A DNA stretch of 53,784 nt from Candidatus Thorarchaeota archaeon (lineage in GTDB: Archaea > Asgardarchaeota > Thorarchaeia > Thorarchaeales > Thorarchaeaceae). The stretch lies in assembly GCA_003345595.1 (NCBI GenBank), contig PRDI01000025.1, positions 1-53,784 on the forward strand. The letters run 5' to 3'. This document shows positions 1 to 53,784 of this stretch, one piece after another. How positions within the stretch are numbered: position 1 is the stretch's first letter; each line of letters starts with the position of its first letter. A program made the position numbers and the translations under genes. A model generated the notes under the pieces. It searched no databases and had not been told where the DNA came from. It saw only the letters and a list, made by a program, of their open reading frames with translations.

Positions 1-586
1 TGTCAAGGAATGCCTTGAAGTAGCAATCCCGAATCTCCTCATTGCCAACCGTGGCGAGTCGGTGTAGACTGAATCCTTGAGGGACTCCAGAGCCCACAAG
101 TGCGCGCTTCTTGAGCTTTGCACGCATGTAGTACTCTTCTGATGCCTTCAAGAAGCCCTCGCCGGAATACCATTTGTCAAACGTTCTCAGAAGCGGCCGA
201 TGCTTGGGAGTGATTTCATCAAACTGGATTTCGAGTCTCTTCTGGCGTAGGAGAGCGGTCTGCAGTTTCGCTTCCTGAATTATGCGCCGAGCACCTTAAG
301 ATCGTTTCTGCCCTCGTGGTACAAGAGGATGCCACCGGCCGACGAAGACCATCGTCGGAATGCCTGTGTATAGGTTCAGCCACCCAAGCAAGGCTTCACT
401 GTTCTCGTCCCTTGCCCGAACCGCCATGTTGCTGGTTTCTCTTCTGACCAAGTCTCTAAACACTCTCTCCAAGTGGGCAAGCGAAGGAGCCTTGTTGCTG
501 AGCGGCGAGTCGCGTCGTACTTCATAGCTCATCCTCGCCAGCTCTGAGAGGTCAGCATCTCCCAACGGCTGAATATCGATCTTCAT
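1..586 (-). pseudogene. GNAT-family acetyltransferase-like gene interrupted by an in-frame TAA; runs off the left edge
   Basis: The ORF MKIDIQPLGDADLSELA...LLGWL...GRWHPLVP stops at TAA 296-298. The same frame stays open to the window edge (GARRIIQEAKLQ...LEIQFDEI...WYSGEGF...EEYYMRAKL...), as expected for a tandem-GNAT protein. Confidence 0.6.
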
Positions 587-820
587 CAGTTGATCACTGT
601 TTCTGGAGTCGGAGGAGGACTGCCATGCTTTCTGCTGATAAGTCTGACCTCAAGCCGCCTTCGGGATTCTGCAATTCATTGACGGAGTCACGGCCGCAGC
701 ACGTGACAACGAACCATCAAAGCGACTTCGAACCTCCTTATTGTTTATATGCTATTGGCGGCAATTGCTAGTCTACTTTGAATCGTTCCCTTTTCGTGCC
801 TTGGGAGGAGAAAAACCCCG

Positions 821-2626
821 ATGGAGTATTGGAGGAAGTCTGTCGGCATATTTGCGACAGTTATCCTGACTTTGCTTGGATTGTGCTCAATGATTGCGAT
901 GCCTGTACTTGGTGACCAATCTGCTGTGTCCCCTGAAAAGGCTCAGGTCATTACTGTGGGTACGACAGAAGGTATCGAAGCCACTCTAGATCCGGCTCTG
1001 GCATACGGTGTTCTTGACAGGGACGTCATTACTTCACTCAGCTCCGGTTTGGTGGATATCGCACCAGGATCGGATGGCCGCGCCGACGACATCGTCCCTG
1101 CTTTGGCAGTCGGCTGGGCCGTGAGCCTCGATGGCAGAGTCTGGGACTTCCAGCTGAGACAAGGTGTGACGTTCGAGAATGGTGAAGCCTTCAACGCATC
1201 GATTGTGAAGTACACATTTGACAGGAACTGCAATCTGACTGGTTCGGGACTAGAAGAGCCGGACGGCCCGCAGGTCAACATGGGCTACAAGTCCATCATA
1301 GAGAACGTCACAGTCACGGGAGAGTACTCTGTCAGATTCTTTCTTCATGCTCCTTTCGCCCCTTTCCTGCAGCTCATGGCATGCGCTGCATCATACATGG
1401 TAGAGCCGGCCTATGCTCCAATGAGCCAACTTGCTACTTACACCGCAGGTGACCCACGCGGGAGTACTTCCTGTGGTCTAGGACCGTATCTGTTGGAGAA
1501 ATGGATTCGTGTCGGAGGTACTGACCAAGAGATCTGGCTGAATAGGAACCCCGCCTACTGGAATGTCAGCGGCGGCTTTGCGGTGACTGAACGCATTATC
1601 GTTAAGATGTACCCCAGCTCTACGTCCCTAGCCGCAGCAATAGCCAGTGGTGATGTCGACGTCGCGTATAGGCAACTGACGTCGCTGCAGATCGATGTTT
1701 TCCGTTCCAACTCTGCTTTCAGAGTCTGGCAGGGTCACGGACCGCTAATCCAGTACATGTGCTTCCAACAGAGGACTCACCCATTCGACCATGTTGAGGT
1801 GAGAGAGGCCATCGCTGCATGCTTCAATAGGACTGAACTCAGTCAGTGGGTGTTCTCGGATACCGTTGAGCCATTGTACAGTATGGTGCCAAACGGAGTC
1901 GCATATCATCAGGATTCATTTGTCAGGTACGGCGAAGCCAACTACACCTATGCAGGGACTATGCTCGCCCAGCTTGGATTCAACGAGAGCCACAAGCTTC
2001 AGGTTGATCTGTGGTATGAGACCTCCGGGTACTATCCATATAGTGAGGAACAGGCTCTGGTATACGAGGCAGACTTGGAGGCTAGCGGGGTCATAGCTGT
2101 CAGCCTTCACACTGCAGCATGGATTGAGTACCGAATGCGCAGAGACAGTGCTGACATGCCCATGTTCGTCTATGGCTGGCACCAGAACTTCGTCGATCCC
2201 GACGATACTGTCAGCCTGCCTTTTGCTGATTGGTTGAACATGGGTTTCAATAGCATATATGGTGGTATTGCGCAACATGATTACTGGATCAAAGGTCGAA
2301 GTGCTACGACTGAAGGTGATCGTTACTCTAACTACAGTGCTCTCCAGGACCTGCAGGCATCTGAGTGCTCAGTGGTTCCACTTTGGCAGAGTCGCAGTAT
2401 TGTCATCGCCAACGTTAGTGTCAGTGGGGTTTCACCGGACATAAGTGACAGACTGTACTCTTGGCGCTTGGAAATGGAGAACAGAACGTCGTCGACCACG
2501 ACAACAGACACCACGTCGATAGTTACTACTCCCGGACCGTGGAATCTTACGACTGTTGTGGTGACATCTGCGTCCATAGCGGTAATCGTGGTATTCAGTG
2601 TCGCAATTATCCGTTCAAGGAGGTAG
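821..2626 (+). CDS. Family-5 (DppA/OppA-like) ABC solute-binding protein, C-terminally membrane-anchored
   Basis: Signal peptide; motifs TLDPA, WDFQLRQGVTFENGEAFNASIVKYTFDR, GLGPY, VREAIA; Thr-rich linker, TM helix and RSRR tail; SD GGAGG upstream. Confidence 0.9.
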   Translation: MEYWRKSVGIFATVILTLLGLCSMIAMPVLGDQSAVSPEKAQVITVGTTEGIEATLDPALAYGVLDRDVITSLSSGLVDIAPGSDGRADDIVPALAVGWAVSLDGRVWDFQLRQGVTFENGEAFNASIVKYTFDRNCNLTGSGLEEPDGPQVNMGYKSIIENVTVTGEYSVRFFLHAPFAPFLQLMACAASYMVEPAYAPMSQLATYTAGDPRGSTSCGLGPYLLEKWIRVGGTDQEIWLNRNPAYWNVSGGFAVTERIIVKMYPSSTSLAAAIASGDVDVAYRQLTSLQIDVFRSNSAFRVWQGHGPLIQYMCFQQRTHPFDHVEVREAIAACFNRTELSQWVFSDTVEPLYSMVPNGVAYHQDSFVRYGEANYTYAGTMLAQLGFNESHKLQVDLWYETSGYYPYSEEQALVYEADLEASGVIAVSLHTAAWIEYRMRRDSADMPMFVYGWHQNFVDPDDTVSLPFADWLNMGFNSIYGGIAQHDYWIKGRSATTEGDRYSNYSALQDLQASECSVVPLWQSRSIVIANVSVSGVSPDISDRLYSWRLEMENRTSSTTTTDTTSIVTTPGPWNLTTVVVTSASIAVIVVFSVAIIRSRR

Positions 2627-2826
2627 AACTAATCGCATCGAAGATGGGCGAGCTCATATAGGAAATGCAGTTTCTGTGGTGGCGGATGGAAAGCCGCTGG
2701 AGGGCAACATCCTTCCAATTCCTCCGGCTGGCAAGACCTATGTCAAAGTGAAGTGAACGATTTCATAGAGCAGCTTGCTAGAATAAGGTAAGAACAAAAA
2801 ACGCGTTGTGCACTTTGCGGGTCTAA

Positions 2827-2867
2827 TAAAGAAAAAAGGAAGGTTGTGATCTACATCAGCAACCTTC
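2827..2867 (-). terminator. Hairpin plus U-tract terminator after the solute-binding gene 2878-4857
   Basis: GAAGGTTG-TGAT-ctac-ATCA-g-CAACCTTC inverted repeat (2839-2867), followed on the minus strand by CTTTTTTCTTTA. Confidence 0.6.
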
Positions 2868-2877
2868 TGTCTCATTC

Positions 2878-4857
2878 TTACTTGCTAGGTCTACGCATAT
2901 ACAGCACAATAACTACAACTACCACTGCGACTGCTGCTACTCCAACTATGAGGAGCGTGTAGTCCGGTGGTTGAGTTGTGGTAACCCCTGTTGCGTTTAA
3001 GGCGAAAACGATCGCAAGCAGATTTGCGTTCTGTGTGGTGCCAGCGAATGGACTGCTCGGTAGCATTGGATTGGTTACACTGTTTGGCCAGCCAGTCCAG
3101 TACGTAGTGCTATAGATTTGCCAGTCAGCGTGTCCTGCCAATGGAATGACAGGCATGGCTTGACCCAGAATCTCTTGCATCTCATTAGCGACAGCCCATT
3201 GTGCGGCAGAGCCAGCAGGATGCGTATCAAGTTCCTCTATATCGTCAATGAATGTCTGGTTATACCAGCCGCCTAGTGGAGCATTTACTCCTCCACCTGC
3301 GCTAGAGCTCTCTGGCGAGAACATCTGGAAGTAGCGTTCATACATGTTCATGTTTATCTGCCCAGACATGACCATGTCGGCAATATCGAACTGGAAATTG
3401 TTCATCCTTACCTGGACGGTACCCCAGCCGCTAATCAGTTCCACTTGTGTCTGTATGTGGAGCAGATTGGAGAATAACTGAGCTGCCACGGCATCCATAG
3501 CATCAACGTCTGTCCACCCTAGGAAGTCTAGGATAGTCCACGGTGCGGTCGTGTTAGATGCATAGTTCCACTCTTGGAGTGGATAGTGCTGGATTGGATC
3601 GCTGGGTGTGACTCCTTGCTTTGTCCACCATACTCCGGTTTCTTCATCGAAGTTGCAGTACGTGTTTAGGATCTCAAGTGCATGGGCTACGTTGTAGGTG
3701 ATTGCGTATTTAGCTTCGATTGTCGTATTCAATAGTGCTCTAGCTGAAGCGTCGTCTGCCGGGATCAGCATAGGGCTGGGTGCCTTCAAGTAGCCGCTAG
3801 AAACGTCACTCATTGCTGAATAGTTCAGCACAGAAGCCATAGCCTTGTGGAGCCAAGTCTGATTCAGCGGGTAGTTCTTATGGTTTGGCACAAGCATGAC
3901 CGGTGACTTGTCTGGGAAATATGGCAAATCATCGAAGTAGGTGACGATGTTCGGGAATTCTGCCTTGACTTCAGTCAATCCTGCAAGATAATTACCATCC
4001 CAGTCGAGATTTCCACCCTCCATAGCAAGAAGTGCAAGGTCGTTACTGGAGTACGATGTGTATCCAAAGTAGTTTGGCTTGGGCAATCTTCCGAAATCTG
4101 TGTCGTCTACACCCCACCAGTTCTGGTTGACCTTACCAATCGTGGTCGTAGCATCATGATAGTACGGTAAGTACATCCCAGATGCGACTCTCCACTTGGC
4201 TGGCACCGCTTCGGTATCCTGCCAGTCATTCGTGTGGGTTGATAGATCGCCAGCATATGTCGAATTGATGTCTTGCCAGACGGCCTTGGGGAATATGAGA
4301 AAGCCATAAGTCAGTTGGCGGTACACCTCGCTGCTTCCTTGGTACAGCGGTAGTATGTGCACCTTCAATACTGTAGCACTCACCTTTTCGAAGGCGGTGC
4401 TGACATTCCCTACTCTTTGTACAAGGGAACCGAGTTGACCGGTCTGCTGAAGAATCCTGAACGAGTAGATGACATCATCCGTTGTAATCGCTGTGGTGTT
4501 GGTGGCGAGGCTGCTGCCTACGGAAGTCCAGTGAAGATCACTCCGTAGTGTTATCTGTATAGTAGTGGTGTTAACCCATTCGATAGTCTTGCCTAGCCAG
4601 CCAATGATTTCTCCTGTTGCTACATTAGTTCCGAACATAGGTTCATACATCAGGTAGGTCGTCCAGCCTTGGTTTGAGCCCATGTTCCATGGTTGGAAGC
4701 TTCCAGGGTTCATGCCGAAACCAGCTCCCCAGACCGTTTCGTTTCTAGGAACGTTCGCTTGGGCGGAAACTGGAATCAGGCTGACACTGGAAAGGGTCAT
4801 TGCAGCTACCATGAACGCAATTGTCATAGTGCATGCAATCTTAGTTAGTCTATTCAT
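2878..4857 (-). CDS. Family-5 ABC solute-binding protein, probably oligosaccharide (cello-/beta-glucoside)-binding subtype, membrane-anchored
   Basis: PRNETVWGAG, VASGMY, NWWG..FG.LPKPNY, SN..ALLAMEGGNLDW, TYF...PYF and YWTGWP resemble the Thermotoga cellobiose-binding protein subclass (from memory). C-terminal TTTQPP linker, TM helix and basic tail. Confidence 0.85.
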   Translation of the reverse strand: MNRLTKIACTMTIAFMVAAMTLSSVSLIPVSAQANVPRNETVWGAGFGMNPGSFQPWNMGSNQGWTTYLMYEPMFGTNVATGEIIGWLGKTIEWVNTTTIQITLRSDLHWTSVGSSLATNTTAITTDDVIYSFRILQQTGQLGSLVQRVGNVSTAFEKVSATVLKVHILPLYQGSSEVYRQLTYGFLIFPKAVWQDINSTYAGDLSTHTNDWQDTEAVPAKWRVASGMYLPYYHDATTTIGKVNQNWWGVDDTDFGRLPKPNYFGYTSYSSNDLALLAMEGGNLDWDGNYLAGLTEVKAEFPNIVTYFDDLPYFPDKSPVMLVPNHKNYPLNQTWLHKAMASVLNYSAMSDVSSGYLKAPSPMLIPADDASARALLNTTIEAKYAITYNVAHALEILNTYCNFDEETGVWWTKQGVTPSDPIQHYPLQEWNYASNTTAPWTILDFLGWTDVDAMDAVAAQLFSNLLHIQTQVELISGWGTVQVRMNNFQFDIADMVMSGQINMNMYERYFQMFSPESSSAGGGVNAPLGGWYNQTFIDDIEELDTHPAGSAAQWAVANEMQEILGQAMPVIPLAGHADWQIYSTTYWTGWPNSVTNPMLPSSPFAGTTQNANLLAIVFALNATGVTTTQPPDYTLLIVGVAAVAVVVVVIVLYMRRPSK

Positions 4858-4875
4858 AGTTCATCTCCTCCTGAA

Positions 4876-4916
4876 TAATCCGCGATTACGTAATACCGCC
4901 TACGGAGTTATTTAAG
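4876..4916 (-). promoter_or_regulatory. Own promoter (TATA-like CTTAAATA) and palindromic operator candidate for the solute-binding gene
   Basis: The minus strand has CTTAAATA at 4909-4916. The palindrome ATTACGTAAT (4885-4894) overlaps TAATC-cgc-GATTA (4876-4888). SD GGAGGAGA precedes ATG 4857. Confidence 0.5.
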
Positions 4917-5087
4917 AGTTGGCCGATTGCTTCCGTTTTTTTTCGTTCGCCGCTACCTTTTGTCGCAAATACTATTGCCCTGCAGCTTCTCAAGTCCGAG
5001 TGTATCTTCAACTAGGATTCAGTGTCAATTCGGATTGGGTGTGAGTCTATACCCAAAGACATGCTCTTACCGAACAGCGGAAAGGGC

Positions 5088-5909
5088 CTAGGAACACTCT
5101 TTCCATCTCTCATAGAGGGTAGGGACGGCTGCAAGGAGTTCTTTTGTGTATGGATGTTGAGGTCTAGTGAAAACCTCATCAACAGGGCCCTGTTCGACTA
5201 CTTCCCCTTGCTTCATCACAATAACCCTCTCCGAAACGTACTGGGCTTGACCGATATCATGAGTTATGAACAACACAGACAGCCCTTTCTCCTTCTTAAG
5301 ACTAAGAAGCAGGTTCAGAACACCGGCGCGTGTGGATGCATCTATCATGCTGGTAGGTTCGTCTGCTATCAGTAGCTGTGAACCGATGAGAAGGGATCTA
5401 CCGATAAGCAACCGCTGCATTTGACCGCCGCTTAGTTCGTGTGGATACCTGCCCAAGACTTCACTAGGATTTAGCCCGATCGACTCGAGTGTCGACCGTA
5501 TGATCTTGCTCCTTTCGTCACGGTTGAGGTTGTCTTCGCGGAGACCAAAAGCCCTCTCTAGGACATGGTCGACTATGTAGAACGGATTGAAGGCTGAGTA
5601 TGGATCCTGAAACACGGCTTGTACTTGCCGGTAGTACTCTCGTATGTTGTATGAATAGATGCTTCTCCCGTTGAGAGCGATGTCGCCAGAGGTCGGCTTA
5701 ATCAATCTGAGGATCATCCTAGCTACGGTCGATTTTCCGCTGCCGCTCTCACCTGCGAGAGAGACGATCTCCCCCCTCTTAATGTCGAAGGTCACGTCTC
5801 TCGCGCCTACGACTGTTTTTGTCCTTATGAGGCCAGAGGTGTATAGCTTTGTCAGTCCTTCACACTTCAAGGCGATACCGTCGTTTCCTGTTTTGGACGT
5901 GTCTTCCAT
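5088..5909 (-). CDS. oppF: Opp/Dpp-type ABC transporter ATPase
   Basis: Walker A GESGSGKST, YPHELSGGQMQR, ADEPT, ITHD, PQHPYTKELL. Start placed at ATG 5909, next to the oppD stop. Confidence 0.92.
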   Translation of the reverse strand: MEDTSKTGNDGIALKCEGLTKLYTSGLIRTKTVVGARDVTFDIKRGEIVSLAGESGSGKSTVARMILRLIKPTSGDIALNGRSIYSYNIREYYRQVQAVFQDPYSAFNPFYIVDHVLERAFGLREDNLNRDERSKIIRSTLESIGLNPSEVLGRYPHELSGGQMQRLLIGRSLLIGSQLLIADEPTSMIDASTRAGVLNLLLSLKKEKGLSVLFITHDIGQAQYVSERVIVMKQGEVVEQGPVDEVFTRPQHPYTKELLAAVPTLYERWKECS

Positions 5910-5910
5910 G

Positions 5911-6921
5911 TTACTCCCCCGATTGTGAAGCCAATAACCAACAAAAAGCCCCACCCATCCTCTCCCCAGTGCGGAACATTGGTGGCTCTTTTGTCTTGCA
6001 GATATCCATAACGTAAGGACATCTTGGATGGAACCTACAGCCGGCCGGAGGATACCTTAGGTCGGGGGGCGATCCAGCGATGCTCTTCAGCTCTCCTTTT
6101 CTCCTTCCTTTTGAGTCATATGATGCGATTGCAGCTGTGAGCAGACGGGAATAGGGATGTAGAGGATCGTTTATTGTTCCCTCCATATCGCCTATTTCAG
6201 CGATCTTCCCCGCATACATGATTATGCATTCACCGCAGAGTTGTCTAAGACTTGTCAAGTCATGAGATATGTACAACATGCTTTCAATGATTCTGGCTCG
6301 TTTAAGATTTAGAAGAGATTCTATCATGCGTTTCTGCGAAGTCACATCGAGAGCAGAAGTTGGTTCATCTATTATGAGGAGCTTGGGATTCCAAAGGGTC
6401 GATATGGCAATCACCACCCTCTGCTTCATTCCTCCACTGAGTTCGTGTGGGTAACGGTCCAGAACCGGCCTGTCCAATCCCAGTGTTTTCATGTGGTTCG
6501 CAGCCATCTCGATAACTTCCTTCTTCCGTTCGCTTGAGAGGACTCTTTTGCTGGTGCGCTGTCCCACGACATCGAAGATGAAGTCCCTTATCCTTTTGAC
6601 TGGGTTTAGAGACTCCATTGAGGACTGAGGCACGTAAGACATCCGTTTGCATTTGATTTCAGTTCTAAGTTCTTCGGAATCTATGTTGTAGATGTCAATT
6701 CCGTCAACGAGGACTCTTCCTCCTTCAAGGTGTAGTAATGGAGGGGGTGTTCCCGAGACAAGTTGGGCGAGTGTGGATTTGCCACCGCCTGATTCGCCTG
6801 CAATACCCAGTATTACGCCGCGGTCCAATGTGAGCGAAACACCGTCAACAGCATGAACGACACCGAACGTACCTCTGTAGTATCCCCTGAGATCTTCGAC
6901 TTCGAGGATATGTTCAGCCAC
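5911..6921 (-). CDS. oppD: Opp/Dpp-type ABC transporter ATPase with C-terminal Cys (Fe-S) motif
   Basis: GESGGGKST, YPHELSGGMKQR, DEPTSALD, PLHPYS, GCRFHPRCP...C...C. Confidence 0.93.
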   Translation of the reverse strand: MAEHILEVEDLRGYYRGTFGVVHAVDGVSLTLDRGVILGIAGESGGGKSTLAQLVSGTPPPLLHLEGGRVLVDGIDIYNIDSEELRTEIKCKRMSYVPQSSMESLNPVKRIRDFIFDVVGQRTSKRVLSSERKKEVIEMAANHMKTLGLDRPVLDRYPHELSGGMKQRVVIAISTLWNPKLLIIDEPTSALDVTSQKRMIESLLNLKRARIIESMLYISHDLTSLRQLCGECIIMYAGKIAEIGDMEGTINDPLHPYSRLLTAAIASYDSKGRRKGELKSIAGSPPDLRYPPAGCRFHPRCPYVMDICKTKEPPMFRTGERMGGAFCWLLASQSGE

Positions 6922-6927
6922 GAGGAA

Positions 6928-7764
6928 TCAGATCTCCCGTAACCTTGGATTGAATACTTCATCCATACCCGCATGAATGACGAAGATGGCTGTCAGTAAT
7001 GCTGTCAACACGATGCCGGGGGGAATGAACCACCACCAGATATTCCACCAGAACGGGACCGTGGTTTCGTGCTGGGCCCAGTAGAGCATATAACCTAGGG
7101 TAATGGTGCGGGTTGTGGACACGCCTATCATGCTGAGTGCTGATTCGGCAAGTATGGATGTGCCGGTCAATATCACGAACACCATCATGATGTAAGCCAG
7201 CATATTCGGCAAAACCTCTGTCACCACAATTTGCACGCTATTTTGCCCCGACATTCGCGCCAGATTTACGAATTCTCTTTCCTTTAGAGTGAGCACTTGC
7301 GATCTTATGCTCCTCGCTGCCCACGGCCAAGAAGTCACGGCTAGTATCACGCCTATCAGAACCAGATTCAGTCCGCGTACGACCGATGCGATAATTATGA
7401 ACAGAGGTATCAGGGGGAGAACCAATGCAAGGTTGGTAGCTAAACTGGAAATCTTATCTGCTAGCCCTCCTCTATACGGACCCACTGCCCCCACTAGGAT
7501 TGCTATCAGTGTACCCAATCCTCCTGCGACCAGACCGACTACCAGTGAATTGCCGATAGCACTGCATAACTGGGTAAACACGTCCTCTCCGAAACTCGTC
7601 GTACCCAAGATGTGCGCAAAGCTGGGAGGCCGACCCATAAGACTCAGGTCCATGTAGTAGGGATCTCCAAGGAGGAAAGGTCCTACTGTTCCAAGCAAGA
7701 TGAGAATTACCAAGACGGCCAAACCAATCATGAACTTCCGGCTTCTCAGTAACAGCTCCCACAT
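6928..7764 (-). CDS. oppC: Opp/Dpp-type ABC permease
   Basis: PPSFAHILGTTSFGEDVF, EAA loop REFVNLARMSG, WWWFIPPG, FNPRLR. ATG 7764 lies 5 nt after GGTGA (alternative start GTG 7773). Confidence 0.92.
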   Translation of the reverse strand: MWELLLRSRKFMIGLAVLVILILLGTVGPFLLGDPYYMDLSLMGRPPSFAHILGTTSFGEDVFTQLCSAIGNSLVVGLVAGGLGTLIAILVGAVGPYRGGLADKISSLATNLALVLPLIPLFIIIASVVRGLNLVLIGVILAVTSWPWAARSIRSQVLTLKEREFVNLARMSGQNSVQIVVTEVLPNMLAYIMMVFVILTGTSILAESALSMIGVSTTRTITLGYMLYWAQHETTVPFWWNIWWWFIPPGIVLTALLTAIFVIHAGMDEVFNPRLREI

Positions 7765-7769
7765 TCCTA

Positions 7770-8885
7770 TCACCCGCGTCCGGTTCGCATGCGGGGGTCT
7801 ATGAACCCGTAGAGAACGTCAATCAGGAAATTGCCAATCACAATAATGACGATTATCACCAGAAAACACCCAAAGATCAATGGGTAGTCGTAGTTGAACA
7901 CGGCGTTATACAGCAGCAAGCCGAGTCCAGGCCAGCCAAAGACGATTTCGATTATCAAGGTCTGCCCGACGATGCCGTTGAACACCATGTTCAGACCAGT
8001 GAATTGCGGGAGGATGGCGTTCCTCTGAGCATAAGACATCAATTTGCTCTTCTTGAAGCCTAACTGCTCGCCGTAGCGTACGTAGCCAGAATCCATTTCG
8101 TGGGTCACCATTGACCTCATGCCTGTAGCCCAGGCGCCCACGTATACGATTAGCAAAGTCAGAAAAGGCAGAATCCAGTGGGCTAACAGCTCGAAGAAAT
8201 AGCTGACGCTCAAGGATGGGATTACACCTAGAGTAGCAGCACCAATAGGGGGAATGCCATGGAACAGCAGTATGTAGATGAATATGATCACCAATCCAAG
8301 CCAAAAGGGCGGCAGCTGGTTGCAGAAAACTAGGATGAAGTAACTTGTTTCATTCAGCTTGCCCCTCATGTACGCGGCCCTTGCGCCAACCCAATTCCCC
8401 ACGAAGAAACTCACAAGAAGCACGGGAATTGCCAAGGACAGTGTGTAGGGCAAGTAGTATAGAACTATGGTTGAAACCTGCACAGGATAAAAGTGGTACG
8501 ATGGTCCTAGATTCCAGCTGAAGAAGTTCCCAAAGAAAATGAAGAACCGCTCCAAGATCGGTTTGTCCAAACCGAAGTACTCCCTCATTCTAGCTGCTAG
8601 TGCCTCGATGTCTGCTCCTGGCGGAGGATTTCCACTTGCCAGCATAACAGCAACGGGATCACCCGGCATCGATTCAATAATGAAAAACACCAACACAAGC
8701 GAGAGAAACACGACAACCAAGTAGAAGCCGGCTTTTGTGGCCAGGAATCTCGCGAAAGAGTTTGTGAGTAGGCTCCTCAACTTGGAGAACATACGAGTAA
8801 GAAAGCGATTCTCCTCAACAGGGGGGGATGAGTTCTCGTTCTTCTCCGGAGAGTTAGTGACTCGCTTCATCTCCTGATTTCCCAC
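7770..8885 (-). CDS. oppB: Opp/Dpp-type ABC permease
   Basis: MPGDP, FGLDKP, NLGPSY, LPYTL, HWILP, EIVFGWPGLG, DYPL, IDPR. Exact start uncertain. Confidence 0.92.
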   Translation of the reverse strand: MGNQEMKRVTNSPEKNENSSPPVEENRFLTRMFSKLRSLLTNSFARFLATKAGFYLVVVFLSLVLVFFIIESMPGDPVAVMLASGNPPPGADIEALAARMREYFGLDKPILERFFIFFGNFFSWNLGPSYHFYPVQVSTIVLYYLPYTLSLAIPVLLVSFFVGNWVGARAAYMRGKLNETSYFILVFCNQLPPFWLGLVIIFIYILLFHGIPPIGAATLGVIPSLSVSYFFELLAHWILPFLTLLIVYVGAWATGMRSMVTHEMDSGYVRYGEQLGFKKSKLMSYAQRNAILPQFTGLNMVFNGIVGQTLIIEIVFGWPGLGLLLYNAVFNYDYPLIFGCFLVIIVIIVIGNFLIDVLYGFIDPRMRTGRG

Positions 8886-9388
8886 TCAATGAGTTTGTCC
8901 TCTGGCAATGCTCCATTAGGCACTGGCAGACCCGGGTCCGTAAGGAACTCGATTGGACAATAATAAACGTTCTCATTCTTTTTCAGTAACTTTGTAGGGC
9001 GATAACTCTGTAGGGCGGTAATTTTGGGAGCTCTACAGGGCGAAGCATTTGCACGACAAAACTCGCAGATATCGCTTGGGAACTCATCACTTGCTTCGGT
9101 AATGCGCGTTCTTTGCCTTTGTTTGTGATCTCATCGAGCCCCCTCTCCACTCTAGGCATAGTACGAGCATTGTTGGATAATGCTGTGCCGTGTTTCGTAT
9201 CAGAGCCGGTCTTCGCGGGGTATGAGAGATTGGTCTGTCTAAATGGCGAAGTCTCGAATCTCACGGCGTGTTCACAGGCATTCCAAGCGTCGGCATACCG
9301 TTGCCTATGTGTGTATCAATCGCCGGGACGCACACCCCTGGCATCATCGAATGCAGCGTCTAGACAAAGCCATGCCGTAGAAAGACCT

Positions 9389-9475
9389 GCATAAACGACA
9401 GAGGCAAGGCCGCATTTGGCCTAGGTTGCGGCTTGCCTGTATGCTTTGGTAGCCGGAGCCAGATGTGGCTCGGCT
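9389..9475. other. Two adjacent GC-rich stem-loops downstream of the HxlR-type gene
   Basis: AGGCAA-g-GCCGCA (9402-9414) pairs with TGCGGC-TTGCCT (9427-9438), extended by GCAT/ATGC. AGCCG-g-AGCCA pairs with TGGCT-CGGCT (9451-9475). Confidence 0.5.
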
Positions 9476-9481
9476 GTCTTC

Positions 9482-9859
9482 CTAGCAGGCGGATGAGCAA
9501 TCCGCCATTGGACGGCGGTTGTTGAAACCGTTCTGTGTCCAACGTTGCATACGGATCACATGCTGGTAGGTTTCATAACCCGCGAGGGTTAGAGCGTACT
9601 CACCGTTCAGAGCAGAGTCCGCGCTAGCAGCTCTGTGTACGAGGCCTGCCTCAACGAGATCCGAAAGGCACTTGGAGAGCGCAGTATCGGCTATCTTCCT
9701 GCTAGTGGCTGATATCATCCTGTCTTGTATCTCATGATATCCGAGGTCGGAGTCACGTTCACCTAGAACAAGAATGAGAGATACAGCCCACGGGTGCCCG
9801 AGCTGAGAGAATATCTCAATCAAGGGCTGAGTTGTATTTGGTTCAGATGATTTGTTCAA
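9482..9859 (-). CDS. HxlR-type winged-helix transcriptional regulator
   Basis: LGHPWAVSLILVL...YHEIQ...I...ALSKCLSDLVEAGLVHR...EYALTLAG. Confidence 0.8.
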   Translation of the reverse strand: MNKSSEPNTTQPLIEIFSQLGHPWAVSLILVLGERDSDLGYHEIQDRMISATSRKIADTALSKCLSDLVEAGLVHRAASADSALNGEYALTLAGYETYQHVIRMQRWTQNGFNNRRPMADCSSAC

Positions 9860-10070
9860 GTTAGTTCGATTCCGGCGTGTATGTTTACGCCCGAACTACA
9901 CATACATATGAGTGGCACCTTATTAAATTATGTCCTCAATCTTCAGATCTTTCTGCATTCCGAGGGACGGATGTTCTTCAGCTAAGTGGGAATCACTGCT
10001 GTTGGAGAGAATGATTTGCCGATGGAGAAAGAATATTACAGAGTCAAGCCGAGCCCATCATGTGGTTCAC

Positions 10071-10412
10071 ATGAAGAGTGCACCCTATCCTGAATGCATC
10101 AAGAATCTCCCCAGAGCGAAGGTCGCCTTTCCTGGCGTGCAGGGATGGGTTTCTCAAGGCAAGGACTCGCAAGTAGTTTTCTTTGAGATTGAAGCAGGAG
10201 GTGTTGTATCACCTCACGCACACTGTGAACAGTTCGGATTCGTCCTAGAGGGAGAGATGGCACTCACAATGAATGGAACTACCAAGGTCTACAAGAAGGG
10301 TGACTCCTACCACATCCCAAAGGGCCTCGTCCACAAGGCCGAGTTCAGGACATTCGTGCGCGCGGTGGATTTCTTCGCTGACCCGACTAGATATGAAACC
10401 GTCAATACGTAG
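10071..10412 (+). CDS. Cupin-domain protein
   Basis: Cupin motifs PHAHCEQFGFVLEGEM and GDSYHIPKGLVH. Start taken at ATG 10071. Confidence 0.88.
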   Translation: MKSAPYPECIKNLPRAKVAFPGVQGWVSQGKDSQVVFFEIEAGGVVSPHAHCEQFGFVLEGEMALTMNGTTKVYKKGDSYHIPKGLVHKAEFRTFVRAVDFFADPTRYETVNT

Positions 10413-10459
10413 TTACTATCCGGTAGTCCGCTACATGCAGGGATCTGCAACGAGGGCTC

Positions 10460-10918
10460 CTATTGAATTATCTTGGCTATCTCAAGTCCAATGCTCGTGA
10501 AGTTGCTCTCTGCGCCTTCTTCGAGGGGGCCTTCTTTTCCCTTCACAATCGCAGACACCCTCTCCCTTACAACGTCAGCACCAAGTTTCGAGAGTGAGTC
10601 CTGGATGTCCTTGGATGCGCCACTTCCTGCGAATCGACCTTTCATTTTCGTATCGAACGCGAAGACTCTCTTGCCCTTGATAGATGATTCACTGAGCTTC
10701 GCGAGGAACTTTCGGATCGACTCAGAAGCTTTCCACGCGTGCGTAGGAGCACCGATGAGTAGTATGTCGTATTCGGCGAGTCTGCCGGCATCAGTCGCAT
10801 CAGGTCGAGAGAGAGTTACCTTGACTGTACCTGATTTCTCCAGACCCTCCGCGAGAGCACGTGCAACCTTCTCGGTATTTCCGTATACCGAATCATAGAC
10901 TATGATTGCATTCTTCAT
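10460..10918 (-). CDS. Flavodoxin
   Basis: IIVYDSVYGNTEKVA FMN-binding loop, IGAPTH, FAFDTK, KGKEGPL. The start is ATG 10918, not the longer ORF-track start. Confidence 0.9.
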   Translation of the reverse strand: MKNAIIVYDSVYGNTEKVARALAEGLEKSGTVKVTLSRPDATDAGRLAEYDILLIGAPTHAWKASESIRKFLAKLSESSIKGKRVFAFDTKMKGRFAGSGASKDIQDSLSKLGADVVRERVSAIVKGKEGPLEEGAESNFTSIGLEIAKIIQ

Positions 10919-11040
10919 GTTTTCACTTCCCACCTGGAATGAACAATGTGGGCTACTGAGCACATCCAAGCACAAGTAGATTGTGGAATGTGGACATAAG
11001 CACCGATGTTGCTCTAATTGGGGTTCCAAGTATGTATTTC

Positions 11041-11088
11041 GGCACAGGAACTCAGAAACCTCCTTCTTTGTTTCTGAGATCTTGTGTC
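11041..11088. repeat. Imperfect 18-bp inverted repeat between the divergent flavodoxin and MBL genes
   Basis: GGCACAGGA-a-CTCAGAAAC pairs with GTTTCTGAG-a-TCTTGTGTC (two G-U pairs on the + strand). A further GTTTCTGAGTT copy lies at 11165-11175. Confidence 0.55.
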
Positions 11089-11253
11089 CTGCTCGTCCTA
11101 AGACGTAGTTCCCAACGTCAATCAACGACTCGGTAGATCGCATTACCAATGGTTGTGGACCATTGTTTCTGAGTTGCCTAGTCACGAGAGCCGGTCCGCT
11201 CCGCCATGATACATATAAAACCCACAACAATACGCTAGAAGCAGGTGATATGA

Positions 11254-11937
11254 ATAAGCATCTCAATCCGATACCTCGGTCATGCAAGTTTCGTGATCAA
11301 GGTTGGATCGGAGAACATCTACATCGACCCGTCAACCAAAGACACCGGCCTGCGTAAGGAAGACTTTGGGCCGTCCGACCTGACACTGGTGACTCACAGC
11401 CACCCCGACCACTGTGACCCTGATTTAATCAAGAAGATTCGGAAGGGTGGGACACCAATCTTGGCACCTGAGAGCTGTCGTAAGGATCTTAGCAAGGCGG
11501 GCGTCATGTGGCCTCTGAATCCGGGGGACATTATGCAGATGGGTGATGGAAAGCTGATAAGGGCGGTGCCGGCATACAATCTGAAGAGAGTCAAGACCTC
11601 AGGCGAACCGTACCATCCCAAGGGTCTGGGGTCGGGTTACATTCTGACCATCAGCGGGAAGAGAATCTACCATGCAGGAGACACCGAGCTGGTTCCAGAG
11701 ATGGAGGAACTTGGCGACTTACTGCGTGGGACAGATGTAGCGTTGCTTCCATGCGATGGTACGTTCACAATGAACGTCGAGGAGGCATCTGAAGCGGCTG
11801 TGATGATCAAACCGAGGGTGGCAATCCCAATGCATCTGAGGTCCGCAGACCCCAAGGCTTTCAAGGAAAAAGTTGAGAGCAAGTCCTCTATCCGAGTTGT
11901 CGTTCTTCAGAAGGGCGAAGAGTACAAACTAGAGTAG
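11254..11937 (+). CDS. MBL-fold metallo-hydrolase (UlaG/Lactamase_B_3-like), probable ATA start
   Basis: IRYLGHASFVIK, IYIDP, THSHPDHC, YHAGDT, IPMH. The conserved N-terminal LGHASF lies upstream of the ORF-track GTG and needs a start at ATA 11254. Confidence 0.88.
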   Translation: MSISIRYLGHASFVIKVGSENIYIDPSTKDTGLRKEDFGPSDLTLVTHSHPDHCDPDLIKKIRKGGTPILAPESCRKDLSKAGVMWPLNPGDIMQMGDGKLIRAVPAYNLKRVKTSGEPYHPKGLGSGYILTISGKRIYHAGDTELVPEMEELGDLLRGTDVALLPCDGTFTMNVEEASEAAVMIKPRVAIPMHLRSADPKAFKEKVESKSSIRVVVLQKGEEYKLE

Positions 11938-12081
11938 GTATGAGAGAGCGAACGAATGGAAGTCTGCCCTCTCATTTGTGGTCTGGCCAAGCGCACGAGC
12001 ACTGTCATCAACCTTGCGTCACTCAGCCCATTCTGCGGGTCATTGCCGTGGCGATGTCCGCACAACCTAGTGAACAGGTCG

Positions 12082-12180
12082 ATGAGATCCTGCTTGGCGG
12101 CTTTCTCCTTTCTCGCCCAAACAGCTCAGGAGCTCGAAGGCTATTGTATCCAGAGGTCTGTGAAAACGGACCGCTGACAT
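12082..12180 (-). pseudogene. Remnant of a small winged-helix regulator gene divergent from giant gene 1
   Basis: MSAVRFHRPLDTIAFELLSCLGEKGE, a 1-nt frameshift, then AAKQDLI. Clearly homologous to 19339-19437. Confidence 0.55.
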
Positions 12181-12316
12181 CAGTTGGCTCTCATAGAAAC
12201 CCGATTCCCTGCTCAAGGAGTTTCAAGAAACTGTAGGAGTACTTAATAGGCGCGCCTCATCAAAGGTCACCCTCTTCCCCGATTCGCGTGGTTAGCTCTC
12301 TCTGTAGGTGTCGAGA

Positions 12317-15300
12317 TTGAAGAAGAGACGATACGTGCTTTTTGCCGTCCTAGTTATTGTGATGCTCATTCAGCTCGATGTCAAACTGGCTGTAGACCAT
12401 CCAGATACCCCGAATCTCAGTTCCGACGGATTGGTCGGGATTGAAGACCCCCTTAGACTCCTGAGGAAGGTAATAGCCGACACCGCAGCTCCAAGAACCC
12501 CGACGGACCTCAAGGAGCTTGTGCTCGACCTACTTGAGGCCACGCCGCTTGCCAACAGGACTGACTACGATGGGGACGGACTTTACGATCCTGTGGAGGC
12601 CGTTATCGGGACTGATCCTGAGAGCAATGACACAGACGCAGATGACCTGTCAGATTACGATGAAGTCATGAACGGGACTGATCCGATTCTGCCAGACTCC
12701 AACTATGACGGGCTCTTTGATGATGATGAAGTAAGTGTTGAACTAGATCTTGACGATGATGGCATTCCGAATGCGTGGGATTTTGACAACGATGGCGACG
12801 GGGTAAATGACCGTTCGGACCTTTCCCCCTATGCGAAATCAGTTGTTAGTACGAGCTTCAACATTTCGATACAAAGTACTGGTTCACCCACCTACATAAC
12901 CTTCCAAGTTGTCCCGGAGAATCCTGAGCATCTTCGATTACTTTACCAGACTTGGGATTGGCTCAATTACGATAGTGAAGGGCAGATGCAGGATATTGAT
13001 GGGTCGAAGAACGACTTGGAGTTAGTTCCGTATCTGCATCTCAAGACTCGAGCAATACCTGTTCAGTCCGACTTGGATGCTTTTGGTGTCTTGGCCGTAG
13101 GCGATGGTATCTCTATTCCTCTATCACCAGTATATGAGTTTGAGAACATAGTGGCATTCAGCGGAAGGCTTCTCTATAATGAAAGTACACCGTTGGATAT
13201 TGATCTGGAGGCAGAGCTAGTGTGGCAAGTGGTGGGATACACTGATGCCACAGCCTACATTCTGAAAGCAAATGGCAACTACGTGTCCGTTGGTCAGAAT
13301 ACGATTGCTGTTGCTAACGTTAGCGATGAGAGCTATGCTGCGGTTTTGGAATGGATTATACTCAAGGAAACCAGCGATATAACCACTGTAGCCATAAAAC
13401 TCATGGGCGGCCCCTACCTGTCAGTTGCTGAGGACAACAGGACTCTGGAGTTCAATGGAACAAGTATTGGTCAGCGAGAAACGTTTCAGCTTCTCAAACT
13501 ACAAGGTTGGTTAATGGGTTACAATGGGAACTTTACGTCTGTTCTGCCGGACGGTACTATGACCCTCACGGTGTATGAACGAGCAGTATTCAGTGTCATT
13601 GATACCGTGCATACAAGCCCGACCGCTCTTGTGAGGTATGATGAGCCTTTCATGTTGACTGGATTCACAGTCGAAGAGTTCCACGGAACTGATGTTGGGA
13701 TTCTCTACAATGTCACTAGCAAGAATCAGACAATTGCAGCCCAATGGCTCATGAACTACAGGTTCGTTAACAACGCGACGACCACACTATCAGATATGCC
13801 TAGTCTCTTGCAGGGGTACAACGTGAACGTGTCGTGCCGGGGCCAATCCGTCACTTCCAAGTATCAAGCTCTGGTTGTATTGAGTGAGAATCTGATTCCA
13901 GATGCTCTGGGGCTCCGCTCGAGTGATGAGGCGATGCCCATAATCATCGCTATTGAAGATAATACTACGATTGTAGACATGTCAGAGGTTTCAGCTGGTT
14001 CGTGGATTCTGAACGGTCCGTGTACGGTTGATCTGACAGCCAAGGCTATGCAGACGAGCAAGTCCCTGAAGATGAACTGGTACAATTCATCTACATTCAT
14101 TGGTCTTTGTCCAGCTGAGATAGTCGCCGAAGTGATCACCTGGGGCGAAGATCCGGTGACTTCCTACAACCTGATTACAGTCCTTCTGAGATGGAACACT
14201 GGAGAATACAGAATAACGAAGCAACAACTTGTTCCACTGGAGCTTGACGATTTTGACACCTCTGAACTTGATTTGGTGTCGAATATTGCCATGGCCGGTC
14301 TTTCAATACTGGAACTTGGCGGCACTTATGTGAGTCTTCTCAAGAACTGGAGGCATCTCAAATGGCTACAGGGCGGGGAAGTGCCAGCGACAATGCGGGA
14401 GATCACAGACTACTTGGCAAGATGGTCACAGGGTCTCTGGGGCAAGAGCAATCTCGTGAAGAGCATAGGGCAGGACAGCAAGATCCTAGCGTTCTGCAAG
14501 TATCAGGATTCTCTGTCGCGGGGAAGTAGAAGTGGACGGTTTGCGAAGTTCTTCAAGATGTTCGATGACGCCATGTTTGTGATTGGGGTGGTTGTCGAAG
14601 TAGGTCTGTCAATTGCGGCAGGTGTCATGATTGCAGATCAGATTGGAGGCTCGGCAGGCAGGGAGTTCGGAGTACCATATGCTTTACTTGCGCTTGTTGT
14701 CGGGCTGTGGATAATGGGCACAGAGGCTATTATTGCGACAATACCAGTCATCGGATGGCTGATAGCATTGGGAATCGGAATAGCTGATGCTTGCGGTAAT
14801 TACTCGCAAGGTATGATAGCGTATATCGTTAGCCAGCTGTACGGAAGGGCAAACTCCTTCGCCTTTGTTACGCCAGACGCCTATGTCAAAGAAGTGCCAA
14901 CCATATCTGTCCTAGACTATGACAACAATGGTGTCGACCTAGGGGATACCATTCTTGTGAACGGTACCCTGTGGAGCGAGATTGATGTGGCCATACTGTT
15001 CGCTAGCAAGATGACGGAGTTCTTTGAAACCGACCTCTATACCCTCTTTGCTAAAATGACTAATCCAGAATGGCATTGCTACGGTGACATCAACTTCAAC
15101 CTCCCGTATGTGGACATCATCGGCCCAGAAGGATCGAACACGGGCATGTCGGTCACGTCCTACACCGATCCTCTTTTTGTGTGGAGGTTGCTCAATGCAT
15201 ACCTCTATGGTGGGCTGTCGATCCTGAATTCCGAGGATGGAACATACGTGAAGAGCATCCGTGAAGGTGGCACATGGTGGCCTTGGCGTCACTATTGGGT

Positions 15301-18300
15301 CGCACGAGAATACCCCTTCTCTGCTTGGATCACGCCAGGAAGCGCGCAACCCAACTTCCCGATAGTGACACGGATGACATCAACGTACAAAGTGTCAAAC
15401 TTCTGGTGGCACTGCCCTGTCTGGCTATTTGGTGCGGAATGCCTTCATCGCGACTGGTTCATCAACTATACACGGTACAACATAGTCACAGACTACTATG
15501 ATGTTTTGCCCGGTTCTCTTGCTGATTTCCTTGTATGGAAGTGGATTTCTGCCAATGATTACGACGGAGATGGTCTCAACAAAACTGAGGAGCTGTATTA
15601 TGGAACATTCTGGACTGAGTGCGATAGCGACGCCGACGGCCTCGACGATGGATATGAGATCGAGCACGGTTACGACCCACGAGCGTACGACACTGACTCG
15701 GATGGAGTCACAGACTGGTTCGAGAACACGTATGAAACGAATGTTACAGACACTGATTCGGATGGTGACGGGCTCACTGATTACCAAGAGATCTCCGGCT
15801 GGGTCATCAGCTTCGACTACCTAGACAACATATCATTGCCGTTCCAGATGCGTGTGACGTCAGACCCGAGCATTAACGATACTGATGATGATGGGATTGG
15901 AGACCTCACGGAATACAAGTGCAACACGAACCCACGGTCAAAGGACACCGATGGTGACCGCATCGAGGATGATGTCACAACTGAGAAAACGATTTCGATA
16001 GGGAACTATGAAACAAGCCGCGACGTCACACAATATGGTTGGGTATGGGATTCAGAGGCCAATCACCCCCAATCAGCAACAACGATGGCTCGTGTGGTTG
16101 ACGACATTGCCGTTGATGCCTATGGATGCCTATACACAACCAGTTTCTATGACGACTATTATGACGAGATTAGGAAGTTCTATCCGAATCTCACTGAGGT
16201 AGTTCTGCCAGATACTTCCTACTTCACTCAAGGGGACAGTTGGGCGATTGATGGTTGTGTGTTTGGATTAGAGGTAGACTCAGCAAACGATTGGCTCTAT
16301 GCATGGACGTACAATTATAACTACACACTCAGTCTCTTGAGATTCAGTCTGGATGGATCAGTCCTGAACCCAGGATCATACACCCCATTGTCTTATGCGG
16401 TTACACCGGCACACACTGAACCCGACCTGATTGCAAGTGTTCCATCAGTTATGTCGGATTTGGATCTAAGCTCGGCCGGAAATATCTTCACTACGTGGTA
16501 TGTTGGTATACCTACAGAGATGGGACAACCATGGGATTATGGCCCGGTAGAAGTGTACAACCGTTCAGGAGCTTTACTTGATACGTGGGGAACTTGGTTA
16601 CCATGGCCCCCAGCCGAACTTCTTCCAGAGAAGTTCGACAATCCAGTCACCATAGCAGTTGATTCTGAGAACGGGTATGTCTATGTGGGTGAGAGAGCAG
16701 AACCTTGGATGTTCAACTATTCACGAGTCGCAAAGTTCCGAATGGCAGACGGAGCTTACATCTCAGCGCTTCCAATGGATTTCCTATCAATAGAAGACAT
16801 TGATGTAGACCCAGAAGGCTTTCTCTATGTCCTTGGCAATACGACTGAAGGCCCTTGTCTTAGGAAGTTCAATAGGGATGGGTTTGAGGACGAGGGCTTC
16901 GTCTTGTATGGGAATGCGACCGCTAACTTCACAAAACCCATAGCTGTTACTGTAGACCCGAACCATAACATCTTCATCCTAGATACCGTCGAGCGCAATT
17001 CTGTTCCTCTAAATCCGTCATCAGTATCACGAGTCTGGAAGTTCTCGCAGGAGGTCTACTTTGTTTCTGATCTACCGCCAGATACGAATCCGGACTGGGA
17101 CAATGATGGTCTGAACAATACTCAGGAGTTCGACGGTTGGGACATCACTGTCAACTTCACCTCTGGCGAGTTTGCATTCCGAGTGACAAGCAGTCCTCTG
17201 ATGAACGACTCTGACCAAGATGGCTTGGGAGATTTCGTGGAGTTCGCTCTTGGCTCTAATCCAAACTCACCTGACACAGACCTAGATGGAGTATCTGACC
17301 ACAAGGAGTGGTGGTTATTCACCTATCCCGGTGTTGCCTATGTTCCACCTACGCCGTCTTGTTCGGCTTCTCCATCAACTCTCCATACGAACTACATGAA
17401 TTGGCAGGCTGCGGGAGCCTCGTTGACTGATTGGGACACTGATGGAGATCTTCTACGAGACGGCATCGAGCTCGCCTTCGGCAGTTCGCCCGTCAGCCCG
17501 GACTCAGACGGAGACGGATTGTCTGACATTATGGAGTTCTTGTATAACTCAGACCCGAACAGTGCTGACACGGACAATGATGGTGCCGATGATGATCAAG
17601 AGTTGTATGGCAACTCTAGCCTCCTCTCAGCTGATTCTGACAACGACTTCATGTTTGATGGGGCTGAGTATGATCAAGGCACAAATGCAACTGACATCGA
17701 CTACGATGCTGACGATATTCCAGATGGGTATGAGCTGCTTTATGGGACCGATCCAGTAGACGATGATTCTGATGGCGATAACATCTCTGACAGCATGGAG
17801 CTCACTCTCGGGCTAGATCCGAGAAGCAACGACACTGATGGGGATGGCATTGATGATGGAACAGAGCTCTCGATAGGCAGCAATCCTTGGAATGAAGACT
17901 CAGACTACGACGGAATTCCAGACAGTGAGGACACTGATACCTATGCCAAATGGGAGGGACCAGTCATCCTGGTCCTAGACCCAGATGCGCTTAATGAGAC
18001 CCTTGATTTCGCGACGACGCTTGCAGATTATGTCGAAGTCATAGTAGTTTCTGTTGACGAGCTTCTTGAGAACTATAGTGACGCTTCATACGTCGTCCTC
18101 ATAGGGCGTCCTGACCCTAACGGTTCCTCAGTTGAGGGGCTGGTATATGACCTTCTGGTTGACACTGGAGACGTCTTGACTGACATGTTGGATGAAGAGT
18201 CACGCAACATGGCCATAAGATACGGAGTGTGGACTGATACTCAGACAGTGACCATGTTATCTTCAGCAATTCCAGAAGATGTCTTCTTGGTCCTCCAGAT

Positions 18301-19054
18301 ACTGCGTGGGAAGAATGTCACAGTTTTGGCTGATTCTGTACATATTGAGTATCAGAGACTTGATGCACTACACAATGGAACAATCGCCTATGCGATTGTT
18401 GTGAATGAGATTGACTCTCTGCGTGCGATTGACTCGGTTCTGTCCTTGTATCTGAGTGGAGGCGCACGTCTCAGTATGCAGATCAGCAGGTACAACACAA
18501 CAACAACTCCTCACGTACTGACCTATGCAACTGGACTGCGTGGGAGTGAAGTTTCACTCGGTGTCTACTTGGATGTGTCAGTAACACTGTACGAAAACAC
18601 AACCGACGCGTTGGAGGCCACATTGGTTCAAATCTACTACAGGGAATCAGACTTGGACCAGAACGGGGACGGTGTCATTGGGAAAATCGGCGACATCAAT
18701 GAAACCTCTCTCTGCCTCTACTGGTACGATGAAACATCTAGCTCGTGGATCAGACTCACGAGCGATTTGGAATGGGTAATAGGTTCTGGTCTGAATACCA
18801 CTGATGTTGAGATATATGGAGAGAGCTATGCAGGCTACGTATGGGCTAACGTCACGCGACTCTCGTTGTTCGGGCTGGCAGGCGAGCTCATCTCTGTCGA
18901 GGTGCCCCTGGCATACTATGCAGTTGCCACAATCGCAGCCTCTGCTGCAGTCGTGGGTGTCCTGTTCGTATATAGAAGAAAGAAGCAGTTCCTGGGAGGA
19001 ACTGAAACCGAAACTTCGCTTGACCCTCAGCCGAAGAAAGAGGATGGAGGTTAG
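12317..19054 (+). CDS. Giant membrane-anchored surface protein, paralogue 1: Ca-binding DxDxDG repeats, fascin-like trefoil, central hydrophobic helical module, NHL propeller, C-terminal TM
   Basis: 2248-aa ORF. N-terminal KKRR plus hydrophobic signal; three blocks of DTDGDGLxDxxE repeats; GPYLSV...IGQRETFQL; P.TIAVD..GYVYV NHL blades; TM helix then RRKK. Start TTG 12317 lies 5 nt after AGGTGT (alternative GTG 12308). Confidence 0.85.
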   Translation: MKKRRYVLFAVLVIVMLIQLDVKLAVDHPDTPNLSSDGLVGIEDPLRLLRKVIADTAAPRTPTDLKELVLDLLEATPLANRTDYDGDGLYDPVEAVIGTDPESNDTDADDLSDYDEVMNGTDPILPDSNYDGLFDDDEVSVELDLDDDGIPNAWDFDNDGDGVNDRSDLSPYAKSVVSTSFNISIQSTGSPTYITFQVVPENPEHLRLLYQTWDWLNYDSEGQMQDIDGSKNDLELVPYLHLKTRAIPVQSDLDAFGVLAVGDGISIPLSPVYEFENIVAFSGRLLYNESTPLDIDLEAELVWQVVGYTDATAYILKANGNYVSVGQNTIAVANVSDESYAAVLEWIILKETSDITTVAIKLMGGPYLSVAEDNRTLEFNGTSIGQRETFQLLKLQGWLMGYNGNFTSVLPDGTMTLTVYERAVFSVIDTVHTSPTALVRYDEPFMLTGFTVEEFHGTDVGILYNVTSKNQTIAAQWLMNYRFVNNATTTLSDMPSLLQGYNVNVSCRGQSVTSKYQALVVLSENLIPDALGLRSSDEAMPIIIAIEDNTTIVDMSEVSAGSWILNGPCTVDLTAKAMQTSKSLKMNWYNSSTFIGLCPAEIVAEVITWGEDPVTSYNLITVLLRWNTGEYRITKQQLVPLELDDFDTSELDLVSNIAMAGLSILELGGTYVSLLKNWRHLKWLQGGEVPATMREITDYLARWSQGLWGKSNLVKSIGQDSKILAFCKYQDSLSRGSRSGRFAKFFKMFDDAMFVIGVVVEVGLSIAAGVMIADQIGGSAGREFGVPYALLALVVGLWIMGTEAIIATIPVIGWLIALGIGIADACGNYSQGMIAYIVSQLYGRANSFAFVTPDAYVKEVPTISVLDYDNNGVDLGDTILVNGTLWSEIDVAILFASKMTEFFETDLYTLFAKMTNPEWHCYGDINFNLPYVDIIGPEGSNTGMSVTSYTDPLFVWRLLNAYLYGGLSILNSEDGTYVKSIREGGTWWPWRHYWVAREYPFSAWITPGSAQPNFPIVTRMTSTYKVSNFWWHCPVWLFGAECLHRDWFINYTRYNIVTDYYDVLPGSLADFLVWKWISANDYDGDGLNKTEELYYGTFWTECDSDADGLDDGYEIEHGYDPRAYDTDSDGVTDWFENTYETNVTDTDSDGDGLTDYQEISGWVISFDYLDNISLPFQMRVTSDPSINDTDDDGIGDLTEYKCNTNPRSKDTDGDRIEDDVTTEKTISIGNYETSRDVTQYGWVWDSEANHPQSATTMARVVDDIAVDAYGCLYTTSFYDDYYDEIRKFYPNLTEVVLPDTSYFTQGDSWAIDGCVFGLEVDSANDWLYAWTYNYNYTLSLLRFSLDGSVLNPGSYTPLSYAVTPAHTEPDLIASVPSVMSDLDLSSAGNIFTTWYVGIPTEMGQPWDYGPVEVYNRSGALLDTWGTWLPWPPAELLPEKFDNPVTIAVDSENGYVYVGERAEPWMFNYSRVAKFRMADGAYISALPMDFLSIEDIDVDPEGFLYVLGNTTEGPCLRKFNRDGFEDEGFVLYGNATANFTKPIAVTVDPNHNIFILDTVERNSVPLNPSSVSRVWKFSQEVYFVSDLPPDTNPDWDNDGLNNTQEFDGWDITVNFTSGEFAFRVTSSPLMNDSDQDGLGDFVEFALGSNPNSPDTDLDGVSDHKEWWLFTYPGVAYVPPTPSCSASPSTLHTNYMNWQAAGASLTDWDTDGDLLRDGIELAFGSSPVSPDSDGDGLSDIMEFLYNSDPNSADTDNDGADDDQELYGNSSLLSADSDNDFMFDGAEYDQGTNATDIDYDADDIPDGYELLYGTDPVDDDSDGDNISDSMELTLGLDPRSNDTDGDGIDDGTELSIGSNPWNEDSDYDGIPDSEDTDTYAKWEGPVILVLDPDALNETLDFATTLADYVEVIVVSVDELLENYSDASYVVLIGRPDPNGSSVEGLVYDLLVDTGDVLTDMLDEESRNMAIRYGVWTDTQTVTMLSSAIPEDVFLVLQILRGKNVTVLADSVHIEYQRLDALHNGTIAYAIVVNEIDSLRAIDSVLSLYLSGGARLSMQISRYNTTTTPHVLTYATGLRGSEVSLGVYLDVSVTLYENTTDALEATLVQIYYRESDLDQNGDGVIGKIGDINETSLCLYWYDETSSSWIRLTSDLEWVIGSGLNTTDVEIYGESYAGYVWANVTRLSLFGLAGELISVEVPLAYYAVATIAASAAVVGVLFVYRRKKQFLGGTETETSLDPQPKKEDGG

Positions 19055-19437
19055 TGCCCTAAGAGCATGATAGGACACACTTCAAGACAGAGAGGACTCA
19101 CGCCTTTCTCCTTTCTCCAGACGTAGACTGATATCAACAACAGATAGCCGACAATTGCGGAGTAGATTGCCCATTCTAGAGTTGGGAGCATCAAGAGGTC
19201 GGGACGGTCAGCGAGACTGCCAATGTCACCATAGTCACCGAACAGAAACGCCTCAAAGACTACGACATTGAGAACCCCCTCGCACAGGAAGAACTCCTCA
19301 ATCCATATCGTCCACTGTGTTTCGTTTCCCAAGACTTTGATGAGATCCCACTTGGCCGCTTCTCCTTTCTCGCCCGCACAGCTCGGGAGCTCAATGGCTT
19401 TGGTGCCCAGAAATCTGTGACAAGACACACGTGGCAT
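19051..19437 (-). pseudogene. In-frame chimera at the duplication junction: wHTH N-terminus fused to the DUF998 C-terminus
   Basis: MPRVSCHR...KWDLIKVLGNETQWTIWIEEFFLCEGVL is joined to NVVVFEAFLFGDYGDIGSLADRPD...VWRKEKG. 19097-19274 is a close copy of 37672-37849. Confidence 0.75.
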
Positions 19438-19574
19438 CAGCTGGCGTGACAGAGCCCCGAATTCCTGCAAGGGGAGTTTCAAGAAGGCTGTAGGAGCAGT
19501 TAATAGGCGCCTTTCGCCGTGGGATAATCCCTTCTTCCTGTTCGCGTGGTTAGCTTTCTGTGCAGGTGTTGAGA

Positions 19575-22500
19575 TTGAAGAAGCGATACATGCTCTTTGC
19601 CATATTAGTGACCGTGATGCTTATTCAGCTCGATGTCAAACAAGCTGTGGACCATCCAGAAACGTCGAATCTCAGTTCGGGCGGATTGGTCGGAACTGGA
19701 GACCCGCTTCGAGTCCTGCGGAAGGTAATGGCGGACACCCCGGCTCCAAGGACCCCAACGGATGTCAAGCAGCTAGTCCTTGACCTACTTGAAGCTACGC
19801 CACTCGCCAACAGGACTGACCGCGACGGGGACGGGCTTTACGATCCTGTGGAAACTATCATCGGAACTGACCTTGAGAGCAACGACACGGACGCCGATAG
19901 TCTGTCTGATTACCATGAAGTCATGAATGGGACTGACCCAATCCTGCCAGACTCCAACTATGATGGACTCTTTGACTATGATGAAGTCAATATCGAATTG
20001 GATCTGGATGATGACGGTATTCCAAATGCATGGGATTTTGACAACGATGGCGATGGGGTGAATGACCGTGCGGATCTCTCCCCCTATGCGGAATCAGTTG
20101 TCAGTACCAGTTTCAACTTCTCAATACAGACTACTGGCTCGCCTACCTACATAACCTTCCAAGTTCTCCCTCAGAATCCTGAGCATCTTCGGCTGCTGTA
20201 TCAGACCTGGGATTGGCCAGATTATGATACCGAAGGGCAGATGCAGGATCTTGACGGATCGAAAGATGACCTAGAGTTGGTTCCATATCTGCATCTCAAG
20301 ACTGAAGCAGTGCCTGTTCAGTCGGACTTGGATGCGTTTGGTGTTCTAGAAACAGGCGATGGCGTTTCTATTCCCTTGTCACCGGTATATGAGTTTGAGA
20401 ACATAGTGGCATTCAACGGAAGACTTCTCTATGCCGAAACCACACCCTTGGACATCGACCTAGAGGCAGAGTTGGTATGGCAAGTATTAGGATACAATGA
20501 TGTCACAGCTACCATTCTGAAAGCAGATGGCAACTATGTATCCGTCGGACGGGACATGATCGCTGTTGCTAACGCTAGCGATGAGGGCGATGCCGTAGTA
20601 CTGGAATGGATAACAATCAGGGAAACTAGTGAAAGGACCACTGCAGCCATAAGAATCATGGACGGCCCCTATCTGTCTGTAGCAGAGGACAAGAAGACTC
20701 TGGAATTCACTGGAACAAGCATTGGTGAGCGAGAAACGTTCCAGCTTCTGAAACTGCAGGGATGGCTAATGGGCTACAACGAGAACTGCACAGCTGTTCT
20801 ACCAGACGGTACCATGGTCCTACGGTATGACGATCGAGCAGTGTTTGAGGTCATGCACAGTCTTCATACAAGCTTAACTCCTCTTGTCAAGTATACTGAG
20901 CCTTTCATGTTTACTGGATTCACAGTCGAAGAGTTCCACGGAGCCGATGTGGGGATTCTCTACAATGTCACTGACAAGAATCAGACGATTGCAGCTCAAT
21001 GGCTTATGAACTACAGATTCGTGAACAATGCCACGACCACACTATCAGACATGCCCGGTCTTCTGCAAGAGAACAACGTGGCCGTGTCGTGCCAAAGTCA
21101 ATCAGTCAGTTCCAAGTATGAAGCTCTAGTAGTATTGAGTGAAGAGCTGATTCCAAGTGCTCTATATCTCGATTCAGGCGATGAAGCGGTACCCATAATC
21201 ATCGCTATCGAAGATAACGCCACGATCGTAGACATGTCCGAGGCCATACCTGGCTCATACATCCTAGGCGGTCCGTGTACTGTTGATATGGCAACCAAAG
21301 CTATGCAGACGAGTAAGTCCCTGAAGATGAACTGGTACAATTCAACTACATTCATCGGTCTCAGCGCGACTGAGATAATCGCCGAAGTGATAACTTGGGG
21401 CGAAGACCCAGTGACTTCCTACAATCTCGTGACCATCCTTCTGAGATGGAACACTGGAGAGTACAAGATAACGAAACAAGACCTTGTTCCGTTGGAGCTT
21501 GACGATTTCGACCCCTTGGAGCTTGAACTAGCGTGGAATATTGCCATCACTGGTGTTTCAGCACTCGAACTCGGTGGCAAGCTTGTAAGTCTTCTCAAGA
21601 ACTGGAGGCATCTCAAATGGCTACAGGGCGGCGAAGTGCCAGCAACAATGGCAGAGATCACAGATTACTTGGCAAGATGGTCACAGGGCGCATGGGGCAA
21701 AAGCAACCTGGTGAAGAGCATAGGAAAGAACAGCAAGATCCTGGCGTTCTGCAAGTATCAAGATTCTCTGTCGCTCGGATGTAGAAGTGGTAGATTCGCG
21801 AAGTTCTTCAAGATGTTCAACGACGCCCTGTTTGTGATAGGAATCGTTGTCGAAATAGGTCTCTCAATCGCAGCGGGAGTAATGATTGCAGATCAGATTG
21901 GAGGCTCCGCAGGCAAGGAGTTTGGAACAGCATATGCTGTTCTTGCGCTCATTGTCGGTCTCTGGATGATGGGTACACTAGCTGTTATTGCGGCAATACC
22001 AGTCATTGGATGGCTGCTGGCATTGGGAATCGGCATAGCTGATGCCTGCGGCGATTACTCACAAGGCATGATCACGTATGTCGTTGGCGAACTGTATGGA
22101 GAGGCACATGCTTTCGGCTTTGTGACACCAGATGCCTATGTCAGAGAAATACCAACCATATCCGTCCTAGACTCTGACAGCAATGGTGTCGATCTGGGGG
22201 ATACTATTCTCGTCAACGGCACGCTATGGAGTGAGCTTGATGTGGCGATAAAGTACGTCAGCAAGATGACCAAGTATTTTGGAACCGATCTCAATACCCT
22301 CTTGGATAGAATGACTAATCCCGCAACCGGGAACCTCAGAGACCTCAACTACATTCTTCCATATGTGGATATCATCGCGCCAGCAGGATCGGACACGGCG
22401 GCCTCTAATTCACGGAACTGGCTCTCTGCATACCTCTCGGGCACACTGCCTGCCCTACAATCCGAAAGTGGAACATACAAGGACACGATTTACGAAGAAG

Positions 22501-25500
22501 GATTATACACGCCCTGGTATCATTATTGGTTTGCGAGAGAGTATTCCTATTCTGCTTGGATTAGACCAGGAATTGCACAACCTGATTTCCCAGTAGTAAC
22601 ACGGATGACGTCGGACTACAAAGTTTCGAACTTCTGGTGGCATTCCCCTGTTTGGAAGTTCGGCGCCGAATGCCTACACCGTGAATGGTCCAAGAATTAT
22701 ACGCAGTACAACATAATCACTGGGTACTATGATGTCTTCCCCGGTTCTCTTGCCGATTTCCTCGAATGGAAGTCGATATCCCCTAATGACTACGACGGGG
22801 ATGGTTTCAACGAAACTGAGGAAACAGCCTTCGGAACATTCTGGACTGAATATGATAGTGACGCTGACGGTCTTGATGACGGGTATGAGATCGAACAGGG
22901 CTATAACCCACTATCGTACGATACTGATTTCGATGGAGTCACAGACTGGTTTGAGCACGCATATGGGACGAATGTCACAAACAGCGACTCAGATGGGGAC
23001 GGACTTGATGACTACCAAGAGATCTCTGGCTGGGTCATCAGCTTCAGCTATTTGGGTAACATATCATTGCCGTTCCAGATGCCTGTGGCGTCGAATCCGA
23101 ACAACAACGATACTGATGAGGATGGAATTGGAGACCTCACAGAATACCAGAGCAACACAAACCCACGGTCAAATGACACCAATGCTGATGGTGAACCTGA
23201 CCTCTCATATGCGCAGTTCGTTTCAGAGGCAGCCTATGAGACATATACCGATTGGACAATGGAGGGTGAGTACTCCACAATAGCGGACATCTGTGTAGAT
23301 GAGTATGGACACGTCTATGCCAGCGGAACCCTAGATCCTATCAGCACTAACAGTACGATAAGGAAGTACGACTCATCCTTAGTGCAAGTCACTCTTCCAT
23401 CAGATTCCGTCTTCATCAATATGACCTGTTTTCCCTCCTACTACGGAGTAGGTTTTCTGAGAGTAGATGAGGCTAATGACTGGCTCTACGCCGAGGTCTA
23501 TACCCAACTTTGGAGATTCGATTTGAACGGCACATCAACGAATCCGGGGCCTTGGACGCCACTCAGTGATAACACTATTATGGATGTTGACTTTGATGTC
23601 AGCGGGAATATCTACGCGGCGCGATTCGATCCGGGCTTGGAAACTGCAGGTGTTAGGAAATACAGTTCAGATGGGACGGTCTTGGCAACTTGGGGTACTA
23701 GAGGGTCAGCAATTGACCAGTATGATGAGTTACAGGCAATAGCTGTTGATGACAAGTACGGCTTCATCTATCTCTGTGACCAGCAGTGGAATTACGGCAA
23801 GACGGATAGGGTCGTCAAACTGCGACTATCCGACGGTGCATACGTCGGAACTCTGTCACAGGACTATGATTCAGTCCTAGATGTCGACGTTGATGTGGAT
23901 GGTTGTGTCTATGTTCTTGGTGAGACCCCTGATGGCACGTCTGTTCAGAAGTTCTATCCAAATGGCGATGAGGATGAGGCCTTTCGATTCTTCGGGAATG
24001 AGACGCGTGACTTCATGGCATCTAGTGGGTACTACAGACATCTGGCTGTTGCTCCTGACAAGAGCATCTATGTCTTGGATTGGATAGTCCTAGGTATGAC
24101 CACAACCTCAAGGATCTGGAAGTTCTCACAGACTGTAACGCTAGCTTCCGAATCACTACCCGATACGAACCCGGACTGGGACAATGATGGCCTGAACAAT
24201 ACTCAGGAGGTCGATGGTTGGAACATCACTGTCAATTTCGCTCATGGGGAAGAGACCTTCCGAGTGGCAAGCAGTCCTGTGATGAATGACTCTGACCAAG
24301 ATGGCTTGGGAGACCTCATGGAGTTCACTCTTGGCTCCGATCCAGGATCACCTGATACTGATCTGGATGGGGTGTCTGACCACAAGGAGTGGTGGCTATT
24401 CACCTATCCCGGCGTTGTCTATGTTCCACCTACGCCGTCTTTTGCCATTCCTTCATCGACTCTACCAACGAACTACATGAACTGGCGTGCCGAAGGGCCC
24501 TCGTTGACAAACTGGGACACTGATGGAGACCTTCTACGAGACGGCATCGAGCTTGCCTTCGGTAGCTCGCCCGTCAACCCAGACCTAGATGGCGATGGAT
24601 TGTCTGACGTCATTGAGTTCTTGTACAACTCAAATCCGAATAGTAATGACACGGATAGTGATGGTGCAGATGATGGTCAAGAGTTGGCTGGCAACTCAAG
24701 CCTGCTGTCAGCTGACTCAGACAACGACTTCATATTCGATGGGGCCGAGTACTACCTTGGGACAAATCCAACAGGCACTGATTTTGACGCTGATGGTATT
24801 CCAGATGGGTACGAGCTGCTCTATGGGACCGACCCACTAATCGGCGACTGTGACGATGATGGCATCGCTGATGGCATGGAACTCACGCTCTGGTTAGACC
24901 CATGGAGCAACGATACCGATGGGGATGGCGTTGACGATGGAACAGAACTCTCGGTAGGCAGCAGTCCTTGGAACGAAGACTCAGACTACGATGGAGTCCC
25001 GGACGGTGAAGACAGTGATACGCTCGCTGAATGGGAGGGGCCAATCATCTTGGTCATGGAACCAGATGCATCTAATGACACACTCGAGTTCGCGACAATG
25101 CTTGGTAACTACGTCGAGGTCGTAGTTGTTTCTGTTGACGAGCTCGTCGGCAACTACGGCGACAGTCCATACATCGTACTTGTAGGGCGTCCCGACCCTG
25201 ATAGCTCCTCAGTTGCAGGACTCATGTACGACCTTCTGGCTGACACTGGAGATACCCTGACAGACATGATGGCCGAAGGTTCACACGGCGTGGCCCTGCG
25301 ATATGGAGTCTGGACTGACACTCAGACGGTAGCGATGCTATCTTCAGCGGTCCCAGAAGATGCTTTCATAGTCCTTCAGATAATGCGTTGGAAGAATGTC
25401 ACAGTCCTACCTGAGTTCGTGCGGATTGAGTATCAGAGGGTAGAAGCAGAATACAATGGAACGATTGCCTATGCTGTCGTTGTGAATGAAATTGACTCTC

Positions 25501-26123
25501 TGCGTGCGATTGATTCGTTTGTTACCTTCTATCTTAGCGGAGCCGCTCGCCTCAGTATGCAGATTGCCAAGTACAATACAACGACAACGCCTCACGTACT
25601 CACCTATGCGACAGGACTGCATGGAAGTGATGTGTCACTTGGGGTCTATTTGGAAGTGTCACTGGCACTATACAAGAACAGAACCGACGTGTTTGAATCT
25701 GCACTGCTACAGGTCTACTACAAGGAATCAGATCTGGACCAGAATGGAGATGGCGTCATTGGAGGAATCGGAGACATCGATGAGACTTCTATCTGTCTTT
25801 ACTGGTATGACGACTCATCTGATTCGTGGATAAGACTGACCAATGATCTGGAGTGGGTTCTGGATGCCAGCCTGAATACTACTGATGCTGAGATCTATGG
25901 AGAGAACTATGCAGGCTACGTATGGGCCAATGTCACGCGACTCTCGTTGTTCGGGCTGGCAGGCGAACTCATTTCTGTCGAGGTGCCCCTGGCATACTAT
26001 GCAGTTGCCATAATCGCAGCGTCTGCTGCAGTCGTGGGTGTCCTGTTCGTACATAGAAGGAAGATACAGAATCCAAAGAGAGCTGAGACCGAGGTTTCTC
26101 TTGGCTCTCCACCTGGAGGATGA
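19575..26123 (+). CDS. Giant membrane-anchored surface protein, paralogue 2 (same architecture as paralogue 1)
   Basis: 2187-aa ORF collinear with paralogue 1, with a divergent NHL propeller (WGTRGSAIDQYDELQAIAVD). TTG 19575 lies 5 nt after AGGTGT. Confidence 0.85.
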   Translation: MKKRYMLFAILVTVMLIQLDVKQAVDHPETSNLSSGGLVGTGDPLRVLRKVMADTPAPRTPTDVKQLVLDLLEATPLANRTDRDGDGLYDPVETIIGTDLESNDTDADSLSDYHEVMNGTDPILPDSNYDGLFDYDEVNIELDLDDDGIPNAWDFDNDGDGVNDRADLSPYAESVVSTSFNFSIQTTGSPTYITFQVLPQNPEHLRLLYQTWDWPDYDTEGQMQDLDGSKDDLELVPYLHLKTEAVPVQSDLDAFGVLETGDGVSIPLSPVYEFENIVAFNGRLLYAETTPLDIDLEAELVWQVLGYNDVTATILKADGNYVSVGRDMIAVANASDEGDAVVLEWITIRETSERTTAAIRIMDGPYLSVAEDKKTLEFTGTSIGERETFQLLKLQGWLMGYNENCTAVLPDGTMVLRYDDRAVFEVMHSLHTSLTPLVKYTEPFMFTGFTVEEFHGADVGILYNVTDKNQTIAAQWLMNYRFVNNATTTLSDMPGLLQENNVAVSCQSQSVSSKYEALVVLSEELIPSALYLDSGDEAVPIIIAIEDNATIVDMSEAIPGSYILGGPCTVDMATKAMQTSKSLKMNWYNSTTFIGLSATEIIAEVITWGEDPVTSYNLVTILLRWNTGEYKITKQDLVPLELDDFDPLELELAWNIAITGVSALELGGKLVSLLKNWRHLKWLQGGEVPATMAEITDYLARWSQGAWGKSNLVKSIGKNSKILAFCKYQDSLSLGCRSGRFAKFFKMFNDALFVIGIVVEIGLSIAAGVMIADQIGGSAGKEFGTAYAVLALIVGLWMMGTLAVIAAIPVIGWLLALGIGIADACGDYSQGMITYVVGELYGEAHAFGFVTPDAYVREIPTISVLDSDSNGVDLGDTILVNGTLWSELDVAIKYVSKMTKYFGTDLNTLLDRMTNPATGNLRDLNYILPYVDIIAPAGSDTAASNSRNWLSAYLSGTLPALQSESGTYKDTIYEEGLYTPWYHYWFAREYSYSAWIRPGIAQPDFPVVTRMTSDYKVSNFWWHSPVWKFGAECLHREWSKNYTQYNIITGYYDVFPGSLADFLEWKSISPNDYDGDGFNETEETAFGTFWTEYDSDADGLDDGYEIEQGYNPLSYDTDFDGVTDWFEHAYGTNVTNSDSDGDGLDDYQEISGWVISFSYLGNISLPFQMPVASNPNNNDTDEDGIGDLTEYQSNTNPRSNDTNADGEPDLSYAQFVSEAAYETYTDWTMEGEYSTIADICVDEYGHVYASGTLDPISTNSTIRKYDSSLVQVTLPSDSVFINMTCFPSYYGVGFLRVDEANDWLYAEVYTQLWRFDLNGTSTNPGPWTPLSDNTIMDVDFDVSGNIYAARFDPGLETAGVRKYSSDGTVLATWGTRGSAIDQYDELQAIAVDDKYGFIYLCDQQWNYGKTDRVVKLRLSDGAYVGTLSQDYDSVLDVDVDVDGCVYVLGETPDGTSVQKFYPNGDEDEAFRFFGNETRDFMASSGYYRHLAVAPDKSIYVLDWIVLGMTTTSRIWKFSQTVTLASESLPDTNPDWDNDGLNNTQEVDGWNITVNFAHGEETFRVASSPVMNDSDQDGLGDLMEFTLGSDPGSPDTDLDGVSDHKEWWLFTYPGVVYVPPTPSFAIPSSTLPTNYMNWRAEGPSLTNWDTDGDLLRDGIELAFGSSPVNPDLDGDGLSDVIEFLYNSNPNSNDTDSDGADDGQELAGNSSLLSADSDNDFIFDGAEYYLGTNPTGTDFDADGIPDGYELLYGTDPLIGDCDDDGIADGMELTLWLDPWSNDTDGDGVDDGTELSVGSSPWNEDSDYDGVPDGEDSDTLAEWEGPIILVMEPDASNDTLEFATMLGNYVEVVVVSVDELVGNYGDSPYIVLVGRPDPDSSSVAGLMYDLLADTGDTLTDMMAEGSHGVALRYGVWTDTQTVAMLSSAVPEDAFIVLQIMRWKNVTVLPEFVRIEYQRVEAEYNGTIAYAVVVNEIDSLRAIDSFVTFYLSGAARLSMQIAKYNTTTTPHVLTYATGLHGSDVSLGVYLEVSLALYKNRTDVFESALLQVYYKESDLDQNGDGVIGGIGDIDETSICLYWYDDSSDSWIRLTNDLEWVLDASLNTTDAEIYGENYAGYVWANVTRLSLFGLAGELISVEVPLAYYAVAIIAASAAVVGVLFVHRRKIQNPKRAETEVSLGSPPGG

Positions 26124-26224
26124 CTACTGCCATAGACGGATCTTGCCCAACGGAACCTGGCATGAAGGACAGACTGTGCCCTTCTGAGACTAACGGTCAT
26201 TCTCTGCGGAGCCAAGAAATCCGA

Positions 26225-26265
26225 AACAAGAAAAGGTAGGCGCCCCCGGCAGTACACCGGGGGCG
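26225..26265 (-). terminator. Hairpin plus U-tract terminator of the C25 protease gene
   Basis: Perfect 9-bp stem CGCCCCCGG/CCGGGGGCG (26241-26265), followed on the minus strand by CCTACCTTTTCTTGTTT. Confidence 0.65.
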
Positions 26266-26287
26266 AATGGATGCATCTATTGCAGGA

Positions 26288-29200
26288 CTAAGGCCGTCTT
26301 CCACGTGTCGCGATGACGATGATTATCACTATCACGCATGCAGCTCCCGACACAATCACGACTATACCTATGGCTGGCGAGATAATCACGGTTGCCTGGA
26401 TGACTGTGATGGTGATGGTAGCGCTCTGTACGTTTCCAAACGCATCACTGACCGTGATCTCAAGGCCATAGACTCCTGGCTCAAGGTCAGTGCTGTTGGT
26501 GATGACCGCTACTCCATGAGCGACATCTCCCATCGGGTCAATCCGGAAGTTTGCGGTATCGTTGATGGCCCACCAAGAGATCGCCGAGGCATCTGTAACG
26601 GCAACGGCATACTCGAACGGCTGACTCTGAAGGACAGACCTGTCCAGAGGTGTTTCTAGCCATTCTGGGGGTGTAGTGTCAGTCACGGTGACATGGATGA
26701 CTGTGATGGTAATGGTAGCGCTCTGTACGTTTCCAAACGCATCACTGACTGTGATCTCAAGGCCATAGACTCCTGGCTCAAGGTCAGTGCTGTTGATGAT
26801 GACCGCCACTCCATGAGCAACATCTCCCATCGGGTCAATCCGGAAGTGTGCAGTATCGTTGATGGCCCACCAAGAGATCGCCGAGGCATCCGCAACGGCG
26901 ATAGGATACTCGAGTGGCTGACCTTGGAGGACAGACCGGTCCACAGGTAGCTCTAGCCATTCCGGAGGTGTAGTGTCAGTCACGGTGAGTGTGAATGTGG
27001 CCGTAATGGTATTGCCATATATGTCGCTCACTTGAACTGCAATCGCGTATGCTCCTACTTCCAGAGTGTGCAGGTTCGAGATCAAGCCGGAAGCACTTAC
27101 GGCGAAGAGTCCATCGGGCAGGACAGAGTATGATACTTCACCGCTCAAGTCCCAGGCCTCGACCTGATAGTCTAGGTCTTCTCCGGCTTCCAAGACTTGG
27201 TCTTCGGGTTCGATAGTCCAGATCGGAGGCGTTGAATCTACAACATTCACTGTGATAATTGCACCGCAGAAGTATCCTTGCGGGTCATATGCCCTTATCT
27301 CAATCCCATATCTGCCAACTGTGAGTGACAATGCATTTGTGAGTATACCCATTGAGTCAATGTTGAAACTCGTGGTATCATTCACCCAATAGTACGCTAT
27401 GCCGGAGTAATCTGTTGCATTGAGGTCATAGACGAGAAGCTCGCCAAATTCGATTATCTGGTCCGTCGGCACCTCAATCCACTCAGGAGGCATCGTATCC
27501 TCTACTGTGATGGTGAACTCTGCTGAGATGGTGTATTCCCACAGGTTACTTACTACGATGGAGATGTGATAGTCCCCTGTCTCCAATGGAGTAGCATTTC
27601 GTAGAACACCCTGATCATCAATCCAGAACATGCCATCACTAATCAGGGTATAGGTAAGATTGCCGTATCCAAACACTTGCAGATCATAAGATAGTGCCTC
27701 ACCACCTCCTATGGTCATATTACCGGGTGTTTCAATCCACGATAGATACCACGGATAATACATCAGTGGGTGAGGATCCTCATTCTCTGCAAATCCGAAG
27801 ATATGATATGGAATATCACCATAACCATCATGGTCATCATCAGGGCCTGTGTAATCAGACCAATAGTTGTAGTCAACAAGATTGTTCTCGTAGTCATCAG
27901 CCATGTTGTACTGAGTGTTATCCTCGAAGACATTCCACATGACAATGTTGTTATCGGAGTACTGCAGGAAGTATAGTCCCGCGTCATTATTACTGATAAC
28001 ATTGTACTCGATAGTATTCCATTCCGACTGCGAGAGGACAATGCCTACATCCAAGCAGTCTTCGATGGTATTCCATGAGATATGATTGGACGTAGAAGTA
28101 TCAATGATAATCCCTTGGACATCCTGAGCAAGATAGTTATCCGATATCTCGTTCATTGTCCCCCAGAGCACGAGTATACCTGTGCCTTGGTTACCAACTA
28201 TTGTGTTTTCGTGGACAATTGTGTCTGCAGCTTCCACCAGAACGAGTCCATACCCCTGGTTGTAGAGAATACTGTTAAAGCACACATAATCTCCATAGGA
28301 GTAATCGAGTTCCATTCCTATCGTGTTCCCTATGCAAGTGTTGTTCAAGAGAGTGCTGTTGCCCGAGAAGGTTTCATAGATGCCGAAGTAATTGCCTTCG
28401 CAGTAGTTGTCGGTGACATTTATCAAAGAGCAAGTTCCGTTGAGGGAGATTCCGAAGATTTCGTTCATGCTGCACTGATTATCTATGACACTGCTAAGGT
28501 AGGTGTCGGCGAGCATTATTCCTACCGAATTCTCGAAACAATCGTTACTTTGGAAGTAACAGTAGCTGGTCGAAATGGCACAGATACCGAAATCATTCCT
28601 AAAGCAGAGATTATCGACAACAGTAGTCAGCCGACAGATCTCCATCAAGATGCCGAATGAGCCTCCAGTGCAGGTGTTGTCCTCGATGACTCCATTCTCA
28701 ACATTATAGAGATACAGTGCGGAATAACCACCCGCTGCATACATGGCACAGTGTTGGACAATGAAGAATGCTTGCGTATTTCGTATCTCGATACACGGTA
28801 CATAGAGTCCGGACGCATTCAGCACTAAGCCTGAAACGATGAATGGGTCTTCGGGAGTCCCCAAACCCGGCCAGTGTTGAGAAACGAAGTCACCATCTCC
28901 ATCAATGAGAATTGGGCCAGAAATGACTTCAACTATGACTCTGAAGCTACCTGTAAGTACATTCCCAAGGGTATCACTGACCCATACTTGGATAGGATAG
29001 ATTCCTCCACCAAGCTCGACAACATTTGTCACAACGCCCTCGGAATCGATAGCAAAGTGGACTGTATCGTCAATCCACCAATCGCCAACCCCAGCTGGAT
29101 CTATTGCGTCTAAGTCATAGTAAAGAGAATCCCCTACGACAAGGTACTGGTCTTCTGGAAGAGATACCCACGCAGGTGGGACGTTATCAAACGGTGGAAT

Positions 29201-32200
29201 CATGTTCGTATCAGTCAGATAACCAAATCCACGGACCATCATATCTGTTGAATTGAATTGAACCAAGAGTCCATTTGACTGCAGACATAGAGCAGATATA
29301 TCACCGGATTCGCTTGACAAGACCCAGACTGCTTCTCCATTCCACTCTGCCGGACCGACCACGGAGAGTATCTGCTGCCACATGAAGAACGGCGCAAGAT
29401 CACCTATCTGTGTATAGGACTGTATCGGATTAGGTGAGGGGAGTCCGGTGAAGAACATGAAGTGGAAGGTTTCCCAATAGAAATCTGATTGGGGGATGTA
29501 TCCATTCAAGATATTGATGGTGAGCGTATAGTTTTCTAGGGCAATCGTACCTCCTTCATTGTAGAGATGGTATATCAATGACGCTTGAACTTCGAATTCC
29601 GCGACCATTTCACCAAATGTCAAGTTGAGATCATTTGTGGCGTATGGGTCTTCTATTCTGAGGTTGAGATAATCGCCTGACTTCGGACGAGCAATGGGTA
29701 TGACATCTGCGGATAGGACTGTGACATTTGCACTCGAAGACGAGGCATCACTCCATGTTGCTGCAACTGAAATGGTGTTTGTCCCATTGGCGAATACGGG
29801 GACAAAGAGGCTGTTTGAGCCATTATACGGTATTATGAATAGGGATTCGTCGTTTACGAAGGCTTCAATCTGAAGTAGGGAGCCCAGGTTCGAACCCGTG
29901 AATTCCACATATACTAGTCCGCCTTCTACAACTTCTTCCATTGCTGGTTGGACGATCACAATCTCGTTCTCCACGAAACCAGAAATCAAGTTCGTGTCCA
30001 TGACCTCAGCATAGCAGTAGGGTGTTGGCAATCCAAAGTACATTTCGACAAGTAGTCCATTAGACTCCAATACACTGCACGAGAAGTCCCCCAACAAACC
30101 ATAGCCATTCCATACTGTTCGTCCTCTCCATTCACCCAGATCAGAAATCACGTATAGGTCGTTCCAAGTGAAGAACGTCGCTAAATCGCCAGGACTTGCA
30201 TGACTAATGACCTCAGGAGAAAGAAGTCCTGTGAATGGGAAGAAGTGGTAGTTGTCCCATCCAATATCAGACCAAGCAATGTACCCATTCAACACGTTCA
30301 CGATCAGATTGTAGTAAGCTATGTTTTCATAGCCAGAATCATCCCAGACGTGCAATAACAGCCCCACTTCAACCTCGAATTCTGAAACATAGTTGCCAAA
30401 GGTGAAATTGTACTCCTGATAGTATCCGCCGCTGTAGGTGAAAAGATAGTTCAGGTAATCACTTGGCTCCAACTCCGCGAGAGGTGTGACATTTGTTGAC
30501 TCAATGTTCACTACAGCAATAGCACTGAGATTACCATTCCACCATGCGATTAGTGCTATTTCATTCGTTCCTTCCCTGAACACTGGGACAATGAACTGGT
30601 TTAGGCCAATATTACTCGCATTGGCGATGTATTCTCCGTTGACAATCACATCTATGCCTGTAAGACTCTCAGGGTTCGCTGCTTCGTAAGCTATGAGGAC
30701 TTGTCCACCCTCAATCACCTCGCCTTCCATAGGGCTTGTTATCACGAGTAGGTTTTGGACTGTGACCATCCTTGATGCGAAGTTATTATCAAGGTTGGTT
30801 TCATTCTCGACCGGATCCACCATTGCGTCGAAATAGTATACCCCTTCGCTGGGTTGATCCCAGTAGTAGCTTAGGGTGTATTGTGACAAAGTCGGCAAGT
30901 ATGGGATTATTGCATTCGCGACAAGTCCGCCATCAAGGTATATACTCACATTGACATTGTACTCATCAGAAAGACCGAAGTTCGATACTTCAGCATCTAC
31001 GTAAAGTGAAGTCCCAGGACTTACATATGACGGTACTTTCAGCATTATGGCAAGTTCATGTTCAGGTAGCACGTATGTGAACATAAGACCAAAGTCAATC
31101 ACTCCAGAAAGGTCTCCTCCGGGATAGACTGGTCCGTAGATACCATCGCCGTAGTTCAGGCCAACCACAGGAACGCCATATGGGTCTACATCGAACATCT
31201 CCAAGTAGTTGAACTGGATTAGGCCAGATTTGTAAAGCACAACCTCGAATGTTCCCATGGTCATACCTGAGAGGTGGCGATAGTTATCGTACTGAATCAC
31301 GACCCAATCCTCTGTTGCCCACACGAAGACATTGCTTTCCGCCAGTAAATCTGCAAGCAGCAATGCTAGCGAATACCTGTAGGCAGAGTCAGACGTGGGC
31401 CACGAAGGACTGTAGGGCTGGTAAGGATTAGTGTTGTAAAAGGACAGCCAGCCGTTGCTGCTGATGTAGACGACGTCAAACATCTGGTCATAGTAGCTGA
31501 AAGTGAATGGAAGTCCAAGACCGATACTTACATCGTCACCTGACAATCCTATATTGAATCCATTGGCTTTAGCATCTAACCACACTGGTTCATATTCACT
31601 CATGTAGTAATCGTGGAACTCGGCCACAACCAATACGCTGACTGCAAGATTGTTCGCAGTGTCTTCTTCATCAGGCACTGGTTCGACATATGCCCGAACA
31701 TCATGGTTGCCTTCGATATCTGACATCCACCAGTCTCTGATTGTCACTGAGTTTCTTGATTCAAGCAGAGGAACGTAAGTGCTCATTACTTCAACTTCAT
31801 CGATGTAGAGATGTAACGTCACATTTGTTTCAGAGTTCAATCCCCGATTAATCGCAGTTGCAGTCACTAGGGTCCATTCACCAGGACTTACGCTTGATTC
31901 CAGTTCAAGAATAGCGGCAAGGTCGTGTTCGGGGACTGCGGGGAGATAGAGCAGTATGTTTTCCAGCACCCTACTATATCCAGCACCGAAACCCCACTCA
32001 AGAGTCTGCGTCGATATCATAATGCTACCTAAGCCAAACGGTTGTTCGACTAGGACAGGATTGCCATAGTCTGTAGCGAGTATAACGCTCGCACCTGAGG
32101 CTAAGGGGTCAAGATAGCCATGAACTGACGAATACCAATTGTCCAGTTCTTCATCAGTAATAATATTCGGAATCAACATCGTCGGATGATATGGATCAAT

Positions 32201-35200
32201 GATTGAAACGTAATCACTTGGAGCCTGGACATAGTATGAGCCTCCGGGGACTAGCCCATCGATCCAGTATGAGTTGGTAGCAGCGTTTATCTCAAGAACC
32301 CCACCTTGTGCCACATAGTCCTCAAACCACGCTATATTCATGTATAATGCATCCATGAACCAAGAGGGCTGAGCTGATGCAATAACGACTTTCTGATACA
32401 CGCTGAGGTCAACCGTTCCCATTGCAGTATCGTCGTAGAGGACATATGGCACCATCCATAGATCAAGTACCTCTCGAATTGAGCCCAATCCCCACGGATC
32501 TTGGTCTTGGAAGATGGCTACAGGACCATCGAGTTCTAGTTCGAAGACATTCACAGATTGCTGTATGTAGTTATTCGCTAATGTGTCCTCTCCAGCTACT
32601 GGATCGACAAGTGCCTCTATAACATACAGACCCTCATTCAGGGGTGTCCATGGATAAAGGACAGAGTACGATGTATTGTTCTCAAGGACCGGAATGGTTC
32701 CATTAGCCACTCCAGCACCTTCGATATAGATGCCATAAGTCACATTGTACTCTGTGTTCAGTCCCAAGTTCATGACATCTGCGTTGATGAGGACTTCTTC
32801 TCCGGGGTCTGCTGTACGAGGAACATCTAGACTCACGCCTAGATCATGTTCAGGAATCTCATAACTAGACCATGAAATCATGTTATAGACCAGCTGTAGG
32901 TCTTGAGCATTCGACTGGTACTCAGGTATATTCGAGGCGTATACCAGTCCTCGATATGTGATCACAGCTGCAACTCTCTCCTGGCTCGAATCAAGAGCTA
33001 CCATCGACGCTCCTACAAGAGCTGCACTATCCCACCTGATACCTAACGGCAGATACGATAAGGGATAGCCTACTGGATAGGGATTCGACACTCCTTCGAA
33101 GATGGGATGTTCTGGCTCCAGTAGGTCTAGAGACTCGAAATCTATGCCTATAGCAGAATTCGATGTCCAGCCCAGAGTTCCATCAAGACCTAGGAAAGCA
33201 CCCAGTACATCAGGGTGATAGCTGACGCATGAGCTCGTGACGACAAGACCGTGTCCCTCACGCGTGTAGTCAAGAACTGCTTGGAGCTCACTAGAACCCA
33301 GTGGCTGATACATATAGCTCATGATGAGTACATCAGGGCCAAGAGCCTCAACGTCGGCAAGAGTAATCAGTGGAATGTTCAGTGATACGTAATCAATGAA
33401 GATAGGAGTTTGTCCGTAGGCTTCCCAATTCGCATTGATTCTATCCCAGCATGCCATATCCGGACTCTCTGTAAAAAGACCACGTACGACAGCAGCGATT
33501 AGTCTGACTCCCAGGAACTCATGGGCATCCGCATAGCCTGCATGAGTTGCATTGATCTGGATTCTTCCGCTGCTCACCGGATGGACAGTGAACTCGATAA
33601 ACCCGAACTGATCGCTTATTCCAGTTTCATAGACTCCGCAGCCGTCGAGAACTATACTGACATTATCCAAAGGATATCCTTCGTAGAAATCAAAGCAAGA
33701 GATAGATACATTGGATGTAGTATCTCTCTCAAGGAATTCGGGCATGATCTCAAGGCCGATGACAGGCGTTTCGTAGGACACGATGTTTGTTTCGAAAGGT
33801 AAGTAGTCAGCCTTAGTGATATTCACCAGAATGTATCCTGGGACAGTTGGATGAATCGTGATGGTACAGGTCCCATCAGGAAGCGTGTGGTTCTCCGTGC
33901 TCACGCCACAGCCAAATACATCAACCAGTGCCGCTCCAACTGGGGCACCCGTTGCACTATCTGTGACAATCACTTCGACGACTTCAGTACCGCCTGTGAG
34001 TAGTGCATTGTCTGACAAGGAACAGGTCAGACTCGGATATAGTAGGAAATCGACTGCGTTCTTCAGCAGGGTGTTCCTGTCAGAAACATCTACAATAGCA
34101 TCCACTGAGAAGCCAAAGAACACAACCCCACCATTGGTTGCAGTTGGATTCAGTGCCGCGATTGCAGTACCACCTTCATACTCTCCGGAGTAACCACTCA
34201 CATGAGCTGAACCAGATGCGGGCGCTATTACTTCAGCAAACGGAGAACCTAGTCCATCGTCAAGCCATAGAGATGCAGGAAGACCTGAGGTGATTGGATG
34301 AGGCGCGTTCTCCAAATACAAACCACCGGTGTTATCCAACCTCTGCTGCAATTCAACATGGAAGAACGTCGGGAAGATTGCTCCATAAGATGCTTCAAGA
34401 GGAGTCAGAATAGATCCTCCCTCGAAGAGAAGATTGCCGCTCGCGTTATGATACTCCATCAGCACGTCCAGTAGATAGCTATCAGGGGCGATAAGAGGCA
34501 TTCCGTAGTGGTCACCAACCGTGACAATGACCGCATCAAAGAGCTCCAGAAATGCAAGATCAGGGACCAGCTCATATCTGGGTCTGAAAACGTCGACATA
34601 GTATTCATCTTTCAATGCTTGATAGATGTCTCCAAAGTCAGTGGAGTCTCCAGCATTCTCATCAACCCATCCACCCGGATACCAAGGACCATAGCCCCCT
34701 GATTCGTCAGCGATTATCAGGATTTGTCCTCGCATCACTTCGAAGGACACATGACTGCTCCCACCGGATTCTGTGGCAGATACTACCTCAATGTGAAGAG
34801 TCTGAGCTCCGAATGATGTAATGTTGATTGCACCGGAATAGGTGCCTCCTATTACTTCAAAACCCGAAGATGTTATGACGCCACCATTTTGGTTTACAAG
34901 GTAAGCAGTACCATTGCCATCCATGTCACTGAATCCGGAGAAAGCAAGCGGCGCACCATATACTGGTGAGGTGTCGAGAACCACTGACACATTTCCCAGA
35001 CCAATCTGGTACGTTCTCTCGGCCATATACTCAAATGGTTCTGTGAAAGCGAAATGGGCAGTATAAGTTCCGGGATGCTGAGTTGCATTGTGATAGACAG
35101 TAAAGTGCCCTGTGGGGTCCGGAGAAAATCCGCCATCTACAACTGGGTTGCCCAAGGGGTCTTCAATGGTCACATTGACCATGCTCGTTACTGGTAGGTG

Positions 35201-37300
35201 ATTGAAGGTCGTACAGTTTACTTCAATCACAGCTTCTTGGTTGATATCAACAGGTGTTGAAGTCACTTCAACTTCGTTCTTCCAGTACAGCTGCATGGAA
35301 GGATCTCCGAAGTATATGGCCTGAATGACTGTTTCTCTTGAGATGGAGTCAGCCATGTCATAGGTCATCACCATCTCATTTACTGCGTCTCTAAGAGCGA
35401 TCTTTGGACTGGCTGAATACTGGGATAGAGCAGTGTCGAAGAAGTAATCCCAGAACCTGTTGTGAAGCCCGTCAAAAGCGTAATAGCCCGCCCAAGCAAT
35501 TCGTGTTGCTCCGATATACGCAGCAGCTCCCCCATTCGCATTCCTAAAGAATGCCTCTGCGATGGTCGGTTCGCCAATCTCGTAGTCAAAGGCACCAGTT
35601 TCACAGGCCATGGCAAATGCAAATGGAGTGCGAAAGCCATTCGATAATGAAAGCGTTTCCGGTATTGTCAGAGAATCAACCCAGACATCGTACGCGCCAT
35701 GATCAAAGAAGTCTATGATTCCTACTCCCTGGTTAATGCGATCTATCACATTCGAATCAGATAGACTCCCATCAGTTGGATAGAGTCTGTACATATCGAA
35801 AAATGAACCTATGAGATATGGCTGATTCAGTTCTGCTTCAGTCATCGCCGCGCCATCGCCAGAAACGAAGCAATTAGGTCCGAGGAGAAGAAAGTCGTCC
35901 ATCCAATCTCCAGGTTCTGGATCGCTTTCGAGTTTGACGATTGCATGAAGAACGTGAGAGGCATCATCAGGTGTTTGTACAGGAATCCTGCCAACCATCA
36001 CTTCAGGATAGAAATCAACCTGATCTTCGACTTCTCCAAACAAATCGTTGTCGTTTGCGTCCCAGTTTCCATCCAGACACTCAAAGTAGAGATCACTTGC
36101 CTCAGTACCATTGTCAATGCCCGCCCCGGCATAGGCAGGATCCCAGACCTCTCGAGCTGGAACAACATCCCCATCACCCAGTAGGAGAACATACTCGATG
36201 TTGTTCGCTGTATGCTGCTCGATGATGCAATTGCGAAGCCGTTCAGGTGCATCACGACCCGGGAAGGCGGCTACGATATCCTCAACGGAAGCAACATATA
36301 CATTGAATCCTAGGAAACTCTTCCAGTTCGCGAACTCATCCAAGTATGGAATGTAGTCGTCGGGTGTAACGATTAGATAGCCTTCTCCACTGCCAAAAGA
36401 CAACGGCTCAAGTCCAGTTGGCACCTGAAACTCCGAAAGGTGAACATTCCGGCTGAAAGTGATTTCCAGCACAAACTGAAGCAGAAGGCTAGCAGCTTTC
36501 TCAGTAGGATTGTATTGAAGAGGACAAAGCTGCAAAGAAATACAGGGAATCCCATTGATCCGTACTATCTCATAGTCTGCAACATGAGCAGGCTGGTAAA
36601 CGGATGATGAATATGCACCGGGGTCAAAGAAAAGGGTCTCTATTGCTGGAACTCCCTCTGAAACGCTTAGTGGCTTTGGCCCTGGCATTAGTGCCAGGTT
36701 ATTGATTGGAAATCGGATTTCGTTTACAATGTTGCTCGTAATGATCGTGGCACCAGTAGGCAGGCTCAACATCTGTTTTGCATAGGGTGTGACAGGCCGT
36801 CCGTATTCGTGGGTAAGTTCGGTGTCGCCAATTGCCACGATCTGATATGCGTTGCTTCCAATGGAATATGTAGACACATCATAGCTTCCGACCGTGACCT
36901 GTACGAGGAGCCGATCACCCTCAACTACGAAATCGATATTCATTCCCTCACCATAGACACCATAGAACTCTGTGGTGGGATGCTTGGTTTCCATTCTATA
37001 GTCAGCATAGAAATCCCCTGAATCATATAGCGAATCTGCTGAGTTCTTCTCAGATGACTGGTCCTTTTCTAGCGTGTCAAAGATGAGATCAGTAGGGGAG
37101 TCCGTATCAGCGCCAAGTTCTTGCTCCGTTGCCATTGGGTCAAGTTTCTCGTACGAATGTACGCTGCCCGACTCCATCTTCTTCATATCATTCGCTACTG
37201 CACTGGTGAAAGGAACACCGGTTGTTGCCGCGAAGGACCCAGTCACTATTGCAGCGATGAATAGTAGAGATAGGAATCTCATTCCAGCCGCCAAACCCAT
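26288..37300 (-). CDS. 3670-aa membrane-anchored peptidase C25 (gingipain-like) with propeptide, CARDB, NIDO-like, beta-helix (NosD-like) and Ig/cadherin-like domains
   Basis: Propeptide (GRPVTPY...LSLP, PLQYNP). C25 motifs YLIVT, YVLLLGD, SDLYF, VGRIPV, catalytic DHG (His codon 35699-35701) and AC (Cys codon 35603-35605), GGAAAYIGATR, FGDPS. Also EHDL...NN CARDB units, GDD..LPFTFSYY...ISSNGWLSF, GI.L beta-helix coils, DTTPPEW repeats, and a TM helix with RGRRP tail. Confidence 0.9.
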   Translation of the reverse strand: MGLAAGMRFLSLLFIAAIVTGSFAATTGVPFTSAVANDMKKMESGSVHSYEKLDPMATEQELGADTDSPTDLIFDTLEKDQSSEKNSADSLYDSGDFYADYRMETKHPTTEFYGVYGEGMNIDFVVEGDRLLVQVTVGSYDVSTYSIGSNAYQIVAIGDTELTHEYGRPVTPYAKQMLSLPTGATIITSNIVNEIRFPINNLALMPGPKPLSVSEGVPAIETLFFDPGAYSSSVYQPAHVADYEIVRINGIPCISLQLCPLQYNPTEKAASLLLQFVLEITFSRNVHLSEFQVPTGLEPLSFGSGEGYLIVTPDDYIPYLDEFANWKSFLGFNVYVASVEDIVAAFPGRDAPERLRNCIIEQHTANNIEYVLLLGDGDVVPAREVWDPAYAGAGIDNGTEASDLYFECLDGNWDANDNDLFGEVEDQVDFYPEVMVGRIPVQTPDDASHVLHAIVKLESDPEPGDWMDDFLLLGPNCFVSGDGAAMTEAELNQPYLIGSFFDMYRLYPTDGSLSDSNVIDRINQGVGIIDFFDHGAYDVWVDSLTIPETLSLSNGFRTPFAFAMACETGAFDYEIGEPTIAEAFFRNANGGAAAYIGATRIAWAGYYAFDGLHNRFWDYFFDTALSQYSASPKIALRDAVNEMVMTYDMADSISRETVIQAIYFGDPSMQLYWKNEVEVTSTPVDINQEAVIEVNCTTFNHLPVTSMVNVTIEDPLGNPVVDGGFSPDPTGHFTVYHNATQHPGTYTAHFAFTEPFEYMAERTYQIGLGNVSVVLDTSPVYGAPLAFSGFSDMDGNGTAYLVNQNGGVITSSGFEVIGGTYSGAINITSFGAQTLHIEVVSATESGGSSHVSFEVMRGQILIIADESGGYGPWYPGGWVDENAGDSTDFGDIYQALKDEYYVDVFRPRYELVPDLAFLELFDAVIVTVGDHYGMPLIAPDSYLLDVLMEYHNASGNLLFEGGSILTPLEASYGAIFPTFFHVELQQRLDNTGGLYLENAPHPITSGLPASLWLDDGLGSPFAEVIAPASGSAHVSGYSGEYEGGTAIAALNPTATNGGVVFFGFSVDAIVDVSDRNTLLKNAVDFLLYPSLTCSLSDNALLTGGTEVVEVIVTDSATGAPVGAALVDVFGCGVSTENHTLPDGTCTITIHPTVPGYILVNITKADYLPFETNIVSYETPVIGLEIMPEFLERDTTSNVSISCFDFYEGYPLDNVSIVLDGCGVYETGISDQFGFIEFTVHPVSSGRIQINATHAGYADAHEFLGVRLIAAVVRGLFTESPDMACWDRINANWEAYGQTPIFIDYVSLNIPLITLADVEALGPDVLIMSYMYQPLGSSELQAVLDYTREGHGLVVTSSCVSYHPDVLGAFLGLDGTLGWTSNSAIGIDFESLDLLEPEHPIFEGVSNPYPVGYPLSYLPLGIRWDSAALVGASMVALDSSQERVAAVITYRGLVYASNIPEYQSNAQDLQLVYNMISWSSYEIPEHDLGVSLDVPRTADPGEEVLINADVMNLGLNTEYNVTYGIYIEGAGVANGTIPVLENNTSYSVLYPWTPLNEGLYVIEALVDPVAGEDTLANNYIQQSVNVFELELDGPVAIFQDQDPWGLGSIREVLDLWMVPYVLYDDTAMGTVDLSVYQKVVIASAQPSWFMDALYMNIAWFEDYVAQGGVLEINAATNSYWIDGLVPGGSYYVQAPSDYVSIIDPYHPTMLIPNIITDEELDNWYSSVHGYLDPLASGASVILATDYGNPVLVEQPFGLGSIMISTQTLEWGFGAGYSRVLENILLYLPAVPEHDLAAILELESSVSPGEWTLVTATAINRGLNSETNVTLHLYIDEVEVMSTYVPLLESRNSVTIRDWWMSDIEGNHDVRAYVEPVPDEEDTANNLAVSVLVVAEFHDYYMSEYEPVWLDAKANGFNIGLSGDDVSIGLGLPFTFSYYDQMFDVVYISSNGWLSFYNTNPYQPYSPSWPTSDSAYRYSLALLLADLLAESNVFVWATEDWVVIQYDNYRHLSGMTMGTFEVVLYKSGLIQFNYLEMFDVDPYGVPVVGLNYGDGIYGPVYPGGDLSGVIDFGLMFTYVLPEHELAIMLKVPSYVSPGTSLYVDAEVSNFGLSDEYNVNVSIYLDGGLVANAIIPYLPTLSQYTLSYYWDQPSEGVYYFDAMVDPVENETNLDNNFASRMVTVQNLLVITSPMEGEVIEGGQVLIAYEAANPESLTGIDVIVNGEYIANASNIGLNQFIVPVFREGTNEIALIAWWNGNLSAIAVVNIESTNVTPLAELEPSDYLNYLFTYSGGYYQEYNFTFGNYVSEFEVEVGLLLHVWDDSGYENIAYYNLIVNVLNGYIAWSDIGWDNYHFFPFTGLLSPEVISHASPGDLATFFTWNDLYVISDLGEWRGRTVWNGYGLLGDFSCSVLESNGLLVEMYFGLPTPYCYAEVMDTNLISGFVENEIVIVQPAMEEVVEGGLVYVEFTGSNLGSLLQIEAFVNDESLFIIPYNGSNSLFVPVFANGTNTISVAATWSDASSSSANVTVLSADVIPIARPKSGDYLNLRIEDPYATNDLNLTFGEMVAEFEVQASLIYHLYNEGGTIALENYTLTINILNGYIPQSDFYWETFHFMFFTGLPSPNPIQSYTQIGDLAPFFMWQQILSVVGPAEWNGEAVWVLSSESGDISALCLQSNGLLVQFNSTDMMVRGFGYLTDTNMIPPFDNVPPAWVSLPEDQYLVVGDSLYYDLDAIDPAGVGDWWIDDTVHFAIDSEGVVTNVVELGGGIYPIQVWVSDTLGNVLTGSFRVIVEVISGPILIDGDGDFVSQHWPGLGTPEDPFIVSGLVLNASGLYVPCIEIRNTQAFFIVQHCAMYAAGGYSALYLYNVENGVIEDNTCTGGSFGILMEICRLTTVVDNLCFRNDFGICAISTSYCYFQSNDCFENSVGIMLADTYLSSVIDNQCSMNEIFGISLNGTCSLINVTDNYCEGNYFGIYETFSGNSTLLNNTCIGNTIGMELDYSYGDYVCFNSILYNQGYGLVLVEAADTIVHENTIVGNQGTGILVLWGTMNEISDNYLAQDVQGIIIDTSTSNHISWNTIEDCLDVGIVLSQSEWNTIEYNVISNNDAGLYFLQYSDNNIVMWNVFEDNTQYNMADDYENNLVDYNYWSDYTGPDDDHDGYGDIPYHIFGFAENEDPHPLMYYPWYLSWIETPGNMTIGGGEALSYDLQVFGYGNLTYTLISDGMFWIDDQGVLRNATPLETGDYHISIVVSNLWEYTISAEFTITVEDTMPPEWIEVPTDQIIEFGELLVYDLNATDYSGIAYYWVNDTTSFNIDSMGILTNALSLTVGRYGIEIRAYDPQGYFCGAIITVNVVDSTPPIWTIEPEDQVLEAGEDLDYQVEAWDLSGEVSYSVLPDGLFAVSASGLISNLHTLEVGAYAIAVQVSDIYGNTITATFTLTVTDTTPPEWLELPVDRSVLQGQPLEYPIAVADASAISWWAINDTAHFRIDPMGDVAHGVAVIINSTDLEPGVYGLEITVSDAFGNVQSATITITVIHVTVTDTTPPEWLETPLDRSVLQSQPFEYAVAVTDASAISWWAINDTANFRIDPMGDVAHGVAVITNSTDLEPGVYGLEITVSDAFGNVQSATITITVIQATVIISPAIGIVVIVSGAACVIVIIIVIATRGRRP
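26397..26988. repeat. Recent 297-bp tandem duplication of one Ig-like stalk domain
   Basis: 26397-26691 and 26694-26988 are near-identical (offset 297 nt, 99 aa). Confidence 0.92.
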
Positions 37301-37655
37301 GAAACCCCCAAATCATGTAAAGTGTACCGGCAATCAAGGTCAGCAAAATGAAGCCTCTAGGTTCGCATCACTCGATACACCCTGGAACACGATTGCAGGC
37401 CAATTTCCACATGAACACTTATAAACCTAGTATATTCATCCGCCTTTTACATGACGACGTTGATCTAACTATGTTACTCCACTGATGCTGAGGGTATGCC
37501 CGTCCGCGCCAGTTGTCTTGTCTGACACACATCCAATACAGTCAGTGGCCCGATTGAAGGCCCATGAGTCTGTCGTCTTGTGGCCGGCACTGCAAACGTC
37601 TTCCTTGGCCAAACCTAGGAAGTATCCGTTCTTGACTGGCATTGGCGGACGCGCT

Positions 37656-38333
37656 TCAGGACTGATTGCTGCTCGCGCCTTTCTCCTTTCTCCAGACGTA
37701 GACCGAGATCAACAACAGGTAGCCGATTACGGCGAAGTAGATTGCCCACTCTAGAGTTGGAAGCATCCAGAAGTCGGGACGGTCAACGAGACTGCCAATG
37801 TCACCATAGTCACCGAACAGAAATGCCGCAAAGACCACGACATTGAGAAGCCCCACGATTGACAACGCCTTGTGGACCTTTGACGTGTGCTGCAACAGAA
37901 TCGCAAGGGTCCATAGCCCTGTCATGACCATGCCGCTCAAGAAGAATGACATCGCGGCGGCCGTATGCTCTGCAAGGAAGTTCTCCGGAAAGATACCCAC
38001 GAAGATTATCGCGACCGATGAGAACACGCCTACAACGGCCGCAAGTTTGGCGATGATGTTGTCCATGTACAGTCCAAGTCCGATCATGAATGGAATGAAC
38101 AGGACACCTGCGTAAATCAGACCCACATTGAACATGATGGAGAGTTCTGAGACTCCGACCTCACCCAGTTCTGAAATGAAATGGTTGAATATCGAAAACG
38201 GCTCGCCGTTTCGACCTACATAAGGGATCATCGCTCCAAGAACAAACACCAGGCCAACAACCGATCCTGCTATTCCCCACAAGGGAAAGCGCTTGGCGCC
38301 AACAAGCTTCAGGAGACCCTGCTTCATCTGCAT
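37656..38333 (-). CDS. DUF998-family membrane protein
   Basis: NHFISELG, FN.GLI.AG, VGIFPEN...H; about six TM helices. Start may be 38333, 38327 or 38360. Confidence 0.8.
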   Translation of the reverse strand: MQMKQGLLKLVGAKRFPLWGIAGSVVGLVFVLGAMIPYVGRNGEPFSIFNHFISELGEVGVSELSIMFNVGLIYAGVLFIPFMIGLGLYMDNIIAKLAAVVGVFSSVAIIFVGIFPENFLAEHTAAAMSFFLSGMVMTGLWTLAILLQHTSKVHKALSIVGLLNVVVFAAFLFGDYGDIGSLVDRPDFWMLPTLEWAIYFAVIGYLLLISVYVWRKEKGASSNQS

Positions 38334-38646
38334 TCCCAACTCACTTCCATAGCTGAACACTCATCGGGTGGGTGCTCTAGTAATGGCGATCGTAGCCTGA
38401 CTGATTCGACGTGAAAAGGCTATGGATATCTAGGCTGGCCGTCAAGATCAGAACAACACGATACCCGCGACGGACGGGGATTTCGTTCAGCCGCCAACTC
38501 CTCGCCGACAGAACCATGACCGAGTGAAAACCTCTCGCAGGAACTGCAGCAGAGCAACTAGGTTCCCGTGTGGACTTGGCTTTGCTGGGCTACCTTCGCT
38601 GTACGGTGGTTCTCCACTCTTCGGATGGACCTAGCCAGGCTTTCGA

Positions 38647-39666
38647 TCAGATCAGATCGGTGACTATCTTGGCGGACCACTTCTGTGCAGCAATGGCGTC
38701 CTTATATGTGATCTCCGGTTTCTCCTTTCCGAGACAGGCCTGAACAAAGTGCGCGATGAGCTGCTTGTGACCCCATACCTCAGGACCCTTGGGTTCCAGT
38801 TTCCAGAGCTCCTTTTCGTCACCTTTGCCATAGAGTGTGATCTTGTCGCTCCAATCAACGACTATTGTCTTGCCGTTGTTACCGAATACCTCGAACCTGC
38901 TTGTGTCCTGGCCCTTTGCAACAGAAGAACCGTATATCAGATTGCCGACGACGCCGTTCTTGAGTCTAATGATTCCAACGGTCTGATAACCCTTGAAGCT
39001 ATCGACTCCCTCGACTGGCATATAGCAGGCCGCCCATTTTACGTTCTCTATCTCGGTCTTGAAGAACCATCTGAACATATCGAGAGACCAGACTGATAAC
39101 GTGAAGTCGGGATATCCTCCACTCTTCTTGATATCCCATGCCCATGATGAGAGCGGCCATTGTCTGGCTAGGTCTTCTGCGGCTATGAATTCCCTGAAGG
39201 TCAGGGCGATGGGTTTCCCTATGGCTCCGACTTCGAGGAGTTCTTTTGCTTTCACATAACCAGGTGCGTGCCTGAAATTCAGTATCGGCATAAGCACGAC
39301 GCCCTTCCCCTCAGCGAGTCTGCCCAGTTCCTCAGCCTTCTGAAGCTCAGGTGCCATGGGCATCTCCAAGAACACGTGCTTGCCACCCTCGATCGCCCTC
39401 TTCGCCAGCTCATAGTGATCGGGTGTGGGGACAGCGATGCATACTGCATCCACGTTCGGATCCACGCATACGGCATCCCAATCATAGTAGACATTGATGC
39501 CATACTTTTCTTTCAGCTGGATGGCGATTCTCTCGCTTTCCCGACCTTTTCTGGCGACCACTCCCAACAGCTTCGAATCGGGCACCTTTCTAAATGATGG
39601 GACGTGAGCGGCTCCACCAACAAAACCTAGTCCGGCGCACACAGTGCGTACTTCTTTCTTCGACAA
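38647..39666 (-). CDS. Gfo/Idh/MocA-family NAD(P)-dependent oxidoreductase
   Basis: GLGFVG...H, VDAVCIAVPTPDH, GKHVFLEMP (variant of EKP), NFRH, GAIGKP, SGG. Confidence 0.9.
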   Translation of the reverse strand: MSKKEVRTVCAGLGFVGGAAHVPSFRKVPDSKLLGVVARKGRESERIAIQLKEKYGINVYYDWDAVCVDPNVDAVCIAVPTPDHYELAKRAIEGGKHVFLEMPMAPELQKAEELGRLAEGKGVVLMPILNFRHAPGYVKAKELLEVGAIGKPIALTFREFIAAEDLARQWPLSSWAWDIKKSGGYPDFTLSVWSLDMFRWFFKTEIENVKWAACYMPVEGVDSFKGYQTVGIIRLKNGVVGNLIYGSSVAKGQDTSRFEVFGNNGKTIVVDWSDKITLYGKGDEKELWKLEPKGPEVWGHKQLIAHFVQACLGKEKPEITYKDAIAAQKWSAKIVTDLI

Positions 39667-40010
39667 GTGCTGTTGCTCCTTGTTCTATCGAGTAGCCCGG
39701 GTGTCACGATGCGGTTTCGCGGCTGGGCACGTGTACTGCAATCCAGTCCGCTCTCACGACCGCTGAGCGTCTTTTCTCAAGCTTTACGATGTATGGCTTC
39801 GGCCTATTAAGAGCTGAGGCTAGTCCGATTATGTTGGGCCGGGAAGGCACCATTGCAGCGTGAACGTCGGGGACAGTAGGTGAAAAGTCGTCTTCAATGG
39901 CCATCAGAAACCTGTGGCATCCGACCCGCTCAGATTCTGCCGAGCATGAGGAAGTTGTCGTCACTGGGCAGATGGATTAATGAGGATGGCTCAACCAGTT
40001 CAGGGTTGAA

Positions 40011-40613
40011 TCATGTCTTTGCTAGCTTCAGAGTGTCGAATGACAGAAATCCTACGTATGCCAGCGAGGCAAACACTGTGTACCATTCTACGATAGCTCC
40101 GCCCAGTGTGAACGCAAAGACCAGACTCGAGATGGCAACCACGAGGCCATAGAGCGCAATCAGCTTCATGAACCTCGGATGCAGCAAGAGAGCAAGGCTG
40201 ACCAGAATCAAGACAAGGAAGTTGAGCTCAAAGAAGACCCCGGACGCTAGAATGTGGGGGGCTCCCTTGTCCTCAGAGAAAACCCCAATCATGATGAGAG
40301 CAACAGCAGAACAGACGCCAGCCAGTTGTCCAGTGATGAGTATGCCCCTTTCCAGCTTTCCCTCGGTGAACCATCGACGCAGTCCAATGAAGAAGGGGAT
40401 GAGCGCCAATCCCGTGAGAATGCAGCCTGCGTTGTAGAAGTAGGCACCGAATGGGCTATAGTTGAAATCGCCCAACCGGCTCAGGTAGTGTGTGAGTGGT
40501 CCTAAGGGACCGGGGTACAAGGCCCACGAAATGAAAGTGAATGTGCAGTAGGACAGGATCACGAGCGCACCGCTGATGCTAGTCAGCGGCCAATTGGAGA
40601 AACTGAGTTTCAT
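40011..40613 (-). CDS. DUF998-family membrane protein (second, distant paralogue)
   Basis: THYLSRLG, YN.GCILTG, IGVFSED...H, EW; multiple TM helices. Confidence 0.75.
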   Translation of the reverse strand: MKLSFSNWPLTSISGALVILSYCTFTFISWALYPGPLGPLTHYLSRLGDFNYSPFGAYFYNAGCILTGLALIPFFIGLRRWFTEGKLERGILITGQLAGVCSAVALIMIGVFSEDKGAPHILASGVFFELNFLVLILVSLALLLHPRFMKLIALYGLVVAISSLVFAFTLGGAIVEWYTVFASLAYVGFLSFDTLKLAKT

Positions 40614-40744
40614 ACTCTGTTACCTTGAGTCTTCTCAGAGCACAGCTTTCTCATAAACACTCACCCAGAAGGCAGTCAGTCCATGAACTTGCACCAACCA
40701 AAATGCGTTGGACATTACAGTCAGTATTGTAGAGCGGAGGCTGA

Positions 40745-41695
40745 CTATGTCTGCTGCCCTATCAACACGCCAAGATTCCTTGTAAACACTGGGATATCCT
40801 CGAGCGTTCTAGTGGGTGAGAATCCTCTCATCTTTCTGGAAACGGTCTGACGAATGCTCTCGTCAACTGTCCCTTCTAAGATCGCCTTAGTTTCTTCTTC
40901 GGTGAGGTCTTCGAGCCGCAATGTCCTATTGATTGCATGGCGGTTGGCAGGGCACTTGAGCTGGCATCTCATACATCCCATGAGTGCGTTATGAGCATTG
41001 ACTGGCATCCACTCAGGGAACACTCCTTCAACCTCATTGTACAAAGGCACGCATCTGCTGATGTTTATGACGAAGTTGTCTTCGGTTATGCATCCATTCG
41101 GGCACTCTTTCATGCAGACTGTGCACTTCTTGCATTTGTCCATCATCCGCATATCGGTCCAGTCATCATGCTCGAAAGTGAAGTCTGTGAAGTAAGCGTG
41201 GAGTGTGACCAGGCTGCCCATCCCGTCAACGTAGCACAGGTTGTTTCTGCCATACCTACCAAGTCCGCTTCTCACGGCAAGCGTCTTCATGAGCACCTGC
41301 CCGTTGGCCTTCTCGATCCTGTGACCCGGCTCATCTATGATTCTCCGGGCAACGGTGTTCTGTAATTGCTCTTGCGAGAACCCGATGTCATAGTAAGCAG
41401 GAGGTACTAAGAACTCAAGGCGCCGCCCCTTATGATAGAATCCAGCAACTGCCAATGGAGTGAAGACAGCCATGATGATCAGAGATTGTGCGTTAGGGAA
41501 CGACTCAGGAATCGCGAATCTCTTGCCATCTACGTAGCTCCTGAAGGTCTTGTCCTCGCACATCTTGCCCTCGCGATACAGTGTGTCGATATGTTTCTGG
41601 AGCTCAGTCAAATGCTCGACAGAGGTAGCCCTAAACCTAAAGTGCGACTCAGGTACGTTCCCATCTTTGGATTGAGCTTTTGTTTTCTCAGTCAT
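40745..41695 (-). CDS. QueG/reductive-dehalogenase-superfamily protein with two 4Fe-4S motifs
   Basis: KTLAVRSGLGRYGRNN...GS (cobalamin-binding region of QueG/RdhA); CKKCTVCMKECP; C...GCMRCQLKCP. Confidence 0.8.
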   Translation of the reverse strand: MTEKTKAQSKDGNVPESHFRFRATSVEHLTELQKHIDTLYREGKMCEDKTFRSYVDGKRFAIPESFPNAQSLIIMAVFTPLAVAGFYHKGRRLEFLVPPAYYDIGFSQEQLQNTVARRIIDEPGHRIEKANGQVLMKTLAVRSGLGRYGRNNLCYVDGMGSLVTLHAYFTDFTFEHDDWTDMRMMDKCKKCTVCMKECPNGCITEDNFVINISRCVPLYNEVEGVFPEWMPVNAHNALMGCMRCQLKCPANRHAINRTLRLEDLTEEETKAILEGTVDESIRQTVSRKMRGFSPTRTLEDIPVFTRNLGVLIGQQT

Positions 41696-41961
41696 TACTT
41701 ATGCCTCAACACTACTCAGTCTAGCCTTCCGACGGATAAGCGACAGATGCAGGGCTTCTCGACCCTCGAATGCAGACTAAGAAGGATTGGTTCAGCGCAA
41801 TGAATAGGCAGTCAGGAATGCTTGGCTGCTCCAGTTACAGAGCAGGCTGTTTGCCTGGTCAGCGTCCCTTCGACTTGAATTAGCTCAGTGACGCCATGCT
41901 GATTTAATAGGGGCTTCTTCACATCGGCTGGCATTTCCATTTGCTGCCAATGGTGATAGAA

Positions 41962-43374
41962 ATGGAATCCGCGGGCCTAGAGAAGCTGAGTCGCAGAAAC
42001 CTCTGGGGATGGGCATTGGGTTCTATCCCTACCGGTTTGTTGGCCTATATCTTCAGTCTCAAGTATGTTGAGTACTTCTACAATAATCTGGCCCTAGCCC
42101 CACTATACTTCATCATCGGGCAAGCAATCTATCTTGTCGTCAATGCGGTGAACGATCCCCTCGCAGGACAGTTGTCTGACCGGACGAGCCGAAAGCGATG
42201 GGGCAGCCGGCGCCTGATATACATAAAGTATGGCGGTCCAATTTGGGCATGGACCTTCCTATTGGTGTGGTTTCCATGGAGTTTCAACAACCAGATAGTC
42301 ATTTTCATTCACTACGTTGTGTCACTCTGTGCTTTTGACACGATGCTCACAATCGTGCTGTTGGTATGGTTGGCTGTCCTACCTGAGATGACCATGGACA
42401 TCGATGAGCGAAACAAGGCGCAGTTCATCGCAGGAGTGATGGGCACGATTGTGGTCTTGCCTGTGTTCATCGTAATTGCTGCCATGAGACCGGACTCAGA
42501 AGGGTTCCGGTTCCTGATGATCCTGTTTGCTGTCATCTCGATGGTATTCCTAGAGCTGACAGCGCACTTCTGCCACGAGCGCCCCGAATTCCAGAGTGAC
42601 AGAGTGTACTCTCTGAAGGAGTCTGTCAAGGCGACCTTCAAATCGAAGACGTTTCTGGTCTATGTTGGTTTCTATTTCTGTCAGAACTTCCTCAGCACCT
42701 TGGGCCTGAGTTACTTCTTCATCTACATGCTGCTGCTCCAGAAAGTGACACCTGGATTGAACGTCGTACTGTTCTTCTTTGTGATATACTTCATCGTGGG
42801 CTATGCGGGCAACATCGTGTGCATGAAGCTTCAACGCAAGTGGGGACTGAGAAGAATCATCCTAAGATTCGGAGTTGTTCGAGTAGTTGGCTCGATAGTT
42901 CTGTTTCTGATAATCCTCGTTCCCATATTCGAGCCGCTGATATGGTATGGACTCGTCGTCGTCACCTTCTTCGGTGGCTACGGCATCTTCCAGATTCCAA
43001 TGCAATATCTAGCCATAGATGAGGATGAAATCCTCTGCGGCTCCCGGAGGGAAGGCATGTTCATTGGAGTAATGGCTCTGTTGACCAAGCCCGCGAACAG
43101 CCTTGGCCCAATCATTGCAACGATGATACTAACGACATTCGGCTATATCCAAGGCGGTGCTCTTGCAGTTCAGCCCGAGTCAGCGTTCTTGGGAATAAAG
43201 ATCATCTGGCTCTTGGTTTCAGGAATCGTGGCGTCTTTGGGTCTGGTTTCTATCTACTATTATCCTCTTCATGGCGAGAAACTAGATGAGATGCAGAGAA
43301 AGCTGACTGAACTGCACAAGCGGAAAAGAGAGGCTGTCTTGGGGCAAGTCCAATCAGCTAAGGGGTCCTCCTGA
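41962..43374 (+). CDS. MFS transporter, glycoside-pentoside-hexuronide (MelB/GPH-like) family
   Basis: NAVNDPLAGQLSDRT..RWGSRR, LPEMT..DER, IDEDE...G.RREG, YYPL. ATG 41962 lies 5 nt after GGTGA. Confidence 0.88.
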   Translation: MESAGLEKLSRRNLWGWALGSIPTGLLAYIFSLKYVEYFYNNLALAPLYFIIGQAIYLVVNAVNDPLAGQLSDRTSRKRWGSRRLIYIKYGGPIWAWTFLLVWFPWSFNNQIVIFIHYVVSLCAFDTMLTIVLLVWLAVLPEMTMDIDERNKAQFIAGVMGTIVVLPVFIVIAAMRPDSEGFRFLMILFAVISMVFLELTAHFCHERPEFQSDRVYSLKESVKATFKSKTFLVYVGFYFCQNFLSTLGLSYFFIYMLLLQKVTPGLNVVLFFFVIYFIVGYAGNIVCMKLQRKWGLRRIILRFGVVRVVGSIVLFLIILVPIFEPLIWYGLVVVTFFGGYGIFQIPMQYLAIDEDEILCGSRREGMFIGVMALLTKPANSLGPIIATMILTTFGYIQGGALAVQPESAFLGIKIIWLLVSGIVASLGLVSIYYYPLHGEKLDEMQRKLTELHKRKREAVLGQVQSAKGSS

Positions 43375-43518
43375 GGCTAGGTCCTCCAATCATCGAATGC
43401 GTCGGGCGTTCTGGGTTTTCCCAGATGCGCCAATGTAGTATGAGGGCGTTTGCCAAGAACCTATATCGGATGCGTGCCATACTACTCTCGGATTTCCATC
43501 ACGCGCCATGAAGTCTTT

Positions 43519-43683
43519 TCATAATGACAGTGAAAGCTTGGAATCCTTGACAGCGTGTTTTGTTATCTCAAGATTGCACGATCTGTGCTTTATGCACCAT
43601 TCCTCACACTTCTTTGCCCAGTGCTCATCATGGTACAGCAGATGGCACTGCTGACATTCGTAGAGATCGCCTACCTTCTTCAT
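43519..43683 (-). CDS. Small Cys/His-rich putative metal-binding protein (54 aa)
   Basis: YECQQCHLLYHDEHWAKKCEEWCIKHRSCNLEITKHA: CxxC, CxxxC, C and His pattern typical of small Zn-finger-like proteins. Confidence 0.7.
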   Translation of the reverse strand: MKKVGDLYECQQCHLLYHDEHWAKKCEEWCIKHRSCNLEITKHAVKDSKLSLSL

Positions 43684-43815
43684 AATCCAGCGTTCAACCT
43701 GAATCAAAACAGATGTCATGATAGAAGAACCTGTGGGAAGGGATAAGGAGTGCTGTTCGCACGCAGAATCAAAAGACGCTCCAGAATCTATCCCGGTTCT
43801 CTGCAGAACGGCCGA

Positions 43816-44982
43816 CTAGTCGGGAATCCGTATTGGATACGAGCCATACTTCTCGCGCACTCTCATCACAGCCTCCCATCTGTCCACTGTGATGGCTGGA
43901 TTGATGCTGTGGCCGCTACTAAAAATGTAGCCGCCGCCAGGCGCGAGTTCTCTTATCAGCCGCTTGCTGTATTCCTCGATTTCGGTAACTGTCCCCACGG
44001 CAAGCATCACCGGGCTGATGTTTCCCACGAAGGTAATCTTGTCCTTGTACTTCTCTGCAAGTCTGAAGATGTCGTAATCGGGGTTGGCAGTCGTGGGTTC
44101 GATAGGATTGAGTGCATCCACGCCGCACTTTATGATGTCTTCAAAGATTAGCATCAGATCCCCATCCGAATGCAGGAGTATTCTGGAGTCCCGTTTGTGA
44201 GCTTCATCGCACATCTGTTTCAACCATGGGAACACATAGGTTCTGTAGTTCTGAGGGCTCATGAACAGGCCGTTCTTGAAGCCGTAGTCATCCCATACCA
44301 GAATCAGTTCAGCCCCCTGGTCTGCGAGAATCTTCACGAGCTCCACAGCCAGCTTGCCATTGTCGTCAAATACCTTCTTGGCTTGCTTCGGGTGTCCGAG
44401 TATTCGAGAGAACGTTTCAAGACCGAAGGCTTCCCAGCTTGGTTCCATCATTCCTCCTATTGCGGGAACTGAGAGTATCTCATTATTCATCTGCTTTTGG
44501 ACGTCCTTGCCGGCGAGAAATGCAGCCAACCTCTTTGGTTCGTTCGGGTCCGGACGTTCCCACTTCTCGTAGTCCTCAAAGCTGTGAAGATGGCCTCCAC
44601 GATATCCAAGGATCAGTGTGCCATCTCCTTCGTATTTCTCGAATTTCATCAAACGCCCGAACTCATCGATCATACCACCCTCGACGATCTTCCGCTGCTG
44701 ATGCGTGACGAAGCTTAGACCGATGTCAATCTTGACGCGACGTAGAAACTCATAGGAATTGACCATGCCCTTCGCTAACCATGAACGATTGCTCATGGCG
44801 TAGTTGGCTACTCGCGTCTTGAAAGGGAGGTGCTTGAGAGCATCTATCCCAGAACTCAGGCCAGCAGCCGCAATGCCATAATGTTCCATAATCGTGTTAT
44901 TAGTGAATGCACTCTCGAATGCAGGTACGCGATCAGGTTCTTCGTGATTTAGGGCCTTCATCACCCGTGTTGGTGCGTCCAT
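43816..44982 (-). CDS. URO-D/methyltransferase-superfamily protein (DD...HSD...H ligand type)
   Basis: RV.KALNHEEPDRVP, DEFG, WDDYG...LFMSP, LLHSDG, NPIE, TFVGNI, GGGYIFSSGHSI. Confidence 0.88.
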   Translation of the reverse strand: MDAPTRVMKALNHEEPDRVPAFESAFTNNTIMEHYGIAAAGLSSGIDALKHLPFKTRVANYAMSNRSWLAKGMVNSYEFLRRVKIDIGLSFVTHQQRKIVEGGMIDEFGRLMKFEKYEGDGTLILGYRGGHLHSFEDYEKWERPDPNEPKRLAAFLAGKDVQKQMNNEILSVPAIGGMMEPSWEAFGLETFSRILGHPKQAKKVFDDNGKLAVELVKILADQGAELILVWDDYGFKNGLFMSPQNYRTYVFPWLKQMCDEAHKRDSRILLHSDGDLMLIFEDIIKCGVDALNPIEPTTANPDYDIFRLAEKYKDKITFVGNISPVMLAVGTVTEIEEYSKRLIRELAPGGGYIFSSGHSINPAITVDRWEAVMRVREKYGSYPIRIPD

Positions 44983-44987
44983 CGACT

Positions 44988-45617
44988 CTAGACCCCCATG
45001 AGAGCCTTGATATGCCTCACTCCATCGATGGCATCAGCGGCGTAGTCGTCTGCGCCCAGTTCTTCGGCGAGCTCCATGTTCAGTGGTGCTCCTCCGACAA
45101 TTATCTTCACCTTGTCGCGGAGGCCAGCGTGTTTGAGGGCTTCGCCAATGACCGAAATCTCTCTCATCGTCATTGTCAACAGACAGCTCAGTGCAAGAAC
45201 CTTGGCATCATGCTTTCTCATGGCTTCAACGATCTTCTCGCTTGGACAATCCACTCCAAGGTCAATGACCTCAAACCCTGCGGAAACGAGCATGGTGATC
45301 AGGATGTTCTTGCCAATGTCGTGATTGTCCCCCTTTACAGTGGCCACAACAATTGGCTTTCTCTTGCCCTTCTCCTTGACTGTCAAGCGCGGCTTCAGAA
45401 CGTCAAATGCCTCCTTCATGGTTTCGCCGGCTAAAACGAGCTCAGTGAGGAAGTACTCCTTCTGCTCATACCTGCGTCCAACTTCATCCATGCCTGCTGT
45501 GAGAGCCTTCAAGACATCATTGGGGTCCACATGTTTCTCAAGCTCCTGCTGGACTGACTTGGCGATGTTGTCCACATCTAGCTCTACAATCATCTTTGTT
45601 ATGTCGTCAAGAGTAAT
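44988..45617 (-). CDS. Methyltransferase cognate corrinoid protein (MtaC/MtbC-like)
   Basis: Cap domain GMDEVG..YE..EYFLTELV; DNHDIGKN (DxHxxG) B12 motif; IDLGVD; SCLLT; VGGAP; GADDYA.DA. Probable ATT start at 45617 or 45620; first ATG is at 45593. Confidence 0.92.
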   Translation of the reverse strand: MTLDDITKMIVELDVDNIAKSVQQELEKHVDPNDVLKALTAGMDEVGRRYEQKEYFLTELVLAGETMKEAFDVLKPRLTVKEKGKRKPIVVATVKGDNHDIGKNILITMLVSAGFEVIDLGVDCPSEKIVEAMRKHDAKVLALSCLLTMTMREISVIGEALKHAGLRDKVKIIVGGAPLNMELAEELGADDYAADAIDGVRHIKALMGV

Positions 45618-45728
45618 AATACGCCAGCTCCTGCAATTGTCGTTGCTTCTCGCCCTCTGCAGAACGCAGTAATATCCTTTGTTTCACAGAAGGTTAATGA
45701 CCACCTTTGGACTCGTCAACGAAGCAGG

Positions 45729-48485
45729 ATGATGGTACCCATGTCAAGCAAGCCATTCGGATCAGGCCATTTCGGTGAGTGGATCACAGACGAATTCGGT
45801 CTGCCTGCGTATCACTATACCTGCAATCAACTCACAGACCCCAAGGCACATACACCTACGAATGAGCTCTGGCGCTCTCCTACGGAGCATTTACATCAGG
45901 TTGGGAATGATAGACTTGTCGGTGTTGCTTCGAATTATGGACATGTTCAGGTTCGGCAGGATGAAGGGAGTCCGAAGTTCCTGAATGACTACGACCCCGC
46001 GAGCCATCAATACGGCGGCGGGTTCGGGTATTTGACAGATGGCAAGACTGTACTCAGTACCTACTACTCCGGGAAGGCCGAATCCTTTGACAGAGTCTTT
46101 GGCGCAGGATACTACAGAAAGACAGTCAAGGGAAACGGGCTGGTAGTGGACCATGCTGTCTTTGCTCCCTATGGCGACGATCCCATTCTTATCTCGAAGG
46201 TCACGATAGAGAATCAACGGGAAGAGCCTGCGGATCTGAGATGGATCGAGTATTGGGGTTGTCAGCTGTATCAGTTTTCATACAAAGCATTCATGCGGTC
46301 TGTCGTATCAAAGAAGCATCCTAACCTCTATCGTAGAAGACTCGCAACGCGGTTTGCAGACCATATCAGTGTCCTGAGTAGCGGAAGAGGGCTGGAAGTC
46401 AAGAAACAATTCATGGGTCATGCCCTGCCTGACATGTTAGGATGGGGGTTTCTGAATTTCATGCTGAATTTCGTGGGAAAGGAAATGACTGGTGGACCAG
46501 TCAGATCCCCAGTGAAACAGGCAGTGCTCGAAGACCTCTCTCCTCCAGACGTTTTCCTCGTATCTCTCGATGCGCCCTGTGATGCCGTGTGCACCAATGC
46601 GGCAGGTTTCTTTGGTGAGGGAGGCGTGGTTTCGCCTGACGGCATACGGGGTTTTCTATCTGAGAACGTTGAGGGAAGTGGCCCAGAGACAGGTCTCTTC
46701 CTCGAGCGGCGTGCCCATCTGAAGCCCGGCGAGAGCAGGTCGATGTACTTTGCCTATGGTTATCTGCCCGAAGGCTTCACTCTTGAGTCTCTCATCTCGA
46801 AATATGAGAAAGATCTTCCTCAGTTGTTGAGCCGATCGTGCGAACAATGGAAGAAAAACCGCATCCAGCTGGACGTCGGTGATGAGAAGTGGGTCGATCG
46901 CGAACTCGCATGGCACAATTACTACCTGAGAAGCAACCTCACGTATGATAGCTTCTTCAGAGAGCACATTCTATCTCAGGGGCATGTGTACCAGTACCTG
47001 ATCGGATTCCAAGGTGGAGCGCGTGACCCGCTGCAACACGCTCTACCATTCGTATACTCCGACCCGACCATTGTGAAGGAAGTTCTGAGGTACACCTTAA
47101 AGTCGATGACCCCTGACGGCAAGATTCCGTATGGCATTGTTGGCTGTGGGATGTACATGCCATCGCCGTTCCATCCAAGTGATCAGGAGATGTGGCTCCT
47201 TTGGCTCGCCGGCGAGTACGTGCTCGCCACGAGAGACTTGGCGTTTCTGAACGAGGTCATCCCAACGTATCCGGTGTATGGTCACAAGGCGAGGACCATG
47301 CGCGTCGACGATCTCCTGTCCGCCTGCTATCGTCGACTGGTTGTATTGACAGGGGTCGGGCAACACGGCATTCAGAGACTGGTGAAGGGTGACTGGAATG
47401 ACATGATGGTCATGGGATACGTTCCGAAGGAGCAACGTCCAGTTGTCGAGGAAGTCGGTGAGAGCGTTCTCAATGCGGCAATGGCCACATATGTCTTCGA
47501 CGTTTATTCAAGGCTGCTGACCTATGCAGGTAACAAGAGTCTGGCGGAGGATGTCATGAAACATGCCGCCGCTCAGCGGTCCGCGGTACAAGCACAGTGG
47601 ATGGGCAAGTGGTTCAAGAGGGCATGGCTCAGCGAGGATATCGGATGGGTCGGAGAGGACAATCTCTGGTTGGAACCGCAGCCCTGGGCTATCATTGGGG
47701 AATCTGTGGACTCTGAGCAAAGACGGATTCTAGTACAGTGGATAGACAAGGAAGCAAGAAAGCCATCGAAGATAGGTGCCATGATTCTTGGAAAAGCAGA
47801 CCCAAAGATGGTCGGCCCAACAGGAGTGGGAACGAATGCGGGGATATGGCCCTCAATAAATGGTACCCTCGTATGGGCTCTGTCGCTCGTGGATGGTAAG
47901 ATGGCGTGGAACGAATGGAAGAAGAACACGCTTGCCACGCATGCTGAGGAATACCCAGATATCTGGTATGGTATCTGGAGCGGCCCCGACACCTACAACT
48001 CTGAACTCTCCGTTCGTCCAGGAGAAACCATCTTCGGTACCGAAGACGAGATTCCTCATGAAACCGATGAAGAGAAAGCCAAGGACTCCGACATCGGTAA
48101 GATCTTCGAGGTCAAATGGACAGACTTTCCAGTGATGAACATGCATCCGCATGCATGGCCCCTCTACAGTGTTGCCAAGCTCATGGGAACAGAATTCACT
48201 GAGCAGGGGGTCGACCTCGCTCCATCGCTGCCGAAGGACGAATACAGGTTTACGTCTCCTCTGCTCGAGCTGGAGAAAACAAAGCAAGGTTACCGAGGTA
48301 GGTATTCGCCAATGACTGCAGGGACTTGGAGAATCACGCTCAAGCTTGGTGAGAAAGAGCGGAACCGAGTCAGTGTTTTGACTGTTAATGGAAAGGATCA
48401 GAAGCTGACCTCTGAAGGCGACAAGGTTGTGCTGACTGGAGCAAGCGCGCCAGACCGGCCGCTCACATGGTCGCTCAGATTCTGA
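45729..48485 (+). CDS. GH94-like (six-hairpin) glycoside phosphorylase/hydrolase, cytoplasmic
   Basis: GARDPLQH, GDWND (catalytic-acid motif of GH94), GESV, LEPQPWA, NAGIW; no signal peptide. Confidence 0.75.
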   Translation: MMVPMSSKPFGSGHFGEWITDEFGLPAYHYTCNQLTDPKAHTPTNELWRSPTEHLHQVGNDRLVGVASNYGHVQVRQDEGSPKFLNDYDPASHQYGGGFGYLTDGKTVLSTYYSGKAESFDRVFGAGYYRKTVKGNGLVVDHAVFAPYGDDPILISKVTIENQREEPADLRWIEYWGCQLYQFSYKAFMRSVVSKKHPNLYRRRLATRFADHISVLSSGRGLEVKKQFMGHALPDMLGWGFLNFMLNFVGKEMTGGPVRSPVKQAVLEDLSPPDVFLVSLDAPCDAVCTNAAGFFGEGGVVSPDGIRGFLSENVEGSGPETGLFLERRAHLKPGESRSMYFAYGYLPEGFTLESLISKYEKDLPQLLSRSCEQWKKNRIQLDVGDEKWVDRELAWHNYYLRSNLTYDSFFREHILSQGHVYQYLIGFQGGARDPLQHALPFVYSDPTIVKEVLRYTLKSMTPDGKIPYGIVGCGMYMPSPFHPSDQEMWLLWLAGEYVLATRDLAFLNEVIPTYPVYGHKARTMRVDDLLSACYRRLVVLTGVGQHGIQRLVKGDWNDMMVMGYVPKEQRPVVEEVGESVLNAAMATYVFDVYSRLLTYAGNKSLAEDVMKHAAAQRSAVQAQWMGKWFKRAWLSEDIGWVGEDNLWLEPQPWAIIGESVDSEQRRILVQWIDKEARKPSKIGAMILGKADPKMVGPTGVGTNAGIWPSINGTLVWALSLVDGKMAWNEWKKNTLATHAEEYPDIWYGIWSGPDTYNSELSVRPGETIFGTEDEIPHETDEEKAKDSDIGKIFEVKWTDFPVMNMHPHAWPLYSVAKLMGTEFTEQGVDLAPSLPKDEYRFTSPLLELEKTKQGYRGRYSPMTAGTWRITLKLGEKERNRVSVLTVNGKDQKLTSEGDKVVLTGASAPDRPLTWSLRF

Positions 48486-48527
48486 CATAACGTGAAGTAG
48501 CAGCGTTTCAAGAGATGTCGATTGAGA

Positions 48528-49571
48528 ATGAAACCACTTGACCTCACCCTGTCAGCAATTGATGGCACTGCGGAGAGAGTCCCGTTCAATCCATTCATCA
48601 TGCATCTCGCGGCGGCAATTGACGGCATTGATTACAGCGGAATCTACTGCCAGGATGCAGATGTCCTTGCAGAGGCTCAGACGAAGTGTGCCAGGACCTT
48701 CGGCGTTGATCATGTCAATGTATCGACGGACGCTTACAGAGAAGCCAGTGCATGGGGCATTGAGATAGACTTCTCTGGTCACACGCCTGTAGCCAAGACT
48801 CATCTGGATCCAGCCGGCTTTGAGTCGGTCGAGAAACCTGATCTACAATCCAGTCCCAGAATCAAGAATCGAGTCGAAGCCGTGCGGCTTCTCAAGCGCA
48901 GTGTGGGCAACGAGCAATGCATCGTGGGATGGATAGAAGCCCCGTTCGCAGAGATATGCTGCCTGTTTGGTCTCATGGAAGTGCTAAAGCTGGGACGTAA
49001 TCCGAAGTGGAACGAGATGGTTAAGGACTTCACCAAACGAGTCATCCCTGTTCAGCTGGAGTTCGCCGAGATGCAGATTGAAGCGGGTGCAGACATCATC
49101 GGAGTGGGAGATTCGGCGGTTTCTCAGATAGGTCCCAAGCGCTACAAGGAGGCATGCCTCGAATCAACACAGAAACTGCTCAAGGACATCGCCAAGCAGG
49201 TGCCTGTCCTTTACCACGTTTGCGGAGATAGCTCAGTGGTTGACAAAGAAGGACGATCCATGCTCGAGCTTGTCGCCGACTCAGGGACTTCCATTCTGGA
49301 CATTGACTATCAAGTTGATATGACCACAGCCAAGCAGAAGATTGGCGACAGGGTGTGCATCCGAGGAAACACAAACACTGCTATGCTTGGCGATCGCCTG
49401 TATTCGCCAACAAGGATAATCGGCGAGGTCACGCGGACTATCAAAGCCGGCAAGCCAGGAGGAAAGTACATGTTCTCTGCAGGATGTGAATGGCCTTGGG
49501 AACCTATTGATCTTGCTGCACGCAATCTGGGGATTGCCCGGACTCTGGTCGAGCGAATCGGTGGATACTGA
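48528..49571 (+). CDS. MtaA/CmuA-type methylcobalamin:thiol methyltransferase (URO-D superfamily)
   Basis: DAYREASAWG, GWIEAPF, AGADIIGVGDS, and the Zn motif YHVCG...SAGCE (HxC...C). Alternative start TTG 48522. Confidence 0.85.
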   Translation: MKPLDLTLSAIDGTAERVPFNPFIMHLAAAIDGIDYSGIYCQDADVLAEAQTKCARTFGVDHVNVSTDAYREASAWGIEIDFSGHTPVAKTHLDPAGFESVEKPDLQSSPRIKNRVEAVRLLKRSVGNEQCIVGWIEAPFAEICCLFGLMEVLKLGRNPKWNEMVKDFTKRVIPVQLEFAEMQIEAGADIIGVGDSAVSQIGPKRYKEACLESTQKLLKDIAKQVPVLYHVCGDSSVVDKEGRSMLELVADSGTSILDIDYQVDMTTAKQKIGDRVCIRGNTNTAMLGDRLYSPTRIIGEVTRTIKAGKPGGKYMFSAGCEWPWEPIDLAARNLGIARTLVERIGGY

Positions 49572-49572
49572 C

Positions 49573-50745
49573 ATGAACTCACGCCAAAGGGTACTCGCGG
49601 CACTGGATCATCAGACACCGGATAAGGTCCCACTTGATTTTGGCGGAAACCAGTCAGGCATTCACATCATAGCCTACAAACGACTGCTTCAGTACCTCGA
49701 CATCGAGGACAAGGAGATATGCTATTGCGACTTCTTGGAACAAGCGGTGCGACCGTGCGAGGAGCTGCTGAAACACTTCGAGATAGATGTCCGATGGTTG
49801 AGGCCGGAGTCCAGTATTGTCCCTGAGGACTTCGTCCCGCAAGTGGAGGGCAAGTACCAAGGTGTGTATGACCAGTTCGGAGTGTTCTGGGGAGATAATG
49901 CAGAGAAGAAGATTGAGGACATCCTGTACTATGATCCTGTCATCCATCCCCTGAGTGAGATGAAGACTGTACAGGAGATCAAGGAGTACAACTGGCCTGA
50001 TGGCACTGACAAGAAACGGATGAAGGGTTTGAGAGAGGAAGCCAGGCGGCTCAGAAGAACCACTGACTATGCCATTGCCACTCCGCCGCTCGGATGCATC
50101 TATGAATATACGACATTTCTGTTCGGGTTTGCGAAAGCATTGAGGCATCTGCAAAAGAACCCGGAACTGATAGTCGCCACCATGGAAGAGCTGGAGAAGT
50201 ACTGGACCGACTACGCGACTGCATTCCTCGATGAGGTCAAGTTCGGAAACGAGCACTATGTGGACATAGTAGCCAACAATGGAGACCTCGCCCAGCAAGG
50301 AGGTCCCATAATGAACCCGAAGACAATCTACGAACCGTTGATCAAGCCAATCGAAAAACGATTCTCAGCAAGAGTGCACTCTCTAGCTAATGTCAAAATC
50401 AACTATCATTGCTGTGGGTCGATACCTCTCTTCATTCCACACTTCGCTGAAATTGGATACGATGCCGTGAATCCTGTCCAGGTCGGTGCATATGACATGG
50501 AGCCGTGCAGTCTTAAGAAGCGATTTGGGGAATTGATTACATTCTGGGGCGGCATGTGTGATACTCAGAGTACTCTGCCTTTCGGCACGCCTGAGAAGGT
50601 TCGTGATGAGGTGCATCACAATGTGGCGTGCCTCAAGCCAGGCGGCGGATACATCGCGGCCAATGTACATAACATAACCGGAGAGGTGCCAGCCGAGAAC
50701 ATAGTGGCAATGTTCGAAACTGCGAGAGAGTTCAGAGGATATTAG
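49573..50745 (+). CDS. URO-D/methyltransferase-superfamily protein (D...HCC...H ligand type)
   Basis: MNSRQRVLAALDHQTPDKVPLDFGG, DQFG, GDL..Q.GP, YHCCG, NPVQ, FWGG.CD, GGGYIAANVHNI. ATG lies just after the upstream stop. Confidence 0.88.
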   Translation: MNSRQRVLAALDHQTPDKVPLDFGGNQSGIHIIAYKRLLQYLDIEDKEICYCDFLEQAVRPCEELLKHFEIDVRWLRPESSIVPEDFVPQVEGKYQGVYDQFGVFWGDNAEKKIEDILYYDPVIHPLSEMKTVQEIKEYNWPDGTDKKRMKGLREEARRLRRTTDYAIATPPLGCIYEYTTFLFGFAKALRHLQKNPELIVATMEELEKYWTDYATAFLDEVKFGNEHYVDIVANNGDLAQQGGPIMNPKTIYEPLIKPIEKRFSARVHSLANVKINYHCCGSIPLFIPHFAEIGYDAVNPVQVGAYDMEPCSLKKRFGELITFWGGMCDTQSTLPFGTPEKVRDEVHHNVACLKPGGGYIAANVHNITGEVPAENIVAMFETAREFRGY

Positions 50746-50948
50746 TGGCTCTCTGTTGTTGACGGTTTCTCCCTTGGACAGCCAACTGCAGTCGAGTGAC
50801 TGCAAATCCGGTTATATTCCTCATGATTTCCCACCGGAATGTGTCAGCCTTCCCGGAAGCATCTGCAACCCGCTTTTCCGCATACACTCCAGACAGCATT
50901 CATTCATAACTGTCCTTCTACATATCCACAGCCGAGGTCTCATGTGGT

Positions 50949-53285
50949 TTGAAGCACAACAAGGAGTCGATGCTGGGAGTAGGAATCATGACTATTTTCC
51001 TGTTGAGCTCTGTCATGTGCCCTGCTGCTGCAGCACTGACTGTAATCAATGAAGAGCAGTTTGAACGTGTCTATACTCCGAACGCCAATAATCACACGTA
51101 CGTCTATGCCGAGCCTGATGTGCTATCGGGGGTGACCACGTCGACGCTGCATGTTAATCAGGATCTTCAAATGAGGAGATACGCGTTTGATGGCACGGGC
51201 TGGACTTACTATGACGCAGCTTACCCAGGACCCAATGATGTGCCATTTCCCTGGAGCGCATTCAATGTCTGGGCAGGTACCACCTTCACCAACACGTCGA
51301 TACTGCCCTCCTTCATCACCGCTGTTGCGGCGGACGGCGGACCGGCTGTCTTGAACTCGACACTTACGCGTTCGTCATTCGAACTCAAGATGGGACAGCT
51401 TTCGACTCTGGTCCTCGAACCCAATCTGTACTACTTTGGAGTGCTCGGGATTGCCGCTGAGGAGTTCATATATCTCACAGTTTCCTCCAGACAAGTCAAT
51501 TCCCCGAGCTGGCAAGTCACGGTTGTTGACCCTGCGGGCCATTTCATGGGGAGCATCGAAGGGTCTGAGAATGCCAGCACTGTTCTCCCATTCAGACCAT
51601 CGGGACCGGGTACGTACTTCGTCATGATAATTGGCGAAGCGAACTCTCAGAGCCTGCTCATCTTCGATCTGTTGCCACAAGCAGTGGCACCCACACAAGT
51701 GGCGTTTGGCCAACTCGTGCAGGGCGTTCTCGAGGATAGTGAGTTCGTGGTCACGAGTGATTCCGGAACGGTGGTTGATACTAAGAAGACTCCAGCAGCC
51801 CACACATACAAGTTCTACTCACAAGAGGTGGCATTGATATCTTACTCATTCAACTACCCGGGTGAGAGCGAGCCCGTCGATCCACCCATAGGGACGCGGA
51901 TAGAACTCTCCAGCGATGCATTCACGTCCATGTTTGATTACGGCCAGAGGTACAACAACATAATCAACTCACCACAAAGCAGCATCCTGTACTACCGATC
52001 CTCAAACGGAGAAACGTACTACCTTACCGTGATTGGACCTGGCAATGTCAAGTACACGCTGTTCCACGAAGACAACGTCGCTCAGGACCTGCCTGTGAAC
52101 CAAGAGTTATCTGTGATAAACAACCAGGGCTATGCGGTGAAGAGCGCCTACAGCCTATACCTGTCTCAGGACTCTTTCATGAAGCTGAACTCCAGTGCAT
52201 TGTTAGCAGAATACGCTTGGAGAGCGTGGGCAGTCTACGGCAATGATATGTACATTTCCCAGAACCTGCAATGGGCGGCCACACTTCAGTCCTCCTCGTT
52301 CTACTACCTCCCCGCGGGATATTATGTCTTCGAAGTCACAGCTGGTCCTGATACATCTGCTCAGTTCGAGTTCAACATCGGACCGGTAGTCGACGCGTCC
52401 ACGGCCAGTATCGCGAGAGTGGGCGGCTTCCGTGTGAATACAGATACGATGACTTATTACAATACAACTCTGAAGCTGCTGAATCTTGCCAACATCACAG
52501 TAAGAGCCAACTTGGCGTTCTACGACCGATACATGATTCTTTCGTCCAGTTCGACCCCGATACTGGCAAACCGTGTGAACGGAACCCACTGGGCTCCGCA
52601 TCCCTCCTACAGCAACTCCACGAGCTTTGTGACTACGAACACATTGACAGAGGGGTACTCTCTCGTCGCAGTGTGTACCTACAGGGTGTCTAACAACACT
52701 CAAGGAGCGACAAACGACTATTCCGACTATGAAGTCAATTACGGTATCGAATGTGTGGATTACACCAGTAGCTACTTCAACGGTACATTCAATCTTGATG
52801 TTGGCGCTGGCCCCGTAGAACACAACTTCACACTGCCACTCCCCGGAGAGACAACAGAGAACTATCAGGTTGGACTAAGCGTACCCAAGGGTATCTGGTT
52901 CAATGTCACCATCATAGCTCATGATGCTGACACTTTCTCCGCAGTCCTTCTTCAGAACTGGCAGTCCAGATCACACAGGACTCAGTGGGCGGATCTCAAC
53001 GATGAACTTGTGGGGAGCATTGGAACACAGCTATCGTTCCAATTTGGCTCGATAAGTGACTCGATGAAACTGATCCTCAGTGTTGGCAGAGACCTGTCCG
53101 ACAACGGGTCATTATATGTGAGGATTACGCCTTTCAACACCACCACCTTCATAGGTCCCCCTGTGCTGACTGTGGGACCGCCTGACTTCCTGTCTGGCCT
53201 TTTGGTCTATGCAGTTCCGATTGCGATTGGCGCTGCGGCAATCGTGATAGTAGCAGTTGTCTATTTCAAGAAGTACAAGAAATAG
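50949..53285 (+). CDS. Membrane-anchored surface glycoprotein with tandem beta-sandwich (PPC-like) domains
   Basis: Signal peptide; beta-rich units such as PGTYFVMI, GETYYLTV, LPAGYYVFEV; many N-x-S/T sequons; C-terminal TM helix plus KKYKK. Confidence 0.75.
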   Translation: MKHNKESMLGVGIMTIFLLSSVMCPAAAALTVINEEQFERVYTPNANNHTYVYAEPDVLSGVTTSTLHVNQDLQMRRYAFDGTGWTYYDAAYPGPNDVPFPWSAFNVWAGTTFTNTSILPSFITAVAADGGPAVLNSTLTRSSFELKMGQLSTLVLEPNLYYFGVLGIAAEEFIYLTVSSRQVNSPSWQVTVVDPAGHFMGSIEGSENASTVLPFRPSGPGTYFVMIIGEANSQSLLIFDLLPQAVAPTQVAFGQLVQGVLEDSEFVVTSDSGTVVDTKKTPAAHTYKFYSQEVALISYSFNYPGESEPVDPPIGTRIELSSDAFTSMFDYGQRYNNIINSPQSSILYYRSSNGETYYLTVIGPGNVKYTLFHEDNVAQDLPVNQELSVINNQGYAVKSAYSLYLSQDSFMKLNSSALLAEYAWRAWAVYGNDMYISQNLQWAATLQSSSFYYLPAGYYVFEVTAGPDTSAQFEFNIGPVVDASTASIARVGGFRVNTDTMTYYNTTLKLLNLANITVRANLAFYDRYMILSSSSTPILANRVNGTHWAPHPSYSNSTSFVTTNTLTEGYSLVAVCTYRVSNNTQGATNDYSDYEVNYGIECVDYTSSYFNGTFNLDVGAGPVEHNFTLPLPGETTENYQVGLSVPKGIWFNVTIIAHDADTFSAVLLQNWQSRSHRTQWADLNDELVGSIGTQLSFQFGSISDSMKLILSVGRDLSDNGSLYVRITPFNTTTFIGPPVLTVGPPDFLSGLLVYAVPIAIGAAAIVIVAVVYFKKYKK

Positions 53286-53291
53286 GGAATA

Positions 53292-53326
53292 GGACCTGGC
53301 ACAAGCCAGGTCCCCACTTTCTTTTC
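53292..53326 (+). terminator. Hairpin plus U-rich terminator
   Basis: GGACCTGGC-acaa-GCCAGGTCC (53292-53313), then CCACTTTCTTTTC, starting 7 nt after the stop. Confidence 0.65.
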
Positions 53327-53511
53327 TGGAACCGGTTTCTGCACCACATGACAGTTGGGGGTCTTTCGCTCGCCCGTTTCTGGGGTGGTTTCTGCCTACG
53401 CCTAGCTGAGATTGAAGGCTTGACGTGCATCTCTCGTCACAAAGGCATCTGTGCCATACAGGCGTACTAACATTGATATGAAAGAGAGCCGAGTATGAGT
53501 ATTGGGCACAT

Positions 53512-53784
53512 ATGAGAACACTGCGGCATAAGGTGCTGGTTGTCATATTGGTTGTTACAATGACATTCGTAGGCATCTTCATAGCTTGGCCTGGTCTGGG
53601 GGGTCCTCAACTGGTTGCTGACTGCGGGCGATTCTGCTACCTCAGTCAGGTATACGACGACAACGACAACAAGACATACACGGTCGAGTTCGCTGGTGCT
53701 AACTTCACATTCCTATACTGGCACTACACTGGGCTTCAGGTTTGGAACGGTACGACTGTGACTCTCACGGACCAACCAGACAGG
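53512..53784 (+). CDS. Secreted or membrane-anchored hypothetical protein, truncated by the window edge
   Basis: MRTLRHKVLVVILVVTMTFVGIFIAWP...DNKTYTVEFAGANFTF...WNGT is open to the end: basic N-terminus, hydrophobic helix and sequons. Confidence 0.7.
   Translation, partial: MRTLRHKVLVVILVVTMTFVGIFIAWPGLGGPQLVADCGRFCYLSQVYDDNDNKTYTVEFAGANFTFLYWHYTGLQVWNGTTVTLTDQPDR

Follow-up and report, generated by a model that had tools for sequence, protein, structure and literature searches.

The window analyzed here is a 53,784-nucleotide stretch of DNA from a Candidatus Thorarchaeota archaeon, and it carries two neighboring genes on the + strand, as do all features located below. Gene 1 (12308..19054) and gene 2 (19560..26123) are both intact according to the list of open reading frames and their translations, and encode products of 2248 and 2187 amino acids, respectively, that are 70% identical. 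The database copy of the gene 1 product (P0004) is the identical protein with the start placed at 12317, giving 2245 amino acids. Both products are very acidic (359 D+E vs 118 K+R for gene 1, 350 vs 113 for gene 2) and contain 47 and 36 N-x-S/T sequons, respectively. The reading frames, the charge counts and the sequon counts thus agree with the initial annotation, which described the pair as paralogous, acidic, sequon-rich giant proteins. The identity between the paralogs varies along the chain, being 86% in the N-terminal region, 82% in a helical module located mid-chain, 91% in the basic stretch of this module, and 37% in the NHL propeller. The module had been counted among the best-conserved parts, which is correct as far as its own value and that of the basic stretch are concerned, but the module is no better conserved than the N-terminal region.

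The gene 1 product starts with a Sec-type signal peptide (12308..12394), in which KKRR is followed by a hydrophobic core with a Kyte-Doolittle value of 2.44 at aa 10-28; AxA-like cleavage motifs are present in family members. The N-terminal arm contains TSP3-like Ca-binding DxDxDG repeats (12560..12832), read from the sequence and kept in the family consensus, and a fascin/FRG1-like β-trefoil (13205..13597). For the trefoil, homologues match Fascin (3e-12) and FRG1 (2e-16) of Pfam at the aligned position, while the gene 1 product alone gives no such match, and the family profile searched against PDB sequences reaches fascin chains with an E-value of 3e-4. The arm is completed by an α/β domain (13667..14227, AF2 pLDDT of about 90) with a terminal WNxGE motif, whose W629, N630, G632 and E633 are conserved.

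Downstream of the module lies a β domain with very long strands in the AF2 model (aa 849-1067, 14852..15508). Its fold matches are all sub-threshold (Z ≤6.5) and comprise Ig-like/cupredoxin domains and hemolysin-type proteins; with VIA, the hemolysin-type β pore-forming toxins reach Z values of 4.9-5.6 over 133-141 aligned residues and thus do not surpass Ig-like domains (Z 6.1). Foldseek places NetB, NetF and leukocidins on top for aa 856-1067, with E-values of about 5e-3, TM-scores of 0.1-0.24 and an rmsd of about 20 Å. The β domain is followed by a first stalk of TSP3-type Ca repeats (15548..15997, with a partial NCBIfam CglD match at aa 1105-1225), a variable β-propeller (15998..17167), and a second TSP3-type stalk (17168..18007, with Pfam TSP3_bac at aa 1842-1860 and NCBIfam MtsD). 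The propeller is of the NHL/SBBP type, as indicated by the Pfam NHL and SBBP models (SBBP at 22.7 bits vs a cut-off of 20.5) and by the match of the family profile to NHL structures (E-values of 3e-36 to 2e-26); the variable propeller of gene 2 has approximate limits of 23229..24236 from the comparison of the paralogs. Membrane-proximal C-terminal domains (18008..18892), conserved in the family consensus, lead to a C-terminal TM helix with a basic RRKK tail (18902..18976), recognized from sequence and hydropathy, and hydropathy places the corresponding helix of gene 2 at 25977..26060. The trefoil, Ca repeats, variable propeller and C-terminal TM helix proposed earlier are thus each recovered by Pfam, NCBIfam, the family profile or hydropathy. 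The proposed kinship of the repeats with those of binary toxins is not, since Pfam and NCBIfam classify them as TSP3-type, as in CglD and MtsD of Myxococcus, and not as repeats of the RTX or binary-toxin kind.

The module, delimited by hydropathy, conservation and AF2, comprises aa 651-846 in gene 1 (14258..14845) and aa 652-847 in gene 2 (21513..22100). It starts with a long amphipathic helix, aa 651-687 (14258..14368, a putative "TM0"), which has a mean hydrophobicity of 0.37, a hydrophobic moment of 0.30 and a heptad-like hydrophobic stripe. Its approximate insertion energy is +3.6 kcal/mol in this protein and +7 kcal/mol in the family median, with 2% of the members at or below 0 kcal/mol. 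The basic, sequon-free amphipathic stretch of aa 679-754 (14342..14569) has 14 K+R vs 7 D+E and is the sole net-positive internal 100-residue bin of either protein; over the family the counts are 566 vs 181, compared to 28 vs 36 in the H1-H2 loop. Three hydrophobic helices follow, namely H1 (14570..14644, with conserved G760, E/D764, G766 and IADQIGG), H2 (14666..14737, from hydropathy, AF2 and conservation) and H3 with an amphipathic continuation (14738..14845, with conserved IPxxGW and D827). In the H3 continuation, 12 of 54 members have a sequon at N830/831. The motif positions reported earlier are correct (LKNWRHLKWL from aa 678, nt ~14340; the IGIAD end at aa 827, nt ~14790; ~21600-22050 in gene 2), and the charge counts and the Kyte-Doolittle 19-residue maxima of 2.1-2.4 bear out the succession of a basic amphipathic stretch and three hydrophobic helices.

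Across 54 family members, H1-H3 are hydrophobic on every face, with a mean hydrophobicity of 0.71-0.75 and a hydrophobic moment of 0.10-0.21. On an approximate Hessa scale, their median insertion energies are marginal (+2.0, +0.25 and +1.7), compared to −1.8 for the C-terminal anchors of the family. The helices are rich in Gly, Ala and Ser and contain conserved acids (E/D764 in 70% and D827 in 90% of the members). AF2 predicts H1-H3 as helices of 30-37 residues and builds the module from four long helices and three short ones, with three that are entirely hydrophobic. In the module-only model the four long helices are antiparallel and have 37, 37, 30 and 31 residues, with aa 651-687 as a single 37-residue helix, which is split into two short helices in a larger model.

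The two genes belong to a large, undescribed and unannotated family of archaeal surface proteins, with conservation extending over several Asgard classes and into Bathyarchaeia. Defined by the module, the family consists of proteins of ~2,000 aa in 83 clusters (counted at 50% identity, E≤1e-3) from Thor-, Sif-, Hel- and Promethearchaeota and from Bathyarchaeota, the named members being all "hypothetical". The consensus along the whole chain, from an alignment of 52 full-length sequences, has a common colinear order of signal peptide, Ca repeats, trefoil, α/β domain with WNxGE, helical module, β domain, TSP3, propeller and TSP3. Every full-length member retains the module, down to 24% identity, which shows that it is not a chance feature. 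The layout of its hydrophobic block, one single helix and one double-length stretch, is identical in all of them, and the columns of the 54 members conserve G760, E/D764, G766, IAxxxGG, IPxxGW and D827. The C-terminal TM helix is missing in 17 of 48 full-length members, so that the module is their sole candidate anchor. The occurrence of the family is patchy, with several copies per genome and tandem paralogs that differ in a hypervariable domain.

The distribution of sequons provides a further indication of where the module resides. N-x-S/T is 1.8-fold enriched in the ectodomains and about ten-fold depleted in aa 651-753, where 1 sequon is observed vs about 14 expected. Around the 102 Asn of this segment, S/T occurs 18 times at +1 and 17 times at +3 but once at +2. 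The control patterns are near 1, and in cytoplasmic enzymes encoded in this window sequons are neither enriched nor depleted (14 vs 13.5 expected). It follows from this depletion that the basic stretch is probably exported and intolerant of glycans. Such avoidance can serve as a cheap, general, sequence-only probe for glycan-free parts of archaeal surface proteins.

The tie of the module to toxins drawn in the initial annotation finds no support: the module has no match in Pfam, NCBIfam or PDB profiles and no fold match above noise, and no immunity-like, small or other conserved neighbor gene is found across seven loci. The colicin pore-forming domain (PF01024) gives no match at E-values up to 10 in seven modules, hmmscan returning only unrelated noise, and colicins do not occur in the fold-match lists for the module, in which all Z values are below noise. 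Colicin-family clusters of a protein atlas reach a feature score of 0.89, which is under the lead threshold of the atlas. In addition, H2-H3 of the family member P0013 match, at a below-threshold 19 bits, a segment of the T6SS effector Bfe1 that is a predicted TM region (PMC13035841). In the comparison with the translocation domains of large clostridial toxins, diphtheria toxin and Tc toxins, the family profile searched against all PDB sequences matches only NHL, fascin and EF-hand-like chains, and no fold match rises above noise, TcaA-TcaB having an E-value of 8.6. The best fold neighbors, which do not exceed noise either, are three consecutive TM helices of integral membrane proteins (GPCRs, DgkA, the ATP-synthase c-ring). 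What stands of the earlier interpretation is that the module is supported as a real, conserved, membrane-interacting element between two extracellular arms.

Taking together the architecture, the family and its conservation, and the hydrophobicity and sequon data, we infer that the module inserts into the membrane of the producer itself, leaving both flanks outside, and that the proteins are Ca-dependent recognition adhesins. We prefer this reading, while giving it somewhat less than an even chance. In exported chains with a signal peptide, hydrophobic segments normally partition into the producer's membrane, which is established translocon behavior, and the Sec-type signal peptides found here would thus normally lead the hydrophobic segments there. 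Both products would be exported via Sec, carry N-glycans and bind Ca, acting in recognition or adhesion, with the amphipathic helix, the basic glycan-free stretch and the three TM-grade helices ending in the producer's membrane. A chain of the Thor type would then be held in place twice, by the module and by the C-terminal TM helix. Between them the C-terminal arm may form an arch of β domain, TSP3 stalk, variable NHL propeller as the apex, TSP3 stalk and proximal domains, while the N-terminal arm (Ca repeats, trefoil, α/β domain) would project freely. An arch with a ligand-binding apex is plausible because the variable propeller sits between two Ca-repeat stalks, and adhesion is favored because the repeats match those of the Myxococcus adhesion/cohesion proteins CglD and MtsD. 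Insertion into the producer's membrane is favored by the lack of toxin homology and of immunity-like neighbors, by the hydrophobicity of H1-H3 on every face, by a hydrophobic block of one layout in all full-length members, by the 17 of these that have no other candidate anchor, and by the best, below-noise, fold neighbors, which are three-TM runs of integral membrane proteins. The module moreover appears too poorly shielded for a soluble monomer, with ~95 residues of hydrophobic helix vs ~90 of amphipathic helix in the models.

Several observations count against this assignment. Three TM-grade helices between extracellular arms is an odd number, and the fourth candidate is amphipathic, at +7 kcal/mol in the family median. 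The positive-inside rule would place the K/R-rich stretch in the cytoplasm, but the avoidance of sequons in it shows selection against glycosylation and thus points to exposure outside, and every simple co-translational cis topology therefore breaks one rule. The sequon pattern implies that the basic stretch crosses or remains on the outer face, in which case the helices would enter either from outside, in the form of hairpins, or once exported, and not as a classical co-translational four-span bundle. Such a bundle, with aa 651-687 and H1-H3 as spans, the basic stretch as a cytoplasmic loop that possibly signals to or contacts cytoplasmic partners, and the intramembrane acids binding an ion, was also considered. 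It would make the number of spans even while keeping both arms outside, satisfy the positive-inside rule (566 vs 181 in the loop, 28 vs 36 in the H1-H2 loop), and match the four antiparallel helices of the module-only model. However, a cytoplasmic loop is expected to be neutral in sequons, like the cytoplasmic enzymes of the window, instead of depleted about ten-fold, and the first span is amphipathic rather than TM-grade and broken in the larger AF2 model. We consider this bundle improbable. The initial annotation had named constitutive TM spans in the producer's membrane as an outcome that would speak against it; they are contradicted in the four-span form, while insertion into that membrane is the best reading.

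The marginal hydrophobicity of H1-H3 relative to the C-terminal anchors also counts against the producer's membrane, and the patchiness, multiple copies and hypervariable tandem paralogs are typical of conflict systems as well. These features are accommodated by the main alternative, a refined form of the idea in the initial annotation that we consider rather unlikely, in which the module is exported, stored in a shielded form and inserted outside-in into the membrane of a neighboring cell on contact. The hydrophobic helices would enter, and the membrane potential would draw the basic amphipathic helices across in a colicin-like manner to give an anchor, a pore or a bridge, with the C-terminal TM helix holding the producer. 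This scheme reconciles all the sequence rules: an exported basic stretch must stay glycan-free and, once inserted, would lie on the positive-inside face. It also accounts for the amphipathic fourth helix and for Gly/Ala/Ser-rich helices with conserved acids, and draws on two weak leads, the atlas score and the Bfe1 match, both under the thresholds of the tools. Against it, neither sequence nor fold searches link the module significantly to a pore or translocation domain, and no immunity or partner gene is conserved. The amphipathic helices are too few to hide three long hydrophobic helices in a monomer, no trigger is known, and members without the C-terminal TM helix would be free rather than tethered. 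Its fuller form, in which Asgard archaea and Bathyarchaeia anchor, permeabilize or bridge partner cells through a tethered, potential-responsive insertion device that is glycan-free and makes contact via trefoil or propeller, is in our judgment quite unlikely. Oligomerization would solve the shielding problem. Thrombospondins with TSP3 repeats are oligomers, and the amphipathic helices and conserved acids could face a channel or a hydrophobic core at the center of the assembly, as a constitutive channel or the base of a stalk. The heptad-like stripe and the polar residues conserved within the hydrophobic helices are in line with this, but no fold match to channels rises above noise, and such an assembly, which is pure conjecture from these features, seems very improbable.

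The module thus combines sequence rules that conflict: its hydrophobic helices are odd in number, its flank is basic, and glycosylation sites are strictly avoided. Residence in the producer's membrane, if true, would represent a new way in which archaea pin giant adhesins into their membranes. Insertion into a neighboring cell, if true, would make the module the first contact-dependent device for membrane insertion in this domain of life and would bear both on syntrophy and on eukaryogenesis models; to our knowledge, no tethered mechanism of this kind has been described in archaea.

Among known systems, the colicin pore domains (PF01024), the diphtheria toxin T domain and the Bcl-2 family share basic amphipathic helices preceding a hydrophobic helical hairpin, with export preceding insertion. 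Colicin Ia relies on the membrane potential to carry amphipathic helices through the bilayer. Colicins form a globular bundle of ten helices with one hairpin buried inside eight amphipathic helices, whereas here three long hydrophobic helices are accompanied by few amphipathic ones, no immunity gene is seen in the seven loci, and the module is embedded in a predicted tethered glycoprotein of 2,200 aa. RTX toxins are likewise acidic exported proteins with a hydrophobic helical region and Ca-binding repeats. They differ in having GGxGxD (GGxGxDxUx) nonapeptides instead of TSP3-type repeats and a C-terminal T1SS signal instead of an N-terminal Sec signal; no RTX-type acyltransferase or ABC/MFP exporter is seen among the neighbors, which are unrelated. 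DgkA, with an amphipathic surface helix and three TM helices, gives the best, non-significant, Foldseek geometry (TM-score 0.40-0.44 on the target over ~90 aligned columns). With E-values of 4-8 and no sequence similarity to this small cytoplasm-facing enzyme, the likeness is one of common helix arrangement only. The giant "Archaeovorins" of Omnitrophota and the dockerin-type proteins contain internal transmembrane regions (bioRxiv 10.1101/2023.11.21.568195). The Omnitrophota giants belong to other phyla, exceed 30,000 aa and carry SecA-like and HEAT domains, with no sequence relationship shown, and resemble the present proteins in being huge, mostly extracellular and TSP3-bearing, with TM-grade segments mid-chain and an ambiguous topology. 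Finally, Myxococcus CglD (NF033765) and MtsD (NF047639) are bacterial, and no match to them spans the mid-chain helical module or shows the same domain order. The matches are partial and confined to the repeats, far below the level of a whole-protein equivalog (83 bits vs a cut-off of 400, and 52 bits vs 800). What these proteins and PF18884 have in common with the Asgard pair is the arrays of DxDxDGxxDxxE Ca repeats within giant acidic surface proteins of adhesion and cohesion.

Both members of the tandem pair are intact open reading frames on the forward strand, gene 1 (12308-19054, +) encoding 2248 and gene 2 (19560-26123, +) 2187 amino acids, and the two proteins share 70% identity from end to end. 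Named homologues belong to Candidatus Thorarchaeota, which marks the source as a Thorarchaeota-like Asgard archaeon. Each protein begins with a Sec-type signal peptide. As the initial annotation held, both are strongly acidic (D+E 359 and 350 versus K+R 118 and 113 for gene 1 and gene 2, respectively), have the sequon content of glycosylation-rich ectoproteins (47 and 36 N-x-S/T sites), and end in a C-terminal transmembrane (TM) helix; the internal motifs lie where it had placed them. A basic tail follows the TM helix in both. The TSP3-type repeats, the NHL/SBBP repeats, and the fascin/FRG1-type trefoil are likewise recovered: Pfam matches on the two proteins or on homologues support them, as do hits of a family profile to PDB sequences.

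The genes around the pair are unrelated metabolic genes and a 3670-aa surface protein on the opposite strand (26288-37300, −). The C25 peptidase domain of this protein comes with a propeptide; it also has three matches to CARDB, a beta-helix of the NosD type, and Ig-like domains, and it ends in a C-terminal TM. NosD-type giants also adjoin the family member at a related locus, L009, as in the window, which suggests that giant surface genes tend to cluster. A 143-aa open reading frame without a Pfam match (19051-19482, −) lies between the two paralogues.

The mid-chain membrane module (aa ~651-846, gene 1 numbering throughout) opens with an amphipathic helix at aa 651-678, which has a mean hydrophobicity of 0.37 and a hydrophobic moment of 0.30. 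The internal basic stretch at aa 679-754 is borne out by its composition (K+R 14, D+E 7), and the 100-aa bin holding it is the sole net-positive bin inside either protein; family-wide, the stretch carries 566 K+R versus 181 D+E. It is followed by the three hydrophobic helices that had been described, H1 (14570-14644), H2 (14666-14737), and H3 (14738-14845), with Kyte-Doolittle maxima of 2.1-2.4 and a neutral H1-H2 loop. These helices are TM-grade on all faces, with mean hydrophobicities of 0.71-0.75 and moments of 0.10-0.21. On an approximate Hessa scale, the family medians of the insertion energy are +2.0, +0.25, and +1.7 kcal/mol for H1, H2, and H3, versus −1.8 kcal/mol for the family's C-terminal anchors, while helix 651-678 has a median of +7 kcal/mol. 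The description of this region as one of the best-conserved between the paralogues holds in that identity is high (module 82%, basic stretch 91%), but the module is no better conserved than the N-terminal region (86%). The propellers are just 37% identical.

With aa 560-1090 as the query, an exhaustive HMMER search yielded 83 clusters (at 50% identity), almost all of them ~2,000 aa long, and an alignment of 52 sequences is colinear along the whole chain. The named members, every one annotated as hypothetical, belong to Thor-, Sif-, Hel-, and Promethearchaeota and to Bathyarchaeota. In a sample of 300 genomes from the phylum, the module occurs only in the source organism's own family (10 of 76 genomes), in up to five copies per genome, often in tandem. 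The mid-chain block is common to all full-length members and consists of two hydrophobic stretches, the first of ~25-35 aa and the second of ~45-60 aa; conserved positions include WNxGE upstream of the module, G760, E/D764 (70%), G766, IAxxxGG, IPxxGW, and D827 (90%). The module was never found on its own in proteins of 121-385 aa, and the range of 386-2000 aa gave only one further protein. The C-terminal TM is present in 31 of the 48 full-length members and absent from the other 17. Two Helarchaeota-type members, P0015 and P0027, extend beyond it by a ~290-aa cytoplasmic tail that ends in a helix-hairpin-helix (HHH_5) domain, a nucleic-acid-binding type unexpected on a surface protein. The Bathyarchaeota-type members P0011, P0013, P0026, P0038, and P0052, which do not have the C-terminal TM, carry a conserved C-terminal domain marked by GNGRVYxITFxAxDGRGGE and VPHD...DDGQxYDAT motifs.

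Two AF2 models were considered, one of aa 440-1090 (651 aa, pLDDT 79) and one of the module only (pLDDT 72). In the larger model, a confidently predicted alpha/beta domain is followed first by several short helices and then by long ones (748-779, 781-810, and 815-830 plus 832-845), and the model closes with a beta domain whose strands are very long; the module-only model has four long helices (651-687, 743-779, 781-810, and 815-845) and three short ones. For both models, Foldseek against the PDB gave no match at E ≤ 1e-3 and VIA none at Z ≥ 8. The best VIA hits (Z 6.8 and 6.3, lower than the noise level given for helical bundles) are runs of three TM helices from GPCRs and similar membrane proteins. 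The alpha/beta domain (13667-14227, aa 454-640; pLDDT ~90), which ends in a near-invariant WNxGE..IT motif ~20 residues upstream of the module, is absent from every fold-search list. The beta domain directly after the module (14852-15508, aa 849-1067) has strands of 20-23 residues. Its top 50 Foldseek hits are mostly hemolysin-type pore formers and class II fusion proteins, all non-significant (E ≥ 5e-3), and a hemolysin-type reading was set aside, the VIA scores (Z 4.9-5.6) being no better than those of Ig-like domains (Z 6.1).

The toxin-like character proposed for the module in the initial annotation found no backing: Pfam, NCBIfam, PDB profile, Foldseek, and VIA searches gave no toxin homology, and no immunity-like gene was seen. 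Pfam searches of seven modules at E up to 10 returned noise alone (B277, RE_AccI, MtrG, QueT, DUF6234, and DUF735), and the PDB sequence-profile search had no hit on the module or on either of the domains that flank it. NCBIfam gave repeat matches and, on the module, a single 19-bit match of P0013 to the TM region of Bfe1, a T6SS effector (PMC13035841); this likeness is below threshold and was taken as compositional. A colicin lead from a protein atlas (0.89, below threshold, with low recognition) provided no usable evidence. Across six related loci, neither conserved neighbours nor immunity-like genes were found.

The distribution of sequons bears on where the module resides. Family-wide, the ectodomains hold 1290 sequons versus 705 expected from shuffles (1.8-fold, over ~82,000 residues), an excess which indicates that dense N-glycosylation would be under positive selection there; the cytoplasmic enzymes of the window are neutral (14 observed versus 13.5 expected). 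The only depleted 50-aa windows along the chain are those starting at aa 645, 695, and 745, with 0.14-0.24 of the expectation, and aa 651-751 holds 2 sequons versus 21 expected, none of 300 shuffles being as low. In 35 sequences less than 35% identical in this region, 1 sequon is found versus 13.8 expected (0 of 1000 shuffles), and the depletion is unchanged when the shuffles are confined to local blocks. The 102 Asn of this set are spread over more than 50 positions and are followed by S/T 18 times at +1, 17 times at +3, and once at +2, with 14.8 expected for each. Control patterns (the reverse pattern, Q/D/K/E-x-S/T, N-x-A/G, N-x-K/R, N-S/T, and N-x-x-S/T) lie at 0.65-1.46 of the expectation, and amphipathic periodicity was rejected as the cause, since Q/K/E-x-S/T and N-x-A/G/K/R are near expectation. 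Such avoidance would be expected only of a segment that encounters the oligosaccharyltransferase on the outside, so the basic stretch, judging from these counts, is probably exported and intolerant of glycans. Past the last hydrophobic helix, by 1-3 residues, 12 of 54 members have a sequon (N830-Y-S in gene 1, 14795-14803), and the 50-aa window from aa 795 that holds it is 3.3-fold enriched, versus the desert just upstream.

Taken by itself, the positive-inside rule would make the basic stretch a cytoplasmic loop in a bundle of four spans. The sequon test downgrades this classical arrangement, which we now regard as improbable. An oligomeric channel or core appears more doubtful still, and both are less likely than the two readings in which the module enters either the producer's own membrane or that of a neighbouring cell. 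Parity, the positive-inside rule, sequon avoidance, and the weak first helix are not jointly met by any simple co-translational topology. The conflict would be resolved if the helices entered the membrane from outside, as hairpins or post-export, in which case the basic helices would lie on the entered membrane or later cross it.

As to which membrane is entered, we tentatively favour the producer's own, because so small a set of amphipathic helices could hardly shield three 30-residue helices that are hydrophobic throughout, export is through Sec, one-third of the family has no other anchor, neither toxin homology nor an immunity gene was found, and a variable propeller placed between two Ca-stalks is in keeping with an arch that spans two anchors. 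Insertion into a neighbouring cell's membrane is less likely but a serious alternative; it would account most naturally for the basic, glycan-free stretch, by analogy with colicin-type insertion, which is driven by the membrane potential.

A literature search found no paper describing the family. Omnitrophota are known to have giant proteins in which TM regions lie inside the chain (bioRxiv 10.1101/2023.11.21.568195). We rate the present family as giant archaeal adhesin-like surface proteins whose membrane module is unannotated; among described proteins, its nearest relatives are the bacterial TSP3-repeat adhesins CglD and MtsD, with which it has the repeats alone in common.

Follow-up and report, generated by a model that had tools for sequence, protein, structure and literature searches.

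The cluster described here raises the question of why an archaeon should encode a glycoside-cleaving enzyme together with what appear to be the components of a corrinoid-dependent methyl transfer system, and on which substrate such a combination might act. The window analyzed is the 53,784-nucleotide stretch of Candidatus Thorarchaeota contig PRDI01000025.1, within which the cluster spans positions 41941–50745.

Gene Organization of the Cluster

The cluster is arranged as two divergent operons and encodes a GH94-fold enzyme, three UroD-fold proteins (UD1, UD2 and UD3), a transporter of the MFS_2/GPH type and a corrinoid protein in which the DxHxxG motif is present (Table 1). Pfam profile matches confirm every gene named in a prior reading made from the sequence alone (the sequence-only reading), and the divergent region, which it had put at ~110 nt, measures 135 nt. 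No MtaB or MttB is present in the window, in agreement with that reading, whereas its statement that an MtvB-type MT1 is also missing is wrong at the superfamily level because MtvB, MtoB and CdmB are themselves UroD-fold proteins and MtvB-type MT1 enzymes fall inside the UroD superfamily (PMC13222342).

Table 1. Features of the GH94-like/UroD-fold cluster in the Thorarchaeota window
Feature	Position	Strand	Profile or motif
MFS_2/GPH-type glycoside:cation symporter, 477 aa	41941..43374	+	PF13347
UD3, UroD-fold protein, 388 aa, candidate MT1	43816..44982	-	PF01208
Corrinoid (B12 carrier) protein, 201 aa	44988..45593	-	PF02607 + PF02310
Divergent intergenic/putative promoter region, 135 nt	45594..45728		two conserved BRE/TATA-like boxes
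GH94-fold glycoside-cleaving enzyme (predicted), 918 aa, cytoplasmic	45729..48485	+	PF06165 + PF17167
UD1, MtaA-like UroD-fold protein, 349 aa, candidate MT2	48522..49571	+	PF01208
UD2, UroD-fold protein, 390 aa, candidate MT1	49573..50745	+	PF01208

Three of the five PF01208 matches in the whole 2.73-Mb genome lie within these 7 kb, so the clustering is far beyond chance. On the forward strand the GH94-like gene is followed after 36 nt by UD1 and after a further 1 nt by UD2, and on the reverse strand 5 nt separate UD3 from the corrinoid gene, which is the upstream one. The GH94-like gene starts at 45741 in one database gene call compared with 45729 here, and the UD2 reading frame, although listed from 49486, is conserved only from 49573 on, where an ATG lies one base past the UD1 stop codon.

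The transporter matches PF13347 (MFS_2) with 143.8 bits, lies below the TIGR00792 gph cut-off (91.3 bits against 231) and also matches glucuronide transporters weakly. The corrinoid protein has the features of a corrinoid carrier, with a B12-binding_2 cap (PF02607, 62.7 bits), a Rossmann B12-binding domain (PF02310, 87.4 bits) and the DxHxxG motif as GDNHDIG, and it scores 169 bits against TIGR02370, under the cut-off of 215. Two BRE/TATA-like boxes are placed in the intergenic region, GTAATATCC at 45669–45677 and CAGAAGGTTAATGA at 45687–45700. The box pair GTAATATTCTTTC ... AGAGATTAAT is found again between the corrinoid and GH94-like genes in most of the Thor-/Hermod-type loci compared (e.g. 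L001, L003, L006, L009 and L011), and these conserved boxes may be archaeal promoters.

The GH94-like Enzyme and the Three UroD-fold Paralogues

The profile of the GH94-like orthologues matches cellobionic acid phosphorylase (PDB code 4zle, E 4e-24) and cellobiose phosphorylases, and the top 30 Foldseek matches of the predicted structure (pTM 0.80) are all GH94 enzymes. The enzyme shares with the GH94 phosphorylases of cellobiose, chitobiose and cellobionic acid the whole-length fold, the domain order (first an N-terminal sandwich and then an (alpha/alpha)6 barrel) and the catalytic Asp of the DWND motif, although it is only ~16% identical to them. This residue is Asp-558 in GDWND, which is aligned with ADWND and is invariant in 18 sequences, and its reference counterpart is taken to be Asp-490 of Cellvibrio gilvus cellobiose phosphorylase. 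In a difference from the phosphorylases the phosphate-binding His (His-666 in the C. gilvus enzyme) is absent, VWPSIN being aligned with IFCHNN of the C. thermocellum enzyme and an invariant Ser-709 occupying the position, and MHPH is read where the TGT phosphate loop of the phosphorylases aligns. The active-site loops of the model are of low confidence. As the phosphate-binding site is lost and the catalytic Asp is kept, hydrolysis or the use of another nucleophile is probable. All characterized GH94 enzymes among the matches act on sugar-sugar bonds, which counts in favor of a methylated glycoside as the substrate.

The three UroD-fold proteins surpass the PF01208 gathering score of 23.9 bits, UD1 with 156 bits over its full length, UD3 with 101 bits over the C-terminal two thirds only and UD2 with 62 bits, and all lie below the 235.4-bit cut-off of the MtaA/CmuA family TIGR01463 (UD1 82.1, UD3 52.1 and UD2 34.6 bits). 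Their metal-ligand positions align with the zinc ligands of MtaA and read H-x-C..C in UD1, H-x-C..H in UD2 and H-x-D..H in UD3. In UD1 the sequence YHVCG is aligned with HICG of MtaA, and the distal Cys of GCEW is conserved in 15 orthologues. The UD2 ligand positions are H279-x-C281 ... H366 (invariant residues from alignment A2), and those of UD3 are H271-x-D273 ... H358, with HSD placed opposite the MtaA HxC and GHS opposite the MtaA GC. The UD3 orthologue profile matches MtaA (PDB code 4ay7, E 7e-6) and CdmB (PDB code 9rui, E 1.2e-5), the CdmB alignment being limited to ~140 C-terminal residues, and the best folds for its predicted structure (pLDDT 82) are UroD and MtaA (TM ~0.6, probability 1.00). 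For UD2 the profile gives no significant match among PDB sequences. Both proteins are very distant from any characterized enzyme, which counts against the methylated glycoside.

The C1 genes for which the sequence-only reading proposed a search are found in part. An H4MPT branch is represented by Mch and an MtrH-like gene, the latter on another contig, and no CODH/ACS, ComA or other coenzyme M synthesis gene was found in the 83%-complete genome, which also counts against the methylated glycoside. The locus itself contains no activase gene, and the genome has two PF14574 genes encoding RACo activases (contigs C96 and C117).

Recurrence in Archaea and Bacteria

Loss of the linkage in other genomes had been named beforehand as grounds for abandoning the proposal. 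The linkage is conserved, the GH94-like/UroD/corrinoid/GPH set recurring over the Asgard lineages and also among anaerobic bacteria. A UroD-superfamily gene lies within 10 kb of the GH94-like orthologue in 36 of 46 archaeal loci and is adjacent (within 300 bp) in 32, and the proportion is 14 of 18 where at least 5 kb is available on both flanks. The most constant neighbor is formed by the UD2 clade and its Loki-type sister clade (SH-like support 88), present in 33 of the 46 loci. A reverse search from UD3 finds a corrinoid gene adjoining 15 of its 17 closest orthologues, with the GH94-like gene also there wherever the flank is long enough. In 19 of the 80 related loci a transporter of this family adjoins the GH94-like gene, and both Thor-type and Loki-type layouts are represented among them. 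Fusions of GH94-like, URO-D and SCP2 parts, 1445–1451 amino acids long, also occur (P0101, P0106 and L019), including in some Chloroflexota.

The bacterial copies lie in glycan loci. In Anaerolineales the order is GH5, GH31, URO-D, GH94-like, URO-D+SCP2, URO-D, corrinoid protein and GH3; in Syntrophomonadaceae it is LacI/SBP, URO-D, MFS, GH94-like, URO-D and corrinoid protein; and in Actinomycetes it is URO-D, ROK, sugar ABC transporter and GH94-like. Other neighbors are sugar genes as well. Loki-type loci have as extra neighbors a sulfatase, a radical SAM protein resembling anaerobic sulfatase maturases, an HAD hydrolase and a xylose-isomerase-like TIM barrel, and in four loci a fusion of TrmB (a sugar regulator) with MEDS (a methylotrophy sensor) is encoded downstream of the operon.

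A Candidate Demethylation Pathway and Its Alternatives

The reading preferred here, to which a little under an even chance is given, is that the locus is a conserved module by which a methylated glycoside is imported and catabolized, and to this extent the interpretation in the sequence-only reading is partly supported. From the demonstrated gene content, folds, ligand patterns and conserved, reciprocal and sometimes fused linkage, we infer the direction of transfer, the MT1 and MT2 roles, a sugar O-methyl group as donor and the methyl acceptor. A small glycoside would be imported by the GPH-type symporter and cleaved in the cytoplasm by the GH94-fold enzyme, probably through hydrolysis or attack by another nucleophile, and UD2 (His/Cys/His) and UD3 (His/Asp/His) would act as MT1, transferring the sugar O-methyl group to the Co(I) corrinoid protein. 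The methyl-corrinoid would be unloaded by the MtaA-like UD1 (His/Cys/Cys) to a thiol acceptor, or alternatively by the MtrH-like/H4MPT route, and the RACo activases encoded elsewhere would keep the cobalt reduced. The ligand patterns fit the division of labor suggested earlier, with two non-canonical UroD-fold proteins as MT1 and one MtaA-like MT2, the assignment of each role being a prediction.

More tentatively, Asgard archaea and several anaerobic bacteria may have a demethylase that depends on cobalamin and acts on aliphatic methyl ethers of sugars or on methyl-esterified uronates. The substrates of characterized UroD-fold MT1 enzymes are aryl methyl ethers, halomethanes and methyl-thiols and never aliphatic ethers, which counts against a sugar ether (PMC13222342). 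No published account of this type of locus or reaction was found in the literature.

Among other substrates a methoxylated aromatic glycoside, for instance a phenolic glucoside from lignin or from plants, is the leading rival, less likely than a methylated sugar but not firmly set apart from it by the present analysis. The GH94-like enzyme would then free the aglycone for UD2 and UD3 acting as ordinary aryl O-demethylase MT1 enzymes, as is consistent with the use of aryl methyl ethers, in which the phenolate is a good leaving group, by all of the characterized O-demethylating UroD-fold MT1 enzymes (MtvB, OdmB, VdmB and MtoB) (PMC13222342; PMC8630106). The weak match of the UD3 profile to CdmB, a relative of the aryl O-demethylases, and that of the transporter to glucuronide transporters point in the same direction, and the Loki-type sulfatases could equally desulfate phenols. 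UD2 and UD3 do not, however, appear to be close to the aryl O-demethylase clade, the first lacking any PDB match and the second aligning only through its last 140 residues, and both have the full metal-ligand set, unlike CdmB. Sugars occupy both subsites in known GH94 enzymes, and the recurring neighbors are sugar-processing genes (ROK, SIS, SDR, GFO/IDH/MocA, GH5, GH31 and GH3) with no aromatic-handling gene among them.

Next in likelihood, and again unlikely, is that the GH94-like enzyme has as its conserved partner a zinc-dependent UroD/MetE-fold enzyme with a role other than corrinoid-dependent O-demethylation, perhaps direct transfer to or from a thiol or another reaction on the released sugar, with the corrinoid protein, UD3 and UD1 as a lineage-specific Thor-type addition. 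The founding member of the UroD superfamily is a cofactor-free decarboxylase, and Loki-type loci combine the GH94-like gene with one UroD-fold gene and have no corrinoid gene within 10 kb in any of 15 cases. Only 17 of the 80 related loci have the carrier gene within 10 kb, so B12 dependence of GH94-like loci is not general, which counts against the methylated-glycoside reading too. In Acidobacteriota the partner of the GH94-like gene, where there is any, is a MetE-like PF01717 protein. A check of five Acidobacteriota genomes showed no stand-alone corrinoid protein of ~200–240 amino acids, only long MetH-like ORFs and one ORF of 359 amino acids; the core GH94-like/UroD-fold pairing may therefore be independent of B12. 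Set against this are the corrinoid gene directly beside the GH94-like gene here and in 16 other loci, the putative divergent promoter region conserved among Thor-type loci, the independent presence of a corrinoid protein in the Anaerolineales and Syntrophomonadaceae loci, and the 5–10 corrinoid-protein genes that Loki-type genomes carry elsewhere.

It is quite improbable that an S-methyl rather than an O-methyl group is removed, from a methylthio-sugar or a methylated thiol freed from a glycoside, in a manner akin to MtsA-type systems. UD1 and UD2 retain the H-x-C typical of thiol-activating zinc sites, and MtaA-like proteins of non-methanogens are tied to methyl-sulfur and methyl-selenide metabolism (PMC10418091), whereas the His/Asp/His of UD3 is a harder ligand set atypical for thiolate binding and the loci show no recurring genes of sulfur metabolism. 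Biosynthetic methylation of a glycan or glycoside, raised in the sequence-only reading and conceivable in that methyl transfer through corrinoids can in principle run both ways, is very improbable given that the cluster has an uptake transporter, sulfatases, genes of sugar catabolism and a TrmB-MEDS regulator and not glycosyltransferases, and chance adjacency of genes with no common function is excluded because the linkage spans domains, fusions exist and the reverse search is reciprocal.

The proposed methylated-glycoside module resembles in plan the three-component corrinoid O-demethylases (MtvABC of Moorella, Odm/Vdm of Acetobacterium and MtoABCD of Methermicoccus) and the related CdmBCA chloromethane system. 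In common with these it has a DxHxxG corrinoid protein adjoined by a UroD-fold MT1 (here a candidate), an MT2 encoded as a protein of its own (also a candidate here), an activase of the ATP-dependent RACo type (here elsewhere in the genome) and a strict association with anaerobes. It differs from them in that the candidate MT2 is MtaA-like (UroD fold, His/Cys/Cys) and not pterin-binding or MtrH-like, and in that the genes of the set share an operon with those for a GH94-fold enzyme and a sugar transporter. Two divergent MT1 candidates with full metal-ligand sets are present, compared with CdmB, which has no such set, and the sequence similarity of UD2 and UD3 to characterized MT1 enzymes is marginal or absent. 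The methanogen methanol and methylamine:coenzyme M systems (MtaABC and MtbA) likewise have a corrinoid protein and an MtaA-type zinc enzyme with H-x-C ... C, whereas here there is no MtaB- or MttB-type MT1 in the locus, no ComA or CODH/ACS was found in the incomplete genome, and the 82-bit score of UD1 falls short of the MtaA/CmuA cut-off of 235. The only sugar demethylation found in the literature is that of 6-O-methyl-D-galactose by a cytochrome P450 of aerobic marine bacteria, which removes a methyl ether blocking glycan catabolism; it is oxygen-dependent, releases formaldehyde and is unrelated to this locus in fold and cofactor (PMC6292453). If the proposal is correct, the module would be an oxygen-free counterpart of the P450 enzyme in which the methyl group is saved as a C1 unit and not lost, and UD2 and UD3 would be new UroD-fold enzymes whose His/Cys/His and His/Asp/His zinc sites activate an ether oxygen.

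The gene cluster and its genomic background

The window is one entire 53.8-kb contig of a 2.73-Mb genome (83% complete), and the closest relatives of its proteins are found in Thorarchaeota and other Asgard archaea. ORF calls and domain searches place seven features within 41941-50745, which are tabulated together with flanking features and loci elsewhere. Every component named in the sequence-only reading is present, and in a genome-wide search three of the five PF01208 (URO-D) matches of the genome fall in this cluster, confirming the gene set as real. The DxHxxG motif of the corrinoid protein reads GDNHDIG.

Features of the cluster (first seven rows, in order within 41941-50745), its flanks and related loci
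Feature	Location	Strand	Length	Remarks
MFS_2/GPH-type transporter gene		+		first of the seven features
UD3, UroD-fold gene		-	388 aa	
Corrinoid protein gene		-	201 aa	5 nt upstream of UD3
Divergent intergenic region			135 nt	between corrinoid and GH94-like genes
GH94-fold gene	window 45729-48485	+	918 aa	
UD1, MtaA-like UroD-fold gene		+	349 aa	36 nt after GH94-fold gene
UD2, UroD-fold gene		+	390 aa	starts one base past UD1 stop
778-aa ORF	window 50949-53285	+	778 aa	203 nt downstream of UD2
QueG/reductive-dehalogenase-like Fe-S protein gene	window 40745-41695	-		divergent from transporter gene
Small Cys-rich ORF	window 43519-43719	-	54-66 aa	downstream of UD3, same strand
Three giant ORFs	window 12308-37300		2248, 2187, 3670 aa	occupy contig middle
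Oligopeptide-type ABC transporter	window 2878-8885			
TrmB + MEDS regulator orthologue	contig C99, L118:6092-7507	-		full-length, 643 bits; unlinked from cluster
GH94-like paralogue	contig C64, L082:6176-8938		920 aa	410 bits
MtrH-like/RACo/corrinoid row	contig C96, L083:3103-7917			
Second methyl-transfer cluster	contig C59, L081:352-13964			
URO-D fused to SCP2	L019:9971-14323; L016:11490-13139			C-terminal SCP2

Two flanking genes were rejected as cluster members: the QueG/reductive-dehalogenase-like gene, whose product may be B12-dependent and has a paralogue encoded on contig C121, does not recur as a neighbour in related loci, and the small ORF with a CxxC and further Cys residues is absent from them. 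The 778-aa ORF stands where related loci carry a TrmB-MEDS regulator and has no Pfam/NCBIfam match and no informative Atlas neighbour; none of the 80 loci described below contains a homologue. An Rfam search of 38000-53784 returned no RNA family.

Elsewhere in the genome, contig C96 carries in one row genes for an MtrH-like protein, a reductive activase (RACo), a corrinoid protein and a 499-aa product, forming a candidate methyl-corrinoid:H4MPT route, and a second RACo gene lies on contig C117. Contig C59 encodes an MFS_2 transporter, a UD2-like UroD-fold protein (407 aa), a full-length UroD-fold protein (344 aa), an MttB-family protein (480 aa), a corrinoid protein and an amino-acid permease, and is probably a quaternary-amine system. 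Of the Wood-Ljungdahl/H4MPT and CoM genes that the earlier reading proposed to look for, Mch and the MtrH-like gene are present, and CdhC, CdhD and ComA were not found in this 83% complete genome.

Conservation of the GH94-like/UroD linkage

Scanning a GH94-like protein profile against one genome per prokaryote species yielded 80 loci (50-66% identity) from Thor-, Hermod-, Hel-, Hod- and Loki-type and Atabeyarchaeia genomes and, among bacteria, from Acidobacteriota, Chloroflexota, Syntrophomonadaceae, Thermodesulfobacteriota, Actinomycetes and Opitutaceae. ORFs were called in all loci, clustered and matched to the window proteins. A UroD-superfamily gene lies within 10 kb of the GH94-like orthologue in 36 of the 46 archaeal loci and within 300 bp in 32, and is adjacent in 14 of the 18 whose two flanks each extend 5 kb or more; by chance ~4% of 20-kb windows are expected to contain one (our estimate, taking ~5 such genes per genome). 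A reverse search with a UD3 profile against 301 Asgard genomes, fetching 1.5-kb flanks, shows a corrinoid gene adjoining 15 of the 17 closest UD3 orthologues, with the GH94-like gene also there wherever the flank reaches far enough. GH94-like, URO-D and SCP2 domains are joined in a single chain in two database proteins (P0101 and P0106) and in locus L019, the fusion extending to the GH94-like protein in Chloroflexota. The counts, reverse search and fusions therefore show that the linkage is kept in other genomes, where its absence would have spoken against the sequence-only reading. The SCP2 lipid-carrier-like domain is C-terminal to URO-D in these three and in L016. Fused forms longer than 1608 aa were also sought; all hits were distantly related cyclic beta-1,2-glucan synthases and were discarded.

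The Thor-type layout, present in 14 loci, has the transporter, UD3 and corrinoid protein on one side of the intergenic region, in which two BRE/TATA-like boxes are kept, and the GH94-like enzyme, UD1 and UD2 on the other, with a TrmB + MEDS regulator added in four. The orthologue of this regulator on contig C99 neighbours genes for an alpha/beta hydrolase and S-adenosylhomocysteine hydrolase. The Loki-type order is HAD, GNAT, FAD oxidoreductase, MFS_2, sulfatase, GH94-like, a single UroD-fold gene from a sister clade and a xylose-isomerase-like TIM barrel, and some of these loci include an anaerobic sulfatase-maturase-like radical SAM gene; the Loki-type loci suggest a sulfated glycoside as substrate. 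The sulfatase, GH94-like and UroD-fold genes stand in a row, with two FAD oxidoreductases near, in L021, L022, L025, L035, L038, L047 and other Loki-type loci.

About one-third of the Acidobacteriota loci show the order GH94-like, metallo-beta-lactamase fold, MetE-like PF01717 protein (of the same superfamily as UroD), SDR, SIS, ROK, sugar porter and PQQ dehydrogenase; in L036, L037, L050, L059, L071 and L075 the MetE-like protein is single-domain and SIS_2 and a PQQ quinohaemoprotein dehydrogenase are seen. Plain glycan contexts are formed by an Anaerolineales locus (GH5, GH31, URO-D, GH94-like, URO-D+SCP2, URO-D, corrinoid protein, GH3), a Syntrophomonadaceae locus (LacI/SBP, URO-D, MFS, GH94-like, URO-D, corrinoid protein) and an Actinomycetes locus (URO-D, ROK, sugar ABC transporter, GH94-like). 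Comparison of the archaeal and bacterial layouts therefore gives as constant core a GH94-like enzyme and a UroD-superfamily enzyme amid sugar genes.

The GH94-like enzyme and the UroD-fold proteins

The GH94-like profile matches cellobionic acid and cellobiose phosphorylases (E 4e-24 to 1e-18), and the structure model (pLDDT 75, pTM 0.80) has only GH94 enzymes as top structural matches. The catalytic Asp is retained in an invariant GDWND, whereas the phosphate-binding His of cellobiose phosphorylase is replaced by an invariant Ser at the aligned position, and MHPH stands opposite the 'TGT' phosphate loop in the alignment. The paralogue on contig C64 adjoins an HpaB/4-hydroxybutyryl-CoA dehydratase-family gene and has no UroD-fold neighbour.

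In a tree the UroD-fold neighbours form four Asgard clades, UD1, UD2, UD3 and the Loki-type proteins (sister to UD2), plus bacterial branches. Alignment at the zinc-ligand positions of MtaA (H-x-C ... C) shows H-x-C ... C in UD1, H-x-C ... H in UD2 and H-x-D ... H in UD3, whereas CdmB lacks ligands at the equivalent positions. None of the three reaches the MtaA/CmuA cut-off. UD3 is modelled with the UroD/MtaA fold, and UD2 has no significant PDB sequence match by single sequence or profile. Recoding by in-frame TAA in UD3-like genes of one genus was rejected, these being the true stops read through by a few residues.

Proposed function and comparison with known systems

As the most likely function we propose that the cluster demethylates an imported methylated glycoside in a corrinoid-dependent way, a reading to which we give a little less than an even chance. 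Under this reading the methyl group more likely comes from the sugar, because both subsites of GH94 enzymes accommodate sugars and every recurrent neighbour is a sugar gene; these observations count against a methoxy-aromatic glycoside as the substrate, a main rival that is considered unlikely. The other main rival, a B12-independent role for the GH94-like/UroD core pair, is judged rather improbable. A corrinoid carrier gene is nearby in 17 of the 80 loci, so that a B12 carrier near the GH94-like gene is the minority case. Loki-type loci have no corrinoid gene within 10 kb of the GH94-like gene, and five Loki-type genomes each encode 5-10 stand-alone corrinoid proteins elsewhere; five Acidobacteriota genomes checked contain no stand-alone corrinoid protein of usual size.

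Methyl ethers on sugars, such as 6-O-methylgalactose in red-algal galactans, 4-O-methylglucuronate in xylan and 2-O-methyl sugars in pectin, block glycan breakdown. A literature search returned no paper on corrinoid-dependent sugar demethylation, an anaerobic sugar demethylase or the GH94-like/UroD pairing, and the sole sugar demethylase found in print is an aerobic, oxygen-requiring P450 (PMC6292453). If true, a B12-dependent route would explain the use of methylated glycans in anoxic sediments and soils, tie polysaccharide decay to C1 metabolism and methane precursors, define a substrate niche for Asgard archaea and bring aliphatic ethers within the reach of corrinoid methyl transfer. The locus offers a concrete, expressible enzyme set for testing such a route.

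For corrinoid-dependent demethylation, UD2 and UD3 are plausible substrate-to-corrinoid methyltransferases (MT1), because MtvB, OdmB, VdmB, MtoB and CdmB belong to the UroD superfamily (PMC13222342); the earlier statement that no MtvB-type MT1 is present accordingly fails at the superfamily level. In Methermicoccus the MT2, which unloads the methyl-corrinoid, is the MtrH-like MtoA feeding H4MPT (PMC8630106), whereas here the MtaA-like UD1 is in the operon and the MtrH-like gene elsewhere in the genome, so either UD1 or the MtrH-like protein may take the methyl group.
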